A stretch of 64,000 nt of DNA from a virus: the IMG/VR virus record IMGVR_UViG_3300032271_001847, positions 5,764 through 69,763 of that record, one strand, 5' to 3'. Made by a program: the position numbers and the translations under genes. The notes beneath the pieces were generated by a model. It was not told the DNA's origin. It did not search any database and saw only the letters and a list, made by a program, of their open reading frames with translations. Of the stretch, positions 1-64,000 are shown piece after piece. Numbering within the stretch: the first letter of the stretch is position 1; the number at the start of each line of letters is the position of its first letter.

Positions 1-1
1 A

Positions 2-112
2 AAATGGAAGGATGTGGTTACAGATGAAAATCTGGCGTCATATGCGGAATGGATTACAGCCGAGGAACTTACCAACGACTATCTATTGATTCGGCATGCA
101 CAAATTAAATAG
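2..112 (+). CDS. guaB: 3' end of IMPDH N-fragment fused to split-intein N half (partial, runs off window)
   Basis: Frame 2 reads KWKDVVTDENLASYAEWITAEELTNDYLLIRHAQIK*, resembling the end of IMPDH-1-type IntN (W..AEEL...LLI); the matching IntC-IMPDH follows at 1076. Confidence 0.75.
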   Translation, partial: KWKDVVTDENLASYAEWITAEELTNDYLLIRHAQIK

Positions 113-138
113 CTAAAATAGCTATTGGAGCAGGTAGT

Positions 139-2538
<2,400 letters not shown>

Positions 2539-2556
2539 GATCAGATATTTATCCGT

Positions 2557-2584
2557 TTGACATTTCATAGAAATATGCTATCAT
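2557..2584 (+). promoter_or_regulatory. Sigma70-type early promoter
   Basis: TTGACA-N13-TGCTATCAT; same geometry recurs at 4052, 7718, 35940, 36968 and 39600. Confidence 0.75.
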
Positions 2585-2610
2585 GCATGGGTAACATAAA
2601 AGGTCAGGCC

Positions 2611-3255
2611 ATGAAGTACGAGTTTCCGCACATCACGAATCTGGACGAAGTCCGTGCCGTGATCAAGGATCTTCCTGAGTTCATCATCGCCGAACGCGAT
2701 TGGGGATTCGTGGTGAACTATCTGGTGAGTGGTCCAGACACCTTCCCTGGTGTCCACACCGCCGGTGGATCTCCACGCATGCGTGAGGAAGCAACCCGGG
2801 CCAAGGCCATCCGCCGCGAGTGCCGTGGCCTGATCTTTTGCAAGAAGACTGAACTGATCACCCGCAGGCCGCTACACAAGTTTTGGAATATCAACGAGCG
2901 AGACGAAACGCAGCTTGATAAGCTTGATTTCTCTGCACCTCATCGGGTTTATACCAAGCTCGATGGGTCAATGCTGGTTCCGTTTGAGGTCGAGCACGGT
3001 TCCGGTATTGTAAGGTGGGGGACTAAGATGGGTGCTGGCACAGAGGTTGCACTGGCTGCTGAGGTGTTTGTAGCCGACAATCCAAAATATCAGCAATTTG
3101 CTGAGTGGTGCATCAAGCAAGGCATTAGTCCAATCTTTGAGTTCACCACTCCGGGTAAGCACAAGATCGTGGTCGACTACCATGCACCAATGCTAACCCT
3201 ACTGGCTGCTCGTCACATGATCACCGGAGAATATATCGACATTCACGGACCGTGA
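2611..3255 (+). CDS. rnlA: RNA ligase 1 (Rnl1-like), N-terminal fragment
   Basis: RRECRGLIF, HKFWNINE, motif I TKLDGSM, IFEF, LTLLAARH; stops before motifs IV and V. Confidence 0.85.
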   Translation: MKYEFPHITNLDEVRAVIKDLPEFIIAERDWGFVVNYLVSGPDTFPGVHTAGGSPRMREEATRAKAIRRECRGLIFCKKTELITRRPLHKFWNINERDETQLDKLDFSAPHRVYTKLDGSMLVPFEVEHGSGIVRWGTKMGAGTEVALAAEVFVADNPKYQQFAEWCIKQGISPIFEFTTPGKHKIVVDYHAPMLTLLAARHMITGEYIDIHGP

Positions 3256-3978
3256 ATGTCGATTCCTCTGCCTTTCAGATGGACTTCTTTTAGGAATGTC
3301 AAATTCAGATAGCATCAACTGAACTGCTGCCTCTGTACACCCTAGATTTTTGCTAATTGCACGACAAGATAATTTATTCACGATATAAGATTGGTATAGA
3401 TAGTCTCGGTTACGAAGATCGGCTCGTCGACGGTTAATATCAAGCTTCCTTCTCCAGTTATGTATCGCCGTAGCAGATACACCGTAGAGTTTGCCAATAG
3501 CTGGATCTGAAAAACCATCTTCCACATGCCCAAGAAGGAGTATTTTAAAATCTTCTATGGTAGTACTCATAGACCACGCCGGCGGGCCGTTTATTCCTCG
3601 CGGTCCGCTGTTAGCTTCTCTAACAGCTTCTCTGGCCGCAGCTAGTTGCAAGATTGTTGGATTTCTCCGATTCTTACCACCATTATCTTTGACGCACATG
3701 CAGTGGTAGGCCCGCAAGGCAGCAATTCTATATTCTCCTATTGAAAACTTTGTCATTATATGATGGACAACAATGTGTTCTTTTGCGGTCAGGGCAGCAA
3801 TATTGTTTGGGTCTGTCTCTCCGCCAAGACGGAACGATCGAGGCACAATGTGGTGTGACTCGTAATACATGTTAGGTAAAGTTGCACGAGTTATAGCCCG
3901 GTTGATTATAGCCACATACCATCTAAAGTATTTGTTAGCTAGGGAATGCTCAGCCAGACAAGTCAAGTAAATATTCAT
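3199..3978 (-). CDS. HNH homing endonuclease, antisense, interrupting the RNA ligase
   Basis: NKYFRWY...YYESHHIVPRS..GG.TDPNNIAALTAKEHIVVHH; two C-terminal HTH-like segments; AGGAG RBS before ATG at 3978. Confidence 0.85.
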   Translation of the reverse strand: MNIYLTCLAEHSLANKYFRWYVAIINRAITRATLPNMYYESHHIVPRSFRLGGETDPNNIAALTAKEHIVVHHIMTKFSIGEYRIAALRAYHCMCVKDNGGKNRRNPTILQLAAAREAVREANSGPRGINGPPAWSMSTTIEDFKILLLGHVEDGFSDPAIGKLYGVSATAIHNWRRKLDINRRRADLRNRDYLYQSYIVNKLSCRAISKNLGCTEAAVQLMLSEFDIPKRSPSERQRNRHSRSVNVDIFSGDHVTSSQ

Positions 3979-4048
3979 GCTGATTGCTCCTCGAAAGCGT
4001 TTAGAGCAGTTGGGGACGGCAATCCCGCGAACTGCATTCGTATTTATA
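3979..4048 (-). promoter_or_regulatory. Late promoter TATAAATA plus conserved structured leader, copy 1
   Basis: TATAAATA, stem GCAGTT/AACTGC enclosing GGGA/TCCC, then CTCTAAACGCTT..AGGAGCAATCAGC-ATG; homologous to 39523-39590. Confidence 0.7.
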
Positions 4049-4051
4049 CGC

Positions 4052-4079
4052 TTGACATTGTCCATATCTGTGCTAATAT
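4052..4079 (+). promoter_or_regulatory. Sigma70-type promoter for the RNA ligase C-fragment
   Basis: TTGACA-N13-TGCTAATAT, followed by GAGG RBS and ATG at 4108. Confidence 0.75.
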
Positions 4080-4107
4080 AGGCATACAATAAACAAGCGA
4101 GGCACTT

Positions 4108-4698
4108 ATGCGATCCATGATTGAATACCTTGGAATCCCGGTGGTACAGGCACACGATCCGGTGACAAATCCACAAAGCTTTATGAGGTCCATCAAGGAC
4201 CTCGAAGGAAGCGAGGGTGTTATCATCGTGTGGCCAAACGGACATCGCGTCAAGATCAAAGGAGACTGGTACATTTCCCGGCACAAAGCCAAGGATAAAA
4301 TCCTGAGGGAGAACGGTTTGATCGAACTGATTCTTAACGACGCCATCGATGATGTCAAGCCTGTACTGGATATTGAAGACCGGCATCGTCTGGAGAAATT
4401 TGAACGGGAGTTCTGGCGAGGTGTGCTCAATACCGAGATGTCGTGGCAGGAAGCATATCGCCAGGTGAGAGGAGAGTTTGGTCATGATCGCAAGCAATTC
4501 GCGCTGACGCGGGCTACCGATCTTGAACAGAACCTGCGTGGGGTGATCTTCCGGGCCTGGGACAATCCGGATGTTGATTTCCGTGCCGCGGTGATCGATG
4601 CGGTTCGCAAGAATATGGGCACCCAGACCAAGGTCAACGAAGCTCGGCACCTCTGGGGAGGTGCCGAGTGGAACTATCGGGATAACGGGGAAGCGTGA
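4108..4698 (+). CDS. rnlA: RNA ligase 1, C-terminal fragment
   Basis: GIPVV, motif IV EGVII, motif V RVKIKGDWY..H, then helical domain (DDVKP.L). Confidence 0.85.
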   Translation: MRSMIEYLGIPVVQAHDPVTNPQSFMRSIKDLEGSEGVIIVWPNGHRVKIKGDWYISRHKAKDKILRENGLIELILNDAIDDVKPVLDIEDRHRLEKFEREFWRGVLNTEMSWQEAYRQVRGEFGHDRKQFALTRATDLEQNLRGVIFRAWDNPDVDFRAAVIDAVRKNMGTQTKVNEARHLWGGAEWNYRDNGEA

Positions 4699-5006
4699 TG
4701 TTGGCTGATCCCAATCTGCCAGAGAACCATGATCGTGTGCTCTGGTGCGTGCATGGCTTTGACTGTTTTCCCGAGATCTTCTGCTGCAAGATCCGTACCC
4801 ATGCAGAATTTGGTCCCATCATCTGGGGCTACAGCGTGTATAAACGCAAGCCAGGCTTCCGCACCCTGGGACAGAATGTGAACATCTGGATGCAGGACCT
4901 CCGGGCTAAGTTTGGCTGTGATCTATTTGAGTTCTATGACGATCACGGAGAGGCCATTGCACGCATCACACGATTGACCACGCCCAATGCAGGAGCCCGA
5001 TCATGA
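4695..5006 (+). CDS. Hypothetical protein
   Basis: Start overlaps the upstream stop codon; operon-like packing. Confidence 0.65.
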   Translation: MMLADPNLPENHDRVLWCVHGFDCFPEIFCCKIRTHAEFGPIIWGYSVYKRKPGFRTLGQNVNIWMQDLRAKFGCDLFEFYDDHGEAIARITRLTTPNAGARS

Positions 5007-5089
5007 GCAAGGAACCCTTCCACAGGAAGGACGGCAGCCAGATCACATTGGGTAATGTGCTCAAACAACATTTTGGAGTCCAATCCTGA
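5003..5089 (+). CDS. Small hypothetical protein, 28 aa (MSKEPFHRKDGSQITLGNVLKQHFGVQS)
   Basis: AGGAG RBS, ATGA overlap upstream and TGATG overlap downstream. Confidence 0.5.
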   Translation: MSKEPFHRKDGSQITLGNVLKQHFGVQS

Positions 5090-5187
5090 TGGCAAACGAT
5101 CCTAACCTTGCCCGGGTACAAAAGGCCAAGAAGCTGATCAAGAACAGCGCATATGGTCGTAAACTGCCGCGATCGACTGGAAAATAA
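5089..5187 (+). CDS. Small 32-aa protein carrying a PolB motif-B-like sequence
   Basis: MANDPNLARVQKAKKLIKNSAYGRKLPRSTGK; GGAG RBS; TGATG coupling. Confidence 0.5.
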   Translation: MANDPNLARVQKAKKLIKNSAYGRKLPRSTGK

Positions 5188-5274
5188 CAAGCAATATCAA
5201 CGAATTAAATCTCCATTACCGTATGCTATGTGTGTTGGATAAATAGCACGAGAAACGTTGCATGGAGACGATGA

Positions 5275-5742
5275 ATGTGGTTGTTGAACTTCGTTCCCGA
5301 AGAATTGATACGATGGGTGATACACGGGATCGTCGCCCTAGGGGCTACCATGTATCTGGCCAGCACATTCGTGAAAATGCTAACATCGAGATTGGCTCCT
5401 GGGATCGCCGCAACGGCAATGGGAATACGTCTACTTGGTGCAGCAATGTTAATAGCCGGCATCTATTTCGAAGGTGGCCACGGTGTTGAGATGGAATGGC
5501 GTCATCGCGTTGACGAGATGCAACAACGGTTGCAGCAAGCGCAACAGGCATCAGCAACTGCCAACGCTGCACTCGAACAAGCACAACGAGACAGGGCACA
5601 AGCCATCGCCCAAACAACCACATTGATGCAATCCAGGATACAGGCACAGAGAACACAGATCAACAATGCCTGCAGGGTTGATCCGGCTGCGATAGATCTC
5701 TACAATCAAATCATTTCAGGACCAAGGGGGCAATCACGATGA
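5275..5742 (+). CDS. Inner-membrane spanin (Rz-like)
   Basis: N-terminal TM helices, coiled coil, C-terminal Cys; overlaps a lipoprotein gene; ATAAATA upstream. Confidence 0.75.
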   Translation: MWLLNFVPEELIRWVIHGIVALGATMYLASTFVKMLTSRLAPGIAATAMGIRLLGAAMLIAGIYFEGGHGVEMEWRHRVDEMQQRLQQAQQASATANAALEQAQRDRAQAIAQTTTLMQSRIQAQRTQINNACRVDPAAIDLYNQIISGPRGQSR

Positions 5743-6008
5743 AGATCATGCATATCATGGCCCTGATGGCTCTTGCAGGGTGTGGCAAAACCGTGCCGGT
5801 CCACGTGGCATTCCCCGAAGCGCCGGCCTCATTGCTGCAACCCGCATCGCCACTGACTCCGTTGCCAACGGACAGGACGATACAACTAAGCGACATTCTC
5901 GACAATGCCAACACCAACTATGGACGGTATCATGAGGTGTCGGCAAGGCTGGAATCATGGATACAATGGTATAATGAGCAGAAACGCATTTTCGATGAGG
6001 TCAGGTAG
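5739..6008 (+). CDS. Outer-membrane spanin lipoprotein (Rz1-like)
   Basis: Lipobox LAGC, Pro-rich segment, WIQWY near the C-terminus. Confidence 0.8.
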   Translation: MKIMHIMALMALAGCGKTVPVHVAFPEAPASLLQPASPLTPLPTDRTIQLSDILDNANTNYGRYHEVSARLESWIQWYNEQKRIFDEVR

Positions 6009-6061
6009 AGGTTGATAGAACTCCGTTGATGTGCTATGCTAGATTATCAAAGGAGATCACA

Positions 6062-6529
6062 ATGCCAACCCTCTACATGCTGATAGGTGTGCCGTGTGCC
6101 GGTAAAAGCACCTGGGTCGGTAATCAGATGTTTGATTGGACCATCACCGAAATGGTCAGCACCGATGCCATCATCGATCGCCGTGCGGCTGCACAAGGTA
6201 AGACCTACAGCGATGTATTCAAGCGAGAAATCAAGTCCGCCACTGCTGAGATGAACCAGACTCTACGGTCTGCCATCTCTTCAAATAAGGACATCGTCTG
6301 GGATCAGACCAACGTCACTGCCAAGGCCCGGAAGAACAAGCTGGATCAGATTCCAAATGGGTATCGCAAGGTGGCGATTTTCGTTGCCACGCCTGATCGT
6401 GCCGAATTGCAGCGCAGGCTCGATGGAAGACCCGGGAAGACCATTCCGTATAACATCGTCATGGGCATGGTGAGCCAGCTCGAGCGTCCTTCAACCGACG
6501 AAGGGTTTGATGATGTGATTGACGCATGA
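6062..6529 (+). CDS. P-loop kinase (AAA_33 / polynucleotide kinase-like)
   Basis: GVPCAGKST, STD, WDQTN...R, lid RRxxR; AAGGAG RBS. Confidence 0.8.
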   Translation: MPTLYMLIGVPCAGKSTWVGNQMFDWTITEMVSTDAIIDRRAAAQGKTYSDVFKREIKSATAEMNQTLRSAISSNKDIVWDQTNVTAKARKNKLDQIPNGYRKVAIFVATPDRAELQRRLDGRPGKTIPYNIVMGMVSQLERPSTDEGFDDVIDA

Positions 6530-6834
6530 TCACCAATGGCAAGGACGAATCCCTGATCATATTGGCCGAAGAGTGCGCTGAAGTCGTTCAGATATCATCA
6601 AAGATACATCGTTGGGGACCTGATAGCAACAACAATGGCAGGATGGAACACACCAACATGGATCAACTGATCCTTGAGATCGGTGATCTACAGGCGATGA
6701 TTGACATCGTGATCAGCGAATGGGAGATAGAGCCATCCTTGATCAAGGCAGCGTGCGATGCCAAGAAGATCAAGCTGGAGAGATACAGCAACCATTTGCG
6801 AGGTTATGGATCTAAGCCCACGCTACCATCTTGA
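6526..6834 (+). CDS. MazG-like NTP pyrophosphohydrolase
   Basis: EECAEVVQ..SK and EIGDL motifs. Confidence 0.75.
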   Translation: MITNGKDESLIILAEECAEVVQISSKIHRWGPDSNNNGRMEHTNMDQLILEIGDLQAMIDIVISEWEIEPSLIKAACDAKKIKLERYSNHLRGYGSKPTLPS

Positions 6835-7453
6835 ATTTCTCCGGTCCGATGCCAAAGAATTGGCATTTCCAGTCGCTCTGGTCAAAAAACCCAAGTCCGT
6901 GCCATTCATCCTTGCGCCTTAGCAAGGATGCTGCTGCATCGTTCCAATCTATTGATATGAGGGCGCGTTCAAGGGATAGTTTCATCTCGTTCACCTCCTT
7001 GCGATCAAATCCATCATACTCGTAATGCAGTATCTCAAACACCTCGCCATCGGCTCCGGCATAATCCATGGAAAAATCAATACCCCATTTTGGTCGGTAC
7101 CTTGCCACCTTCCAGAGCAGCGGGTTTTTCCGCGCCCATCCTTCGAGCTGTTCAAGAGCAAGGCCGGCATAACCTTTTCTTTCAAATATCAATGAATGGT
7201 TGAGAACGGCCCCACTGGTCCTCAATTCCTGGACGAACCATGGGCGCTTGAGGGCAATATGAGCATGGTTCCTATGTATGCTGTGCCAACCATGATTGGC
7301 ATGTGAATACATGATCTCTAGTGGAGACAGATCGTATCCATTCTGGTCAAATAGCTCTACCGAGTCGGGTCCAGGACAATCCGTGAGATCAATTGGGGAT
7401 CTCCAATAACCGTCTTTCTCAAAAGAAACCGTTAACAGGGATACATCGTACAT
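6812..7453 (-). CDS. Hypothetical phage protein
   Basis: 213-aa ORF with GTAAATA late-type promoter just upstream. Confidence 0.7.
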   Translation of the reverse strand: MYDVSLLTVSFEKDGYWRSPIDLTDCPGPDSVELFDQNGYDLSPLEIMYSHANHGWHSIHRNHAHIALKRPWFVQELRTSGAVLNHSLIFERKGYAGLALEQLEGWARKNPLLWKVARYRPKWGIDFSMDYAGADGEVFEILHYEYDGFDRKEVNEMKLSLERALISIDWNDAAASLLRRKDEWHGLGFFDQSDWKCQFFGIGPEKFKMVAWA

Positions 7454-7517
7454 CGTGGATATTTACCAGAGTCGATACCATTATAACGTCATAACATAAA
7501 TAACAAAAAAGCAAGGA

Positions 7518-7712
7518 ATGTCAATGAACGGGTTTTTAAAAAAACTGCTGGTATCGGCTGTTGTATTCGCTGCCTTCTATCTCTCCGGTTGCATCGCAAT
7601 CTATTGCGAAGGGCTGCATGACAGTCTTGTTGCTAGCACGGCCGTCTTTGGTGTGAGCTTTGTGAGCATCATTGGTGGTGTTGTAAAACTTTGGTATGAC
7701 ATGTTCGTTTAA
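7518..7712 (+). CDS. Small two-TM membrane protein
   Basis: Two hydrophobic helices; AAGGA RBS. Confidence 0.55.
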   Translation: MSMNGFLKKLLVSAVVFAAFYLSGCIAIYCEGLHDSLVASTAVFGVSFVSIIGGVVKLWYDMFV

Positions 7713-7776
7713 TCGTCTTGACACAGCTTGTTTTAGTGTTATAGTTTAAACTATGTAGAAAAATGGTAGAACAACA

Positions 7777-8331
7777 ATGCCTGCAACACTGGTTCTCAAC
7801 GCGGACTACTCTCCGCTGAGCATAATTCCGATCAGCTCCATATCCTGGAAGGATGCCATCAAGATTTCCTTCCTCGGGCATGCGACTCCTGTTGAGTATT
7901 ATGACGACTGGTCAGTGAGCAGCCCTTCAACTGTGCTCCCGGTCCCGGCCGTGATGATATCTGAAACATACATCAAGAAAAAGCACGGTGTGCGTTTCAG
8001 CAGGACCAATATGCTAATCAGGGACAATTTTACCTGCCAGTATTGTGCAAAAAAGCTCAATAGCTTCGACCTCACCGTTGATCACGTGATCCCACGTGTC
8101 AAGGGTGGAAAGACCAAATGGGAGAACATAGTGTGTTCTTGCTACGTTTGCAATAGCATCAAGGGTCACAAGACCAAGATGAAACCTGCTAAAATGCCGG
8201 TAAAACCGGAATACTGGCAGTTGCTCGATAATGCAAGGAAGATGCCAATCAAGATTCCAAGCGAAACTTGGATCAAATATCTTGGTTGGAATGAATCACT
8301 CATCACGGTGGTCAAACCAGATCGAAATTAG
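7777..8331 (+). CDS. HNH endonuclease (McrA-like family)
   Basis: LVLNADY, RDNFTCQYC, TVDHVIP..KGG...WENIVCSC..CN..K; promoter TTGACA..TATAGT at 7718. Confidence 0.9.
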   Translation: MPATLVLNADYSPLSIIPISSISWKDAIKISFLGHATPVEYYDDWSVSSPSTVLPVPAVMISETYIKKKHGVRFSRTNMLIRDNFTCQYCAKKLNSFDLTVDHVIPRVKGGKTKWENIVCSCYVCNSIKGHKTKMKPAKMPVKPEYWQLLDNARKMPIKIPSETWIKYLGWNESLITVVKPDRN

Positions 8332-8386
8332 GTTGACATTGTAAGGTCTCCTGCGCAATGCTTACGAAAGCCAAGGGAGATATCCA

Positions 8387-8695
8387 ATGTCGACTATTTC
8401 GTCAATTCCAGAATCAATGCAGCAACAGCAGGCGCCGGCTGCACCATCGATTTCAATACAGGACCTGCAAAATCTATTGATAGTGGTTGACCTGGCCACT
8501 CAACGCGGAGCATTTCGTGGCCCCGAGTTGAGCCAGGTCGGCGTTCTTTTTGATAAGATTAATCAATTTGTCCAGAGTGCTCTGCCAGCTGATGCGGCCG
8601 GACAGCAGGACAACATGCAGCAAGCGGGCGCGCCGCCGGCACCGACACCGGTAATGCCGATGACTCCACCGTTTGCACCAAAGGTGGGTGTATAA
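8387..8695 (+). CDS. Hypothetical phage protein
   Basis: DL..L..VVDLATQRGAFRG.EL..VG core; GGGAG RBS. Confidence 0.75.
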   Translation: MSTISSIPESMQQQQAPAAPSISIQDLQNLLIVVDLATQRGAFRGPELSQVGVLFDKINQFVQSALPADAAGQQDNMQQAGAPPAPTPVMPMTPPFAPKVGV

Positions 8696-8698
8696 CGA

Positions 8699-9475
8699 AT
8701 GAGCGATTTTACCGGAATGACAAAACACGTCGGTATGCTCAACAATACCGGAAAAAACGTGGTGGTTGTTTACATGACATTACCGGGCGACACACATCAC
8801 GCCCTGGTAGTCGATACCGATGCACTACCTGATTCATACAACGAATCTCTTCGAAAGATCGTGGAGAGTGTGGAAGGTCAGCAAAGCAAGGATCTAGCCG
8901 ATGTTCTTGGACGTCGCATGAGTCCCGATGGTAGCAACACCACCCTTCTACAGAAATTCCATATGGCAGGCCGACTACAGAAGGTACCCGTTAGTTTGGT
9001 GACCATGACACCCCGAAAGGGCGTTAGATGGCCATTGGTTGATGTATTGAAGGCGATGGACGCTACCAAGGCAGATGACCCGGTTGGGTTCAATGACCTC
9101 GATCCGGACACACGCGCAGCACTGGCAGCCGATCTTAAGAAATTCAACGTACATGCGAACAATCTCGCCGGAGAAGGTTCCGCCAATCGAAAGGACGAGG
9201 CAATTGGTCTCGTAAGACAGGCTGAGCTTCTCGAAGCCGATGCACAAAACATGCGCCAGCGTGCTTACATGATGGATCCTGCGTTGAGGAGGTCCGTGAC
9301 AAAACGATCCGAAAAACCGTCCGCGATACTTGAGGATCTTTCACCTCTTAATGCAACTGAACCAACAGCCGTTACCACAAAAAAGACTGTTGCGAAAAAT
9401 AATGACCGTAAGGTCGTTGCTGAGGTGGCAAAGCCAACACCTTCAAACTCGGCCAAGAAGCCAAAGGGTGTTTAA
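8699..9475 (+). CDS. Hypothetical phage protein
   Basis: KHVG N-terminus, Lys/Thr-rich tail, in operon. Confidence 0.75.
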   Translation: MSDFTGMTKHVGMLNNTGKNVVVVYMTLPGDTHHALVVDTDALPDSYNESLRKIVESVEGQQSKDLADVLGRRMSPDGSNTTLLQKFHMAGRLQKVPVSLVTMTPRKGVRWPLVDVLKAMDATKADDPVGFNDLDPDTRAALAADLKKFNVHANNLAGEGSANRKDEAIGLVRQAELLEADAQNMRQRAYMMDPALRRSVTKRSEKPSAILEDLSPLNATEPTAVTTKKTVAKNNDRKVVAEVAKPTPSNSAKKPKGV

Positions 9476-9477
9476 TC

Positions 9478-9747
9478 ATGTCCGCTGCTAGGCAGATTAT
9501 ACTAGACGAGATATCAGGAGAGCGTGATCGCCAGTATAATCTGCCCGGCAGCGAGTATGATCAACGACACAGCATAAATGATTGGATAGCTATTGCCTCT
9601 CAATATCTCACACGAGGGGCAGATCGCAAGCATACACGGGTTGATCTTGATGAACAGAGAGAATCCCTAATCAAGGCCGCGGCCGTGATAGTTGCTGCAC
9701 TTGAGCACATGGATAGACCAAAAACAACCATGGCATCCGCTAAATGA
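9478..9747 (+). CDS. Hypothetical protein, possibly MazG-like all-alpha fold
   Basis: EI..ER.RQ...W...RESLIKAAAVIVAALE pattern. Confidence 0.6.
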   Translation: MSAARQIILDEISGERDRQYNLPGSEYDQRHSINDWIAIASQYLTRGADRKHTRVDLDEQRESLIKAAAVIVAALEHMDRPKTTMASAK

Positions 9748-9775
9748 AAATGGGCCTTATAGGCCCATTTCTTTT
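9748..9775. terminator. Hairpin between convergent genes, likely bidirectional terminator
   Basis: AAATGGGCC-TTATA-GGCCCATTT followed by CTTTT. Confidence 0.7.
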
Positions 9776-9861
9776 CTTACCGTGGTAGCAGATATGCTTT
9801 CTATTTCCTCGCCTAGTTCAATATATACGTCTATTTAGTAATGAATCCAGCATCATAGATT

Positions 9862-10533
9862 TTATTTCATATAATCATCGATCATTTCTGAAAGGCTTAA
9901 GAAATGTATTTTCAATTCATTAGCGGCATCTATTGCCACTTGTCGATGCTCTTTTTGTGTAGATTTATCGCATCTTACTTCCAGATACGTCAGCCACGAC
10001 CTCAACGTGCCATTCATATACAATCGGCTGCGAGTCATACCTTCTGGAAGTACCGATCTGGCTTGTTCCTTGGCAATACCATTTTTGATTGCCCATTCAT
10101 AGATTTCACTGGTTTTATCAATCAAATATTTTTGTCTGGCGTCCCACTCAGCTTCAAGAAACGGATCATCTTCAATTTCAACGCTATTCTGTCGATTCGT
10201 TGGATCCTGAAGTCTTGCTTCTCGAGTTACAAACCCAAGATCCTTTGTAGGATCCGCATAACGCTGGCTGAACTCCTGGAAGCTAAAGCTACGATGGCGC
10301 AATATCTGTCGAGCAATGTCACGTGTGGTATCTATCTGCATCACCACGTTAACCATCTCAAAGATGGAAAAATGCTTATTTCGGAAACAGTAACGTAGCA
10401 ACCTATCCGATGTTTCAGTATTCATCTGATTGCTAGGGTTTGAAACCCTAGCCGCATATGCTATGAAATCCTCGGCGGTCTCTATCCCATCTATCATGGG
10501 TCTGGAAATTGATACTATCCTGGCTGTGTTCAT
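9862..10533 (-). CDS. thyX: FAD-dependent thymidylate synthase
   Basis: RQILRHRSFSFQEFSQRY, AKEQARSVLP, TQKEHR. Confidence 0.97.
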   Translation of the reverse strand: MNTARIVSISRPMIDGIETAEDFIAYAARVSNPSNQMNTETSDRLLRYCFRNKHFSIFEMVNVVMQIDTTRDIARQILRHRSFSFQEFSQRYADPTKDLGFVTREARLQDPTNRQNSVEIEDDPFLEAEWDARQKYLIDKTSEIYEWAIKNGIAKEQARSVLPEGMTRSRLYMNGTLRSWLTYLEVRCDKSTQKEHRQVAIDAANELKIHFLSLSEMIDDYMK

Positions 10534-10577
10534 TGATGGCTCCTATTAGCCATCAATAATGCTATCTCGTATCGGTT

Positions 10578-10937
10578 TCAGTCAATTTTGCGCTTTCGAA
10601 CCGATGGCCTGCGTTTCTTAACAGCATTGGCAATGGTTGCTTCTGCCACCTCAGTTTCAATTGCTTCGATGAACTTATTTGTCCATCGATTAACATCTCT
10701 CTTGATCCTGGTGAAATCTATGGTAATTGAGCAGCTATGGATATAGCTTTGATCCGGATCTAGCATCTTTTCTCTTGCAACGATATCAGCAAAATCATCC
10801 GGAGATACCTTGAATTTTGCACCACTCTTGGTGATTATCATGGCATCCATGATGTATCGTGTAGGAGGTTCGGTTCCAAGTATAAGATCGTCGAATATCT
10901 CATCCCACCCATCAGCGTTACTCTTGGATCTAGACAT
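10578..10937 (-). CDS. Hypothetical protein
   Basis: GAGG RBS and GTAAATA upstream of MSRSKS. Confidence 0.7.
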   Translation of the reverse strand: MSRSKSNADGWDEIFDDLILGTEPPTRYIMDAMIITKSGAKFKVSPDDFADIVAREKMLDPDQSYIHSCSITIDFTRIKRDVNRWTNKFIEAIETEVAEATIANAVKKRRPSVRKRKID

Positions 10938-10977
10938 GACGATTACCTCATGTGTTGTTATGGAAATATTTACCATC

Positions 10978-12060
10978 TCATTCGCCTCTGCGTTCCTTCC
11001 ATTGTCCGGCATATTTGTCAATTCCGTTTCCACAGATCCTTGCACATGTTTTCAAGCGACCGTGCTCTAGATCCTGGCTCCAACCTGCCTTGATCTTAGA
11101 AAAAACGTCATTATTAACAACGGCTTGTAATCCGTGTTTGACGGCACTAATGCTTGATATGTCATCCCCGATGATGTTCCAAATTTCGTTTCCGGCATAT
11201 GGAGCATATAGCTGATTAGCCGTCCAACAACAGGGGAAAACAAGTCCTTCGGATGAAATATAAATGCTATTATCCTCCTCGACCTTGCAGCGTATATGGC
11301 ATGATCCAAGATATCCATCAATGCTACCATATCGTTCGACCACCTTTGATTGCATCATCATGGCAGGATTCTGCCATTCGGGCGACAAGGGTTGTTCAAG
11401 ATGATATTCGATTTCGCCGTCGGTGCCCATCACGGGTTGCGTGTCTCTCGGACCAAGGGTCGACGGATCCATAAATCTTGCCGTCCTCTTGGTGGTAAAT
11501 CTCTCAAATCCCATCGATGCCGATAAGGATCGGGCAGCTTCGATCTCATGCTCGTTATGCCTAAAAACGATGTATTCCCAATGGGCCCGTCCGCCCGCCG
11601 CGATGAACCCCCTGGCATTTTCCATGATGGTCTGCCAGTTGGTCTTTCGTCGGTATAAATGATTGGTTCCTGCTAGCCCGTCAATTCCCCATTTAACATG
11701 GTCCCCTGGTCTTGACATTAGATTTCCAAGATCTCTCCACCAATCAACCGACCTCGCGCTGCCATTTGTGTGCAACCCAAGGGAGAGACCATCATTTTTG
11801 GATCTCAACCATCTCATGATATCAAGGCATTCATGTGCAACTATCGGATCTCCGTAGTTCCCGCATGCATAAACATAATGAAGCTGATCCACGATGGGAG
11901 TGAGAATGGTTTTCACATGATCAAGGCTGATCTCGGCCATGGGCAAACGTGGATTTACCTTTCCTCCCCATAGATTCCTGCTACATTGTGGGCAGGCCGC
12001 ATTGCAACGAGAGGTCAGTTCAAGGTGCAACACCCTGATCGAGACATATTCAAACGCCAT
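10978..12060 (-). CDS. Radical SAM protein with SPASM/Twitch-like C-terminus
   Basis: CNAACPQC, GNYGDP, HTNGS, GIDG, C-terminal C..G.VFPCC...C.RIC. Confidence 0.92.
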   Translation of the reverse strand: MAFEYVSIRVLHLELTSRCNAACPQCSRNLWGGKVNPRLPMAEISLDHVKTILTPIVDQLHYVYACGNYGDPIVAHECLDIMRWLRSKNDGLSLGLHTNGSARSVDWWRDLGNLMSRPGDHVKWGIDGLAGTNHLYRRKTNWQTIMENARGFIAAGGRAHWEYIVFRHNEHEIEAARSLSASMGFERFTTKRTARFMDPSTLGPRDTQPVMGTDGEIEYHLEQPLSPEWQNPAMMMQSKVVERYGSIDGYLGSCHIRCKVEEDNSIYISSEGLVFPCCWTANQLYAPYAGNEIWNIIGDDISSISAVKHGLQAVVNNDVFSKIKAGWSQDLEHGRLKTCARICGNGIDKYAGQWKERRGE

Positions 12061-12724
12061 GCAACTCTCCAAACAAATTCCTAAGGAATCCAAAATCATT
12101 TATCAATGTAAGATCGTCAGCGTGCTTGCCGTACCATTGTTCCGCATCAATCAAGCCCAAGGAACACCATTCTGCATATCTAGATTCGATATTTGGGTTT
12201 TTCCATGCATCAAGCCTTCGTTTGGATTCAAGATCTCCATGATCCTTCCTGATGTTTTCCATGAGCTTGATCGATTCGCGGAATGCGCTCTTCCACGATT
12301 CGTATGGGCTTGAATTGAACACGGTGGTGGCTATGGTCTGATCCATTATCTTGATCCCGCCAATGCTGGTGGTGAAATCAAGCCACGGACCGGAGTGCGA
12401 CAGGACGACCGCCTTTGGCCATAACTTTATCGCTCCATATCCATAGCTTAACCCGTTGACAGGGTTCCTGCTGTACCATAGATGCAGATACATCTGATCC
12501 CATTCGGGAGGCATGTAGTCGAATTTCCAATCATCATCGGCCACCGTGTCCCCATCCACGGTCCAAAACATCTTGGTAAAAGATTGCCTGGCGCATCTCT
12601 GGTGTGCGGCCGAGATCCCTTTTACGCCGTGTATCCTCCTAGCATGTGGCATCCTTGATTTTAGCAAGGACCAGTTTTCATCGGCAGTTGGCTCCTCATA
12701 GCTGATGAAAAAAACGTCATACAT
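12050..12724 (-). CDS. Putative glycosyltransferase-like protein (paralog B)
   Basis: FFISYEEP.ADENW, HGVKG..AH..CA, VDGD (DxD), WKSAFRE. Confidence 0.6.
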   Translation of the reverse strand: MYDVFFISYEEPTADENWSLLKSRMPHARRIHGVKGISAAHQRCARQSFTKMFWTVDGDTVADDDWKFDYMPPEWDQMYLHLWYSRNPVNGLSYGYGAIKLWPKAVVLSHSGPWLDFTTSIGGIKIMDQTIATTVFNSSPYESWKSAFRESIKLMENIRKDHGDLESKRRLDAWKNPNIESRYAEWCSLGLIDAEQWYGKHADDLTLINDFGFLRNLFGELHGV

Positions 12725-13631
12725 GCCTTATTGCCATGAAATGCCTGATCTGATCAATGCCCATCCACGGACGCGGCGGATTCATGTAGACCCTCTTGAA
12801 AAAACGAGAATCATCCGGTGACAGCAGGGACAGATCAAGGCCCAACTGTTGTGACAGCGTCATTCCAAGGACCTTGCTGCCCCCAAGGGGATCATCATTT
12901 TTGATCGTTTCCCAAAGTTCATGCATCTTTCCATAATCGCTGATGATCACATGGTCTTCAGACGACAACGTGGCAAGATGGCATCCCATCCTTGCACCAT
13001 AAATGGCCCAAATGCCATTCTCAACATCCATTCCAACGCTTGACCATATGCAAAGTCGATTAACGTTGCCAAACCATATGCGATCATGGAATTCTCGAGG
13101 GTTTACACGCATCCCGCGATCAAGGCTCATCTTGACCCCTTCCCTAAACCCGGATCTCCATGCCTGCTCGGGAGATCCGTTTACCACGCTTGTGCTATAA
13201 CAGCCCTGCATCTCGTGATAACCTGGCGACCAACAAAAATCAACCCTCGATGCAGGGTCCTTTGCATTTTCATGGCTGTTCATTCCCATCACAAAGGACT
13301 TGCTCCATAGCTTGAGACCTCCATTACCGTACACCAGCCCATTTATGTGATTTCGTCCTGCCCACGTCCATGCATGGTCATGCTGGGAATCATCTATGCT
13401 GATCTCAACGTCAAGGAACTCGGGATAGATACGATTATCGCCGTCCACCGTGACGAAAAACTCAGTATCACTCGCACAAGCACAGCTTCGATGTGCAGCA
13501 TCGAATCCTTTCACGCCGTGTATCCTTTTGGCCCATGGGACCAGATCCACCAGTTCCGCGTATAACATCTCAGCGTTTGGTTCGTCAAAGCTGAGGAAAA
13601 CGAAATCAAATTCGGATAGCTTATGGTTCAT
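12717..13631 (-). CDS. Putative glycosyltransferase-like protein (paralog A)
   Basis: FLSFDEPNA, HGVKGFDAAH, VDGDN, YGNGGLKLW, AWRSGFREG. Confidence 0.6.
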   Translation of the reverse strand: MNHKLSEFDFVFLSFDEPNAEMLYAELVDLVPWAKRIHGVKGFDAAHRSCACASDTEFFVTVDGDNRIYPEFLDVEISIDDSQHDHAWTWAGRNHINGLVYGNGGLKLWSKSFVMGMNSHENAKDPASRVDFCWSPGYHEMQGCYSTSVVNGSPEQAWRSGFREGVKMSLDRGMRVNPREFHDRIWFGNVNRLCIWSSVGMDVENGIWAIYGARMGCHLATLSSEDHVIISDYGKMHELWETIKNDDPLGGSKVLGMTLSQQLGLDLSLLSPDDSRFFKRVYMNPPRPWMGIDQIRHFMAIRHV

Positions 13632-14083
13632 CTGTATCCACCAATGTAGAAACTGTGTTTATCAGCGTCGGCCCAATTGATGCGTATCGTATTGCCGGTC
13701 TGTGCCATGTTGGTAAGGTTCCATGATTTTATCAACCAGCTAGGATCATTTTTAATGGTAGCGTACAATATGGACGAGGACCGATTGCCATCAATGGTGA
13801 TCGTCATCCCCTCCTTGTCCACCGATAGCATCGATGCACCGCCTGACTCGTCAAGCGCATCAAGTGACCAAAATCTGGCGGGTTCTTTTACCGGAACATC
13901 CTTCTTCTTTAACAGCATCGACCCATCCACCTCTTCCACATGATAGAGATGCATGTTCTCACTGCCGTCCATGAACGACCCGGCCATTTCCTTGGTTATC
14001 TCGATCTCTCGCCCGCCTCCGCTGGACCATCTCACGATCGTCGGTTGGCCAACATCATCATATTCAAGCCACGCGCTTGCCAT
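13628..14083 (-). CDS. Hypothetical protein
   Basis: Overlaps both neighbours within the operon. Confidence 0.7.
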   Translation of the reverse strand: MASAWLEYDDVGQPTIVRWSSGGGREIEITKEMAGSFMDGSENMHLYHVEEVDGSMLLKKKDVPVKEPARFWSLDALDESGGASMLSVDKEGMTITIDGNRSSSILYATIKNDPSWLIKSWNLTNMAQTGNTIRINWADADKHSFYIGGYR

Positions 14084-14957
14084 CTTTGATCAATCCTTCA
14101 TATGTCTCTATCATTTCATCAGTTAACCAATCCTTGATATGATAATGCAGCGGATAGAACTGCCTGTGGTTTCCAAGCTTGCAATCCCCGGTTGGCGTGA
14201 AAAACGTCCTGAGATGGCATCTCCAATCCTCCGAAAGATTTGGATCCTTCCAGCCCTGCATCTGTGTTTTCATGTGCGTGAATGTCGGAATCATGCGATG
14301 CGAATAGCTTGCTTGATCGATATCAAGCAGCTTCATGGCAAGGGCAAAAATAACATCGGTGCTCGGGTGATCAGGTCTATTTTCATAATGGAGATAACGC
14401 TCAAAAAATCTCTCCCAGTTCCAAAATATCAATGTAGCAAGGGCGAAAAAATCGTACGAAGCCGCAGTCTTCCTGAAATATCCGCATGCGGTGTATGTGT
14501 TTGGAAGACCGTTTTTCGTGAAAACCTTTCGATAATAGTCGCTATCGGATTCATTCCCACGCCAATCAAGGACACGATTTGCCCATACCATGTCATTTGG
14601 TTGAGATCCAAGATGATTCCACCATGCTGATATGTCGGTAAAGAACAGCATGTCGCAATCCAATTTTATGGTCTCTTGATATGGTGTCATCCATATCGCC
14701 TTCCATTCATTTTCAAGCTTCCACTTGCTGTCCTTGGCGGAATCTCCCCATGGTATTTCTATGATGTTATCAAATGCCCATGCATATCGAGGATCAACCT
14801 CGAATCCTGGCGTTATCCCGACCGTGAGATATGGAACCTCATTCTGGGTATGCTTAAGGCTCAGGGCTAACGCATATGCCATGCGAACATAATCCGTATC
14901 TCCACTGTTTTGTGCGAAAGTGAAAAATCCACGCTGTCTGGAATTAATTGGTGGCAT
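14064..14957 (-). CDS. GT-A fold glycosyltransferase-like protein (GT8-like)
   Basis: AYALALSLK, TPYQETIKLDCDMLF, FTHMK, HYH. Confidence 0.65.
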   Translation of the reverse strand: MPPINSRQRGFFTFAQNSGDTDYVRMAYALALSLKHTQNEVPYLTVGITPGFEVDPRYAWAFDNIIEIPWGDSAKDSKWKLENEWKAIWMTPYQETIKLDCDMLFFTDISAWWNHLGSQPNDMVWANRVLDWRGNESDSDYYRKVFTKNGLPNTYTACGYFRKTAASYDFFALATLIFWNWERFFERYLHYENRPDHPSTDVIFALAMKLLDIDQASYSHRMIPTFTHMKTQMQGWKDPNLSEDWRCHLRTFFTPTGDCKLGNHRQFYPLHYHIKDWLTDEMIETYEGLIKDGKRVA

Positions 14958-15822
14958 ATTCTATTATCCTTGGTGCCATCCTGCCGATGCTCCATTTGTT
15001 CATCACATGGACGTTATTTCGTACCTGATGTAGCTTGAAATCTCCCTGAACGGTTTCACTAACGAAGAATGCGTGTCCGTTCTTGAATCCTATCATGTCG
15101 TCGTTTTCCGTGGCAACCACGATTTCGGACAAAGGCAATGGGGTTATAGCATCGTTCTCAAATTGTCCACTTATCATGTGCAACGCAATGCTAAGTGCAT
15201 AATCATTACGGAAATATCCGCTTGGAGAAAAACGGTAGAGATCCTGGTAATATCCGTAGTTTTCCTTGATGAATTTCATCGTTTCAAACACGGCCTTGAT
15301 ACGGTTATTGCGCTTGAAATACATAACCGTTGCCCAATATAGTGGTATGCTCATCTCATTGAATCTTTGATCAAATCCACCAATGTTCATGGCATGACGC
15401 AGGTCTCGTATTGATTTATTCACCATCAGATCTTCAACCGAATTCCATGCATTATCAAGGCTATCATCCAATATCAGATAATCTGCATCAATCAGGATCG
15501 TTTCGTCAAATGGGCTTAGATCGAAACTATCCGATCTATTTCCATTATAATAAGGTTGTATCTTGCTGCTATACCTAGTATCGTGATATGTACGGACCGA
15601 TGCATCCCTGTCGATATCCACAACGGTTATATGATCAAACGCTTGAGCAATGAGATCAGCTCCGTGATTATCGGATATCCACTTGATCGTGTCATCAGTG
15701 GTTGCTAACGACACGGAGTTGATCCTAAGATGTTTTTTGATCAGCAATGCCGAACAAAGGGCCATTGTGCCATAATCAAGCTCGGTATTATTATACGCAT
15801 GGATCAAGAATCCTTGGGTCAT
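14944..15822 (-). CDS. GT-A fold glycosyltransferase-like protein (GT8-like)
   Basis: SPFDETILIDADYL, WATVMYF, RNDYALSIA, HVMNK. Confidence 0.65.
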   Translation of the reverse strand: MTQGFLIHAYNNTELDYGTMALCSALLIKKHLRINSVSLATTDDTIKWISDNHGADLIAQAFDHITVVDIDRDASVRTYHDTRYSSKIQPYYNGNRSDSFDLSPFDETILIDADYLILDDSLDNAWNSVEDLMVNKSIRDLRHAMNIGGFDQRFNEMSIPLYWATVMYFKRNNRIKAVFETMKFIKENYGYYQDLYRFSPSGYFRNDYALSIALHMISGQFENDAITPLPLSEIVVATENDDMIGFKNGHAFFVSETVQGDFKLHQVRNNVHVMNKWSIGRMAPRIIEYATN

Positions 15823-16187
15823 TGATCACCAGTTTCAAATAAATCATGAAACTGATCCCGCACCGTCCTTGCTTGTTTCAGTTTTCTGTATTCAATGTTA
15901 TAGTAATTTGTGGCTTCAAAATATTTGCTTAATATTTCTGAATGGAACTCGGTCACATTCGTGATCTCAATTGGATTGCCGTTGATGTCTATCAACACCA
16001 CGTAATCGTGACCAAGGTCGATCACCAGCTTGGTAAAGTTGATTAGATCAACGGTGGCCTTGAATATTCCACCGTTGACGGCATGCGTGAGCATGGTATC
16101 AACCTTCAGCTTGATGTTTTCCTTGCTGTTGAAAAGGCTTACGCGATAATTGGCAAATTCAATGGCCCGTTGCAGTCTATCATCCAT
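15819..16187 (-). CDS. Hypothetical phage protein
   Basis: MDDRLQRAIEFANYR, GGIF, LIDINGNPI; AGGAG RBS. Confidence 0.75.
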   Translation of the reverse strand: MDDRLQRAIEFANYRVSLFNSKENIKLKVDTMLTHAVNGGIFKATVDLINFTKLVIDLGHDYVVLIDINGNPIEITNVTEFHSEILSKYFEATNYYNIEYRKLKQARTVRDQFHDLFETGDQ

Positions 16188-16234
16188 GTCAGATCTCCTG
16201 CCGTATTATTGGCAAGGATCGCCATGGATTGCAA

Positions 16235-17185
16235 TTAAATCGCGGTGGTCGTCGTATATGTCGGCGATGGTATGGTGAGAGCACCGGACGCGGATAGCTG
16301 TGATATGTTGCTGACAAGCGTGCCGTCCAGGACATAGTATGCTATCCCCGATGCGAATGTGGCTTGCACCCTGAGAAGGCTACCATTTCCTCCGTTTGAT
16401 CCGGTGTAACTCTCGACCCTAGCACGCACCGAATAACTGATCGTGGTGTATCCATATGCCGATCCGGCATGCACAAACAGGGTTGAGAACCCGCTTGGGT
16501 TGTTGGTCAATCCATAATATCCCGTCGAGTAAGCGGTACCACCGGAACCGGTGTAGGTCGTGGCACTGGCTCCGATCTTGATGGTCCCCATGTCCGACAA
16601 TAGCTGTGTCATGGAGTCATTCAGATGATTGGTGGTCCCACCGGAACGATTGGCCGAAAGATATATCTGCCCACCGCTATTAAAGAAATAGCGTGCCGAA
16701 TCTTCGTTGGAAAACGCAACCGTGAATTCATGGGTGACGGACGAGCTCCAGCTGGTCGTCCGCGTGCTTGATAGCTTGGATGAAAGAGACATCTGCCCGA
16801 TGTCGTAAAGATTTCGGTTGGTATCAAGCGTTGAAATAAGGGTCGCGAGATCCGCCCGTCCTCCGGTGCCATCATAAGCATGTATGATGTCTCCGGTTGA
16901 TACGTTTGAAGGTATGGTTAGCCCGCTTCCGGTATGCGTGTTGATGGTTGACATCACCGAGAACATGTCATTCCATTGGGACGCGGCAATGCTGTTGCCG
17001 GCAATCACCGATGGCAGCGATGTCGACACTTGTCCATAACCTCTTGTACCATACCCAACACCGATCAGCGCCGCTAGCTTATCCGTAGCGGACGAATCGT
17101 TAGAATATGCCACGTTTGGATCAACTGATCCTCGAAATCCCATGTATTGGGATGCCAATATGTCTTGCCCGGTGGCATACGTCAT
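16235..17185 (-). CDS. Putative virion structural / tail fibre-associated protein
   Basis: Ser/Thr/Gly-rich, GYGQ and ARYFFNSGG motifs; in structural operon. Confidence 0.7.
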   Translation of the reverse strand: MTYATGQDILASQYMGFRGSVDPNVAYSNDSSATDKLAALIGVGYGTRGYGQVSTSLPSVIAGNSIAASQWNDMFSVMSTINTHTGSGLTIPSNVSTGDIIHAYDGTGGRADLATLISTLDTNRNLYDIGQMSLSSKLSSTRTTSWSSSVTHEFTVAFSNEDSARYFFNSGGQIYLSANRSGGTTNHLNDSMTQLLSDMGTIKIGASATTYTGSGGTAYSTGYYGLTNNPSGFSTLFVHAGSAYGYTTISYSVRARVESYTGSNGGNGSLLRVQATFASGIAYYVLDGTLVSNISQLSASGALTIPSPTYTTTTAI

Positions 17186-17186
17186 G

Positions 17187-18335
17187 TCAGTTCTTGCCTA
17201 TAACTACTTCTATCAGTTCAACTGAATCCGTGTTCTTGTCAACAAGCGAACGGCCAAGAACCGCTAGCGGACCAAAATCAGGATTCCATGCGCAGGCCGT
17301 ACCTTCCACGACCGATGCCATGAGGCGCTGGCCCTTGTAAACGGGGCCGGATACCTTGCACGGAACACGTCCAACCAGCGCAACGGCCGGATGCGTGGCA
17401 TCGGTTCCTGCATCCTTATTCATGAGATATGCTGGCTTTGTTGACACCACGCCAAATACCGCGATATCGCCATCATTCCTGCATGCGGTCACTTCTGCGG
17501 ATCCACCAAGGCTGACCACCGTGCCCGGAGCGTATTCGGCATCAGCGGCATATCGCTCAGCAAGGTCAGCGTACTTGGCCGAACTTGCGGTTCCGACGAA
17601 GTTTTGGGAGTAAACGTTTGAAAATCTAAGTCCCGAGCTTCCCAGATTCCAAGAAATATCAGCCGACGGAAGGTTGGTTTGGGTTGACCTGAAAGTGGTA
17701 GTGTCGCCTGCTATACCGGTGCCCGAAATGGTGGTGTTGAAATTGATTCCAGGAGATATTGATGCAAACCCTGTGATGCTAGGGCTGGGGGTGAACACAG
17801 CATCCTTGCTAATGATGGCAAAAAGGGTTCCACCAAGCACCACCCTCCACACCTGGTGGGCGTTGGTACCATCTGAAATCCTTGCTGCTTCAAGCGTGCT
17901 GTATGATGGTATTGCAGGATTGATAGGGTCTGTTCCAGCTGGACTTCCAAGAGGGCCTACCAATACCCATGCGGTTCCGGTCCAGACATTTAGCTGCTTG
18001 TTGGTCGTATCAAACCAGAGAGCACCCGGATTGGCGCCCGAACCAGGTGCGCTAGCCGATTGTAGCGTTCCTCCTGCTGCTAACCATGTTGATCCGCTGT
18101 AAACCTTGAGTATCTGCTGGGCGGTATCGTACCATGCCTGCCCGGTGACAGGACTTGTCGGTGCGCTAGCACTTGCAAAATTCTGCATGATCCAGAGCAT
18201 GTTCTCATTTACCGGCTCTCCATAGTTTAGATAGCCGTGACCTGGAAACTTGATGCTAGAGCTGCCGGTGTTAATGCTGCCGTCCGCAACAGTAGCCAAT
18301 AACGTCCCGTCATAGTTGAATATATTAGTAGCCAT
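17187..18335 (-). CDS. Tail fibre protein with C-terminal autoproteolytic chaperone-like domain
   Basis: Repeated GQ/GAxW(Y/F)D...LxV units; C-terminal AKYADLAERY...PGTVV...GVVST.PAYLMN...VALVGRVP. Confidence 0.75.
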   Translation of the reverse strand: MATNIFNYDGTLLATVADGSINTGSSSIKFPGHGYLNYGEPVNENMLWIMQNFASASAPTSPVTGQAWYDTAQQILKVYSGSTWLAAGGTLQSASAPGSGANPGALWFDTTNKQLNVWTGTAWVLVGPLGSPAGTDPINPAIPSYSTLEAARISDGTNAHQVWRVVLGGTLFAIISKDAVFTPSPSITGFASISPGINFNTTISGTGIAGDTTTFRSTQTNLPSADISWNLGSSGLRFSNVYSQNFVGTASSAKYADLAERYAADAEYAPGTVVSLGGSAEVTACRNDGDIAVFGVVSTKPAYLMNKDAGTDATHPAVALVGRVPCKVSGPVYKGQRLMASVVEGTACAWNPDFGPLAVLGRSLVDKNTDSVELIEVVIGKN

Positions 18336-18374
18336 CGATGTTGCCTTTATCTATGATGCTGTATTTATCCATCG

Positions 18375-18974
18375 TCAGACCGTTTGGATCCGGATGGTGT
18401 AGACGATTTCGATCTGACGATTGAGACTTTTTTGAACGGGACTGAAAATCACATGTGTTAGAAGGCGTCCTTCACCAGTTGGATCATATGCCTTGAGTCC
18501 AAGTTCGTTGAAAACATACGGACCAGACAGATTGGTTGTCGTATCAAACGCTTCTTGGCCCGCAGGCTCGCCAATACCAAGATTGCATGTGATTATCACA
18601 TCGCTGTATGTGGTACCGGATGTATGTGCCGTGGTTATATAGTTCTTTGTTGGATCCACATTCAATGGGCTCAGATCGTTGACACATTTAATGTAAGTCT
18701 GGTTGTAGAGCTGAGCCGATGTTCCTATAACATTTGGAGGCAGATAAGTGATGGTGCCTATCCCACTGACCGTGGCAGCACCATTTCCAAACACCATGTC
18801 CTGTATCCAACTATCGGTTCGATTGGCTATCGTGTGTGCAAGGGATATTGAGAAATTCTCATAGTTAATAGCGTTGTTTTTGTCAACCAATATCTCACCT
18901 GTCAACACATCTCTTATGATAACATGTCCTTTGACGGACTTGCCTATTGTTTCTTTCATATGATCTCTCATCAT
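18375..18974 (-). CDS. Virion structural protein (baseplate region)
   Basis: FNELGL and LLTHVIFSPVQKSLNR; in baseplate operon. Confidence 0.7.
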   Translation of the reverse strand: MMRDHMKETIGKSVKGHVIIRDVLTGEILVDKNNAINYENFSISLAHTIANRTDSWIQDMVFGNGAATVSGIGTITYLPPNVIGTSAQLYNQTYIKCVNDLSPLNVDPTKNYITTAHTSGTTYSDVIITCNLGIGEPAGQEAFDTTTNLSGPYVFNELGLKAYDPTGEGRLLTHVIFSPVQKSLNRQIEIVYTIRIQTV

Positions 18975-19108
18975 GCTCGCTTGTTGACCAACATCTCGCC
19001 AGAATCTGGGTCTCTTATTTTTAGATTACCATAGACCATGACACCTGCGGTTTCATCGCATGGTGTCTGCTTGGTATCAACATCATCTTTTCTGTCATCT
19101 GCTGCCAT
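18971..19108 (-). CDS. Small 45-aa protein absent from the ORF track
   Basis: MAADDRKDDVDTKQTPCDETAGVMVYGNLKIRDPDSGEMLVNKRA; ATAAATA upstream, ATGA overlap downstream. Confidence 0.65.
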   Translation of the reverse strand: MAADDRKDDVDTKQTPCDETAGVMVYGNLKIRDPDSGEMLVNKRA

Positions 19109-19115
19109 GATCTAT

Positions 19116-22100
19116 TTATCCACCAAACGAGTGGCTGAGTATGAACCTAGCTTGGGTCGAGTCGTTGTATTGGAGACCGTTTGGAGATGGTTCCCAATTA
19201 TATCCCCATGGCATGCGAACCGCATCTCCAGCATCAATTACCGTGCTTCCTGAAACATGCGAAAGATTGGTTTGCACGCTGTCAACGTTCAGTGCCACTA
19301 TCTTGACGTTTTTGTAACCAACCTGGGGCGGAGTTGAGAATCTCACATAACGTCCACCTGGCAAGTCCACAAACACATAATCAGATCCTTCCACCATGAT
19401 CATGTCATTTTTCCACACGGTGGTTGAAAGTGCCTGGGTGGCAGATTCCGTTGCAAAATCAACCGTATATCCATCACCATTATAAAATAGTGCGTTATAA
19501 CGGCTTCGAGGAGTTCCGCTTGTTCCATTCTGATTACGTCGTATTCCAGTTAGGAACGCCCTTGATGGATGCTGCGTTGTCGGTGCCAACTGTATTTCTC
19601 GATATCCAATCATCTCGTCGTTTATGTAAACATATCCTATTCCGTTGTGTGTTGGGATTGAGACGGTATCATAATTGGCAATCTCAATGGAACTGCTGTA
19701 GGTATAGACATTACCGAGAATCGTTGTTTCTCTCATTGGATCAATCACGGTAGATATGATCTGATCTCCGCTTGTTAGCGTCCTCCATGCGATCGCCGGT
19801 CGTTCGGGTTTACCGGTCATGTAGCTTATTACCACTTTCCTGACCATATCCCATCCATCGGTATCCCACGCTGCCCTATCCCACCCATCGGTGGGTGTTA
19901 GCTCAACCCGCATGGTTTCTCCTCTCGGCATGTCCCACTGGTACGTGTCCCATTCTATCTTGCTCCATCCATTTACCGCCGGGGCACGGGTAACCACGTA
20001 ATCACGACCAGGGACCATGTGTTTTCCATCAAACCAAACGGATATGGTTGAGATGTCATATGGCATGGCGGCCAAGATGTAGATACCTGTTGTGGTTTCG
20101 TCAAACACCTCCTCGTGGAATTCATAATCCATGTCCTGGCTATAGGTTGTTACCAGGACCGTGTCTCCCGCAACTATGCTACCTGATTTAAAGGTTATGT
20201 ATTGCCCGGATATCGTGTATTCAGTATCAGGTGATGTTGCAACTATGGTTATGTTGGATCCTATATCCGGACGAGATGAGAACCATATCATGTTATTTGA
20301 TATCAGGTAATCAACTCCGCCAATCAAATGGACGCTGTCCACGAATATTTCCACGCTTGCTCCGGTAAGATCAATGGTTATCGGATATTCAAACGGTGAG
20401 CCCAGACCGAGTATCTGCTGTATCAGAGGTGTTTTCATCAACTTTCCATTCTTCCTAACCGTTGTGGACACACATGTCGGCAAGGTGCTATATGGTTGTT
20501 GAGAAAGATGATAAGTTAGCAACAATCCATCCGTGATGGATAGGACCGTTTCAACAACTGTACTAAACTGCTGAGTGTCAAACGCGGTGATGACAACAAC
20601 CGATCCATACGCTGGTGCCGGCAGCAATCTTATTCCGTTGGTGAGCAACGAGTTTATCGGAGTAAGTACCCCATTTATCGTAACCAACACGCCCGCAAAC
20701 GGTGTCGGTATCGTGAAATCCGTCCTGGTACCGTTGCCAACGTACTCATATTTTTCCATCTCGCCGGTGTAGTCAACGTTAACGGTTAATCCAGTTCCAT
20801 TGGTGTTTGTTGCGGATCCATATCCAACCGGCAATTGAACGAGAGGTTGCACAGGTAGTCTTGCCCAGAGTCCTGGTAATACCACACCCAACAGATCTAC
20901 TCCCCAAACAGCATCTATCACCGCGTCAACATTGATCTTCTTTTTGGACCGATTGGTTTTCCAAGAATAAGGTGAATTTGGAGTTACCGTCCACGATCCT
21001 GGAGATAGAACGGATAGTCCTAGTATTTCTCCCATTGTTCCAACACTGATGACCTTAAGTACCGTGTCGGAGGTACTGGTACCTCCGGTGCCAGTGAGTA
21101 TCAGCTGGTTACCAACCGAATATCCTTTACCAGGATTGGTTATCCTATATCCGGATGCTTGAACCGAGATAACCTTGAGGACCGTTGGTTCTATCCCAAT
21201 GGTGGTTGCAAGCTGTATCGTATCACCTGGCTTGTAATTTCTGCCAGTGGCAACAACATATGAATTTTTAACCATACGTCCGCCGCCACCACCATTTCCT
21301 ATACAGGTAACCGACAGGGTTCCAGGGGCTGGCGGATTTATGAATACCATGTGGTTGGTATCATAGTTGATGACAAAATCCCCCGATACTCCTGCCACCA
21401 ACGGAGTTCCATCAAGATAAGCCATGACCGCTTGATCGCTCTGAGGAGCGATCAACAGGTCAAACTGGTCGCTAAGACCGTCAGTTATATACACACGGCT
21501 GCTCACAAGAGGGCGGTTACCTGCCGCCCGAGAGGTAACATCCATCATTAGCGCATCCCTGGCCTTGAATGGATACAGCTCTTCTGGATGGTCATCGTCA
21601 ACATTTGGTTGTATGAATTCATTGCCTTCTATCACGTGGTCCGATTCGGCAAGCGGTGCTGGTTCAAAGGTGGTTCCTGCATATAGAACATATATGTTAG
21701 GAACCGAACTGCTTGAAGGCGGCGTGACAAACTCAATCTCTTGGCATGCCCAGTCAATTTCAATCACGGCATGCATGCCCGTTCCGGGATAAAGAAGAGG
21801 ATAAGATGCTGGATATGGACCAGGAAGGACCGTGGAATATGACCCGGTACCAACCAGTTCAACGTCTGTGATTGAGCCATGATTGGTGGAAAGAACCTGT
21901 ATTCTTGCAGAGATCACACCGGTACCAGCCGTTACGTCTAATAGGTCACCTGGTTGATATCCAAATCCGCCCTCAATTATCCTAGCAGAAACCGCATGTG
22001 TTGGCACTGTCCATTCAAGGGCGTAGGTTCGTAGCTTCCCATCTGACCATACGACCATGCTGTTTGGATTAACGGCATGTCTCAGAAGAGGGAACCTCCT

Positions 22101-25100
22101 TGATATGCCGTTTCCGATGGCACTATCATAATTTGGTATCGCACCACCTTGTATTATCTGATCAAGATATGCTTCGATCGCAGCCTTGTCGGCATCCCAT
22201 CCGATGAATCCCCAAGGAGAATGTCCCCACCCTTCCTGCATGTTAAACCCAAGTGCTGATAGAACGGTTCCTTTATAAACGGCGCCGGATATGAGATCAG
22301 CAACTATCTTTGGAAGCATGCCAGGCGATGGTTCGTAATACTCCTCAATTCGTGTCATGGCACCAAATGTCTGATCGGTTGATTCACTTTCCCATCCAAA
22401 CGAGGACCATGCTGATCCCCATCCCGGAACAAGGGCAGGTGTGCTTATACGATCAAAAACAAGGGTGGTATTGAGATTTCTTATAAGCTCAGGATTTGAA
22501 ATGTAGTTGTCTTTCCACGACTGGTAGGTATCATAGTATGCCCGTTCAGCAGTTCCTTCACCGGGCATCTCGGTTAATGGATCGGCAAGCCATCCAGGTG
22601 GTGCATCAAAATCAACCAAAGATACGCTAGAGGTGTCGATGGAGGACTTTCCATATACAAACTCTCGTATCTTTCCGTGATATGGCTTAGCCTCGTTAAT
22701 GAATCCTATTATGCTATCGATGGTATCGGCTGCAAACAAAGAGTTTTTTGCCAAATCCTGGTTGAATCCCTTTAGCACGATATTGCTGGTTTTTATGGCC
22801 CAGTCAATTTGGTGTTGTTCCGAAATGGCATAGCTGATCATCGAGAAAAACAACGTGTTTTTTTCTATTGAATTTGGATAACCATAAATGGCGTTGCTTA
22901 TACCATCTATGATGTTACCAAACTCAACCGACGCGGTAAGATCAAACGGGGCATAATCAAACGCGGTCCCATCAAATCCTCCAAAATTCTTGCTCCACTT
23001 GTATATTGATGGAAGTATCTCAATGTTTCCATCCTGTTGTCCAACTAACGTCCATTTTCCAGAGAATGAGAATAGTTGCCATTTATTAACACCATTATTC
23101 AACACCTTGACCACAAATCCAGAATATGCATTTTCAACTGTTGATAGGTCAGCAGGTGTTTGTACCGTGGCTTTGATCGTAGTATAGGATCCATAACCGG
23201 TCATGTACCAGTCCACGTAGTTCCAATAATTAGCGGTATTGTATCCTTGTTTACGTATCAGCTCCCATTCAACACCATTCGTCTGGTATTCCCACATGGT
23301 CCAGAGATTTCCGTTCTCGCTGACCGGTTCAACCAAGACCACCTGGCCCGGGACGATGGCACCAACAAGCGCGTCGCGCTGTAGCATGTCCTGAACCCTA
23401 TAATCCCAGTTTCCAGACTGAGGAGGAATGGGCTCAGCTGCGTAGAAATAGTTTTCCCACCCTGCTTTTGATGCATCATCTATCAATGGCGTTGCACTGG
23501 TGGATAGTAACTGGTTTGTCGTATCAACAAAAACCTTGCTTGCTGCAACCCTGTCCATGAACCAGCTCTGACGAGGACGAATTTCGGTTCCATATTTCTG
23601 TAGGTCATTAAGATGGTAATCAGGTACATCATTGCCAAGTCCATCAAATGTGATAAGACTGGTTTTGACCTTATCCCACAATTTTGTGCTGATGGGACTC
23701 ATTGAGTCGCCTTCTCTCACAAGTTCCCATTCACCATAGATATTGCTGTCGTTTGGAGTTGATGTGTAGGTTATCTGCTGTATGGTCCGTGTGCCGTTCA
23801 GACGAGATGCGTAGTTTCCTATGATCAGGCTATCGTCTGATATTGCAGCCCACCACGGCTTGTCGTCAGTGCTAGGCTGCTCTATTAGATTTGCTATTTG
23901 CTCGGTGGTCAATGCTCTCGATGGCGAAGCCGGAGACATTCCACTGTTTTTAACCCAGAAATAATAATATGTCGTGCTAGTACCGTTTGCACCATATTCG
24001 ATTAGTTCTGTCCAGCTTGGACTGGTTGGATTTCGTATGCTTCCTGAAGGGATATAACTTCTGCCGCCGTCTGTGATGCTTTGGCCTTGCGCAACATTGC
24101 TAGACCAATCTGAAGGCGGTATAGGGCTTCGTATCCATTCATAAACATCAATGCTTGTTCCAGGTGCAATCTTTCCCCATTGTTGCATCCTATATTTTCC
24201 GTCACCTTGTTCATAATCAATGTACCTTACGGCGGATAGGTCCCACCAAACCTGCCCTAGTTGGGCACTGCTCCACGATTCGGTTGGGCTTAATGCGTAC
24301 TTGGTGTTGTTTCCATTGTTATATTTGGCCGGATCGTAATCAGTCTTGTAATTGATTTCAGCATCTGCCCTACCAGAGATGAATCCCTTTGCTGGATCAT
24401 AATAATTGAGCGTTGTTAGTTGCATTCCAGAGATGGAGTCAAAAAGCTTGTTCTGCTTGATCAATGACGCGTCGACCTTGTATTCTTGTTGCCTAAACGC
24501 CGTCCATCGTCCCTGGGCTCTCTTGTAAACCGTCCATGCACCTTCCACGATTCCGCCATCATCAACGTATGCAAGGTTGCCATCGATCCAACCACCCGGT
24601 GGTTCTCCGCTATCTCGAGAAAATACATCTGCAAATCTGGTCGGACGATAGACCATTATGGTACCACCCGTTCCTTGTTCATAGGTGGTAACATCTATCT
24701 GGAATGTCAGTGGTGTTACCGAACTAACCGTGTATGTTCCATTTATGGCAGAAACTCCAGAAATACCATAAATGATGCAGATGTCACCATCCGACAACCC
24801 GTGTGGGGATGCCGTCGTTATAACGGTCGGTGCTCCTGATATGTTTGAAGGTATGGTAAGATCCACCTGTGCATACGCTGGTGTCAGGACCCATGTCATC
24901 CATGTCCCGGTGTTGGTTATGAACTGCCACACCGTATCCCTGTTTTTAACAGGAGTTGAGGTTGTTTTCTGATTGTCGTACAGTGCTAGAAGATCAGACG
25001 ACGTGGCTGCTAACCATGTGGTCTCACCGAGCATGGCATAGCCAGTGGTCGGATTGTCCGTGCTAGTGTTCGGTGCATATGAGGATCTCAATGCAAATTT

Positions 25101-28100
25101 CCGATCAATGTAGCTTTCAGGTGGTGTTACCATGAGGGGGTCACGGGGCACTATATCAAGCACGTCATCATTGGCGTTGTCGCCGTCGTGATTTCCAAAC
25201 AGTCTTATACGTTGAGGATCGTTGACCATCCTATCCTGCGGCAGTCTGATCTCAACCAGATCGTTGAGATCCGTGGCACCATATCGACCAACACGTAGAA
25301 GCCATTCCTCATAATACTCAAACGTGCTTTTGGCCGGCAATATTGAGGTATTTCTCAGCAGGCTGTCAAGCGAGGATCTTGTACCTTTTTTCTTGATGAA
25401 CCCTTGATAGAATTCAAACTCCGTGGCATCTTCAAGAAGGAGATTCTGCATGTAATCTCGATTTTGATAGCCTATCATGTGCCGAGAGATATCAGAAATA
25501 TCCTTTCTATCCACTACGCTCTGCTTAGATGTTCTTTCAATCAATGCACCCGTGGTTTGATTTATCTCGGAATAGTTCTTTGGCTGGTCAATGTTGAAAT
25601 ACTTCCTAAAATCGTCGGCCGTTTTTTCAAAGTTGCTGGTCATCGTCCAGGTATTGCTGGTGGTATTCTGTGTGATGATGTATCCAGGTGCATCAACCCG
25701 ACCATTCCAGTCGTTTGTCCTATAAGATAGTATCTTGATCCTATCCTGTTTGAGATCATACAAGGGCTGATAGATGACGTCATTAAAAGAGGTCAGGTTG
25801 TCAAAAAACACGGCGTGTTCAATGGTAGTTCTGAAGAGCCTTAATCCATATACACCTTGATCGTTGGTAGCGTTAACCGTTATGGTACCTTCGTTCCTTG
25901 ACACAACAACGTTCTGCGGTTGTATCGGCATTCCGGCTCGATCAATCACAGGATAGGTTCCGGCTACTATGCCATTAACATATTGTATGTTACCAAAGTC
26001 CTGCTTGAACTTGACCATGTCTGCTGACGGACTCAACGCGATGAAAGTACCGTTTGTCCACGATCCTTGGCTCCAGAAAAGGAACTCCTTTGCGCTCTGG
26101 AACCAATCCATCATGCTGTTTGAGTCATTTCCATATTGATCAAACACCCACCCTTGGCTGATGAGCCAACGACCATGTCCTATCAGGAAATCGTACACTT
26201 CCTGCCGGCTGGTAAACGTGGTGCCATACGGGATCAATTTTGTGGTTTTAAGACCCGTTGTGTATTCAATAACTCGTTGGTTGCCGATGATCACGGTGTT
26301 TTTGGAACCACGTGTGTTGGGAGGAATTATGGTAAAGGTTGGATAGATGACGTTGTATCCATATACCTTCCATCCATCTTTTGTTTTCTCAACCATGACA
26401 CCACCATAGTAACTCTCCCCTATGCTGGTGCTGCGGTAAAGGTAGACCTTGATGTTTTCGCTCGGTATGAGCTGGCTGTTGTAGCCAACCTGTCCAAAAC
26501 TATCAACAAGACCCCTAAAGCTGTCCGCATTGACATATCCTGCCATCCTGTGTGACAGCTGAACATCCGACCCCCGTACAACATTTCCACAATAATTGGT
26601 AACATCCAATCCTTGGCTGATCAGGTATTCGGATATCCAATGTTGCAACCCGCAGCTACCAAAATAGGAAAGAGAGGTTTCGTTTGGAATCACGATACCA
26701 TTGGATATCAGGCTAGGATTCTCACGGTGAACATAGAACTGATTGCTCGATCTGCGAGAATTGGTGTCAATGTAAATCCATTGATCATTTACCGTTTCTG
26801 AATACGCATCCATGGTTCGTGTTATGTCCCATGTGTATTCAACAAACCTAGCCGGTTTCATCAGATATCCAAGCTGTGCTTGAACAAATCCATAATCCTG
26901 CGAATTTACCCATGTGCTTTCAATTGGACCGCCGTCACCAAATTCCCATTCAGCTGCTGCATCGTGAACGGAAGGCAAGCTCGAAATGCATCCTGCCTGA
27001 TATGGAGCCAAAAGGTTTCCTTGGTCATCAACTGGTATGCAATCCAGCAAGCCGGGACGTTTCCATTCCTGATGAATTCCTTGTCTCGGACCTTGGCTAA
27101 CATGCCCATCCCGAAGGTCTTCCCACATCAAGGTGTTTCCACGGGTGTAAGGTGCTTCACCATATTGTGAATCCCACCAGGTTGGTTTTTGTGAAAATCC
27201 TAGCATTTCCCATGGATGGGTGTGAGGCCTGTCAGTATCATAAACCCATCGATATATGCCCTGCCAGTGTCCAGGTACCAATGACCCGTTCCTGTCAGTC
27301 ATGTTGCTGTAGTTCCAGGAGAATTGATCGTCAGTGTCGTAACCGGTATTTGCCCGATAGTCAGCCTGTGCTGATATCACCCACTTGTCAAATGCACCCC
27401 TTTGTAGTTGCAGATGTTCGATCCTGGTATAGCTGCTAGTTCTCCATTTACCCGGCGAATACGTCCTAACATCAAACACATATTCTGCTTCTGGGTTCTT
27501 GTATCCAGAAGGAAGGCTGGCATAGAGATCAAGCTCAAATTGCAACCATGCAGCAGCAATTGGATTATCGAGCTGCTCGGGATTGCTAGTCGAGACCTGG
27601 CCGTGCAATATAGACCCGAGCTGTTCGCCTTGTTGGTCAACCATCACGATCCTGCTACCATCGTGCGTTTGTATCGCCATCCGTGGGGTCTTATATGTAT
27701 CATCCATGTAAACTACCGGATAATACGACGGTGTGATTCCTAGTCGGGCCGACGTAGCCGGGACATAGGTAGGACTGGTGCTTGGTATCGAGCAATATGA
27801 TCCCGGAACACCGGATGGTCCACTATTAGCCCACGGACTGCTAGAAGTCTTTCCGATGTTTATCTGTGCAAGTGCTGATGACACCCATTGGCTGATCATG
27901 TACGGATCACACCCACCAGCAACATATGAGGCAGAAAATCCTTGTTTTGTGCTCAGATTGAAGAGGGTTTGTATGAATCTTCCATAAAATCTCTGATAAG
28001 ATCGCTGGGCATATTGCATTGCCATCATTGGATCAGATGGACTTATGGTGCTTATTATGTCTGATAGAGGGGTGCTATTAAGCACGGCAAGCTTTAACAG

Positions 28101-30323
28101 AGTAGCACGATGGTTCAATATGCTACGACCAAGATGTTTCATCTGTGCGGTATCCCTGTAATTGTTCTGTCCAAGGGGTGTGCCGACAATGCCTGGTTGA
28201 TTCTCTATGATCTGAGTAAATTGTTGTAAAAACTGGCTCCTGCTAACCTGTGTGACCGGAAGATTGTTTGGGTTAGCACTGAGATTGCTTGGTATCTCGT
28301 AGAATCCAACCATGATGTCCGGAGCGATTGTATTCCATGTTTTGACTATCAGCCGTGAACCATCTGGTTGGGTAGTTATTAGATTTATCATCGAACCCAG
28401 CATGGTATAATCAGTTCCTTCTACCAATTGGATTGTCTGACCATTTGGTGTGATGACGCTGGCAAATATAGTTGGTAATCCCGTTGCAGATCGAGCAGCA
28501 GGTGCTTGGTCAAGAATGAAGGAAGTCGTTGGTGATACTATCACGAATTCGTTAACGATGTACTGGCGGCTTGATTCAGGCGATTTGTACCACGAATTAA
28601 CGTATTCGTCGGTGGATTGCATCGAAATCTTCGAGAATAGATAACCCATGTAGGTTGTTTCTGTACCACCAATGACATACGAAACGGTATCAATCTCAAG
28701 ATCATTGTTGAACACAAAATCTCCAAATTGATCAAGCTTGGTGTTGATGTTTAATTCGGAGTCAACTGCCTGATTCACATCCGTTGCATAGCTGAACACC
28801 TTGCTGCCTGCAAAACTACTTCCTGGATAAATGCTAGGGTCGTCCATTGCATTACCATCCACATCGTACAGCATGAAAAGAGGTGTTGAAGCACCAAATT
28901 TTTGTTGCCCGTCAGTCCGCCATGTGTTTCCATCAAAATAGAGATTTTGATCCTGGAAATATCCAAACGAGATCGAAACCCTGCTGCCGCGTTCTGGATA
29001 ACTCTCTTCGATCAATGCAATCGGGGCGGTATTGTATATGACGATCTCGACCACTCTACCAGCGGCTACCGGTGACACCATGGTTACTTGTTCGCCCGTC
29101 CACGAATAGGTCAAGGGGGATTGTTGAGTTCCATCAATGTATAACACCATGTGATCAGTTGAGTGTTGATAAGGAGACGTGACAAACACTGATGTTGGAA
29201 CAGAGACCGGATATCTAAGTGTTGCGGGTTCAACCGTATCTATCGACACACGATAGATACGGTTGTTCACCTCCGGATCCGCGTCATTTAAGACAAGGAT
29301 ACGCATGCCATCCCTAAGAGGTATGCCTTGCATGACATAAGATTTTTGTCCAACTATGGTACCAAACACATCTGACAGGGTATTATCAGCAAGATCCACC
29401 GTTCCTTGATCAATCCAACCATATTTCCATATCTCAATTCCAGCGTCAAATTCAATTATCGGGCGCCTGGCCTGGAGAATGGATGGGTCAGGGTAGATGG
29501 TCTTTGACAATCGAACAACATCAAGATGGAACCATCGATTTGACCTGCTCCACTGATTTCCGTCAGGGCTCATTCGAGAAATGGTAACGTAGTTCTTTTC
29601 CTCCAACGCGGCACCCGACCAAGATTCCACATCCCATGGAGACGAATCCCAACTGGGAGATGCGGAGAACGTATTTTCTGATAGTTCAATCCCTCGGCCA
29701 ACGCCCTCGACAAACCATTCTCGGCCGTTTATATCAAGGGTGAGATCATTCATAGGAACTATCTTGAGCCCACTGGTAAAATCAAGCATCGTGGTATCAA
29801 TTGAACCATTTCCGTATCTAACGGCACCGACATACGTGTATGAGATATTGCCCGTGGCGTCATTTAACAGATCAGTTGTATCCAGTAATTCTATCGCATC
29901 TGGACCATTTGGCAACCAAAAATAACTGGAAAAATTGGTAAACTTATCCAGATCAATTGGTGGACTCCATGAATAGTATTCTTGATCAAACAAGCGGTCA
30001 TGGTTGTTAACCAATCCTCCCTGGAATCTCAGCTGTCCGATGAGATCCTCGTAGAACATGGCATGGGTGATCTTACCACTGAGAAGATCCGTACTAACCA
30101 CCGTCGGGGATAGCTGGTAATCCGACCGAGATTTAGTCGGTTCGTTTATGTAAAAATCCTTTGCCGGATCATACCATGACGGACGATTTCCAATGTACCC
30201 GCTAAGAAATTCCACGCTTTCTGGTTGGAAAAGATGGTCAACCGTTGCAGCAAAGATCTTTGTTAGATTTTCTGTCTGCAGGTAGCTCGGGAGTAGCTCT
30301 ATATTGCGACGCTTATCAGCCAT
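19116..30323 (-). CDS. Giant baseplate wedge / structural protein (3735 aa, gp7-like position)
   Basis: Follows gp6-like gene; LLP.YLQT N-terminus, EAKPYH..IRE motif, Trp-rich repeats. Confidence 0.75.
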   Translation of the reverse strand: MADKRRNIELLPSYLQTENLTKIFAATVDHLFQPESVEFLSGYIGNRPSWYDPAKDFYINEPTKSRSDYQLSPTVVSTDLLSGKITHAMFYEDLIGQLRFQGGLVNNHDRLFDQEYYSWSPPIDLDKFTNFSSYFWLPNGPDAIELLDTTDLLNDATGNISYTYVGAVRYGNGSIDTTMLDFTSGLKIVPMNDLTLDINGREWFVEGVGRGIELSENTFSASPSWDSSPWDVESWSGAALEEKNYVTISRMSPDGNQWSRSNRWFHLDVVRLSKTIYPDPSILQARRPIIEFDAGIEIWKYGWIDQGTVDLADNTLSDVFGTIVGQKSYVMQGIPLRDGMRILVLNDADPEVNNRIYRVSIDTVEPATLRYPVSVPTSVFVTSPYQHSTDHMVLYIDGTQQSPLTYSWTGEQVTMVSPVAAGRVVEIVIYNTAPIALIEESYPERGSRVSISFGYFQDQNLYFDGNTWRTDGQQKFGASTPLFMLYDVDGNAMDDPSIYPGSSFAGSKVFSYATDVNQAVDSELNINTKLDQFGDFVFNNDLEIDTVSYVIGGTETTYMGYLFSKISMQSTDEYVNSWYKSPESSRQYIVNEFVIVSPTTSFILDQAPAARSATGLPTIFASVITPNGQTIQLVEGTDYTMLGSMINLITTQPDGSRLIVKTWNTIAPDIMVGFYEIPSNLSANPNNLPVTQVSRSQFLQQFTQIIENQPGIVGTPLGQNNYRDTAQMKHLGRSILNHRATLLKLAVLNSTPLSDIISTISPSDPMMAMQYAQRSYQRFYGRFIQTLFNLSTKQGFSASYVAGGCDPYMISQWVSSALAQINIGKTSSSPWANSGPSGVPGSYCSIPSTSPTYVPATSARLGITPSYYPVVYMDDTYKTPRMAIQTHDGSRIVMVDQQGEQLGSILHGQVSTSNPEQLDNPIAAAWLQFELDLYASLPSGYKNPEAEYVFDVRTYSPGKWRTSSYTRIEHLQLQRGAFDKWVISAQADYRANTGYDTDDQFSWNYSNMTDRNGSLVPGHWQGIYRWVYDTDRPHTHPWEMLGFSQKPTWWDSQYGEAPYTRGNTLMWEDLRDGHVSQGPRQGIHQEWKRPGLLDCIPVDDQGNLLAPYQAGCISSLPSVHDAAAEWEFGDGGPIESTWVNSQDYGFVQAQLGYLMKPARFVEYTWDITRTMDAYSETVNDQWIYIDTNSRRSSNQFYVHRENPSLISNGIVIPNETSLSYFGSCGLQHWISEYLISQGLDVTNYCGNVVRGSDVQLSHRMAGYVNADSFRGLVDSFGQVGYNSQLIPSENIKVYLYRSTSIGESYYGGVMVEKTKDGWKVYGYNVIYPTFTIIPPNTRGSKNTVIIGNQRVIEYTTGLKTTKLIPYGTTFTSRQEVYDFLIGHGRWLISQGWVFDQYGNDSNSMMDWFQSAKEFLFWSQGSWTNGTFIALSPSADMVKFKQDFGNIQYVNGIVAGTYPVIDRAGMPIQPQNVVVSRNEGTITVNATNDQGVYGLRLFRTTIEHAVFFDNLTSFNDVIYQPLYDLKQDRIKILSYRTNDWNGRVDAPGYIITQNTTSNTWTMTSNFEKTADDFRKYFNIDQPKNYSEINQTTGALIERTSKQSVVDRKDISDISRHMIGYQNRDYMQNLLLEDATEFEFYQGFIKKKGTRSSLDSLLRNTSILPAKSTFEYYEEWLLRVGRYGATDLNDLVEIRLPQDRMVNDPQRIRLFGNHDGDNANDDVLDIVPRDPLMVTPPESYIDRKFALRSSYAPNTSTDNPTTGYAMLGETTWLAATSSDLLALYDNQKTTSTPVKNRDTVWQFITNTGTWMTWVLTPAYAQVDLTIPSNISGAPTVITTASPHGLSDGDICIIYGISGVSAINGTYTVSSVTPLTFQIDVTTYEQGTGGTIMVYRPTRFADVFSRDSGEPPGGWIDGNLAYVDDGGIVEGAWTVYKRAQGRWTAFRQQEYKVDASLIKQNKLFDSISGMQLTTLNYYDPAKGFISGRADAEINYKTDYDPAKYNNGNNTKYALSPTESWSSAQLGQVWWDLSAVRYIDYEQGDGKYRMQQWGKIAPGTSIDVYEWIRSPIPPSDWSSNVAQGQSITDGGRSYIPSGSIRNPTSPSWTELIEYGANGTSTTYYYFWVKNSGMSPASPSRALTTEQIANLIEQPSTDDKPWWAAISDDSLIIGNYASRLNGTRTIQQITYTSTPNDSNIYGEWELVREGDSMSPISTKLWDKVKTSLITFDGLGNDVPDYHLNDLQKYGTEIRPRQSWFMDRVAASKVFVDTTNQLLSTSATPLIDDASKAGWENYFYAAEPIPPQSGNWDYRVQDMLQRDALVGAIVPGQVVLVEPVSENGNLWTMWEYQTNGVEWELIRKQGYNTANYWNYVDWYMTGYGSYTTIKATVQTPADLSTVENAYSGFVVKVLNNGVNKWQLFSFSGKWTLVGQQDGNIEILPSIYKWSKNFGGFDGTAFDYAPFDLTASVEFGNIIDGISNAIYGYPNSIEKNTLFFSMISYAISEQHQIDWAIKTSNIVLKGFNQDLAKNSLFAADTIDSIIGFINEAKPYHGKIREFVYGKSSIDTSSVSLVDFDAPPGWLADPLTEMPGEGTAERAYYDTYQSWKDNYISNPELIRNLNTTLVFDRISTPALVPGWGSAWSSFGWESESTDQTFGAMTRIEEYYEPSPGMLPKIVADLISGAVYKGTVLSALGFNMQEGWGHSPWGFIGWDADKAAIEAYLDQIIQGGAIPNYDSAIGNGISRRFPLLRHAVNPNSMVVWSDGKLRTYALEWTVPTHAVSARIIEGGFGYQPGDLLDVTAGTGVISARIQVLSTNHGSITDVELVGTGSYSTVLPGPYPASYPLLYPGTGMHAVIEIDWACQEIEFVTPPSSSSVPNIYVLYAGTTFEPAPLAESDHVIEGNEFIQPNVDDDHPEELYPFKARDALMMDVTSRAAGNRPLVSSRVYITDGLSDQFDLLIAPQSDQAVMAYLDGTPLVAGVSGDFVINYDTNHMVFINPPAPGTLSVTCIGNGGGGGRMVKNSYVVATGRNYKPGDTIQLATTIGIEPTVLKVISVQASGYRITNPGKGYSVGNQLILTGTGGTSTSDTVLKVISVGTMGEILGLSVLSPGSWTVTPNSPYSWKTNRSKKKINVDAVIDAVWGVDLLGVVLPGLWARLPVQPLVQLPVGYGSATNTNGTGLTVNVDYTGEMEKYEYVGNGTRTDFTIPTPFAGVLVTINGVLTPINSLLTNGIRLLPAPAYGSVVVITAFDTQQFSTVVETVLSITDGLLLTYHLSQQPYSTLPTCVSTTVRKNGKLMKTPLIQQILGLGSPFEYPITIDLTGASVEIFVDSVHLIGGVDYLISNNMIWFSSRPDIGSNITIVATSPDTEYTISGQYITFKSGSIVAGDTVLVTTYSQDMDYEFHEEVFDETTTGIYILAAMPYDISTISVWFDGKHMVPGRDYVVTRAPAVNGWSKIEWDTYQWDMPRGETMRVELTPTDGWDRAAWDTDGWDMVRKVVISYMTGKPERPAIAWRTLTSGDQIISTVIDPMRETTILGNVYTYSSSIEIANYDTVSIPTHNGIGYVYINDEMIGYREIQLAPTTQHPSRAFLTGIRRNQNGTSGTPRSRYNALFYNGDGYTVDFATESATQALSTTVWKNDMIMVEGSDYVFVDLPGGRYVRFSTPPQVGYKNVKIVALNVDSVQTNLSHVSGSTVIDAGDAVRMPWGYNWEPSPNGLQYNDSTQARFILSHSFGG

Positions 30324-33300
30324 TGCTTATTCCTAGAACGCTTTCGGTGAGTGATGGTACTATTTGGACATCGGTTACCCGTGCTCCACTAATGAATATC
30401 TCGTCGGCATCGCACGCGATCTCAAAGAGATCACCAAATTTTGCCTGTGCGTTTAGTGGTGTTATCACCACCGATCCAACAATGGTGGCAAGAACCTGAT
30501 GTATGTATGCAGCCAACTCCGTGAAGAAAAAACTCTGTCCAAAATCCCAGTTTGAAAGGCTGAAATATTGGTTTACGGCCTGTATTACCAAGCTCTTGAC
30601 CTCATTATCAGTAACCGTGGTCCCGGGTGTTTTGACAACCTTGAATTTTGCTTGATATTCTGGTGCGGCCTGGCTACCAACGATCACCTTGTAACTAACA
30701 GGATGCCATATCATCTGATCAGTCATCTGCTTGTATTGTTCAAGGTCAACAAACGCCGCCTTGAGCTCAGCACTGCTAAGTGGCTGTGGCATGGTTGCCA
30801 TGCTACCATTGGTGGCTATCCAATTCCTGAGATCAGTATCATACGCGGAAGTTAATGTGTACATATCGATTATGTTCATAACCGCCGGATTGATGCGCTG
30901 ATCAGTCGGAGCAAAATGCTTCCACAAAAAAGAAAGATTGTTTCTTCCTATTCGCATCTTATAATCCGGGGTCACATCGATAAAGGTATTTTGTGCATAT
31001 TGATAGAAAACGCCATTGCTGATGATGTATGCCACTTCACCGGTTGTCCAGTTGGCATCAGTCGGAGTTGGTAACAATCCTGGATTTGAATAGATGCGCG
31101 ACGTTGGTATGACAACCGGATACCAATACTGGTATCCATCGGACGAGGTTTTCCTATTCCAGAATATCATCCTGCTTGGTATCATCTGCGGATCGACTAT
31201 TTCATTAAACTCATCCGGGTCGTCTGGAATTCCATAGTTGTCTCCTTCCCACATCGTGAGACGCACACTGCGAGGATCAGCAAATCCGTCTGGATATATC
31301 TGTTGTCCAGTGATTTGCCATAGATAATCTTGAGATAGTGCTAAACCGGTTGTTGAATCCGGATTGATGCTCAAAACACTGACATAATCAAGCTGTGCCG
31401 TATTGGTATTTGGATCAAACACCTTCTTCGTGTTTTCAAAATAAAAACGATTTTGTCTCTCGCTTTCAAAGATGTATCTCATCGCACGAGAATATATCCT
31501 CCACCCTGCACCGGTCCACACAACCTTGATCATCCAGCTTGCATCCTTATTGGTGCTACTGGTATTTCCAGCAAAATCAAGGCTAAAACTAGAACTCGCG
31601 CTAAGATTATCCGACGTGATCACCTTCCATGTAAGATCAGATGCATTGTATCTGACTCCAAAAGTAACATGCTTCTGCAATTGTGCCGCTATGGCAATGC
31701 TTTCATCCTGTGTAAACGTGGTACGGAAAGATGCGATAACATATGATGGCTGGTATCCCTGTCCGAGAAGCGTGCTAATGGTTATGGCACCTTCTCCGCC
31801 CGACACCTTTCCGGAAAGATTGATACCAGTACCATCGCCGATGACACCTATCAATGAAGCTAGGGTGTTTTTTCCGGTAGATGGATTTGAAAACCCAACC
31901 AATGATCCTTGCGTTACATATTGAAGCGGGCTGTTGACCGGCGCGTTTGTACCAACGGCAACAGCAGTAGATCCGGTGAAAAAAGCACCTGTGCAACTGG
32001 TAGTAAGGCTCGTGATGGTCTTCCATACGTATCCAGACCCAATATCCACGCGGGGATAGCTGTAATAAAAGAAATTCTTTAGCTCAAGCGCCTGTGTTTG
32101 GCTATTAAAGCTGCCATTGACCAACGGCTGTATCTGCGTATTGACAACAACCAATGCATTGGTTCCAGGGGAATTGACCACGTCTCTCATGTTGAGATCG
32201 TTTTCCATGTAAAGGATTCCGTCAGTTCCAAAAACATTCAGATCGTTATAGCTACCGGTAGGATCATTTAGATCAAGGTATCGGCTCTGTCCGCTATAAA
32301 CACGATTCACAGCCTTGTTCTTTAATATCCTTGCATCCTGCAACGGAAAGAGATTGTAATCTTCACCGTTGACCATTCGATCCTGGGTGTAGTATGTCTG
32401 GGGAGCGTTCTGTGCAATGCGATAGTTATCCTCGGTGCTCTGTGCATTGTTCACGGTGTATTGAAGATTGGTGGTGAACGCCACGTTCCATGCGTTGTTA
32501 AGATTGTCCACATATGCAAATGCAAACACCTGATTTGAAATGTCAGAAGGACGTATCTGATAGGTGAGATTATTGCTAATCCTATGCCATACCCTAACTA
32601 TTCCAATCGGAACGTTTCCAAAATTTCCGTCAGCAAATCGCACGCTGATTTGATCATTTCCATTGCTGTCTCTCGTGACCACGCTATAAATGTTGCGTAT
32701 GTTCTTATCAATGCTGTTGTAGATGACATTAAATCCGTTAACGCTAGGAACCTTGGTCCATTTCTTGCTCACCAACCCGGTGCTATCTATCGTTTGAACC
32801 CATACGTCGGTCTGGTTAACACCGTCCGTGTCAACATCTATCACGCGGTTTGCTAGTGGGAGGCTGCACTGATAGTCCTTGTACTGCATGCTACCTTGTT
32901 TAAAATAAAGGAAGAAACCGGTGTTAGCACTGGCATATCCATTACCATCGGCACGATAAACGATGTTCCAACTGTTCAACGGATCAGGGTCAATCTCATA
33001 AAAATTTCCAGAATTTGCTAGAGATGTGGTGCTACCTTCATTGAATGTTGCATTTGCCAATTCAAGCTGTACGTTGTTCCCTGCAATGGACGCGGTAAAT
33101 GGAATCACGCTAAGAGGTATTGAAACGTTGTTCATCTCATATAGCTGGGTTTCAACACCTGAAACCAATCCCGATTTTGATGGATTTCCAAACGTGTTGG
33201 TTGAATTTAGTGTGGCATTCATCACCAATATAAATTGTTCAAACCAATCAGGGTTGTTTTGATCATTCCAGATGATTTGCACGTTTTGAAGATTGGTTCC

Positions 33301-33705
33301 ATATGAATCGTATATCGGCTGGTCAGTGATCACAGCGGTTATCTTCACCAACCCGCTTGCCGGAATGCATCGCTGTGGCTGATAGTTGAGCATGCGTGCT
33401 AATCTGAAGATGCTTTCACGGCGAGTTGCCGTGTCAAGGAAGTTCTCTCGTGTATTGAGATCCATCCTGAAAGCCAGACTTTGTCCAAGATATGCTAACA
33501 GATCGATCAATGCAACAAACTCGCTGCTTTCGACCCAATCGTTAAAATCCTCCGGATAATTCAACCGTATGTAGTTGATCATCGCAGTGCGTATCGAACT
33601 AAAATCATATGCGTTGAAATTGATCTGCGTGAACGCCGTGTATATGACGCGCCAATCCTCAGCGGCAAAGAGTTGACTCTGTCTCAGTTGTTGTGTGATG
33701 GCCAT
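30316..33705 (-). CDS. Baseplate wedge subunit (T4 gp6-like)
   Basis: YDF..IR, DFND..ESSE, NTRENFLDTA.RRES, FADGNFG.VP, QDRMVNGEDY. Confidence 0.9.
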   Translation of the reverse strand: MAITQQLRQSQLFAAEDWRVIYTAFTQINFNAYDFSSIRTAMINYIRLNYPEDFNDWVESSEFVALIDLLAYLGQSLAFRMDLNTRENFLDTATRRESIFRLARMLNYQPQRCIPASGLVKITAVITDQPIYDSYGTNLQNVQIIWNDQNNPDWFEQFILVMNATLNSTNTFGNPSKSGLVSGVETQLYEMNNVSIPLSVIPFTASIAGNNVQLELANATFNEGSTTSLANSGNFYEIDPDPLNSWNIVYRADGNGYASANTGFFLYFKQGSMQYKDYQCSLPLANRVIDVDTDGVNQTDVWVQTIDSTGLVSKKWTKVPSVNGFNVIYNSIDKNIRNIYSVVTRDSNGNDQISVRFADGNFGNVPIGIVRVWHRISNNLTYQIRPSDISNQVFAFAYVDNLNNAWNVAFTTNLQYTVNNAQSTEDNYRIAQNAPQTYYTQDRMVNGEDYNLFPLQDARILKNKAVNRVYSGQSRYLDLNDPTGSYNDLNVFGTDGILYMENDLNMRDVVNSPGTNALVVVNTQIQPLVNGSFNSQTQALELKNFFYYSYPRVDIGSGYVWKTITSLTTSCTGAFFTGSTAVAVGTNAPVNSPLQYVTQGSLVGFSNPSTGKNTLASLIGVIGDGTGINLSGKVSGGEGAITISTLLGQGYQPSYVIASFRTTFTQDESIAIAAQLQKHVTFGVRYNASDLTWKVITSDNLSASSSFSLDFAGNTSSTNKDASWMIKVVWTGAGWRIYSRAMRYIFESERQNRFYFENTKKVFDPNTNTAQLDYVSVLSINPDSTTGLALSQDYLWQITGQQIYPDGFADPRSVRLTMWEGDNYGIPDDPDEFNEIVDPQMIPSRMIFWNRKTSSDGYQYWYPVVIPTSRIYSNPGLLPTPTDANWTTGEVAYIISNGVFYQYAQNTFIDVTPDYKMRIGRNNLSFLWKHFAPTDQRINPAVMNIIDMYTLTSAYDTDLRNWIATNGSMATMPQPLSSAELKAAFVDLEQYKQMTDQMIWHPVSYKVIVGSQAAPEYQAKFKVVKTPGTTVTDNEVKSLVIQAVNQYFSLSNWDFGQSFFFTELAAYIHQVLATIVGSVVITPLNAQAKFGDLFEIACDADEIFISGARVTDVQIVPSLTESVLGISNG

Positions 33706-33721
33706 TGTTCTCTGTTGTCCT

Positions 33722-34105
33722 TTAGATCATCTGCTGGCTGCGTTTGTCAAAATTCACAGCAAAAGTTCCATATGCATTAAATGGAACGTAGTATAGGTTC
33801 ATCAGTATCCGTAGCATTCCGTCTGTTTCGGTAACATCGATTGATCCAAGCTGAACACGAGAATCTCTGGATATGACCTGTTCGGCTTCATAGACTATGA
33901 GATCTCGAACCTGATCAAGGGGTTCAAAGAGATATTCCCATATACCACATCCATAACCGGGCATCATCACCCGTTCATTTTTCCTGGTATAAAAATGATT
34001 TAGCAGATCCTGCTCCACCATCTTGAGATCAACTAGATGTTGGATCCGCGAAGAGCCGACGGTCGAATATCCGACGAATAGATTTTTGCTTGTTAAAGTT
34101 GCCAT
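33722..34105 (-). CDS. Baseplate wedge subunit (gp25-like)
   Basis: DLLNHFYTRKNERVMMPGYGC.IWEYLFEP, DSRV. Confidence 0.9.
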   Translation of the reverse strand: MATLTSKNLFVGYSTVGSSRIQHLVDLKMVEQDLLNHFYTRKNERVMMPGYGCGIWEYLFEPLDQVRDLIVYEAEQVISRDSRVQLGSIDVTETDGMLRILMNLYYVPFNAYGTFAVNFDKRSQQMI

Positions 34106-34202
34106 ATTAGCTGTATTTATCATGGTAAGAAGGTGGAGATTTTACGGTTATTGACAGCCATTGATACCAATTAGCACACTGAACGTCTAAGATAGGGATA
34201 AC

Positions 34203-34445
34203 ATGCCAACAGTTGAAGAAACCATCCTTGGATATCTCAAGGATTACACATCGCCAGGATTTACTCCGGCATTAGAACACCGTCTGCTAGAGGATCTAAA
34301 TCTTGATAGCCTTGACATAGTCGAGCTTTCCATGCATCTGGAAGAATCACTCAATATCATTCTCGATGATGACGATGGCATACGAAAATCCAAAACGGTT
34401 GGCGATCTTGTTTCTTTCATACGTAAACGCACCGGGTTACAATGA
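34203..34445 (+). CDS. acpP: Acyl carrier protein
   Basis: 80-aa acidic protein with DLNLDSLDIVEL...LEE and TVGDLV. Confidence 0.88.
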   Translation: MPTVEETILGYLKDYTSPGFTPALEHRLLEDLNLDSLDIVELSMHLEESLNIILDDDDGIRKSKTVGDLVSFIRKRTGLQ

Positions 34446-34636
34446 TTACACGATCCGATCAATTGATTGAGGACATTGCCATGGCCATCTATTCAGATAG
34501 CTATACCCAATATGGCACTTGCAGTCCGTTGCATTGGCAAAAAACAAGTGAAACCCAACGAGAGTTTTGCCGAGGGCAAGCAAGGGCAGTGATTGATGTG
34601 TTGGTATCAAAAAACATGTTGGTAGTAAAGATCTAA
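34442..34636 (+). CDS. Hypothetical protein
   Basis: ATGA-coupled to the ACP gene. Confidence 0.6.
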   Translation: MITRSDQLIEDIAMAIYSDSYTQYGTCSPLHWQKTSETQREFCRGQARAVIDVLVSKNMLVVKI

Positions 34637-34648
34637 GCAGGGGGCTTC

Positions 34649-35146
34649 ATGGACGTTACCATCAAGGGTCAACATTTTGATCGAGATCAAAAAATACTGA
34701 TGGTCGATCTCGCAAGATGGTGCGGAAACAAATTACTCGGTCCTCGTATAAACAAGAACGTGGAACTGCTCATACGCATTGTCAATCCTAAGACGATTGG
34801 CATTAACAGGACTTACGGAACATCAGAAGTACACCATGATGATGAACGGAGGTATCCTCGCAGTTTCATCATCACCACCACCAACTACTACGGAACGTTA
34901 CGCACGCTCATGATAGTTGCACATGAAATGTTACACGTTAAGCAATATGCATTGCGAGAACTAACCTATTGCGGAAGAACCGGGTCGGCTCGCTGGCAAG
35001 GTAAGTTGATCGATGAGAACATCGTCGACTATTGGGATCTACCGTGGGAGATAGAAGCATATGGCAGGGAGAAGGGTCTTGTATATCAATGGGCACAGGA
35101 TCGAGGACATGATACCACGGCAAAATGGCACAAGGAGTTGTTTTAA
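34649..35146 (+). CDS. Putative zinc metallopeptidase (HEXXH)
   Basis: AHEMLHVKQY...YWDLPWEIEAY. Confidence 0.75.
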   Translation: MDVTIKGQHFDRDQKILMVDLARWCGNKLLGPRINKNVELLIRIVNPKTIGINRTYGTSEVHHDDERRYPRSFIITTTNYYGTLRTLMIVAHEMLHVKQYALRELTYCGRTGSARWQGKLIDENIVDYWDLPWEIEAYGREKGLVYQWAQDRGHDTTAKWHKELF

Positions 35147-35557
35147 TGTCATACGAGTCACCGATAAGAAAAGGTGTATTATACACGGATCTCACCCGGG
35201 TCTCTGATGAATTCAATGATTGGAGCCGATGCCTTACCGGTGGTTATCAGATAGATTTCAGCACGGTTGAAAAGATGGGTATAGACATGCCCGAGACACC
35301 AATGCGGATTACCTTTTCATGCGTGGAAGATCAGGCAGCATATTTGCTCACATGGACCGAGGAACATGTTGTTGGATTTGACAACATAATCTTACCGATA
35401 ATATGGCGATCAATGCCAACCATCATCGCCAATGCCAACCATCATCGCCAATGACATCATCGGCGTGTCGCCAATGACCGGTCCAATTGGTTCTATATTT
35501 GCCCTAAGGAGCCGATATCTGCCATCCACACCGGAGGATCCCACGGATGGAAAATGA
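35146..35557 (+). pseudogene. Small protein with C-terminal major-capsid (Gol-region) fragment, frameshifted by a 19-bp duplication
   Basis: ORF 35146-35454 continues in another frame 35432-35557; repaired tail IILPIIWRSMPTIIANDIIGVSPMTGPIGSIFALRSRY. Confidence 0.7.
35411..35453 (+). repeat. 19-bp perfect tandem duplication
   Basis: CAATGCCAACCATCATCGC twice, followed by CAATG. Confidence 0.95.
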
Positions 35558-35948
35558 TCGTCATCTTGCTCCACAGCGAGCAGGGGTCCTTGATGACCGT
35601 AAATGGTTCACCAACGAGTTCAAGGATTGGATCAGCAAGAAGTGCCGCGGGCTCGTATCTATAAAAAAGATCAGGCCCGATGATGACCCCCACATACCCG
35701 TGTGGTACATTGAATTTGAAAATGATGAAGAGCGCGTGGAGTATCTGCTCACATGGATCGAGCCAGCCCCTGAACTCACCGTGGAAGAGATCATGTCATG
35801 GACCCTCAGCTATGAGATCGAAAAGGAGATCAATTCCGAAATACTGGAAAAAATCTCCAGCTCCGCGAGTCCATCCTCTCACAATTCCGATCAGTGGGTA
35901 AAAAAGGGCAATCTCTGGTTGCGACCCCTCAAGGACCGATTGACATAG
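35547..35948 (+). CDS. Small protein with a capsid-like helix
   Basis: GGAGG RBS; IEFENDEERVEYLLTW followed by VEEIMSWTLSYEIEKEINSEILEKI. Confidence 0.7.
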   Translation: MENDRHLAPQRAGVLDDRKWFTNEFKDWISKKCRGLVSIKKIRPDDDPHIPVWYIEFENDEERVEYLLTWIEPAPELTVEEIMSWTLSYEIEKEINSEILEKISSSASPSSHNSDQWVKKGNLWLRPLKDRLT

Positions 35949-35994
35949 CTGTACGCCGTGCTATTATGCTCGCATGGAACGACAGGAGCACGGT

Positions 35995-36684
35995 ATGACC
36001 ATCACTGCCGAGGAAATGATCTGCTCGCTGGCTGGCATGTGCAACCGTGCCAGTACCACGGACGGTGCCGGCTTCAGTAAAATGGATGCTGATTTTGGCC
36101 ATAGCCTTGCACAGTGGGCAAACCAGGGCCGTACATGGACCAACAAGCAGGCCTGTGCTGCATTGAAGATGCTGCGCAAATACCAGCGCCAGCTCGGCGG
36201 CAAGGAGTTCATGGATGGTTGGTTGAAAAATCCAATCTTCCGGTGCCAGCCGATAAACACCGACGTTCCGTCCAATAACGAGACGATGTCTCACCCTGAT
36301 CGGGTGCTGTCGAGCAACGGCAGCAATGCGGTTTTCAGCTTTCGTTATGATGCGGCGTTGGTTTCAGACATCAAGAACATCCGTGGAACGCACAGGGACA
36401 GGAAGTTTTGGGCAAACTGGGAACCCGTTTCAAAAACATGGTTGGTTCCAGTCAATGAAACCAGCATCTGGTCCATCATGGATGTTGCCGAAAAACACGG
36501 TTTCACCATCGAAGAACGATTTCTTTCCTATCTGGATCAGGTGAGAGAAAAGACCGAAGAAAGCCGTACCATGCTAGCCCTAAATGATGGGCGTAACGTG
36601 GTCATGGTTGGTAATACGATCGTGATTTCCATTGCCGATGCGGCAATACTTGAGGAGTTTGAACGTGAACTTGCAGAATCCTGA
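35995..36684 (+). CDS. Helicase-associated protein with HARP-like domain
   Basis: DGAGFSKMD motif; FSFRYDAALVSDIKNI...WEPVSKTWLVP; promoter at 35940 and AGGAG RBS. Confidence 0.6.
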   Translation: MTITAEEMICSLAGMCNRASTTDGAGFSKMDADFGHSLAQWANQGRTWTNKQACAALKMLRKYQRQLGGKEFMDGWLKNPIFRCQPINTDVPSNNETMSHPDRVLSSNGSNAVFSFRYDAALVSDIKNIRGTHRDRKFWANWEPVSKTWLVPVNETSIWSIMDVAEKHGFTIEERFLSYLDQVREKTEESRTMLALNDGRNVVMVGNTIVISIADAAILEEFERELAES

Positions 36685-36685
36685 C

Positions 36686-36964
36686 ATGAAAGAAACACAG
36701 GTAATGGACGAACGCCAGGAAATCATTGATTTCTTCAGTAACATGGAGGTCATTCATGGAACCGTGTTTGATGACGGGCGCAGATGGTGTGGGTTGTGTC
36801 TAGCACCTCGGTTCATGTGCTAACCGATGGTTGACAATCCATGGACCGAACGCACCTGTTTACAATGCAAGGCAATCTGGCCCGAGTTCCTTGACATCGT
36901 TGCTACCGAGATGATGGAAGACGATGACTTCCAGAATGGGTTTGATAATGTTGTCATCAACTAA
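36686..36964 (+). pseudogene. Putative Zn-binding small protein with in-frame TAA, or two micro-ORFs
   Basis: WCGLC...C*PMVDNPWTERTCLQC...: frame continues past TAA at 36821-36823. Confidence 0.4.
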
Positions 36965-37019
36965 CGGTTGACCTTTCGGCAAAATCTGCTACTATAGGGC
37001 ATCAAACGAGGAGCCTATC

Positions 37020-38624
37020 ATGCTTTCGGTTGCTGCCACGATTAATAATACCCGTAAGATCATCCGTCTTGCCACCAAACACGGTCTCAATGTGGATCCT
37101 AAGCTGCATGAGATCCTTGATGGCATTCCTCGGGTACAGGTGTTGCCTGGGTTTGCTTTCAAGCTCAAGGATTTCCAAGCCGACGGGGTGGCCTGGTTGG
37201 AAAAGCAAGACGGCCGTGGATTGCTCGCCGACGAGCAGGGTACCGGCAAGACCGTCCAGGTGATGGCCTACATCCACAAGTGCCAGGTTCTTCCTGCCCT
37301 GATCGTGGTGCCCAACACGCTGAAACTGAACTGGCGAAACGAGATCATCGCCATGACCGGTCAGCGCTATCGCATCAACATTGTGGGGAAGGCCTATAGC
37401 AAGCGACAAACCGCCAAGCGAGCATCCAGGCATCCCAACGTCATCTACAGCAAGGTTCCTACCGCAGGGTGCGATATCTACGTCATCAACTACGATATCC
37501 TTTCCGCCAACTGCGAACAGCTTGAAAATCTTGGACTTCAGTTCATGGCCGTGGATGAAAGCCACAAGATCAAAAATCCGGATGCCAAACGAACCCAGGC
37601 CATGCAACGACTGGCCGTCGGCGGGTATGACACCAAACTCAAGGGTGGCAAGCGTGAGCGTGTGACGTTTGGCCCTGGTATTGGACGAGTTACGCTAATG
37701 TCCGGTACTCCACAAGTCAATAAGCCTTTAGAGTTGTGGACGTCAGTTAGCACGGTAGCCCCATGGGTTCCAGAGTTCAGTACGTTTACCCGCTTTGCAT
37801 TCCGATACTGTAATCCCCAGAACGATGGCCACGGATGGAACTTTTCGGGGTCCAGCAATACCGCCGAGCTCAACCAACTGCTAACCGGCCATTGCATGAT
37901 GCGACGCATCAAGGCTGATGTGCTCAAATCCCTTCCGGCCAAGACTTGGTCAACCATTCCTCTGGACTTTGACCGCCGCGAGTATGACCAAGTTGAGGCT
38001 GCATTCAACGGAATCAATTGGCAGGCCGGCATGGAGACATTGATCCGGTTTGGTGGTAATCCGGCCAAGAGCGACGAGCCGATCGTTGCGATCCAGAAGC
38101 TGAAGGAAATTGCAGGGTACGCCAAGCTCAAGAGTGCGATTGAATGGATTCAAGATTATACTGAAGAAGGTCGCAAGTTGGTGGTGTTTGCTCACCATCG
38201 CAATGTGATCACAAATATCCAGAGCGAGTTGGAGAAAAATCAAGAATACGTTGGTAAAGTTCAGGTTATCATGGGCGGCGTCAGCAATGATGAGCGCGAT
38301 TCAGCTGTTCAAGCGTTCCAGAACGATCCCACTGTTCGCGTTATCATTGTGTCAATCCAGGCCGGCGGATTTGGATTGACTCTCACGGCTGCCTCAGCAG
38401 TGGCATTTGTTCAAATTCCTTGGTCGCCGGCAGAATTACAGCAGTGTGCTGACCGAGTGCACCGGGTGGGTCAAACTGCCAGCAGTGTTCAGATTTTTGT
38501 TCTCACTGCCGAAGGTACCGTCGAAGACGATCTAGCTGAGATGATCATGAGCAAGGCATCGGTCATGGATGAGGTACTAGACGGTGGGCGCAGTGTCAAT
38601 TATGTTGACCTCGGAGTCGCTTGA
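37020..38624 (+). CDS. SNF2-family helicase/translocase (SMARCAL1-like)
   Basis: LADEQGTGKT, DESH, SGTP, VVFAHH, GFGLTLT, QCADRVHRVGQ. Confidence 0.93.
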   Translation: MLSVAATINNTRKIIRLATKHGLNVDPKLHEILDGIPRVQVLPGFAFKLKDFQADGVAWLEKQDGRGLLADEQGTGKTVQVMAYIHKCQVLPALIVVPNTLKLNWRNEIIAMTGQRYRINIVGKAYSKRQTAKRASRHPNVIYSKVPTAGCDIYVINYDILSANCEQLENLGLQFMAVDESHKIKNPDAKRTQAMQRLAVGGYDTKLKGGKRERVTFGPGIGRVTLMSGTPQVNKPLELWTSVSTVAPWVPEFSTFTRFAFRYCNPQNDGHGWNFSGSSNTAELNQLLTGHCMMRRIKADVLKSLPAKTWSTIPLDFDRREYDQVEAAFNGINWQAGMETLIRFGGNPAKSDEPIVAIQKLKEIAGYAKLKSAIEWIQDYTEEGRKLVVFAHHRNVITNIQSELEKNQEYVGKVQVIMGGVSNDERDSAVQAFQNDPTVRVIIVSIQAGGFGLTLTAASAVAFVQIPWSPAELQQCADRVHRVGQTASSVQIFVLTAEGTVEDDLAEMIMSKASVMDEVLDGGRSVNYVDLGVA

Positions 38625-38634
38625 TCATACCTCG

Positions 38635-39522
38635 CTACCAGCTGGATCCAGGACACTTGATTGACATTACATTTTGATATCCGTCTGTCCACCATAATTT
38701 ACCAAGACTTCTAGCACCAATGGCAGATGATGTTCTCATTATTCTGCCTGGAAACCATCCGTCTCCGGGACAGATTTTTGACATTTTACTAACAGTGCCG
38801 TTGCTCCACCATGTGGTTCCTTTATGTATCAAACTAGATTTTGCTCGTTGTTCGACAGTGTTTGTTTGTAAACTACCTATTATCCATCCCTCACCGGGGC
38901 AAGTTTTTGACATTTTATTGTTGGTTCCGTCATTCCAGCATTTTAGCCCAGTCTTCAATTCTTTTAACTTATTGATAGTATCCAGCTTATGGGTGTTATT
39001 ACCTTTTAAGACCTTTGTGGCTAATGCCTTTGCAGCCCCAGTTTGATAACTATTGTTCGCCTTCCTTGTGGCTACAACTTTTTCTACCATTTTACGATAG
39101 GATCCTGATGCACGTTTGGTTTCAACCGATCTAGCAACCGATTCAAGAGTTCTTTTGTCGTTTCCGTTCTTCTTTCTAGTCAAATTTCCCTTAGCTACTG
39201 ACGCAGGGGTTGAATGGAATCCACCTTTGGCATAACTTCGATTTATGAATAGAGGGCTATTGACAACGTCAAATATGATCTGCCATTTTCTCTCAAGCTC
39301 TACCGCCTCGTCTACCGTTTCAATATATTGATCCGGTATAATGATAGTTTCAAATAAGTGCGGATTGGATTTAATTTCTGATGTCCACACATCTTTCCAT
39401 TCAACCGAAGTTACCGATCCGTGATAACCTTTTTGGATGTTCTCAACTTTTGTGCTACCTATATAATATGGAGGTAGCAATTGTCCTCGATATATAGTAA
39501 AATAAATGCAATATTTTTGCAT
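38635..39522 (-). CDS. GIY-YIG (Seg-like) homing endonuclease
   Basis: YCIY...YYIGS, YHGS, ELE, FIN; three C-terminal W.(D/N)G...MS..CPG..W repeats; AT-rich. Confidence 0.8.
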   Translation of the reverse strand: MQKYCIYFTIYRGQLLPPYYIGSTKVENIQKGYHGSVTSVEWKDVWTSEIKSNPHLFETIIIPDQYIETVDEAVELERKWQIIFDVVNSPLFINRSYAKGGFHSTPASVAKGNLTRKKNGNDKRTLESVARSVETKRASGSYRKMVEKVVATRKANNSYQTGAAKALATKVLKGNNTHKLDTINKLKELKTGLKCWNDGTNNKMSKTCPGEGWIIGSLQTNTVEQRAKSSLIHKGTTWWSNGTVSKMSKICPGDGWFPGRIMRTSSAIGARSLGKLWWTDGYQNVMSIKCPGSSW

Positions 39523-39590
39523 GCTGAATGCTCCTATAAGCGTTTAGAGTGGTTGGGGACTCTCACCTCCCGTGGACCACACTTATTTAT
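39523..39590 (-). promoter_or_regulatory. Late promoter ATAAATA plus conserved structured leader, copy 2
   Basis: ATAAATA, stem GTGGT/ACCAC enclosing GGGA/TCCC, then CTCTAAACGCTT..AGGAGCATTCAGC-ATG. Confidence 0.7.
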
Positions 39591-39689
39591 GCTTACTTCT
39601 TGACATGTTGGTCTAATATGCTATTATGACTGCATAGAGCAATAGACAGATGGTCAACACGCTGGACCTCAAGCTGGCGGGCAAGTGAG

Positions 39690-39953
39690 ATGGACCTAGG
39701 ATGGTATGGTGACCTCAACGAATGGTTCCCTGACAGGGACCAAAGCTACGTTCCGATCTGGGGAGCACACTGGAGCGACTACTCTGGTTGCGCATGGGTG
39801 GTCATCCTTGACCGAAACGGTCAGCTATACGAGCTCGACTATTGTTATTCACCGGAATCAGATGACAACCAGGCCCGTTGGGATCCATGGCCCGTTACAT
39901 ACGAACGGGCCATGGAAATACTTGAGGAATGGGAAGAATTCCTTGATGGTTAA
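39690..39953 (+). CDS. Hypothetical acidic, Trp-rich protein
   Basis: Downstream of TTGACA-N13-TGCTATTAT promoter at 39600. Confidence 0.6.
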   Translation: MDLGWYGDLNEWFPDRDQSYVPIWGAHWSDYSGCAWVVILDRNGQLYELDYCYSPESDDNQARWDPWPVTYERAMEILEEWEEFLDG

Positions 39954-42900
39954 TCAAAACTGAGTGGCATCGACCATGGCATTGCTGCTTCCACCTGTGT
40001 TATCAATTTGGGGACCGCCCATGAAATTAACCACCTCAGCACGACGCCTGATCACCAGCCCGTTGACGATCTGACCGGCCGCATTCTTCGTGTGCTGCAT
40101 CCAAAGATTTGGTACGCTTTGAAGATTTCCTTCATTGAATGCCTTTAGGGCGGTTGATGATTTGAAATTACCCTCGCCTATATTGAATGCAAGACTACAA
40201 AACATGTCATACTGTGTCTGGCTAAGACCAACCTTGATCTCCGGCTTGACCCAATCTTGGACCTTTTGTAGATCCTGTGTAAAGAGATCGTTTATCTGTT
40301 GTTGACTGAAAGGTGCCGACAAGCTTACCTCAAGTCCGTTTATGATAACGCTGTTCTTGCTGATCTCCTCTGCTGATATGCCATGACCATAACCTATCTC
40401 TGATTTTGGAGGATTGCCGACGGTAATCGGACGATAGCTACCATTCTCACGCGAGGTGATGAATTGTTTTCCAGAATCGCTAACGTTGAGAGAACCTGCA
40501 CTGAGTATCGTGGTGTTACCAATTGGCGATTCGTATCGATATATCGGTTGCCCTTGAGAATTGTAGCTATCACCTCGATAGACCGCCGGAGGCATATCAG
40601 ATCGCGGTGTTCCATAAACATCCAACGGACGATCACTCCTGGCTATGATTTCTCCATCTCGAAGACCAGTGTTGGTGTTCACCGATGTAGCGTCTCTTAT
40701 GTTCTCAAAATTACGCCCGCCGTGATTTGCATATGGTTCATGATATGGCAAGTGGGGCATGATGGTGTCCGTTAGAATGGCGGTGACGTTGCCAAAACTG
40801 TTAACCACCGCGTCGGTTTGTTTCTGCCCTTCTTTGCCAATGGCTGCCGCCGCTGCAACAGCAGCAGGCGGTGCTGGCCCGTTCATGTCTATCTTTGGAG
40901 AGTCCATCTGTATAAATCCAGATGCACCTACTGTCCAGTCAGCGCGAACGCTCTCATGTGAGTAACCACCGGCTATGCGATTGACGTTTCCTATCGCGCT
41001 ATCAAACAGATTCTGTCCAACCAACCTATGCATGTCTTGTTGGCTGGTCAGGAACATGTGTTGTGCCGATAGGAGATGCATGCTGTTTTGACTTTGTATT
41101 TTAATGAACCCGCCCTCAAGATTTGAATCTGACGTAGAAATTGGCGCTCCTTGTCCGTTAGCACCGGTGTCCGACGGTGTTGTTGGATATCCATCAACCT
41201 GATTAGCCGGAGAACCTGTCCCAGCAAGATCTGGTTTTTCTCGATAGAGATTCGCTTCTCTCAGCCTGCGTGCCGTTAAGCCGGTTGGATTTCCGCTCCA
41301 TCCTAGGGCACTGGTTTCTATGGTCTTGGCAGCACTTTCAATATCTCGGCTGTTGATATAGTTGGTCAGTCCTTTTGATACCGGTTGTCCTAGATTACCA
41401 ACGTTATATGCATAGCTCACCAATGCAGCACGCTGATAAGGACCTAACAGATCCCATGCACCTCGGATGGCCCTACGTACAACTGCGGCTCCAAGTGCTT
41501 CGATGTCAACCGCAAACATTCCTTCGGCCTGCTCGGCCGTGCAAGTTGTATCCTTGCCAAATTGTCCCCTGATAGGAACTCTGCCAGCCGACCCGCAATT
41601 TATGGAACTCTCGCCACGTGCTAGGTTGTTCTTGATGAGATGTCCGTGTCCGATTGAAAACTGATCCGTCCTATTCGGTGGGTCAGGAAACGCCGTTAAG
41701 CTTGGTCCTCGACGTCCCGACTCTTCTCTCTTAACGAACGGTATTGCAATGGATTGCCAAGTGATATCAGTAGTTTGTGCAGCATTTGCAGATGCTGCAT
41801 CCTGTGTTACTGCTGTCGGCTGTCCGGTACCGGTTGCACCGGTTGCACCGGTTGATCCGCCGGTTGTGGTTGGCCCGGTAGGACCGGTCGCACCCGTGGT
41901 CGACGGGATGCATTGTGCCTGTGCGGCGGTCGCAACCATGTCGTAGCTACGGGGATGCAGATTATCTGCCGTTGGGTAGTTAGCAAGGTCAATCACCCTG
42001 TCATTCTTGCCGTTAGCAAAATCCGCCACCACTTGTTTGGCAGCGTCATAATAAGGAAGTATCCAAACGTAATTTGATGCCTGCAGGAAACTACGTATCT
42101 GTTCGAGATTCGCACGGAGCGTGTTAGGGTTACCACCCTGCGGGGTGATGTCATTGCTGCCGGCACTGATGATGGCATTTGTTGCGTTCTTGAGAGAAGG
42201 ATCAGATTTCAATTTGTTTAGTATGGTGGTGCTGTTATCCCCAACGGTTGCCATGGTTCGGGCGGATGTTATCTTGCTTCCTATTCCTACCGCGATGCTA
42301 TCCCCTATCACCACGATCGGACCCGGAGATTCGGACGGGGTTGGAGGATTGCTCAGTGGGTTCGGTGTGACGGCAGCACCGGTCTGCCGACCGCGTGCCC
42401 TTATGTTAACGTCACGCCCGGCTTCGATGTTCACGTCCAGATCGCCACGAAGATTGAGGCTTCCTTGGGTACGAAGGCTGATGTCATCCTGCGCATAGAT
42501 ATCAATCTTGCCATTGGCATCCATGCTTATCCAATTCTTACCATCAACTGAATTGAGATATATGCATCCAACCGTGTCGTTGATCATTATCTGGGCGCCA
42601 TGCTGAGTGCGTAGCCGTATGAGGGAGTTATCCGGGCTATCATCAAATACCAGCTGGCTACCGCCCGGTGTGAGTATTCCGTAAACCGTGTTATACGGAG
42701 CGTCCCTGCGTGCTCCACTATCAGTAACACCTCGCACGGTATCCTGATCAAGCCCTTGCGTGATCAGAGCATCGGACAATGGTTCATATAGTGGTCTTGT
42801 TGGAGAGTTAAGATTAGAGTCAGGTAATTTCTTGTTGTATTCAGCAGCCGGTAAGGTTGCCGAAGTGTCCTCACCAGGTATGCCAGGAACCATGTGGTTC

Positions 42901-43289
42901 ATGTTTTGTTGATACAGGCATCCTAGCCATATACCCCGGCCGGGATCTCCATTGATGAATGCGCAGACCACCTCGTTATTGATGTCCGGAGGTACGAACC
43001 ACATGCCATAGCTTTTCTGCGTAGCAGTGTAGGTCCGTTCATTGGTGTTTTTATAGACATTTGTAGCGCCCGCAAATGGAGCACAATAGCTTACTATGAA
43101 CCATGTGGACTCATCGTTTGGATCTCCTGACAGTTCTGGTATCCAGATCGCAAGCCTGCCCATCCTAAGAACATCATCAGCATTTTTCACAAATCCAATG
43201 TATATCTTGTCCTGTAAGGTCGCGCGTCCGGCGGGTTTGCCGCTGAACTCGTCTGGTGAGCTGTAGCTCATTATCGGAACATTTGACAT
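39954..43289 (-). CDS. Baseplate hub/spike (gp5-like) with SGNH hydrolase and two GH24-like lysozyme domains
   Basis: N-terminal GRLAIWIPEL...SYGMWFVPPD; GDS/GSND/DNLH; two E...IG(H/Y)GH...(Y/F)N.G...L..RR..E domains; PYHEPY. Confidence 0.85.
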   Translation of the reverse strand: MSNVPIMSYSSPDEFSGKPAGRATLQDKIYIGFVKNADDVLRMGRLAIWIPELSGDPNDESTWFIVSYCAPFAGATNVYKNTNERTYTATQKSYGMWFVPPDINNEVVCAFINGDPGRGIWLGCLYQQNMNHMVPGIPGEDTSATLPAAEYNKKLPDSNLNSPTRPLYEPLSDALITQGLDQDTVRGVTDSGARRDAPYNTVYGILTPGGSQLVFDDSPDNSLIRLRTQHGAQIMINDTVGCIYLNSVDGKNWISMDANGKIDIYAQDDISLRTQGSLNLRGDLDVNIEAGRDVNIRARGRQTGAAVTPNPLSNPPTPSESPGPIVVIGDSIAVGIGSKITSARTMATVGDNSTTILNKLKSDPSLKNATNAIISAGSNDITPQGGNPNTLRANLEQIRSFLQASNYVWILPYYDAAKQVVADFANGKNDRVIDLANYPTADNLHPRSYDMVATAAQAQCIPSTTGATGPTGPTTTGGSTGATGATGTGQPTAVTQDAASANAAQTTDITWQSIAIPFVKREESGRRGPSLTAFPDPPNRTDQFSIGHGHLIKNNLARGESSINCGSAGRVPIRGQFGKDTTCTAEQAEGMFAVDIEALGAAVVRRAIRGAWDLLGPYQRAALVSYAYNVGNLGQPVSKGLTNYINSRDIESAAKTIETSALGWSGNPTGLTARRLREANLYREKPDLAGTGSPANQVDGYPTTPSDTGANGQGAPISTSDSNLEGGFIKIQSQNSMHLLSAQHMFLTSQQDMHRLVGQNLFDSAIGNVNRIAGGYSHESVRADWTVGASGFIQMDSPKIDMNGPAPPAAVAAAAAIGKEGQKQTDAVVNSFGNVTAILTDTIMPHLPYHEPYANHGGRNFENIRDATSVNTNTGLRDGEIIARSDRPLDVYGTPRSDMPPAVYRGDSYNSQGQPIYRYESPIGNTTILSAGSLNVSDSGKQFITSRENGSYRPITVGNPPKSEIGYGHGISAEEISKNSVIINGLEVSLSAPFSQQQINDLFTQDLQKVQDWVKPEIKVGLSQTQYDMFCSLAFNIGEGNFKSSTALKAFNEGNLQSVPNLWMQHTKNAAGQIVNGLVIRRRAEVVNFMGGPQIDNTGGSSNAMVDATQF

Positions 43290-43304
43290 TATTTCTTTCC
43301 GTTA

Positions 43305-45809
43305 TCAGATAGGTCCGCCGGTGGCAACCGCGGCATGTGCTTGTGTGGTTAGTTTCTCAAGTTCAGCCGTTGTTGGTAGTCCTTGCGAGATCAATGGATC
43401 CCGAACGGCCTTGATGTTCTGTGTGAATTTACCATCCCTAAACGTGCTCTTAATGTTAGTTGCGCCATATAGCCCGGCAAATGCAACACTGGTGTTCTTG
43501 AACTCCATCAACCCTGAATCCTCGCTAGGAGCTTCACCCGTCCTGAACAAAAGCAAAAATCCGGTTTCTCCTGAATAGAACCATGCTGCATCCTGTCCCT
43601 GCGGAGTGGTGTGGTTCTCAATGTATTGATTTTCAGCTATGTTACCCAATCCAAGCCAAAATGGATCACCGCGTATATCAAGATCAATTGATACGAAATA
43701 AGGAGCGGTGGTCATGTCATTCAACACCGATGCAACCAGTCCTCTGGATCTTGGCATGTTTTCTGGGCCTTGTTGGGTACCAGCCCGGTCGGGGCTTGCT
43801 TCTCCAGACATGGTGGTGCGCTGCGCCATTGGCGGTGCTCCCGTGCGGAAACTCACCGGAAGTGGGGTTGGAACAAATGCCGTGGTTTTCACGTCTTCAA
43901 GATATGCGCTACGGCGCGTCTGTGTCATCTGTGACCATTGGGATGCTGCCACGAGGCTTTGTGCCACATTTCGATCCTGTAGAAGTGCGGGATTTGTTAC
44001 CTGTATGTTCTGCAATGCATGTTGACCAGAGCTGCTGTTATCCCATGTCACCTGGAAATTTCTTGCGTCATTATTTCCAAGATTTGTTAAATCTAATCGA
44101 GCTTGGTTGAGCTCTCTAGTGGCGTTAGCTTTGTCTTGGGTAGCAGCTAGACGTTCCTGTGGAGTTGACCCTCTGTTATTCAGCACAGCCGTTGCGTTTT
44201 CAAGCTGTGTTTGGGCACGGATTGCATGCGCCCGTGCTGCACGGTATTGGCTAAGAACGCTGGTTGCCACCCCGTTTGAATCCTGCTGAGGACCAACTGA
44301 GTAATTTGTATAGGTGTTTTCCCCTAGTTGGGTTGGTATCATGCTTTGCCAAAAAAATTCAAGCTTGATGTCAAATCGTAATATATCAAGATTTCGGCCC
44401 GTATAAATGTATTCGTATGCTTTTGAAAATCGTTCAGACGTCAACTGGGATTGTAATCGATTTGTTTGCATGGCCGGACTATTGGTGACATTGCGAACAT
44501 TGCTCTGATCAATCATCGCACGATTGGTTTCGTACTTAACAAACGTGTAGGTTATGCGCCGTACGTAGTCGCTGGTGATATGATCAAATCCAACAAGCTC
44601 AACCCGACTATGGATCGAAAAGGCGTTGGCCATGCCATTATTTTGTATGCTTGCTCCGGCTTGCCGGGCCGCCCGCCTGCTTCCTGAGGCTCTTTCCTCT
44701 CCTGCAACGTATCTCCTGCCCTCGTCGGTCATTCCAAGCACGAAATAGAGTATGGTGCTAACATCCATTCCTCTGGCAATGGTGATAGTTGGATTACTCG
44801 TTCCTCTCCCACTTCTTACATCAAGTCCTGATTGCCTCTGGCTTGTGACAGGATTACGTGAGAACTTCCATCCAGCCATTTCAACAGGAACTGAAAATTT
44901 GTAAATATTTCGCTGGGTAAAATCATAATCAAGATTCCTCTGTTGAGAATTGAGCGCGTTTTCAAGCTTGCTAAAAAATTCTCCGATTGTACTAGCAGGG
45001 CCTATATTAAGGCTACTAGCCGTTGCAATCGCCACGGTGTCGCTGTTGGCATAGGTTCCATCAAATAAACCTTCAAGGTGATACGTGGTTCCAGAACTGG
45101 TTGTTTCGGCCAGCATCTTGGTAACATTTACCCTGAATAATCGATAGATGGTTTTTTTCATATCCGTTGTGGCCAGATGACCATCCTCTCCGTATCCTGT
45201 AAACCAGACCTCAAGGAACGATGGAGACGTGAGATGATTATGTACTCCCATTATCTGTGACGCCGCATACAACCGATCAACAAGGCTCAATCCATATGGC
45301 TCTCGTATGGTCATCTTCCATCCGGTATGTCCCATGGCCTGCGTTTGTGGTCCAACAGGGCAGATATTATCTATCTCAAGATCAGATATGTTGAATCCAA
45401 CCGTAGCACCACTCTCGGCAATGACTATCTTCCCGGCATTTTCAAATTCAGCTGCTGATCTTATTGAGGACGAAACTATGTCATTGGCCAATGACCATCG
45501 TATGTGATAGGTATAGTTGGCATATTGATCGAGAACGTTTGGAAATGGTGAAAACGTTTTACCGGCCTGTTGTGCCGCGTTTGTTATGTCGGCACGCATG
45601 TCAGCAAGCGTTGGAACAATGTTGTTTTGCCTTGCTGCGATCGCGGCAGCGGCCTGTTGTCCTATGCTTGAATTTTGTATTGACGATAGCGATACGTTCT
45701 GATATACGGCACTTTCTGCCGGATCTGATCGTGGTGTCGGGAGTATGGTTCGTACCGCATTTGGGTCGTTTGGCGTGGTAGAAGATCCACGATTTCTGTT
45801 AGCTACCAT
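43305..45809 (-). CDS. Baseplate hub / tail protein (gp27-like position)
   Basis: NVLDQYANYTY, IRGDPFWL, FRDGKFTQ; lies between gp53-like and gp5-like genes. Confidence 0.65.
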   Translation of the reverse strand: MVANRNRGSSTTPNDPNAVRTILPTPRSDPAESAVYQNVSLSSIQNSSIGQQAAAAIAARQNNIVPTLADMRADITNAAQQAGKTFSPFPNVLDQYANYTYHIRWSLANDIVSSSIRSAAEFENAGKIVIAESGATVGFNISDLEIDNICPVGPQTQAMGHTGWKMTIREPYGLSLVDRLYAASQIMGVHNHLTSPSFLEVWFTGYGEDGHLATTDMKKTIYRLFRVNVTKMLAETTSSGTTYHLEGLFDGTYANSDTVAIATASSLNIGPASTIGEFFSKLENALNSQQRNLDYDFTQRNIYKFSVPVEMAGWKFSRNPVTSQRQSGLDVRSGRGTSNPTITIARGMDVSTILYFVLGMTDEGRRYVAGEERASGSRRAARQAGASIQNNGMANAFSIHSRVELVGFDHITSDYVRRITYTFVKYETNRAMIDQSNVRNVTNSPAMQTNRLQSQLTSERFSKAYEYIYTGRNLDILRFDIKLEFFWQSMIPTQLGENTYTNYSVGPQQDSNGVATSVLSQYRAARAHAIRAQTQLENATAVLNNRGSTPQERLAATQDKANATRELNQARLDLTNLGNNDARNFQVTWDNSSSGQHALQNIQVTNPALLQDRNVAQSLVAASQWSQMTQTRRSAYLEDVKTTAFVPTPLPVSFRTGAPPMAQRTTMSGEASPDRAGTQQGPENMPRSRGLVASVLNDMTTAPYFVSIDLDIRGDPFWLGLGNIAENQYIENHTTPQGQDAAWFYSGETGFLLLFRTGEAPSEDSGLMEFKNTSVAFAGLYGATNIKSTFRDGKFTQNIKAVRDPLISQGLPTTAELEKLTTQAHAAVATGGPI

Positions 45810-46129
45810 TATGCACCTGATTTTCCCGGAAGATTATTTGCGCTTGGAATGTATATGGTCATGCCCGCCTTGAGATCGTTTATAGGATCCTTGATGCTGT
45901 CGGGATTCCTTAGGGCAAAAACCCACCAATATCCCGTGGTTTGATAGAAATCATAGCTAAGGAGGTCAGGACGACGATCATATTTTGCCTGCACGGTATA
46001 AAGAGAGTCAGTACCAACAGGATTGATAAAAGACCCATTCCAAAAATCAAGATAGTCCAGATAAATGCTAGGCTGATCGGTTTGTTGATAAGGGCTCGAT
46101 CCTTGGTATGTGACCTTGCTCATGCCCAC
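45809..46129 (-). CDS. Baseplate wedge gp53-like (LysM-like)
   Basis: RPDLLSYDFY....WWVFALRN...DP...G..IYIP. Confidence 0.85.
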   Translation of the reverse strand: MGMSKVTYQGSSPYQQTDQPSIYLDYLDFWNGSFINPVGTDSLYTVQAKYDRRPDLLSYDFYQTTGYWWVFALRNPDSIKDPINDLKAGMTIYIPSANNLPGKSGA

Positions 46130-46947
46130 CCTCCTTGCCTTAGCAGCTCTCCGGTCCTAAACTTGTCAAGATCAAATGCACGGAGCCGTTGTGGAGTCTG
46201 CTGCACGGTGAGATTAACTGTGATGGCAAATGCTGCCGGCAACCATGAATATCCGTTTTGGCCCGCACCACTGGCGATGGATTCTTGTGTGACCTTATTC
46301 ACTCCGGACGCCGTTCCGGTTGGAGCAGCGGTATTGTTTCCGCCTGCCTGCACAGGAACATAGTCAACATCCTTTGGCAATGTCATGGTAAATCCGGTCA
46401 CGATCACCGGCAGTGAATTGAACATGAACTGACCATAAGCATCAAACAACAAGACCGGCGGCGGAGTTCCTTGCCTTGCATCGGTACCCGAAAAATACAT
46501 CTTGGTCACCGTTCGCAAGAAATGCAAGCAAGCAAGGGCATATTGACCCTCTTTTTGGCTCTGTACAGTGAAATCTCCGTCAACCTGTAGCTTCAACGCT
46601 GGTGTTTTTGAATAAACGTGGAAGTCCTGATTGGCATGCACCATCTCCATTGACTGGTAGGATACCTCTTGTTGGTATGTTATTGCCGGTTGATATGGAA
46701 ATACCATCCCTTTAGTTGTTACCAATGGAAATAATAGTCCGGTAAAAGATCCATACACAGTTCCAACGGCTGCAGGTTTTGGACGTAATCTTACCCGTCT
46801 TCCTGCTGTATCATCGAGATTTTCGGGTGCAGTCGGTGGATTACCTATGGGATTGACAAACGGAGAACTTGAGTACTGTGTGTTGTTTGTCGGAACTGTG
46901 ACGGAATCTGCTGATATTCCGGGTGTAGCGCCGCTTGAACCTGACAT
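46120..46947 (-). CDS. Tail tube initiator / baseplate protein
   Basis: FPYQP, HFLRTVTKMY, GTPPPV....YG. Confidence 0.7.
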   Translation of the reverse strand: MSGSSGATPGISADSVTVPTNNTQYSSSPFVNPIGNPPTAPENLDDTAGRRVRLRPKPAAVGTVYGSFTGLLFPLVTTKGMVFPYQPAITYQQEVSYQSMEMVHANQDFHVYSKTPALKLQVDGDFTVQSQKEGQYALACLHFLRTVTKMYFSGTDARQGTPPPVLLFDAYGQFMFNSLPVIVTGFTMTLPKDVDYVPVQAGGNNTAAPTGTASGVNKVTQESIASGAGQNGYSWLPAAFAITVNLTVQQTPQRLRAFDLDKFRTGELLRQGGWA

Positions 46948-47078
46948 GATTTCTTCCAGTTGCTGAGATCATATATATTTATGGTGAGTTTTAACCCCCT
47001 TGTTAACCTTAGTTCCGGTTTGACTCAATAGTCCAAAATCGTTACACTTTAAAGAATTTTGCCTAACAAAGGAATAAC

Positions 47079-47912
47079 ATGGCCTTACCTCCAACAACCA
47101 AGATCAAATATCTAACCAATAAGGATCTCCTAAGCGAGATCCACAAGAGCAAGGCCACTTATTGTTCATACGTCGATCCGAAATATGTGGCATATGACTT
47201 CATAGTGTCAAACATTGGACAGATCACGCCGGCTAGGATCGAGCAAGCAAGAAAATCAAAGCTAGCCGACATGCAACAGATCGAAAAAAAGGAATACACG
47301 GGCAAGTCCGTAAAGGATTTCAAACCAACTACCACGTTGGATGATGTACCTGCCGAAAACATAGTCATTAGGGTCATGATGCATGACCACATACCAATAA
47401 ATCCTGATAAGGTCGACAAGGCTAAGACCGAGGCCGAGAGGCACATACGCTGTAACTTTCCTCCGTTCCAACACTACATCATGAGAGAAGGGGAACTGCT
47501 TTGCGTACTCAAGAGCCACTGGAAAGGTGGTCTTGAAAATGGACATTTCTCCAAGGATCACGGTAGGATGACCAACAATCTGGCGATGATGTTCATGAAA
47601 CTGGTTGATCGGTACGGACATCGAGGCAACTGGAGAGGATACACCTACATAGACGAAATGAAGTGCCAGGCCCTGTTGCAACTATCCCAGGTTGGGTTGC
47701 AGTTTGATGAAAGCAGGAGCGAAACTCCAAATCCGTTTGCATATTACACACAGACCATAACCAACAGCTTCATGCGGATACTTAATGTTGAGAAGAAAAA
47801 TCAAAACATACGAGATGACATATTGATAATGCACGGTGCCAATCCCAGTTATACCAGGATGGTTGATAATGAACTATCCCAAAAATCGCAGGGTGAAAAA
47901 CCTCCAGAGTAA
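47079..47912 (+). CDS. Late-transcription sigma factor (T4 gp55-like)
   Basis: YLTNKDLL, NWRGYTYIDEM, FDE...NPFAYYTQ...NSF.R....EKK; precedes gp47/gp46. Confidence 0.85.
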   Translation: MALPPTTKIKYLTNKDLLSEIHKSKATYCSYVDPKYVAYDFIVSNIGQITPARIEQARKSKLADMQQIEKKEYTGKSVKDFKPTTTLDDVPAENIVIRVMMHDHIPINPDKVDKAKTEAERHIRCNFPPFQHYIMREGELLCVLKSHWKGGLENGHFSKDHGRMTNNLAMMFMKLVDRYGHRGNWRGYTYIDEMKCQALLQLSQVGLQFDESRSETPNPFAYYTQTITNSFMRILNVEKKNQNIRDDILIMHGANPSYTRMVDNELSQKSQGEKPPE

Positions 47913-47980
47913 AGGAACGTTGGCTTTATTGATACCTCCATAATCACACGCTAAAATAATGCATTGAGCAGGGAGCCAAC

Positions 47981-49000
47981 ATGGCCAACAATCCGGATTT
48001 TTCCAAGGTAGCTGTGTTCACCGACGTACACTACGGAATGAGAAACAACTCTCGGGATCATAACGACTCGTGTGAAGGATTCATACGATGGATGATCACC
48101 CAAGCTGAGGAACGAGGAATACGGACCTGCATCTTTGGTGGAGATTGGCATCATGTGAGATCGGCCATCAATATCTCCACCCTTAACTATTCCGTCAGCG
48201 GACTGCGATTGCTGAATGATTATTTTGATAATACCTTCTTCATCATCGGCAATCACGATCTCTTCTATCGTGACAAGTACGAGATACATAGCCTTCCATA
48301 CATCACGCAGTTTCCAAAAATACACCTAATTGACTCCATAACTGAGATGGGAGAAGTGGCATTCATACCATGGCTGGTATCGGATGACTGGAAGAAGGTA
48401 CCCAAGGTAAAATCTCCTTACATGTTTGGACATTTTGAGCTACCAAAGTTCAAAATGAACGCAATGGTAGAAATGCCTGATCACGGTTTGCTCAACGCTA
48501 CCCATTTTGTTAATCAAAAACAGGTATTTTCTGGACACTTCCATAAACGCCAGAACAAGGGCAAGATATGGTACATTGGCAACACTTTTCCACATAACTA
48601 TGCAGATGCATGGGACGACGATCGAGGAATGATGGCATGGACTCCAGGACAAGAACCGGAGTTCATTTCATATCCAGGTGCACCAAAATACAGGGTTCTT
48701 AATCTCAGCCAAGTCATCGCAAATCCGGCAAAATACATCGATAACAGGACGTTTGCGAAGATCACCATCGATCTCGACGCCAGTTATGAGGACATCAATT
48801 TCATCCGAGAGCTAATGGAGAAGGAGATCGGAGCAAAAGACATCCAGATGATATCCAGCAAGATTGAGGATCTGGATCTTGCTGACGAAGCTGAGATCAA
48901 TTTTGAAAGCGTCGATACCATCGTGATAAGCCATCTCCAAACCATCGATAGCAATTCCATTGATAAAAACGAGCTGATAAAAATCTACCAGGAGATCTAA
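47981..49000 (+). CDS. Recombination nuclease, Mre11/SbcD-like (gp47)
   Basis: DVHYG, GDW, GNHD, GHFE, SGHFH metallophosphoesterase motifs. Confidence 0.92.
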   Translation: MANNPDFSKVAVFTDVHYGMRNNSRDHNDSCEGFIRWMITQAEERGIRTCIFGGDWHHVRSAINISTLNYSVSGLRLLNDYFDNTFFIIGNHDLFYRDKYEIHSLPYITQFPKIHLIDSITEMGEVAFIPWLVSDDWKKVPKVKSPYMFGHFELPKFKMNAMVEMPDHGLLNATHFVNQKQVFSGHFHKRQNKGKIWYIGNTFPHNYADAWDDDRGMMAWTPGQEPEFISYPGAPKYRVLNLSQVIANPAKYIDNRTFAKITIDLDASYEDINFIRELMEKEIGAKDIQMISSKIEDLDLADEAEINFESVDTIVISHLQTIDSNSIDKNELIKIYQEI

Positions 49001-49002
49001 GC

Positions 49003-51849
49003 ATGTTGGTAATCAAGAGCGTGACCATGCGCAACTTCCTCAGCTGCGGTAATGTCACACAGACCGTCAAGCTTGACCGTAACGGCATCAATCTCGTCAT
49101 GGGAGAGAACCTTGACATGGGAGGAAATGGCAGCAGGAATGGTGTTGGCAAGGCCCAACCTCTATCTTCCAAAATATATACCCCATCTGGGTGGGTATCT
49201 ATGAGAGATCTTGAAATTGGTTCAAAGATATATGCCGCCGATGGCTCGATTTCCGCAGTTGTTGGAATTTATCCACAAGGATCTATTCCAACCTATAGAA
49301 TTCAATTCTCTGATGGCCGATCAACTATCGCCAGCGGAGATCATCTATGGTCTATTTACAGCCATCTTTTTAACAATGGCAGAAATGACAGAACCAAGGT
49401 GATCTCTACCATGGAGATGATTAACATAATCAAGGCTTCTAAAAAGAATAGACCAAATTCTAAATCATCAAATTACCTGTATGTTCAAACGTTTTCCCCA
49501 GAGACCATAGATGACATAGATCTTCCAATTGATCCATATCTATTAGGTGCCATGATTGGCGACGGCAAGCTGAGCAATGGTATTGGATTTACATCAAAGG
49601 ATGAACATATCATCAGATGTGTCTCACATCTATTAGAAAAAGACTGGAATTGTTATCTTAAACAGAAAAAACATTCACCTATTCAGTTTGGTATCAAAAT
49701 GATTAGACAAAAAAAGGTCAATCCATTTAGGGCCGAAATAGATCGCCTAGGTCTTGGTGTACAATCATATCTAAAATTCATTCCATCTTGTTATATGGGA
49801 TCATCTGTAAATCAAAGAATTAAGCTTCTGCAAGGGTTAATAGATACAGACGGATACGTATCTGGCAACGGATCAATATCTTTTACTACAACTAGCCAAA
49901 AGCTGGCCGACGATGTTGCATATCTAGTAAGAAGCATTGGAGGTCTTGCTCATGTTAAATTAAAGAAGAACTGCACTTATATCAATAAAGGTATAAGGAT
50001 ACCATGTAGAGATTCATACACCGTAGCTATCAGATATCGTAATCCATCAGCGCTAGTGTCCTTGCCAAGGAAGCTAAATCGTATATCCAGCAACTATCAA
50101 TACAAGGATCTAAGGCTACAGGTAGTATCCATTAAACCAGTAGGTGAACAGGAATGCCAATGCATAATGATAGATCATCCGTCTCACCTGTATGTGACGG
50201 ATGATTTCATCGTTACACACAATACAACATTATTGCAGGCCATATCATTTGGCCTATACGGACAGAGTCTCACCAACATACGGGTCAACAATCTCGTCAA
50301 CAACATCAATCAAAAAAACATGATGGTAAGCGTTGAGTTTGAGAAGGATGGTCATCAATATAAGATCGAGCGAGGTCGTAAGCCAACGTTCTTCAGGTAC
50401 ATCGTTGACGACAAGAACATGGACGAAAGCACCGACGAGGCACAGGGCGAAAGCAGAGAGACGCAAAAAGACATTGATCGCATACTCGGTATGAGCCATA
50501 CCCTGTTCAAACACATACTAGCACTCAACACATACACGGAACCATTCCTTAGCCTAGGCGGCGGAAAGCAACGAGAGATCATCGAGGAATTGTTGACCAT
50601 CACCTTGCTGAGCCAAAAAGCCGAGAATCTCAAGGAAATGGTCAAGACCACCAAGTCATCCATTGAGCAGGAAGAGTTCCGGATACGCACCATCAAGCAG
50701 AGCAATGATCGCATACGTGCAACGATGGTTGATATACAACGTAAAGCTGACACGTGGCAAAAGAAACACATAGATGATCTAAACGAGATGGCACGTTCCA
50801 TAGAAAATCTTGAGATGCTTAAGATTGAGGAGGAAATACAGGCACATCGCGATCTCGAGCTGTACAACCAGCTGACCTCGTCACGCTCTCACGTGGCAAG
50901 AGATCTTGCGATGAAAACCAGGCATTTACAACAGCTTAACTCACAGTTGACAACGTCGATCTCCAGCTATGATCGTGCATCAAAACATGAATGTCCAACC
51001 TGCGGACAGGGAATACATGATGCTGAGCACGAGCATATACGTATCGGACTTGAAAGCAAGATCATGGACCTGGATGTACAGATAACATCTGAACAGGTTG
51101 ATATAGATCGCAGCAAGGCACAATTGGAGGAAATTGACGGTATGCTGTCTGGAATGACACGACCCGCCGTGGTATATGGTAATCTTGAACAGGCCCTAAA
51201 TCACAGGAACACCCTTGATCGCCTGACTAACGAAATAGAACGTGCTGCCGGATCGTTAAATCCGTATGTTGATCAGAACGACAGCCTTGCAGGAACCATA
51301 CAGGAGGTCACATACGATGAGCTCAACAGTTTATCAAAATCCAGAGAACATCAGGAGTTTTTGCTCAAATTGCTGACCAACAAGGATAGCTTCATCCGCA
51401 AAAGAATCATCGATCAAAACCTGGCATATCTTAACATGCGATTGAATGAATATCTAGATCGGCTTGGGCTGCCCCATCAGGTTAGGTTCGTCAATGACCT
51501 CTCTGTTGAAATCAGCCTGCATGGACAGGATCTTGATTTTGATAATCTCAGCAGGGGTGAAAGAACCAGGCTGATACTCGGACTCAGTTGGGCATTCAGG
51601 GACATCTTTGAAAACACCAACCATGCGATAAATCTGGTATTCGTTGATGAACTTCTTGATGCCGGAATGGACCCGCAAGGGCTTGAAGGATCCGTTGAGG
51701 TCCTGAAAAAGATGGACAGGGAAAGGCACAAGAACGTGTTCATCATCAGCCACCGAGAGGAATTGGTAACCAGGGTCAGCAACGTTCTGACCGTGATCAA
51801 GGAGAATGGATTCACCAATTTCTCCTGGGATTACACCCCGGCCGTTTGA
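49003..51849 (+). CDS. Rad50/SbcC-like ATPase (gp46) containing an intein
   Basis: NFLS.GN, Walker A NGVGK|TT, zinc hook CPTC, LSRGE, VDELLD, ISH. Confidence 0.95.
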   Translation: MLVIKSVTMRNFLSCGNVTQTVKLDRNGINLVMGENLDMGGNGSRNGVGKAQPLSSKIYTPSGWVSMRDLEIGSKIYAADGSISAVVGIYPQGSIPTYRIQFSDGRSTIASGDHLWSIYSHLFNNGRNDRTKVISTMEMINIIKASKKNRPNSKSSNYLYVQTFSPETIDDIDLPIDPYLLGAMIGDGKLSNGIGFTSKDEHIIRCVSHLLEKDWNCYLKQKKHSPIQFGIKMIRQKKVNPFRAEIDRLGLGVQSYLKFIPSCYMGSSVNQRIKLLQGLIDTDGYVSGNGSISFTTTSQKLADDVAYLVRSIGGLAHVKLKKNCTYINKGIRIPCRDSYTVAIRYRNPSALVSLPRKLNRISSNYQYKDLRLQVVSIKPVGEQECQCIMIDHPSHLYVTDDFIVTHNTTLLQAISFGLYGQSLTNIRVNNLVNNINQKNMMVSVEFEKDGHQYKIERGRKPTFFRYIVDDKNMDESTDEAQGESRETQKDIDRILGMSHTLFKHILALNTYTEPFLSLGGGKQREIIEELLTITLLSQKAENLKEMVKTTKSSIEQEEFRIRTIKQSNDRIRATMVDIQRKADTWQKKHIDDLNEMARSIENLEMLKIEEEIQAHRDLELYNQLTSSRSHVARDLAMKTRHLQQLNSQLTTSISSYDRASKHECPTCGQGIHDAEHEHIRIGLESKIMDLDVQITSEQVDIDRSKAQLEEIDGMLSGMTRPAVVYGNLEQALNHRNTLDRLTNEIERAAGSLNPYVDQNDSLAGTIQEVTYDELNSLSKSREHQEFLLKLLTNKDSFIRKRIIDQNLAYLNMRLNEYLDRLGLPHQVRFVNDLSVEISLHGQDLDFDNLSRGERTRLILGLSWAFRDIFENTNHAINLVFVDELLDAGMDPQGLEGSVEVLKKMDRERHKNVFIISHREELVTRVSNVLTVIKENGFTNFSWDYTPAV
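49153..50223 (+). mobile_element. Ala1 class 3 intein with LAGLIDADG endonuclease (357 aa)
   Basis: Starts AQPL, ends VTHN before Thr; DHLW, CQC, PYLLGAMIGDG, LLQGLIDTDG; AT-rich. Confidence 0.92.
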
Positions 51850-52343
51850 ACCATGTTGAAGATGGTGTCCTTGTTATCGGTGAAGAACTTTTCAAATTCA
51901 GTCATGACATTTGAACCATATCTCACATGATTACCAACGGTGAAGGATGGAAGATGCGTGGAGTCAAAAACGGCAAAACTTCCTTTGTGATTGATCCTAA
52001 AGACAACCACCCAAAAATCTCCATCGTCAGCGCTGTCAATTGCCTGCTTTATCCATTTGTCAAGCAAGGGTATCGGATCTTCCTTCGTGAGATTGTGGAA
52101 AGGAAACTCGCCATAGAACTTGCTTTCAATCACCAGCTTGCGCATGTTGCTTGGTGGAATGAGATCGGCCTTGAACGTGGCTATCTGTCCTTCGTCGAGT
52201 TGGGCTTTACGGAATGCGTTGGCACCTCCAAGGAACGCGCCACTATTTGGAACCCTCATGAACTTTTGTCCATATAATTTTGAAAGGAATTCGGCTATCT
52301 TACGTTCTCCTGAATTTCCCTTGTTTTTGCCCTTGTTTGACAT
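51831..52343 (-). CDS. Holliday junction resolvase-like PD-(D/E)xK nuclease
   Basis: KNKGNSGER, RVPNSGA, ADL, IESK, W..Q. Confidence 0.8.
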   Translation of the reverse strand: MSNKGKNKGNSGERKIAEFLSKLYGQKFMRVPNSGAFLGGANAFRKAQLDEGQIATFKADLIPPSNMRKLVIESKFYGEFPFHNLTKEDPIPLLDKWIKQAIDSADDGDFWVVVFRINHKGSFAVFDSTHLPSFTVGNHVRYGSNVMTEFEKFFTDNKDTIFNMVQTAGV

Positions 52344-52444
52344 TGCTGCGGTGTCCTTACCTGTGATCATGTATTTAAGCATGGTTTTGGCGGTCATTGA
52401 CTTATTTTTACGGTTGTAGTTACACTATGGATAGAATTGGAATC

Positions 52445-53233
52445 ATGCACATGGAACAAAAACCCAGAACACCCACGCCACGGACGATTTATCGAAAAAC
52501 ATTTGAGGTGGAAACCACCAAGGATGTTGACAATCATCTCGGATACTTCATCAAACAGGAGCTAGGTTACTACAATGCACTTGTTGAACAACTAGGACCA
52601 AGATTACGGGCATTTCCACAAGAACTGCTTGCCATCAAGGATCGAGAGAAAAAGCTATGGGAGGCATGCGCCGAGCACGCCGTTCCTGCACAAAAGCTTC
52701 TCGATCATCCTGTTAATGAATGGCCGGAAAAACTGCGATTGCTTGAAAGCCTTGTCTATGACCAGGCTGGAGAACCAAAGATAACATCTGCCCAGGCCAA
52801 CATACTCAGCATTGCCGCAGCACCGGCTCGCCTGCATCCACAGGTGAGAAAAAACATCAGCTCAGAGATTTTGAGATACATGATCGGACAATCCGACTCA
52901 GTGATCGCATCTCAGAAGACTGAGGGCTTCCGATCACCGATACAACTGCTAACCACGCACACGCTTGAATCAAAAAGGCATCTACAGATACCAGGATCTT
53001 TGGTGAAAATGTCCTACGATGCGGGATCGAACTCCACCCATATATCAATTCCATACACCAAGGAACCATTGGTGGTACACGGTATCGACATTACCGAAGC
53101 GCGTTTCAATGTGTTGATCGTTCGTGCATCAGATTCAAATGCAGCTGGTCGCAAATGGTTCGTGGATCTCAAGGATTCGACAAGCCGTTACATGCTGAAT
53201 CTCACCGACAGCGTTGAGCGAAGGAAGAAATAA
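52445..53233 (+). CDS. Hypothetical protein, possibly TnpB-like WED/REC module without RuvC
   Basis: KTFEV...GYYNALV at N-terminus; LQIP..ISIP..LIVR..GRKWFV strands at C-terminus; promoter TTGACT..TACACT at 52397-52426. Confidence 0.6.
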   Translation: MHMEQKPRTPTPRTIYRKTFEVETTKDVDNHLGYFIKQELGYYNALVEQLGPRLRAFPQELLAIKDREKKLWEACAEHAVPAQKLLDHPVNEWPEKLRLLESLVYDQAGEPKITSAQANILSIAAAPARLHPQVRKNISSEILRYMIGQSDSVIASQKTEGFRSPIQLLTTHTLESKRHLQIPGSLVKMSYDAGSNSTHISIPYTKEPLVVHGIDITEARFNVLIVRASDSNAAGRKWFVDLKDSTSRYMLNLTDSVERRKK

Positions 53234-53235
53234 AA

Positions 53236-53267
53236 AGCCGGTATGGAAACAATGTTCCATACCGGCT
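53236..53267. terminator. 13-bp stem hairpin with U-tract on the minus strand
   Basis: AGCCGGTATGGAA / TTCCATACCGGCT, preceded by an A-run. Confidence 0.7.
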
Positions 53268-53351
53268 GCGCTCGGCTCAGTTATATGGAACGTTGGCTCA
53301 TGACGTCCATGTCAGTATTATGCATTCAACTCCATGACAGGTCTATAACGA

Positions 53352-53636
53352 ATGAAGAAATTCTTTCCTAAAAATGCCAAGGCCGGATTGCCAAGGGTCA
53401 ATAGATCCAGGAGCATCCGTCCACGATATCAGGATCCTGGTGCAACATCAGGCGTGGATTTACGCAAGGAGTTTAACATCCTCATGGAGGAGAAATATAC
53501 AGACTTGCCACAGAACGATCGCAACATACTGTGGACTAAGATAGGCTCAATATTGATAATGCAATCAGGCTCCCAACCAATTAAGAACAGGCTCATGAAC
53601 GCGCTCCAACAAGCTCACAAATCCCTCCTCGAATAA
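53352..53636 (+). CDS. Possible hypothetical protein
   Basis: 94-aa ORF, no clear RBS. Confidence 0.35.
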   Translation: MKKFFPKNAKAGLPRVNRSRSIRPRYQDPGATSGVDLRKEFNILMEEKYTDLPQNDRNILWTKIGSILIMQSGSQPIKNRLMNALQQAHKSLLE

Positions 53637-53665
53637 ACACAAGATATCCATACTGGCATAATAAT

Positions 53666-54110
53666 GGTGGTGTTGCCACCTAGTGAAAGGATAACGAACC
53701 GGTTATCACACTCACTATCAGGGATGTTGCTGAAAGCCCTGGCCGAAAAAATCACAAAAAGGACCACGATGGCCGTGTGACAACACGCCCGTGGCACACG
53801 TCACCGCCTCTGCATGGCCGACGTGTGGCTTGGTAAACCATAACCGAGCGTGGGATAAGATCCCGAGAGATACATCCGTATGTTGGAATTAGGCGCTCCG
53901 CCAACTGGCCAGTTTGGCCTAGGATGATGCAGCATGGTCGACGACTCATCAGAAGCGAACCTATTCTTTTCCCCGCAAGGGGAGAAGAATGGCCTCCAAT
54001 CTTTCAGAATCAAACAAATAAATCCATATGTATGCTGGTGTTGATAGTGATATTGATGAGCTTGCGAATCAATATCACTATCAACACGCATGGACGCTGT
54101 GCGTCCATGC
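53666..54110 (+). ncRNA. Candidate large structured non-coding element (RNA or origin)
   Basis: About 12 consecutive stem-loops, a GCAA tetraloop with G-U pairing favouring the plus strand, and terminal 20-bp and 10-bp perfect inverted repeats. Confidence 0.6.
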
Positions 54111-54112
54111 AA

Positions 54113-54337
54113 TCATCCTATCAGATTACCACCTTTTTGTGGACTCATCGATGCATAGTGTTTTTCGATGACCTTGCTGAGTATCTTGCGCTGCTCAGCT
54201 GATAGCTGGTGTGCATCATCAAAGCTAATACCACCTTGCATGTAGAAGGTAAGCGTGCCCACCTCCTGCGTTATGGCCTTGCGATTTGATTCCATGGTTT
54301 CCAGCATGTCGGTTATTCTACGTGGATCGCCCGTCAA
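54113..54337 (-). CDS. Small baseplate-assembly-associated protein
   Basis: YMQGGISFDDA..LS.EQR; ATGA-coupled to the gp26-like gene. Confidence 0.7.
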   Translation of the reverse strand: MTGDPRRITDMLETMESNRKAITQEVGTLTFYMQGGISFDDAHQLSAEQRKILSKVIEKHYASMSPQKGGNLIG

Positions 54338-55188
54338 GAGCGTTTGCCGAAAAAACTTGAAGGATCAAAGCTAAGGGTGTCTTGCCACTGATGGCCACAA
54401 CCCGCACAGACCACGCCAAGCTCCTTTGGAACCCCAACGTTGTTCAGCTTGTTCACGGCTTCTATCACCATGTCCGCTTGTGGCTTGCTGATGCCCGTTA
54501 GCCACTCGTTAATGTGCTCTTGGTCCGTGACTGTGATGTTTTCCTTGAGCAACACGATCTTCTCCACGCTTCGGCTCACCAGCACGAATGTGATCTTGCT
54601 CAATCGATCCACGCTTTCTCCAAAGATGCTGGCCTTGGCCATGTCATCCATGTCCTTGTTGTTTGACTCGATAGCCCGTATCAGTCGCTCCTCCTCAAAC
54701 TCTCGCTTGATGAACAGTTGTCTCATTTCAAAATCATAAGGTTTCACATGGACCTCAAGATCGTCACCAAATTTCAACACAAGATCATCAGGGTTGACAA
54801 AGCTGGTGCTATCAAGCAGTTGCTGGCAGTCCATATCAAAGCTGTTCTCGTGTCCGCAACTAGGGCACTTCCTGTCATAATCGGCCTTGCCCCCGGTTGT
54901 CGCTGCTTTGAGCGCGACGAAGATGGCTTCAAGGTCAGGCAACATCAATCTCTTGACGTTTTTAACGTCTGGTACGCAGTTGATGATGACCTTCTCCAGC
55001 GACTGTCCATTTAGCATGGCGTCAGGAGTGTTGAGTAGTATGTCATCGAGGGCAGTTAGGGCATGCACCGCAAGTTCCCCGTCTTCGGTAACTGACACCT
55101 CTTCCGGTTTGTACCATCGTCCTTGTGTGGGTAATCTTACGTAGATCGATGGTTGCTTGAAGTATCTCTGTAAGGGGTTATTGACCAT
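54334..55188 (-). CDS. Baseplate hub assembly chaperone (gp26/gp51-like)
   Basis: NPLQRYFKQP.IYVRLP, TPDAMLNG, two CxxC, FDPSSFF. Confidence 0.8.
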   Translation of the reverse strand: MVNNPLQRYFKQPSIYVRLPTQGRWYKPEEVSVTEDGELAVHALTALDDILLNTPDAMLNGQSLEKVIINCVPDVKNVKRLMLPDLEAIFVALKAATTGGKADYDRKCPSCGHENSFDMDCQQLLDSTSFVNPDDLVLKFGDDLEVHVKPYDFEMRQLFIKREFEEERLIRAIESNNKDMDDMAKASIFGESVDRLSKITFVLVSRSVEKIVLLKENITVTDQEHINEWLTGISKPQADMVIEAVNKLNNVGVPKELGVVCAGCGHQWQDTLSFDPSSFFGKRS

Positions 55189-55265
55189 GTATTTTGCTCC
55201 GATAAATAAGGTACGCTGATATTTATCGGCTTAAAATAGGTACTTTATGGGCCTGAGAGAAATAT

Positions 55266-58200
55266 ATGGCTGATCCGTTAAGTTTAGACGAAGCAAAAAG
55301 ACTTGGTTGGGCAACTGAAGAAACGTTGGGTAATCTCCTGTCCAACAGCGAGATCACCAATGCTACCCTGCGTCTCATAGGAGAGCGCTATAAGGGTTTT
55401 GGTACCAAGCTTGACACCAAGATTGAGGAACTTGGCATCGTCATAAAGGATTCCATGCCGACACCAAAGAAAGCTGATCCAGAGACGGTGAAAAACACCA
55501 GTGGTCTTGGAAAGGTCAGCGATCGGCTCAGGGCGGTTGATCGAGGGTTTGGCCAGTTCTCCAGTATGTTCAATGCCAAGGATGCATCAAGCATGATTGG
55601 CGGGCTTGCATCAGGCCTGCATGGGCTTGAAACGGATGCAAGATACTATGGCGGAGCATTAAAGGAATTCATACCGTATCTTTCAATAGCCACTGATCTC
55701 CTTAAAGCATTTAACTCGGTTCTCAAGGAAATAACCGTGGTCATGGATGGCATGCGGGAGATGTATGCCGGCGGGGTAAATGTTGGATCCAGTCTTTCTG
55801 GTCTCGCACAGGCCGCAAGCGATTCTGGCATGCGCGTCACGGAGTTTGCGTCAATGCTGGCCAAACATGGACGCGTTGCCGCCACTCTTGGGACCAAGGC
55901 CACCGTTGATCTCAGCCGCCAGTTCCAGCGCATGACCGGATTTGGCGGAGAGCTGATGATGGGTCAGAAGGAGGCCGGTCAATCTTTCTTTGAAACGCTG
56001 GAAATGATGCGCAACAGCGGTGAAATGCAGGGCCTCAGCCAGCAGCAGATCGCGCGTCGTGGCGTGAACCTATTGCAGAACTTCAATGATCTTGCCATCG
56101 CGACCGGCAGGAATAGGGACGAGCTACGCAAGCAAACCGCTGACATACTGCGGCAGCCATTGATCAATCTGTGGTCACGCATGCTGCCAGAGGAAGGTCG
56201 TCGCAGGCTTTCTGACATGACCTCAAGATTGGCAGCGGAGTTTGGAGACCAAGGTGCCACCATCGCCAACATGATCGAGCGAGTAGGGCAAGCCGGTGGT
56301 AGCTTTGGTCTCATGGAGGAACAGTTCAGACCATTGGTCAGCTTGGTTCCTGGGTTCGGTAGTGCATTGCAGAATGCCGCACGCAGCGTTCGTGATGGAA
56401 GCATGACCCAGGAACAGGCCGTTCGCGGGCTTTCAACTAGCTTCGATGGCATGAGCGAGCAACAGCTATCGATGATGTCTCGGGCCAATCCGCAGCTGGC
56501 TGGCTTCGTTTCGCAGGTGTTGCAAGCACGACAAGCGGCGGCGGATGCAAGGAAACAGCTGGAACGAGAGGCGGTAACCCGTGGAATGACCACCGCTGCG
56601 TTGGAAGAAGAACGCAGGCGGCAGACCCAGAGAATGCAGCAGATACAAACCAGCCTTAACACGGCCGGTGCATCGGCAACCAGATTTGGACAAAGCTTTA
56701 CCAAGATAGCTGCTAGCCTTAGTGGCGTGGTAACGCCGGTACTTGATGGATTTTCATTCACGCTTGATATCGTCAGCTCGGTATTTGAAACCCTTGCTGA
56801 CATCATTGAGCCGTTTGCCGACATCATCGGGCGTGTGACCAGCATAATAGGTAAAATAGTAGGCGGAGTCATTAATACCGTTGGTAACATTGTTGGTAAG
56901 CTATGGCGTGAGAGTGGTCTTGCATACATTTTCACATCGGCAGGAAACGGGATTGAATCAATTGTTAATTTTCTCGATGACGCCATAGATGGCATTGATG
57001 ATTTTTTTGAATCCATAAACACAGGATTTAACAACGTTTTTGATTACCTAAAAATCAAAATAGATCGGGTGCTTGGATGGTTTGGTATCAGCAGTGGTGG
57101 TAGTAGTAACAAAGAAGAGGGAAGCACGGGAGTTACCGCCGGGGGCGTAGTCACAACAGTCACAACAATGATCGCGGGAGGCCTATTGTTCAAGATCGCC
57201 TCCACGACCCTAAAATGGATAGCAGGTGCCGGCGCGGGATTGTTTACAAGGGCAACGGGACTTCTTAGCAAGATACCACTGGGCAGAATGGCTGCAACGG
57301 CAGGAGGACTTCTTGGTAAGATACCACTGGGCAGAATGGCTGCAACGGCAGGAGGAGTTCTTGGTAAGATACCGGGTGTAGGCGCTGTGGGCAGGGCAGC
57401 AGGTGCTGCTACTGGTTTGGCTTCAAAGGCAATGGGAGCCGTGTCAGGGTTGGCTACAAAGGCAACAGGCGCCGGCGCAGGCCGCATTGGTGGCATGCTA
57501 GGAGGCATTGGACGTGGTATATCGGGGTTTACGGCCGGAATGGGCCGTGCGGTTTCTTCCGCGCTACGGGGACTAGCTAGTGGTATTTCAGCACTTGGCC
57601 GACCAGCGGTGCTTCGTGGTCTATTAGCGATGACCGCCATGGTAGTTCCGTTATATCTATCAGCAAAGGCATTCAAGGAATTTAATACTGTTGACTGGGA
57701 AAGCATGGCCAAGGCCGGTCTGGCTCTTGGCGCGATAGGTGGTACGATAGCACTGGTTGGTAGGAAGGTTGGTGCAACTGAGGTGCGAGGAGCGGCAATG
57801 TTTGCCGCAGCCGTTGGTGCGATAGGCCTTGGCATGCTGGTAGCTGGAGAAGGTCTGAAAACCTTCAATGACGTCAACTGGGAAAGCATGGCCAAGGCAG
57901 GTATCGCCATAGCCGTCCTTGCCGGTGCGGCCGCGCTAGCAGGCTCCGGTCCGCAGGCCGCCGCCATCGCACTAGGCGGGCTTGCCATCGGAGGGGCAAT
58001 CGGCGCGATAGGTGCTGGTATAGCAGGAGCGGCATGGTTGCTTGGAAATACCTTGCCTGATCTCATAAACGGAATAAAAGGATTTGAGCAGCTTGATGGA
58101 CAAAAACTAAAGGATGCTGCCGTTGGGATGGCAGAGATATCCGGCGCATTGGTCCTGATGACGGGCGGATCAATAGTTTCAGGATTGGGCGGATTGGTAT

Positions 58201-59096
58201 CCAGTTTTGCCAATCTTTTCACCGAGGATCCGGTGTCCAAGCTCAAACGATTTGCTGAGATTGGACCTCCGTTACGGATAGCAGCCGATAGCATGCGGGT
58301 GTTCAGCGAAGTCATGCCAACCGCGGTTGATGCTTTGAATCGGATCAGCATCAGCAGGAATGCCGTTGATGCACTTGATCGATTCAAAGACATGTTTGGC
58401 ACCGGATGGTTTACGTCTCGAATCTCCGAAGAAGATCTACAAGGTGGTATATTTGCCATACTTCGCAAGTTCTCCCAGGAACAGGACGTGGTTAGGGCAG
58501 CGGTGAGTTCCATAGGTTTGTTGTCTGGAATTAGCGTACCAGACAGCATAATGCAGAATCTGCAAAAAATGCAGGATATCTTTCGTACAGGATTCTTCTC
58601 ATCTCGAATCTCCGAAGAAGATCTACAAGGTGGTATATTTGTGATATTTTCCAAGTTTGCCGAGCAACGCACCACCATTGAGTTGGCAGTTGAAGCAATC
58701 AATCGTCTTTCACAGATTGATCTATCAGGCGTGACCAAGCTCAGGGATCTGTTTGCGATTTCCAGCAGCATTGGACCTCGTAGCATATCAAATCTGTCAG
58801 CATTGGTTAGCAATCCACAGTTTGTGCAAAGCCTGCAAGGTCTCATGTCTGCCGTACAAACGGCAGCTCCAGCAGCCGCACCTGTATCAGCAGGTGCTGG
58901 AACAGGCGGTGGTGCGATAACCGTGGATCAGCTTAATCTTGAAACCATACAATATTACAACGTAACCAAGGCCAAGTTTACCGAAATGGCAGATACCCTG
59001 CTGCGAATGCTTGACACCCTAAACGTTACAAAAGACAACAGTGATCGAGGTTTCCGTGATCTTGAAACGGCCGTTGCAAGGATTCGTGGTATTTGA
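55266..59096 (+). CDS. Tape-measure-like protein
   Basis: 1276-aa Ala/Gly-rich helical protein with internal repeats; divergent ATAAATA promoters at 55202-55226. Confidence 0.7.
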   Translation: MADPLSLDEAKRLGWATEETLGNLLSNSEITNATLRLIGERYKGFGTKLDTKIEELGIVIKDSMPTPKKADPETVKNTSGLGKVSDRLRAVDRGFGQFSSMFNAKDASSMIGGLASGLHGLETDARYYGGALKEFIPYLSIATDLLKAFNSVLKEITVVMDGMREMYAGGVNVGSSLSGLAQAASDSGMRVTEFASMLAKHGRVAATLGTKATVDLSRQFQRMTGFGGELMMGQKEAGQSFFETLEMMRNSGEMQGLSQQQIARRGVNLLQNFNDLAIATGRNRDELRKQTADILRQPLINLWSRMLPEEGRRRLSDMTSRLAAEFGDQGATIANMIERVGQAGGSFGLMEEQFRPLVSLVPGFGSALQNAARSVRDGSMTQEQAVRGLSTSFDGMSEQQLSMMSRANPQLAGFVSQVLQARQAAADARKQLEREAVTRGMTTAALEEERRRQTQRMQQIQTSLNTAGASATRFGQSFTKIAASLSGVVTPVLDGFSFTLDIVSSVFETLADIIEPFADIIGRVTSIIGKIVGGVINTVGNIVGKLWRESGLAYIFTSAGNGIESIVNFLDDAIDGIDDFFESINTGFNNVFDYLKIKIDRVLGWFGISSGGSSNKEEGSTGVTAGGVVTTVTTMIAGGLLFKIASTTLKWIAGAGAGLFTRATGLLSKIPLGRMAATAGGLLGKIPLGRMAATAGGVLGKIPGVGAVGRAAGAATGLASKAMGAVSGLATKATGAGAGRIGGMLGGIGRGISGFTAGMGRAVSSALRGLASGISALGRPAVLRGLLAMTAMVVPLYLSAKAFKEFNTVDWESMAKAGLALGAIGGTIALVGRKVGATEVRGAAMFAAAVGAIGLGMLVAGEGLKTFNDVNWESMAKAGIAIAVLAGAAALAGSGPQAAAIALGGLAIGGAIGAIGAGIAGAAWLLGNTLPDLINGIKGFEQLDGQKLKDAAVGMAEISGALVLMTGGSIVSGLGGLVSSFANLFTEDPVSKLKRFAEIGPPLRIAADSMRVFSEVMPTAVDALNRISISRNAVDALDRFKDMFGTGWFTSRISEEDLQGGIFAILRKFSQEQDVVRAAVSSIGLLSGISVPDSIMQNLQKMQDIFRTGFFSSRISEEDLQGGIFVIFSKFAEQRTTIELAVEAINRLSQIDLSGVTKLRDLFAISSSIGPRSISNLSALVSNPQFVQSLQGLMSAVQTAAPAAAPVSAGAGTGGGAITVDQLNLETIQYYNVTKAKFTEMADTLLRMLDTLNVTKDNSDRGFRDLETAVARIRGI
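57258..57373 (+). repeat. 48-bp tandem repeat (~2.4 copies) in the tape measure gene
   Basis: Encodes GLL(S/G)KIPLGRMAATAG units; DNA near-identical. Confidence 0.9.
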
Positions 59097-59155
59097 TGCC
59101 ATTGGCACGAATTGCCCTATAAATATCAAAAGATAACCAGAAGGTAACAATAACC

Positions 59156-60934
59156 ATGACATCGTGGAAGAAATATTTTTCGGCAGTGCCAAGCCACAAC
59201 AGGCTCACACAACGCATGGACCAATCCAACGGACAGCAAAACCTAGGATCAGCTGGATCAGGTGCAAAATACTCATCATATCTTCCCGAGGTTTACAGTG
59301 GCGCACCAAACAGGGTTGAGCGCTACATCCAATATGAACAGATGGATCTTGACAGCGAGATCAACAAGGGATTGGACATCATTGCCGATTATTCAACACA
59401 AAACTATGATATCGGTGAGGAACCATTCACCATCAGCTACAAGGATACCATGAGCGAGACCGAGATCAAGCTGCTCAAGCAGATGCTTGCGCAATGGTGC
59501 AGCCTCAATCGGTGGCGCCAGAGACTATGGCGCGCATTTCGCAACACCATCAAATATGGTGACCAGATCTACATCAGAGATCCTGAAACTTTCAAGTTGA
59601 TATGGATTGATCCAACCAAGGTTGAGAAGATCATCGTCAATGAGGCCAGGGGTAAGGAGGCTGAGCAATATGTGATACGTGATATCGACATCAATCTTAG
59701 CACCCTGGTTGGTACCAACATGCTTGTGCATGATCAGTATAGCTTTCCGGGTGGTTATCCACGCAGTTCTAATCCAGCAGCCGGTGCTGGCACCGTAAAC
59801 TATGGGATAAGCACAAGTCCTGGCAGCAGGACCAGCCGGTTTGATAATCAGCCAAATCAGATGGCAATTGATGCTTCCCACGTGGTGCATCTCAGCCTAT
59901 CTGAAGGCATGGATAGCCAATGGCCATTTGGAACATCGCTTCTAGAAAGCATATACAAGGTCTATAAGCAGAAGGATCTACTTGAGGATTCCATTCTTAT
60001 CTATCGCATAGTACGCGCACCAGAACGCCGGGTTTTCTATATCGATACTGGAAGCCTAAGCGGTCCACGGGCGCAAGCGGTGGTTGAACGCATGAAGAAC
60101 GAGATCTATCAGCGCAGGATACCCAATAGGACCGGTGGTGGCCAAAGCATACTTGATGCTGCGTACAGTCCACTGGCCATTAATGAGGACTACTTCCTTG
60201 CCACCAACAGCGAAGGTAAGGGAACTAGGATTGAAACCCTCGCCGGCGGCGACAATCTAGGACAGATCGACGATCTCAAGTATTTCAACAACAAGATGAT
60301 ACGAGGGCTCGGGATCCCAAGCGGCTATCTGCCAACTGGACCGGAAGATGGTACCACCGCTTATAATGACGGCAAGGTTGGTACCGCATATGTGCAGGAG
60401 TTCCGTTTTGCCAAATATTGCCAGAGATTACAAAATCTCATTGGTCCCGTTCTTGATAGGGAGTTTAAGCTTTATCTCAAGGGACGGGGTGTTGATATTG
60501 AAAGCAGCAGCTTCGATCTGCAGATGTGGGAACCACAAAGTTTTGCACAATACAAGCAGATACAACTTGACACCGAACAGATAACGGTATTTTCAAGCCT
60601 CATGCAGACGGAAGCAGCCAAGTATATCAGCAAACGCAAGGCGTTGATGCGATATCTTGGATGGAGCGAGGACGAAGTCATTGAAAATGAACGTATGTGG
60701 AAAGAAGAGAACGCCAAGAAGGTCAAGGATAAGATTGGTGTTACCGTTGGTGATGACGAAAAACCAGGGCTACGGGGTGTTGGGATACGGCCAGTTTCTA
60801 ACGAACCTCCGCCTGGAGAAGAACCACCGCCAGAAGAAGGTGGAGAACAGGCTCCGCCGCCACCGGCTGGAGGGCCATCTCCACCAGCAGCAGGTGGATC
60901 AGCGGTTAATCCTCTGGGCGAGCCAGCAGCCTGA
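59156..60934 (+). CDS. Portal protein (T4 gp20-like)
   Basis: YEQMD.D.EI, LLEDSILIYRIVRAPERRVFYIDTG, EDYF, IETLAGGDNLGQIDD; TATAAATA upstream. Confidence 0.95.
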   Translation: MTSWKKYFSAVPSHNRLTQRMDQSNGQQNLGSAGSGAKYSSYLPEVYSGAPNRVERYIQYEQMDLDSEINKGLDIIADYSTQNYDIGEEPFTISYKDTMSETEIKLLKQMLAQWCSLNRWRQRLWRAFRNTIKYGDQIYIRDPETFKLIWIDPTKVEKIIVNEARGKEAEQYVIRDIDINLSTLVGTNMLVHDQYSFPGGYPRSSNPAAGAGTVNYGISTSPGSRTSRFDNQPNQMAIDASHVVHLSLSEGMDSQWPFGTSLLESIYKVYKQKDLLEDSILIYRIVRAPERRVFYIDTGSLSGPRAQAVVERMKNEIYQRRIPNRTGGGQSILDAAYSPLAINEDYFLATNSEGKGTRIETLAGGDNLGQIDDLKYFNNKMIRGLGIPSGYLPTGPEDGTTAYNDGKVGTAYVQEFRFAKYCQRLQNLIGPVLDREFKLYLKGRGVDIESSSFDLQMWEPQSFAQYKQIQLDTEQITVFSSLMQTEAAKYISKRKALMRYLGWSEDEVIENERMWKEENAKKVKDKIGVTVGDDEKPGLRGVGIRPVSNEPPPGEEPPPEEGGEQAPPPPAGGPSPPAAGGSAVNPLGEPAA

Positions 60935-60961
60935 TAAATATCGCTAATACAAGGAAATGAG

Positions 60962-61186
60962 ATGAACGCCAACGAAATTGATCCAACATTTAGGGATAGA
61001 GATGCTGACATGATACAGCAGCTAAACATCCATGACTCTCGCAAGCCCACCATCACGCTGGCATCCTTAAACAAGCTGAAAAAGATGCGTGCTGCTAAGG
61101 ATCTTGAAACGCTGATGCGCGGGGATTTCATGGAAATCATCTATGGATCAACCGGTGAGGAAGCAGCCGGGGGTGGTGGATTTTAA
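60962..61186 (+). CDS. Small head-region protein
   Basis: DSRKPTITL..LNKLKKMR...YG; ATAAATA upstream. Confidence 0.7.
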   Translation: MNANEIDPTFRDRDADMIQQLNIHDSRKPTITLASLNKLKKMRAAKDLETLMRGDFMEIIYGSTGEEAAGGGGF

Positions 61187-62262
61187 TGGTTTATAACGTA
61201 ACAAAATATGATGGAACACCACTGGCAAGCGTCACTGATGGCACCGTTGATACCACATCGTCTAGTATCGCGTTAATAGGCCGGAATGCCGTTAATTTTG
61301 GCCTGGCACTGAACGAAAATCTTGTTGCCCTCATGCAGCATTTTGCCAACACCAGCCCGCCGCCGTCGCCGGTGCAGGGACAGATATGGTATGATTCGGT
61401 GCATAGCAGTCTCAAGGTGTGGGATGGATACAAGTGGCTGATAGTCACTCCGCCATTTGACGGTAATGCTGGTACCGCTACCATCGTGATATCATCAACG
61501 ATCGAGGTGGTTGCTGCCCTGAGCATGGGCCACATCGTCAGCGTTACTTCCCATCAAACCCTAGCTCCGGCTGATCTTCCTGACACCGTGACGATCGCTG
61601 ACACCAGTTATGATTTCAAAGCAAGGTTTTCCAACGGACTATCAGCTGGCATAACGCTCGCAACGGATCCAGCTGGATACAAGATGTATGGAACGGCAAC
61701 ACATGCCAATGTGCTAACCACCGCACGATCAATTGGCCTTGTTGGATCCATCACCGGAAACGTGCTGTTTGATGGCAGCAACGACGTGGTGATAACATCA
61801 AATCTCATAAACGTCCTTAACTCAAACATCACGGCTGACACCTTTTATACCAAGGTTAAGGTGTCATCAAACGGATTGGTGACCGATGGTAATCTGATAG
61901 TTGATCAGGATGTCTTTGCTGCTCTTGGTTACACCCCGCCGTCGCAGGTATTCATCGGCGGTGATGCATATGGAAACACCGTTGCAAATGGCACCGTATT
62001 CACGGTGAACATCGCATTGAGCAACACCACGGTCACCCCAGGATACTACAACAACGTCACCGTTGACGCGGCAGGCAGGGTGATTGCTGGACGGAATGAT
62101 CATCCTTTTCCGGTCAAAGGCATCATCCTATGGGACGACATACTGGTTCCAAATGGATATGCGGTATGTGATGGCAGCAACGTGGTCACTTACGCAGGAA
62201 CGATCTCTCTTCCAACCATACCTCCAATAGGATCCGCAAGGTACATCATGCGGATATCGTGA
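61186..62262 (+). CDS. Fibre-like structural protein
   Basis: N-terminus paralogous to 17187-18335; TARSI.L.G...G...FDGS, VTVDAAGRV, collar-like GYAVCDG. Confidence 0.7.
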   Translation: MVYNVTKYDGTPLASVTDGTVDTTSSSIALIGRNAVNFGLALNENLVALMQHFANTSPPPSPVQGQIWYDSVHSSLKVWDGYKWLIVTPPFDGNAGTATIVISSTIEVVAALSMGHIVSVTSHQTLAPADLPDTVTIADTSYDFKARFSNGLSAGITLATDPAGYKMYGTATHANVLTTARSIGLVGSITGNVLFDGSNDVVITSNLINVLNSNITADTFYTKVKVSSNGLVTDGNLIVDQDVFAALGYTPPSQVFIGGDAYGNTVANGTVFTVNIALSNTTVTPGYYNNVTVDAAGRVIAGRNDHPFPVKGIILWDDILVPNGYAVCDGSNVVTYAGTISLPTIPPIGSARYIMRIS

Positions 62263-62381
62263 TATAATTGCCATAATTTTGAGAAAATTGGTGATTTCAA
62301 CCATTTATTCCGTTGGTTATGACAGCGCGGATTAAATAATTCCGAGTCTGTCTTACACTTTTGACAAAGGAGCTAAACATC

Positions 62382-63299
62382 ATGACGACGCATGTGAAAC
62401 TTACAAAGGTACTTGAGTACCTCATTAAGAATGACGAGGAGAAAGCTCGAGAGCTTCTCCATCAGGTATTCATCGAAAAGGCCCGTGCCATCCACGAAGA
62501 ACTAATGGGCATGGATGAGGAAATGGATGAGGAAATGGATGAGACCGTTGGCGGCAGCGGAAATTTTGGTAAGGATCTTACCAATGAGATTTCTGCCATG
62601 GAAGACGAGATTGATTTCGAAGAGACCATGAACGAGGAAGGTGACGACACTGGTATGGAAAACATGCCGATGACTGTTGACACTGGTGAAGAGTCTGACG
62701 ACGAAGGTACGGGAGAGTTTGCCGGTATCGAAGATAAGATGAATGATCTTGAAACCGCGCTTGCGGAGCTGAAGGCCGAATTTGAAAAGCTTGAAGCCGA
62801 GGAAGAAGGCGAAGGCGAGGAAGAAGAAGGCGAGGAAGAAGGCGAAGGCGAGGAAGAAGGCGAGATGGAAGAGTCATGGGACCTCGACGAGGACTTTGAT
62901 GATCTAGCTGAAAGCCTGGATCTTGAAGTCGTTGAAAAGGATATGGCAAAGTCAGCAACAACCCCAGGTGAGGTTGGTGCAGGACATAGTGGAATGGCAA
63001 TCGACAAGAGCGCCAAGAGCCCGCTGCCAGCAAGCCAGAAGGATCGCATGGGAGCCAAGCCGGTTGAGACCGGAAAGGGCGGAACCCATAATGGTTATAA
63101 CCGCGAGACTGCACCAAAGACCGACCAACTGGCCGGAATGAAGGCTGACAATCGTCGCAAGAAGAGCACCGACGGCGCATCAAAGATGAGCCAACAAGGT
63201 GACGCTTCTGCCGCACTGAACAAGACTGCCAGCGAGTTTGGCATCGGGTCAACCGGCAAGATGAGCCCGCTCAGCAAGGGTGGTTCTAATCTTAAGTGA
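62382..63299 (+). CDS. Highly acidic prohead core/scaffold-like protein
   Basis: Glu/Asp-rich, short coiled coil, between portal and protease; AAGGAG RBS. Confidence 0.7.
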   Translation: MTTHVKLTKVLEYLIKNDEEKARELLHQVFIEKARAIHEELMGMDEEMDEEMDETVGGSGNFGKDLTNEISAMEDEIDFEETMNEEGDDTGMENMPMTVDTGEESDDEGTGEFAGIEDKMNDLETALAELKAEFEKLEAEEEGEGEEEEGEEEGEGEEEGEMEESWDLDEDFDDLAESLDLEVVEKDMAKSATTPGEVGAGHSGMAIDKSAKSPLPASQKDRMGAKPVETGKGGTHNGYNRETAPKTDQLAGMKADNRRKKSTDGASKMSQQGDASAALNKTASEFGIGSTGKMSPLSKGGSNLK

Positions 63300-63314
63300 T
63301 TGGCTTGGAAGGAC

Positions 63315-63336
63315 AATGCCGGTGAAAACCGGCATT
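63315..63336 (+). terminator. GAAA-loop hairpin after the acidic core gene
   Basis: AATGCCGGT-GAAA-ACCGGCATT, short U tail. Confidence 0.5.
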
Positions 63337-63422
63337 TCCATAAAAAATCCAAGTAAAATCGCCGGTAATAGCAGTTACCTCTTAAATATCAACATGGTCA
63401 AGCAATATCAAGAAGGCAACAG

Positions 63423-64000
63423 ATGAAACGACCCGATATACTGATAGAACACTTAGGTTACGATGCCGCAAAAGCAGAGGTTATCGTTGAGAGTGATGCT
63501 ATCAATCCAGGTGGTGTGAAGAACGTGTACATGAAGGGTATCTTCATACAAGGCGATCTTCGTAATCACAATGGACGGGTATATCCTATCAATGAGATAC
63601 GCAAGGCGGTCGAAAACATCAAGCAAGCCATCAAGGACGATTCCGGGGTTCTCGGAGAGTGCGATCATCCACAGGAGCTGCAAATACATCTCGATCGGGT
63701 CAGCCACAAGATCACCGATATGTGGATGGATGGTGCCAACGGTTACGGTAAGCTACAGATATTGCCAACACCGTGCGGTAACATCGTTAGGACGCTATTG
63801 GATTGCGGGGTCAAGCTGGGTGTCAGCTCTCGTGGATCGGGTAACGTTGATGATAGCGGTAAGGTGTCAGAGTTTGACATGCTGACCGTTGACATAGTGG
63901 CTAAGCCATCTGCGCCAAATGCATACCCCACACCCATGTATGAGGCTATCATGAACCGCAGGCATGGTTACAAGATTCATGAACTAGCAGAAAGCATGAA
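63423..64000 (+). CDS. Prohead protease (T4 gp21-like), partial
   Basis: MKGIFIQGD.RNHNGRVYP, GECDHP, RVSH, LGVSSRGSG, DIVAKPSAPNA; runs off the window end. Confidence 0.95.
   Translation, partial: MKRPDILIEHLGYDAAKAEVIVESDAINPGGVKNVYMKGIFIQGDLRNHNGRVYPINEIRKAVENIKQAIKDDSGVLGECDHPQELQIHLDRVSHKITDMWMDGANGYGKLQILPTPCGNIVRTLLDCGVKLGVSSRGSGNVDDSGKVSEFDMLTVDIVAKPSAPNAYPTPMYEAIMNRRHGYKIHELAESM

What the first reader, a model, noticed from the sequence alone, without database searches (positions are those of the whole stretch)
53666..54000. ~330 nt of contiguous stem-loops: candidate ornate ncRNA
Seen, in order: GGTGG/CCACC (53666-80); TAGTGA/TCACTA enclosing GATAAC/GTTATC; CAGGG/CCCTG; CCACG/CGTGG enclosing CGTGT/ACACG; CACACGTC/GACGTGTG; GCTTGGT/ACCGAGC; GGGAT/ATCCC; GTTGG/CCAAC; GGCCA/TGGCC; and ATTCTTTTTCCCC-GCAA-GGGGAGAAGAAT. 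This is the largest gap in an otherwise tightly packed window. G-U pairs and the GNRA loop favour a plus-strand RNA. It is not a tRNA, and I cannot assign it to a known family.
Basis: seen in the sequence. Interest (0 to 1): 0.75.

Follow-up and report, generated by a model that had tools for sequence, protein, structure and literature searches.

The report
New pseudoknotted RNA in huge phages
The stem-loops are real: they belong to a roughly 360-nucleotide, heavily pseudoknotted non-coding RNA that is conserved in a group of very large phages, matches no known RNA family, and sits beside a nuclease-less relative of the TnpB/Cas12 RNA-guided proteins.

Summary
Window 53649-54011 (+) folds far better than shuffles (z -6.0; minus strand -2.2). 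It is conserved in about 50 related IMG/VR contigs of 450-520 kb T4-like phages. Substitutions show no codon periodicity.

- **Structure:** a plain MAFFT alignment of 21 homologues supports about 15 helices and three pseudoknots. 82% of cells are paired against 69% in shuffles and 39-48% with slid partners. 71 of 93 pairs change on both sides.
nine of the ten hairpins are kept. GCTTGGT/ACCGAGC gives way to a short hairpin plus a pseudoknot.
- **Known families:** Rfam (4227 families) gives nothing, in the window or in seven homologous loci. ARAGORN finds no tRNA or tmRNA.
- **Neighbour:** the co-oriented upstream gene encodes a 260-aa protein whose confident AlphaFold model matches only the WED+REC half of Cas12f/TnpB, with no RuvC domain.
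- **Linkage:** it is not obligatory. One complete 518-kb relative has the RNA but not the protein, and four lineages have the protein but not the RNA.

Best reading: an autonomous trans-acting structured RNA of a new family that displays two identical single-stranded motifs. A guide-RNA role for the TnpB relic is the main rival. I found no expression data.

The parts
53649..54011 (+). The structured RNA, called R here: about 363 nt from the conserved CAUA before P1 to the end of the second motif copy. True 5' and 3' ends are unknown.
   Evidence: Limits of conservation in alignments A3, A4, A9 and A11. Fold z -6.02. Single copy in the complete relatives G001 and G002.
53653..53746 (+). 5' four-way junction. 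P1 53653-57/53742-46 closes it. Inside are P2 53666-70/53676-80, P3 53681-85/53713-17 with inner P3a 53690-95/53702-07, and P4 53719-23/53737-41.
   Evidence: Plain MAFFT alignment A4: P1 96% paired with 4 of 5 pairs changed on both sides, P2 85%, P3 76%, P3a 83%, P4 87%. Model-fitted alignment A11, 26 sequences: P1 95%, P2 92%, P3 81%, P3a 86%, P4 91%. Examples for P1: L005 UCAGC/GCUGA, L053 CCAAC/GUUGG, L112 GUGGC/GCCAC.
53731..53755 (+). PK3: the P4 loop (about 53730-33) pairs with the A-rich joiner just before AAAAAGGA (about 53752-55). It is only 3 bp in the window and 4-6 bp in most relatives.
   Evidence: Cognate loop-joiner duplex energy -3.94 against -2.62 +/- 0.37 for permuted partners, 1 of 5000 as low, 16 representatives. 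Examples: L017 UCCGU/ACGGA, L016 GCUCU/AGAGC, L008 GCGA/UCGC. By columns of A4 only 48% paired, because the loops are not aligned.
53764..53827 (+). P5 53764-68/53790-94 with inner P5a 53774-78/53783-87; P6 53795-802/53820-27 with inner P6a 53806-08/53816-18.
   Evidence: P5 99% paired with 5 of 5 pairs covarying. P6 85% (A4) and 95% (A11) with 8 of 8 covarying. P5a 68-72%. P6a 51%, weak.
53810..53932 (+). PK1: the P6 terminal loop CUGCA (53810-14) pairs with UGCAG (53928-32), which follows the 3' strand of P9.
   Evidence: 84% paired with 5 of 5 pairs changed on both sides in A4. Cognate duplex -9.61 against -5.29 +/- 0.57 permuted, 0 of 5000. Examples: L017 CAUGCCGUG/CACGGCAUG, L008 UAGACA/UGUCUA, L023 UUUGGUA/UACCAAA, L112 GCCUGUC/GACAGGC.
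53831..53926 (+). Central domain: P7 53831-33/53838-40; PK2 53846-50/53894-98 (GAGCG with CGCUC inside the P10 loop); P8 53852-55/53861-64; P9 53873-77/53922-26; P10 53882-86/53901-05; P11 53907-10/53916-19.
   Evidence: PK2 is 100% paired in 21 (A4) and 26 (A9) sequences with 4 of 5 pairs covarying. P7 100% (A4). P9 99% and 95%. P10 96% and 97%. P11 81% and 95%. P8 75% and 80%. PK2 cognate duplex -7.28 against -3.81 +/- 0.48, 0 of 5000.
53936..53961 (+). P13, probable: GGUCG (53936-40) with CGA(A)CC (53956-61, bulged A at 53959). Its loop carries motif copy 1, CUCAUCAGAAG (53945-55).
   Evidence: Compensatory changes seen by eye: L003 GGCCG/CGG(A)CC, L017 GACCU/AGG(A)UC, L023 GGCGGA/UCCG(A)CC. 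A hairpin is predicted here in most of the 21 single-sequence folds. By alignment columns only 54-60% paired, because the register differs between lineages.
53963..53990 (+). P12, the terminal hairpin: 53963-74/53979-90 with GCAA loop.
   Evidence: The upper 6 bp are nearly always paired. Overall 68% (A4) and 83% (A9), with 8 of 12 pairs changed on both sides. No T-run follows it on either strand.
53991..54011 (+). 3' tail with motif copy 2, AAUCUUUCAGAAUC. Sequence beyond 54011 is not conserved.
   Evidence: Both motif copies carry the same lineage-specific core: window (A/U)UCAGAA, L037 group ACCAGAA, L030/L023 ACAUGA, L049 ACAUGAAG, L022 AUCAAGAAGUG, L112 CCCUA(U)ACGAAA.
52451..53233 (+). 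Gene W: a 260-aa protein (the ORF is open from 52397, 278 aa) with a WED+REC fold like TnpB/Cas12f and no RuvC or TNB domain. Possible partner of R.
   Evidence: AlphaFold2 with 31 homologues gives pLDDT 88.2 and pTM 0.85. The best Foldseek matches in the PDB are almost all Cas12f, Cas12m, CasLambda, Cas12k, Cas12g or TnpB (best 8hr5_A, E 5.8e-4, prob 0.99; 8ex9_A TnpB with RuvC unresolved, TM by target 0.51). The family profile's best PDB sequence hit is Fanzor1, E 0.0073. All of the best 150 of 188 family representatives are 71-345 aa.
53352..53636 (+). Gene S: a 94-aa basic protein of no known family, between W and R. Present in a subset of relatives.
   Evidence: No Pfam or PHROG family and no usable Atlas lead. 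Homologues lie directly upstream of R in many loci.
53236..53267 (-). Terminator-like hairpin (13 bp, then TTTTATTTCT on the minus strand) just after the stop codon of W.
   Evidence: sequence.
54038..54110 (.). Two hairpins between R and the convergent p74-gp26 genes: 54038-54087 (18-bp stem) and 54088-54110. Probably not part of R.
   Evidence: Sequence. The stems vary between relatives. The loop GAUGAGCUUGCGAAUC is conserved only among the closest relatives. Neither hairpin is followed by a T-run.

Best explanation
Window 53649-54011 (+) encodes a roughly 360-nt structured non-coding RNA of a family not yet described. It is ancestral to a clade of 450-520 kb T4-like phages whose nearest cultured relatives are the Salmonella Munch and Cronobacter GAP32 type.

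The RNA folds into a compact body with three parts:
- a 5' four-way junction (P1-P4);
- two long hairpins (P5, P6);
- a central domain (P7-P11).

Three pseudoknots lock these parts together (PK1-PK3).

Inferred, not shown: the RNA is made from the plus strand as the 3' part of the W-S transcription unit. It acts in trans as a stand-alone folded RNA, either a ribozyme-like core or the core of an RNA-protein particle. It uses two copies of one lineage-specific single-stranded motif as recognition sites for two copies of the same partner, which could be a protein dimer or a complementary nucleic acid. One copy sits in the P13 loop and the other in the 3' tail.

Its function does not depend on the neighbouring TnpB-like protein W.
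For: Shown:
- Folding z is -5.6 and -6.0 on the plus strand against -2.2 on the minus strand.
- G-U cells outnumber A-C cells 120 to 64, and some pairs are G-U in most sequences, for example columns 190-227 with G-U in 12 of 21.
- Substitutions show no codon periodicity: 115/115/111, p 0.95, against 476/216/133 in gp26.
- Plain MAFFT alignment of 21 sequences: 82.4% of cells paired against 68.7 +/- 0.6 in shuffles (0 of 500). 71 of 93 pairs change on both sides against 48.5 +/- 3.2. Slid partners give 39-48%.
- Model-fitted alignments: the 5' half is 88.8% paired with 41 of 44 pairs changed on both sides (26 sequences). The 3' half is 83.8% paired with 32 of 42 (27 sequences).
- Pseudoknots hold in a cognate-against-permuted partner test: PK1 0 of 5000, PK2 0 of 5000, PK3 1 of 5000. 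The two control pairings gave 476 and 2968 of 5000.
- No Rfam family matches and there is no tRNA or tmRNA.
- There is one copy in each of two complete genomes.
- On the gp26 tree, 29 of 33 assessable rows have R, from the deepest clade to the window's own. The four without it fall in two places.
- Eleven R-bearing rows lack W. One of them has only about 0.7 kb of upstream sequence. Another belongs to a complete 518-kb genome with terminal repeats in which a W profile finds nothing.
- R in those W-less phages keeps every helix.
- Both motif copies change in parallel in six lineages.
Against: - No transcript evidence of any kind. No RNA run was listed, so the ends, the promoter and even expression are inferred.
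- The two-motif recognition idea rests only on parallel sequence change. Gene conversion between the copies or a shared tertiary motif would give the same pattern. One divergent homologue (L035) lacks the copy-1 loop.
- P13, which would display copy 1, is only 54-60% paired by alignment columns.
- R is always directly downstream of, and co-oriented with, a TnpB-like gene wherever that gene is present. That is the layout of TnpB and TldR guide RNAs and argues for an RNA-protein role with W.
- A sigma-70-like promoter match at 53634-53662 would start transcription inside P2 and cut off P1. It is not conserved in relatives.
- The model-fitted alignments lean towards the structure, and the shuffle control is not a probability for related sequences.
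Confidence: 0.55

Rival explanations
1. R is the guide-RNA-like partner (omega-RNA or TldR gRNA analogue) of W, a TnpB/Cas12f relic that kept only the WED and REC domains. W binds the scaffold. The non-conserved sequence right after ...UCAGAAUC (from 54012) acts as the guide. The complex binds DNA without cutting it, for example to repress host or phage genes.
For: - W has the WED(beta1)-REC insertion-WED(beta2-7) topology described for ISDra2 TnpB (model; PMC10097598 passages). The best Foldseek PDB matches are almost all type V Cas12 or TnpB. Fanzor1 is the best PDB sequence hit.
- R lies immediately 3' of W on the same strand. It starts a few to a few tens of nt after the stop codon in the L030, L023 and L112 clades. 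In the window type only gene S lies between them.
[quoted passage not shown] Long 3' UTRs after inactivated tnpB genes are taken as guide RNAs (PMC10691335 passages).
- Sequence after the conserved 3' end varies between relatives.
Against: - A complete 518-kb relative (G002) has R but no W.
- Eleven R-bearing tree rows lack W, and four rows have W without R.
- R keeps its full structure where W is absent.
- No PF01385 or PF07282 protein is found in G001, G002 or G005.
- R is two to three times the size of the 116-nt functional ISDra2 scaffold and matches no Rfam family.
- I found no pseudoknot involving the nucleotides just before the putative guide, which is the feature said to be shared by Cas12 and TnpB guide RNAs.
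- The 3' tail has no match of 14 nt or more elsewhere in the 69.7-kb own record or in the 452-kb relative. Host genomes could not be searched.
Confidence: 0.22
2. R is a cis-acting 3' UTR element of the W-S mRNA. It would act as a stabiliser or exonuclease block, a terminator, or an insulator between the convergent W-S and gp26-p74 transcription units.
For: R always lies at the 3' end of the plus-strand unit and faces the convergent gp26-p74 genes. Hairpin-rich DNA is common between convergent genes.
Against: - About 15 helices and three pseudoknots with many invariant unpaired nucleotides go far beyond what a terminator or stabiliser needs.
- No hairpin in R is followed by a T-run on the plus strand.
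- R is kept when the upstream genes change between W+S, W only, S only or neither.
- Relatives without R place the two units about 30 nt apart and do without it.
Confidence: 0.1
3. R is a divergent member of a known large RNA class (group I or II intron, RNase P RNA, tmRNA, GOLLD, ROOL or OLE) that the covariance models miss.
For: Size and pseudoknot content are in the range of RNase P RNA and group I introns. Rfam models can miss divergent phage members (my own knowledge).
Against: - Nothing at E up to 1 in seven homologous loci and nothing at gathering score in the window.
- The order of helices does not map onto the P3-P7 pseudoknot of group I introns or the P4 pseudoknot of RNase P (my comparison from memory of those folds).
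- No gene is interrupted, since relatives without R have intact neighbours.
- The relative G001 has its own tmRNA elsewhere.
Confidence: 0.03
4. The conserved hairpins act at the DNA level (replication origin, packaging site or recombination site), or they are a chance cluster.
For: The region is GC-richer than its flanks, 0.54 against 0.44-0.49, and full of inverted repeats.
Against: - The fold is strand-asymmetric.
- Many pairs are kept as G-U on the plus strand only.
- Three long-range pseudoknots covary.
- Chance is excluded by conservation in about 50 contigs.
Confidence: 0.03

Closest known systems
GOLLD, ROOL and OLE (large 'ornate' bacterial and phage RNAs)
   Same: All are large RNAs with many helices and pseudoknots and no coding capacity. 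Their function is unknown or only partly known. GOLLD and ROOL are often phage-borne. They were found by comparative analysis of intergenic regions. (Abstract of PMC12286853 seen in the search listing; the phage association is my own knowledge.)
   Different: There is no sequence or model similarity (Rfam). R is smaller, about 360 nt against about 580-800 nt (my own knowledge). It occurs only in one clade of huge T4-like phages at one syntenic place. Whether it forms homo-oligomers like those RNAs is unknown.
TnpB omega-RNA / reRNA, TldR guide RNA and Cas12f sgRNA
   Same: R is encoded directly 3' of, and co-oriented with, a TnpB-fold gene. It is pseudoknotted. Sequence beyond its conserved 3' end is variable.
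   Different: The protein next to R has no RuvC or TNB lobe at all. R is much larger. R and the protein occur without each other. I found no pseudoknot next to a guide and no target.
IscB omega-RNA (HEARO RNA)
   Same: It is a precedent for a large ornate RNA that turned out to be the guide and structural partner of a small transposon-derived protein, with the RNA standing in for a missing protein lobe (my own knowledge; review PMC13565253 seen only in a search listing).
   Different: IscB is an HNH/RuvC protein unrelated in fold to W. HEARO is in Rfam and does not match.
RNase P RNA and group I introns
   Same: Similar size, a four-way junction, long-range pseudoknots and many invariant unpaired nucleotides.
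   Different: No model match. The helix order differs. No exons flank R. No activity was tested.

Membership tests
Any Rfam 15 family (including GOLLD, ROOL, OLE, RNase P, tmRNA, group I/II introns, HEARO, IS605-orfB and RAGATH motifs) | Covariance-model score at or above the family's gathering score | tested here: not met
   0 matches in the whole window. The best sub-threshold hit inside R is CRISPR-DR57, 22.3 bits against a gathering score of 39, on the minus strand of the terminal hairpin. 0 matches at E up to 1 in seven homologous loci.
tRNA / tmRNA | Cloverleaf, or tRNA-like domain plus tag reading frame | tested here: not met
   ARAGORN finds 0 genes in the window. The relative G001 has a separate tmRNA and 43 tRNAs elsewhere.
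TnpB omega-RNA / TldR guide RNA | Encoded at or just beyond the 3' end of a tnpB-family gene, on the same strand | tested here: inconclusive
   True for 18 of 29 R-bearing rows of the gp26 tree, with gene S in between in the window type. Not true for 11 rows.
TnpB omega-RNA / TldR guide RNA | Partner protein of the TnpB/Cas12 family (WED, REC, RuvC, TNB) | tested here: inconclusive
   The WED+REC fold is present. RuvC and TNB are absent: the protein is 260 aa and the best 150 of 188 family representatives are 345 aa or shorter. Pfam finds no TnpB domain in 39 members.
TnpB omega-RNA / TldR guide RNA | RNA and protein always occur together | tested here: not met
   The complete genome G002 has R and no W. 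L007, L009, L012 and L020 have W and no R within their loci or contig fragments.
TnpB omega-RNA / TldR guide RNA | Pseudoknot formed by the nucleotides just 5' of a 3'-terminal guide, and a guide complementary to a TAM-flanked target | tested here: inconclusive
   I found no pairing partner for 53996-54011. There is no match of 14 nt or more to the tail in G000 or G001. Host genomes were not searchable.
Intrinsic terminator | GC-rich hairpin followed by a T-run | tested here: not met
   On the plus strand the scan reports no terminator-like site in 53200-54400. The minus-strand hits inside R (P2 and two in P5) are short 5-bp stems.
Protein-coding gene | Three-base periodicity of substitutions and a conserved open frame | tested here: not met
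   Substitutions fall 115/115/111 over the three phases (p 0.95). Gap runs are mostly not multiples of three (107 of 127). The longest open frames differ in strand and length between homologues.

The most novel reading that the evidence does not exclude
R and W together form an RNA-centred, RNA-guided DNA-binding particle. A 260-aa relic of TnpB has kept only the WED and REC domains that read the target-adjacent motif and the heteroduplex. The 360-nt pseudoknotted RNA has taken over the structural place, and perhaps even the chemistry, of the lost RuvC lobe. The variable 3' tail is the guide. In lineages that lost W the RNA would work alone, which would make it a ribozyme-like effector in its own right.
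Probability: 0.15. Interest if true: 0.95.

Novelty: categorically new. Interest (0 to 1): 0.82.

Why it matters
Large natural RNAs with intricate, pseudoknotted folds are rare. Almost every one whose function was solved turned out to be a ribozyme or the core of an RNA-protein machine (RNase P, group I/II introns, tmRNA, HEARO as the IscB guide).

This one is a new family with no Rfam relative. It is confined to very large phages, a group whose non-coding content is nearly unexplored.

It lies next to what seems to be the most reduced TnpB/Cas12 derivative I could find described: WED and REC domains only.
- If the two work together, this would be a minimal RNA-guided DNA binder in which RNA replaces a protein lobe. 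That bears on how RNA-guided systems evolve and on compact genome-targeting tools.
- If the RNA works alone, it is a candidate new ribozyme or structural RNA class.

Either way it can be tested directly. The RNA is short enough for in-vitro transcription, chemical probing and cryo-EM, and the helix and pseudoknot model given here predicts which compensatory mutants to make.

Tried and rejected
- **Metagenome scans.** Both attempts failed with 'machine gave no answer', so the family's range outside IMG/VR is unknown.
- **Expression.** No RNA holder was listed for 52300-55300.
- **Other collections.** blastn of the region against 50,697 GenBank phage records gave no match. The scan of genome contigs gave 9 pattern hits, none confirmed by nhmmer even at E up to 10. 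By that pattern R is not in the 185,579 prokaryote species genomes.
- **Second viral pattern scan.** It gave 42 hits. Eight of them (L110, L111, L114, L115, L117, L129, L132, L134) are chance matches inside coding DNA.
- **CATACTGGC as a repeated phage promoter motif.** 16 matches with up to 1 mismatch against 13.7 expected, and only one exact match. Rejected.
- **Alternative pairing of GGCC (53741-45) with the 3' tail UGGCC (53990-94).** 83% paired, but broken in L019, L043 and L048 and weaker than P1. Kept only as a possible alternative conformer.
- **The motif as a codon-like or anticodon-like site for tRNA.** AUCAGAA pairs with only 5 nt of the anticodon loop of the relative's tRNA-Gln(CUG), CUCUGAA. 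The shared core reaches 8-11 nt in some lineages, longer than an anticodon loop. Not pursued.
- **P4 loop pairing with motif copy 2.** A perfect 7 bp in the window, but not kept in relatives. Rejected.
- **The 94-aa protein S.** No family, no usable Atlas lead.
- **The 185-aa ORF upstream of S in W-less loci.** It is not a hidden W (hhalign probability 0.2%).
- **Fetching distant W loci.** The W-R link could not be tested outside the syntenic clade.
- **Records not held.** Three records (L117, L110, L129) were not held for whole-record search.
- **Alignment method.** mafft-qinsi did not run in the script box, so G-INS-i was used.
Full report
**1. The observation**

The window is a 64-kb piece of a 69.8-kb IMG/VR virus record that CheckV rates 16% complete. 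Its genes are T4-like:
- a gp26 baseplate hub (PF12322);
- an SbcC-like gp46 gene carrying an intein;
- a RusA/PDDEXK resolvase;
- a tape-measure-like protein.

The finding lies between a plus-strand 94-aa ORF that ends at 53636 and a minus-strand 74-aa ORF that ends at 54113.

| Stretch | Energy or z-score | Shuffles as good |
|---|---|---|
| Plus strand, 53637-54010 | -138.5 kcal/mol against -107.6 +/- 5.5; z -5.59 | 0 of 100 |
| Minus strand, same stretch | z -2.22 | 4 of 100 |
| Refined RNA, 53649-54011 | z -6.02 | 0 of 100 |

The region is also GC-richer than its flanks, 0.54 against 0.44-0.49.

**2. Relatives**

The gp26-like protein has 167 homologues at E up to 0.001 among 769 candidates, some on contigs of 450-512 kb. 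An alignment of 35 of them (A1) fetched 36 IMG/VR loci.

- blastn showed the 'intergenic' stretch is about 70% identical in many of these loci, as conserved as the gp26 gene itself.
- A profile search (nhmmer) then found the stretch in most of them.
- Two scans of IMG/VR with patterns taken from conserved blocks added more.

By my tally of contig names against nhmmer hits, about 50 distinct contigs carry the element. That set holds 25 distinct sequences of the main type and several more divergent clades (L112/L128, L049/L070, L022, L035).

Other points on distribution:
- Two complete relatives, 452.8 kb and 518.6 kb (the latter with terminal repeats), have exactly one copy each.
- GenBank phages gave no blastn match.
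- The nearest cultured phages by gp26 are the Salmonella Munch/7t3/SE_PL and Cronobacter GAP32 group, at 33% identity.
- A pattern scan of 185,579 prokaryote species genomes gave nine hits, none confirmed.

**3. It is RNA, plus strand, and not coding**

Substitutions between the window and four close relatives fall 115/115/111 over the three phases (p 0.95). The same count in gp26 gives 476/216/133 for third, first and second codon positions. Gap runs are mostly not multiples of three, and the longest open frames change strand and length from one homologue to the next.

In the pairs of the model, G-U cells outnumber A-C cells 120 to 64. Some pairs are G-U in most sequences. Those would be C-A mismatches on the other strand.

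**4. Structure**

I derived the model from the alignments by eye and with RNAalifold. I then tested it on alignments made by the tools.

On the plain MAFFT alignment A4 (21 sequences, not fitted to any structure):
- 82.4% of 1912 cells form standard pairs, against 68.7 +/- 0.6 in shuffles (0 of 500).
- 71 of 93 pairs have a change on both sides, against 48.5 +/- 3.2.
- The covariation score is 0.432, against 0.202 in shuffles.
- Sliding the 3' partners by 1-3 columns gives 39-48% paired and scores of 0.105-0.132.

Two covariance models, one for each half, found the element in 26 and 27 of 33 sources. They did not find it in the R-less loci L007, L009, L012, L020 and L002.

| Model-fitted alignment | Cells paired | Pairs changed on both sides |
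|---|---|---|
| 5' half, 26 sequences | 88.8% | 41 of 44 |
| 3' half, 27 sequences | 83.8% | 32 of 42 |

These two alignments lean towards the model by construction. The shuffle control is not a probability for related sequences.

The fold, in window coordinates:
- **P1** (53653-57 with 53742-46) closes a four-way junction holding P2, P3/P3a and P4.
- An A-rich joiner with the invariant AAAGGA leads to **P5/P5a** and **P6/P6a**.
- Then come the short **P7**, **P8**, and **P9**, which encloses **P10** and **P11**.
- Last come a probable hairpin **P13** and the GCAA-capped **P12**.

Three pseudoknots tie the parts together:
- **PK1:** the P6 loop CUGCA pairs with UGCAG after P9.
- **PK2:** GAGCG (53846-50) pairs with CGCUC inside the P10 loop. 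It is 100% paired in 26 sequences, and 4 of 5 pairs covary.
- **PK3:** the P4 loop pairs with the joiner after P1.

The loops are not column-aligned, so I tested the pseudoknots a second way. I compared duplex energies of cognate partners with partners permuted among 16 representatives.

| Pairing | Cognate mean | Permuted mean | Permutations as low |
|---|---|---|---|
| PK1 | -9.61 | -5.29 +/- 0.57 | 0 of 5000 |
| PK2 | -7.28 | -3.81 +/- 0.48 | 0 of 5000 |
| PK3 | -3.94 | -2.62 +/- 0.37 | 1 of 5000 |
| Control: P4 loop with PK1 3' segment | -3.91 | -3.30 +/- 0.45 | 476 of 5000 |
| Control: P6 loop with joiner | -3.21 | -3.29 +/- 0.37 | 2968 of 5000 |

Only 1 of 7 pairs changes on both sides and two pairs are broken in 9 sequences each. 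Its strands belong to P7 and PK2.

P13 is the weakest part of the model. It shows clear compensatory changes by eye, with a conserved bulged A, in the window, L003, L017 and L023. A hairpin is predicted there in most single-sequence folds. By columns, though, it is only 54-60% paired.

**5. An unexplained feature: two copies of one motif**

The P13 loop (CUCAUCAGAAG) and the 3' tail (CUUUCAGAAUC) carry the same core, each preceded by AUGGYC. In every lineage the two copies agree with each other, yet they differ between lineages.

| Lineage | Shared core of both copies |
|---|---|
| Window type | (A/U)UCAGAA |
| L037 group | ACCAGAA |
| L030 / L023 | ACAUGA |
| L049 | ACAUGAAG |
| L022 | AUCAAGAAGUG |
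| L112 | CCCUA(U)ACGAAA |

I found no complementary partner inside the RNA that is kept across lineages.

The simplest reading is that both copies are read by the same outside partner. Gene conversion between the copies, or a shared tertiary motif, cannot be excluded.

A tRNA anticodon-loop partner was considered and dropped.

All lineages that have the 94-aa gene S carry the CAGAA version. Those lineages are also kin, so this is a lead and not evidence.

**6. Known families**

- Rfam 15 (4227 models) gives no match at gathering score in the window.
- In E-value mode over 53200-54500 it gives only chance-level hits. The best inside R is a CRISPR repeat model at 22.3 bits against a gathering score of 39, on the opposite strand.
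- It gives nothing at E up to 1 in seven homologous loci.
- ARAGORN finds no tRNA or tmRNA.

I made six literature searches on these topics: structured RNAs and jumbo or huge phages, ornate RNAs, TnpB relatives without nuclease, and jumbo phage with TnpB. None of the titles and abstracts listed describes this RNA or a WED-REC-only TnpB relative. I read only listings and the passages cited here, and no supplements.

**7. The neighbour**

The co-oriented gene upstream (ORF 52397-53233; the annotated form is 260 aa) has no Pfam or PHROG family.

- The ESM Atlas pointed to TnpB/IS605 OrfB-like folds.
- With 31 homologues (A5), AlphaFold2 gives a confident model: pLDDT 88.2, pTM 0.85. It has one beta strand, a helical bundle (residues 24-156), a beta barrel (177-241) and a basic tail.
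- Against the PDB, Foldseek returns almost only type V Cas12 and TnpB structures. The best is CnCas12f1 8hr5_A (E 5.8e-4, prob 0.99). ISDra2 TnpB 8exa_A scores E 0.065 (prob 0.91). The entry in which only WED/REC is resolved, 8ex9_A, has TM by target 0.51.
- The topology is the one described for TnpB, with REC inserted between beta1 and beta2 of the WED barrel (PMC10097598 passages).
- A profile of 39 diverse family members has Fanzor1 as its best PDB sequence hit, at E 0.0073.
- An exhaustive profile search found 188 cluster representatives at E up to 0.001. All of the best 150 are 71-345 aa long.

So this is a family that lacks the RuvC/TNB lobe altogether. Nuclease-dead TnpB relatives (TldR) act with guide RNAs encoded right next to them (preprint passages). 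Long 3' UTRs after inactivated tnpB genes are read as guide RNAs (PMC10691335 passages). That makes a W-R particle an obvious hypothesis.

**8. Linkage is not obligatory**

I mapped the protein (W), the 94-aa gene (S) and the RNA (R) onto loci and onto a gp26 tree. The tree has 36 rows. I set aside L002, which has none of the three and a very long branch, and the cut loci L027 and L118. That leaves 33 assessable rows.

| State | Rows | Which |
|---|---|---|
| R present | 29 of 33 | from the deepest clade (L112/L113) to the window's own |
| R absent | 4 of 33 | the L007/L009/L012 clade, and L020 |
| R with W beside it | 18 of 29 | - |
| R without W | 11 of 29 | the six-row L037 clade, L024, L022, L035, L049/L070 |

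Notes on the table:
- L035 has only about 0.7 kb of upstream sequence.
- A member of the L037 clade lies in a complete 518-kb genome, and a W profile finds nothing there.
- No Pfam TnpB domain is found in three relatives.
- R keeps all its helices in the W-less phages.
- The four R-less rows all keep W. Their contigs are 5-13% fragments, so R could lie elsewhere in those genomes.

R and W are therefore each maintained without the other. The adjacency may be inherited gene order, or a trace of a common origin, rather than present-day dependence.

I found no target for the variable 3' tail in the own record or in the 452-kb relative.

**9. Transcription signals**

- A sigma-70-like match upstream of S (53293-53321) could drive an S-R transcript.
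- A second match (53634-53662, with TG) would start inside P2 and is not conserved.
- A strong minus-strand terminator-like hairpin lies at 53236-53267, right after the stop codon of W.
- No plus-strand terminator follows R.
- No RNA run was listed, so all of this is inference.

**10. Verdict**

This is a new, conserved, plus-strand, pseudoknotted RNA family of huge phages.

| Reading | My weight |
|---|---|
| Autonomous trans-acting RNA, whatever the exact chemistry | about 0.55 |
| Guide or scaffold RNA for the TnpB relic W | about 0.22 |
| Cis-acting 3' UTR element | about 0.10 |
| Divergent member of a known RNA class | about 0.03 |
| DNA-level element or chance cluster | about 0.03 |

Noticed in passing
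window 52397-53233 (+): The 260/278-aa protein of no Pfam family is, by a confident AlphaFold model and Foldseek, the WED+REC half of a TnpB/Cas12f-like protein with no RuvC or TNB lobe. Its family has 188 cluster representatives, and the best 150 are all 345 aa or shorter. It may be worth a report of its own.
   Followed up: yes
window 49003-51849 (+): The SbcC/gp46-like gene (948 aa) has LAGLIDADG and Hom_end hits at residues about 260-325. PHROG 'terminase/primase' hits over residues about 45-446 look like intein matches, so this is probably an intein-containing recombination nuclease gene.
   Followed up: no
window 19116-30323 (-): A single ORF of 3735 aa, followed by one of 1129 aa (30316-33705). 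Neither was examined.
   Followed up: no
G001 (relative, loci L085-L107): 321051-321206, 111695-112033 and 378822-414497: The complete 452.8-kb relative encodes 43 tRNAs and a tmRNA. Two adjacent tRNAs have anticodon CUA (ARAGORN labels them Pyl), that is, amber suppressors. This hints at TAG recoding in this phage group.
   Followed up: no
window 53236-53267: A perfect 13-bp hairpin right after the stop codon of W, followed by a T-run only on the minus strand. It would stop leftward transcription coming through R and S in antisense.
   Followed up: partly
window 54038-54087: An 18-bp hairpin whose stem varies between relatives. Its loop GAUGAGCUUGCGAAUC is identical in the window, L004, L005 and L006. 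Part of the loop, UGAUGAG, is complementary to motif copy 1 (CUCAUCA).
   Followed up: partly
window 53352-53636 (+) and homologues in loci: The 94-aa basic protein S is present directly upstream of R only in lineages whose repeated motif is YCAGAA. Lineages with other motif versions lack it. The pattern is confounded by kinship.
   Followed up: partly
window 54113-54337 (-): The small ORF after gp26 (63-75 aa in relatives) is present in every locus examined. In many relatives it ends inside a conserved hairpin, CUGAUGAGCG...GCUCAUCA.
   Followed up: no
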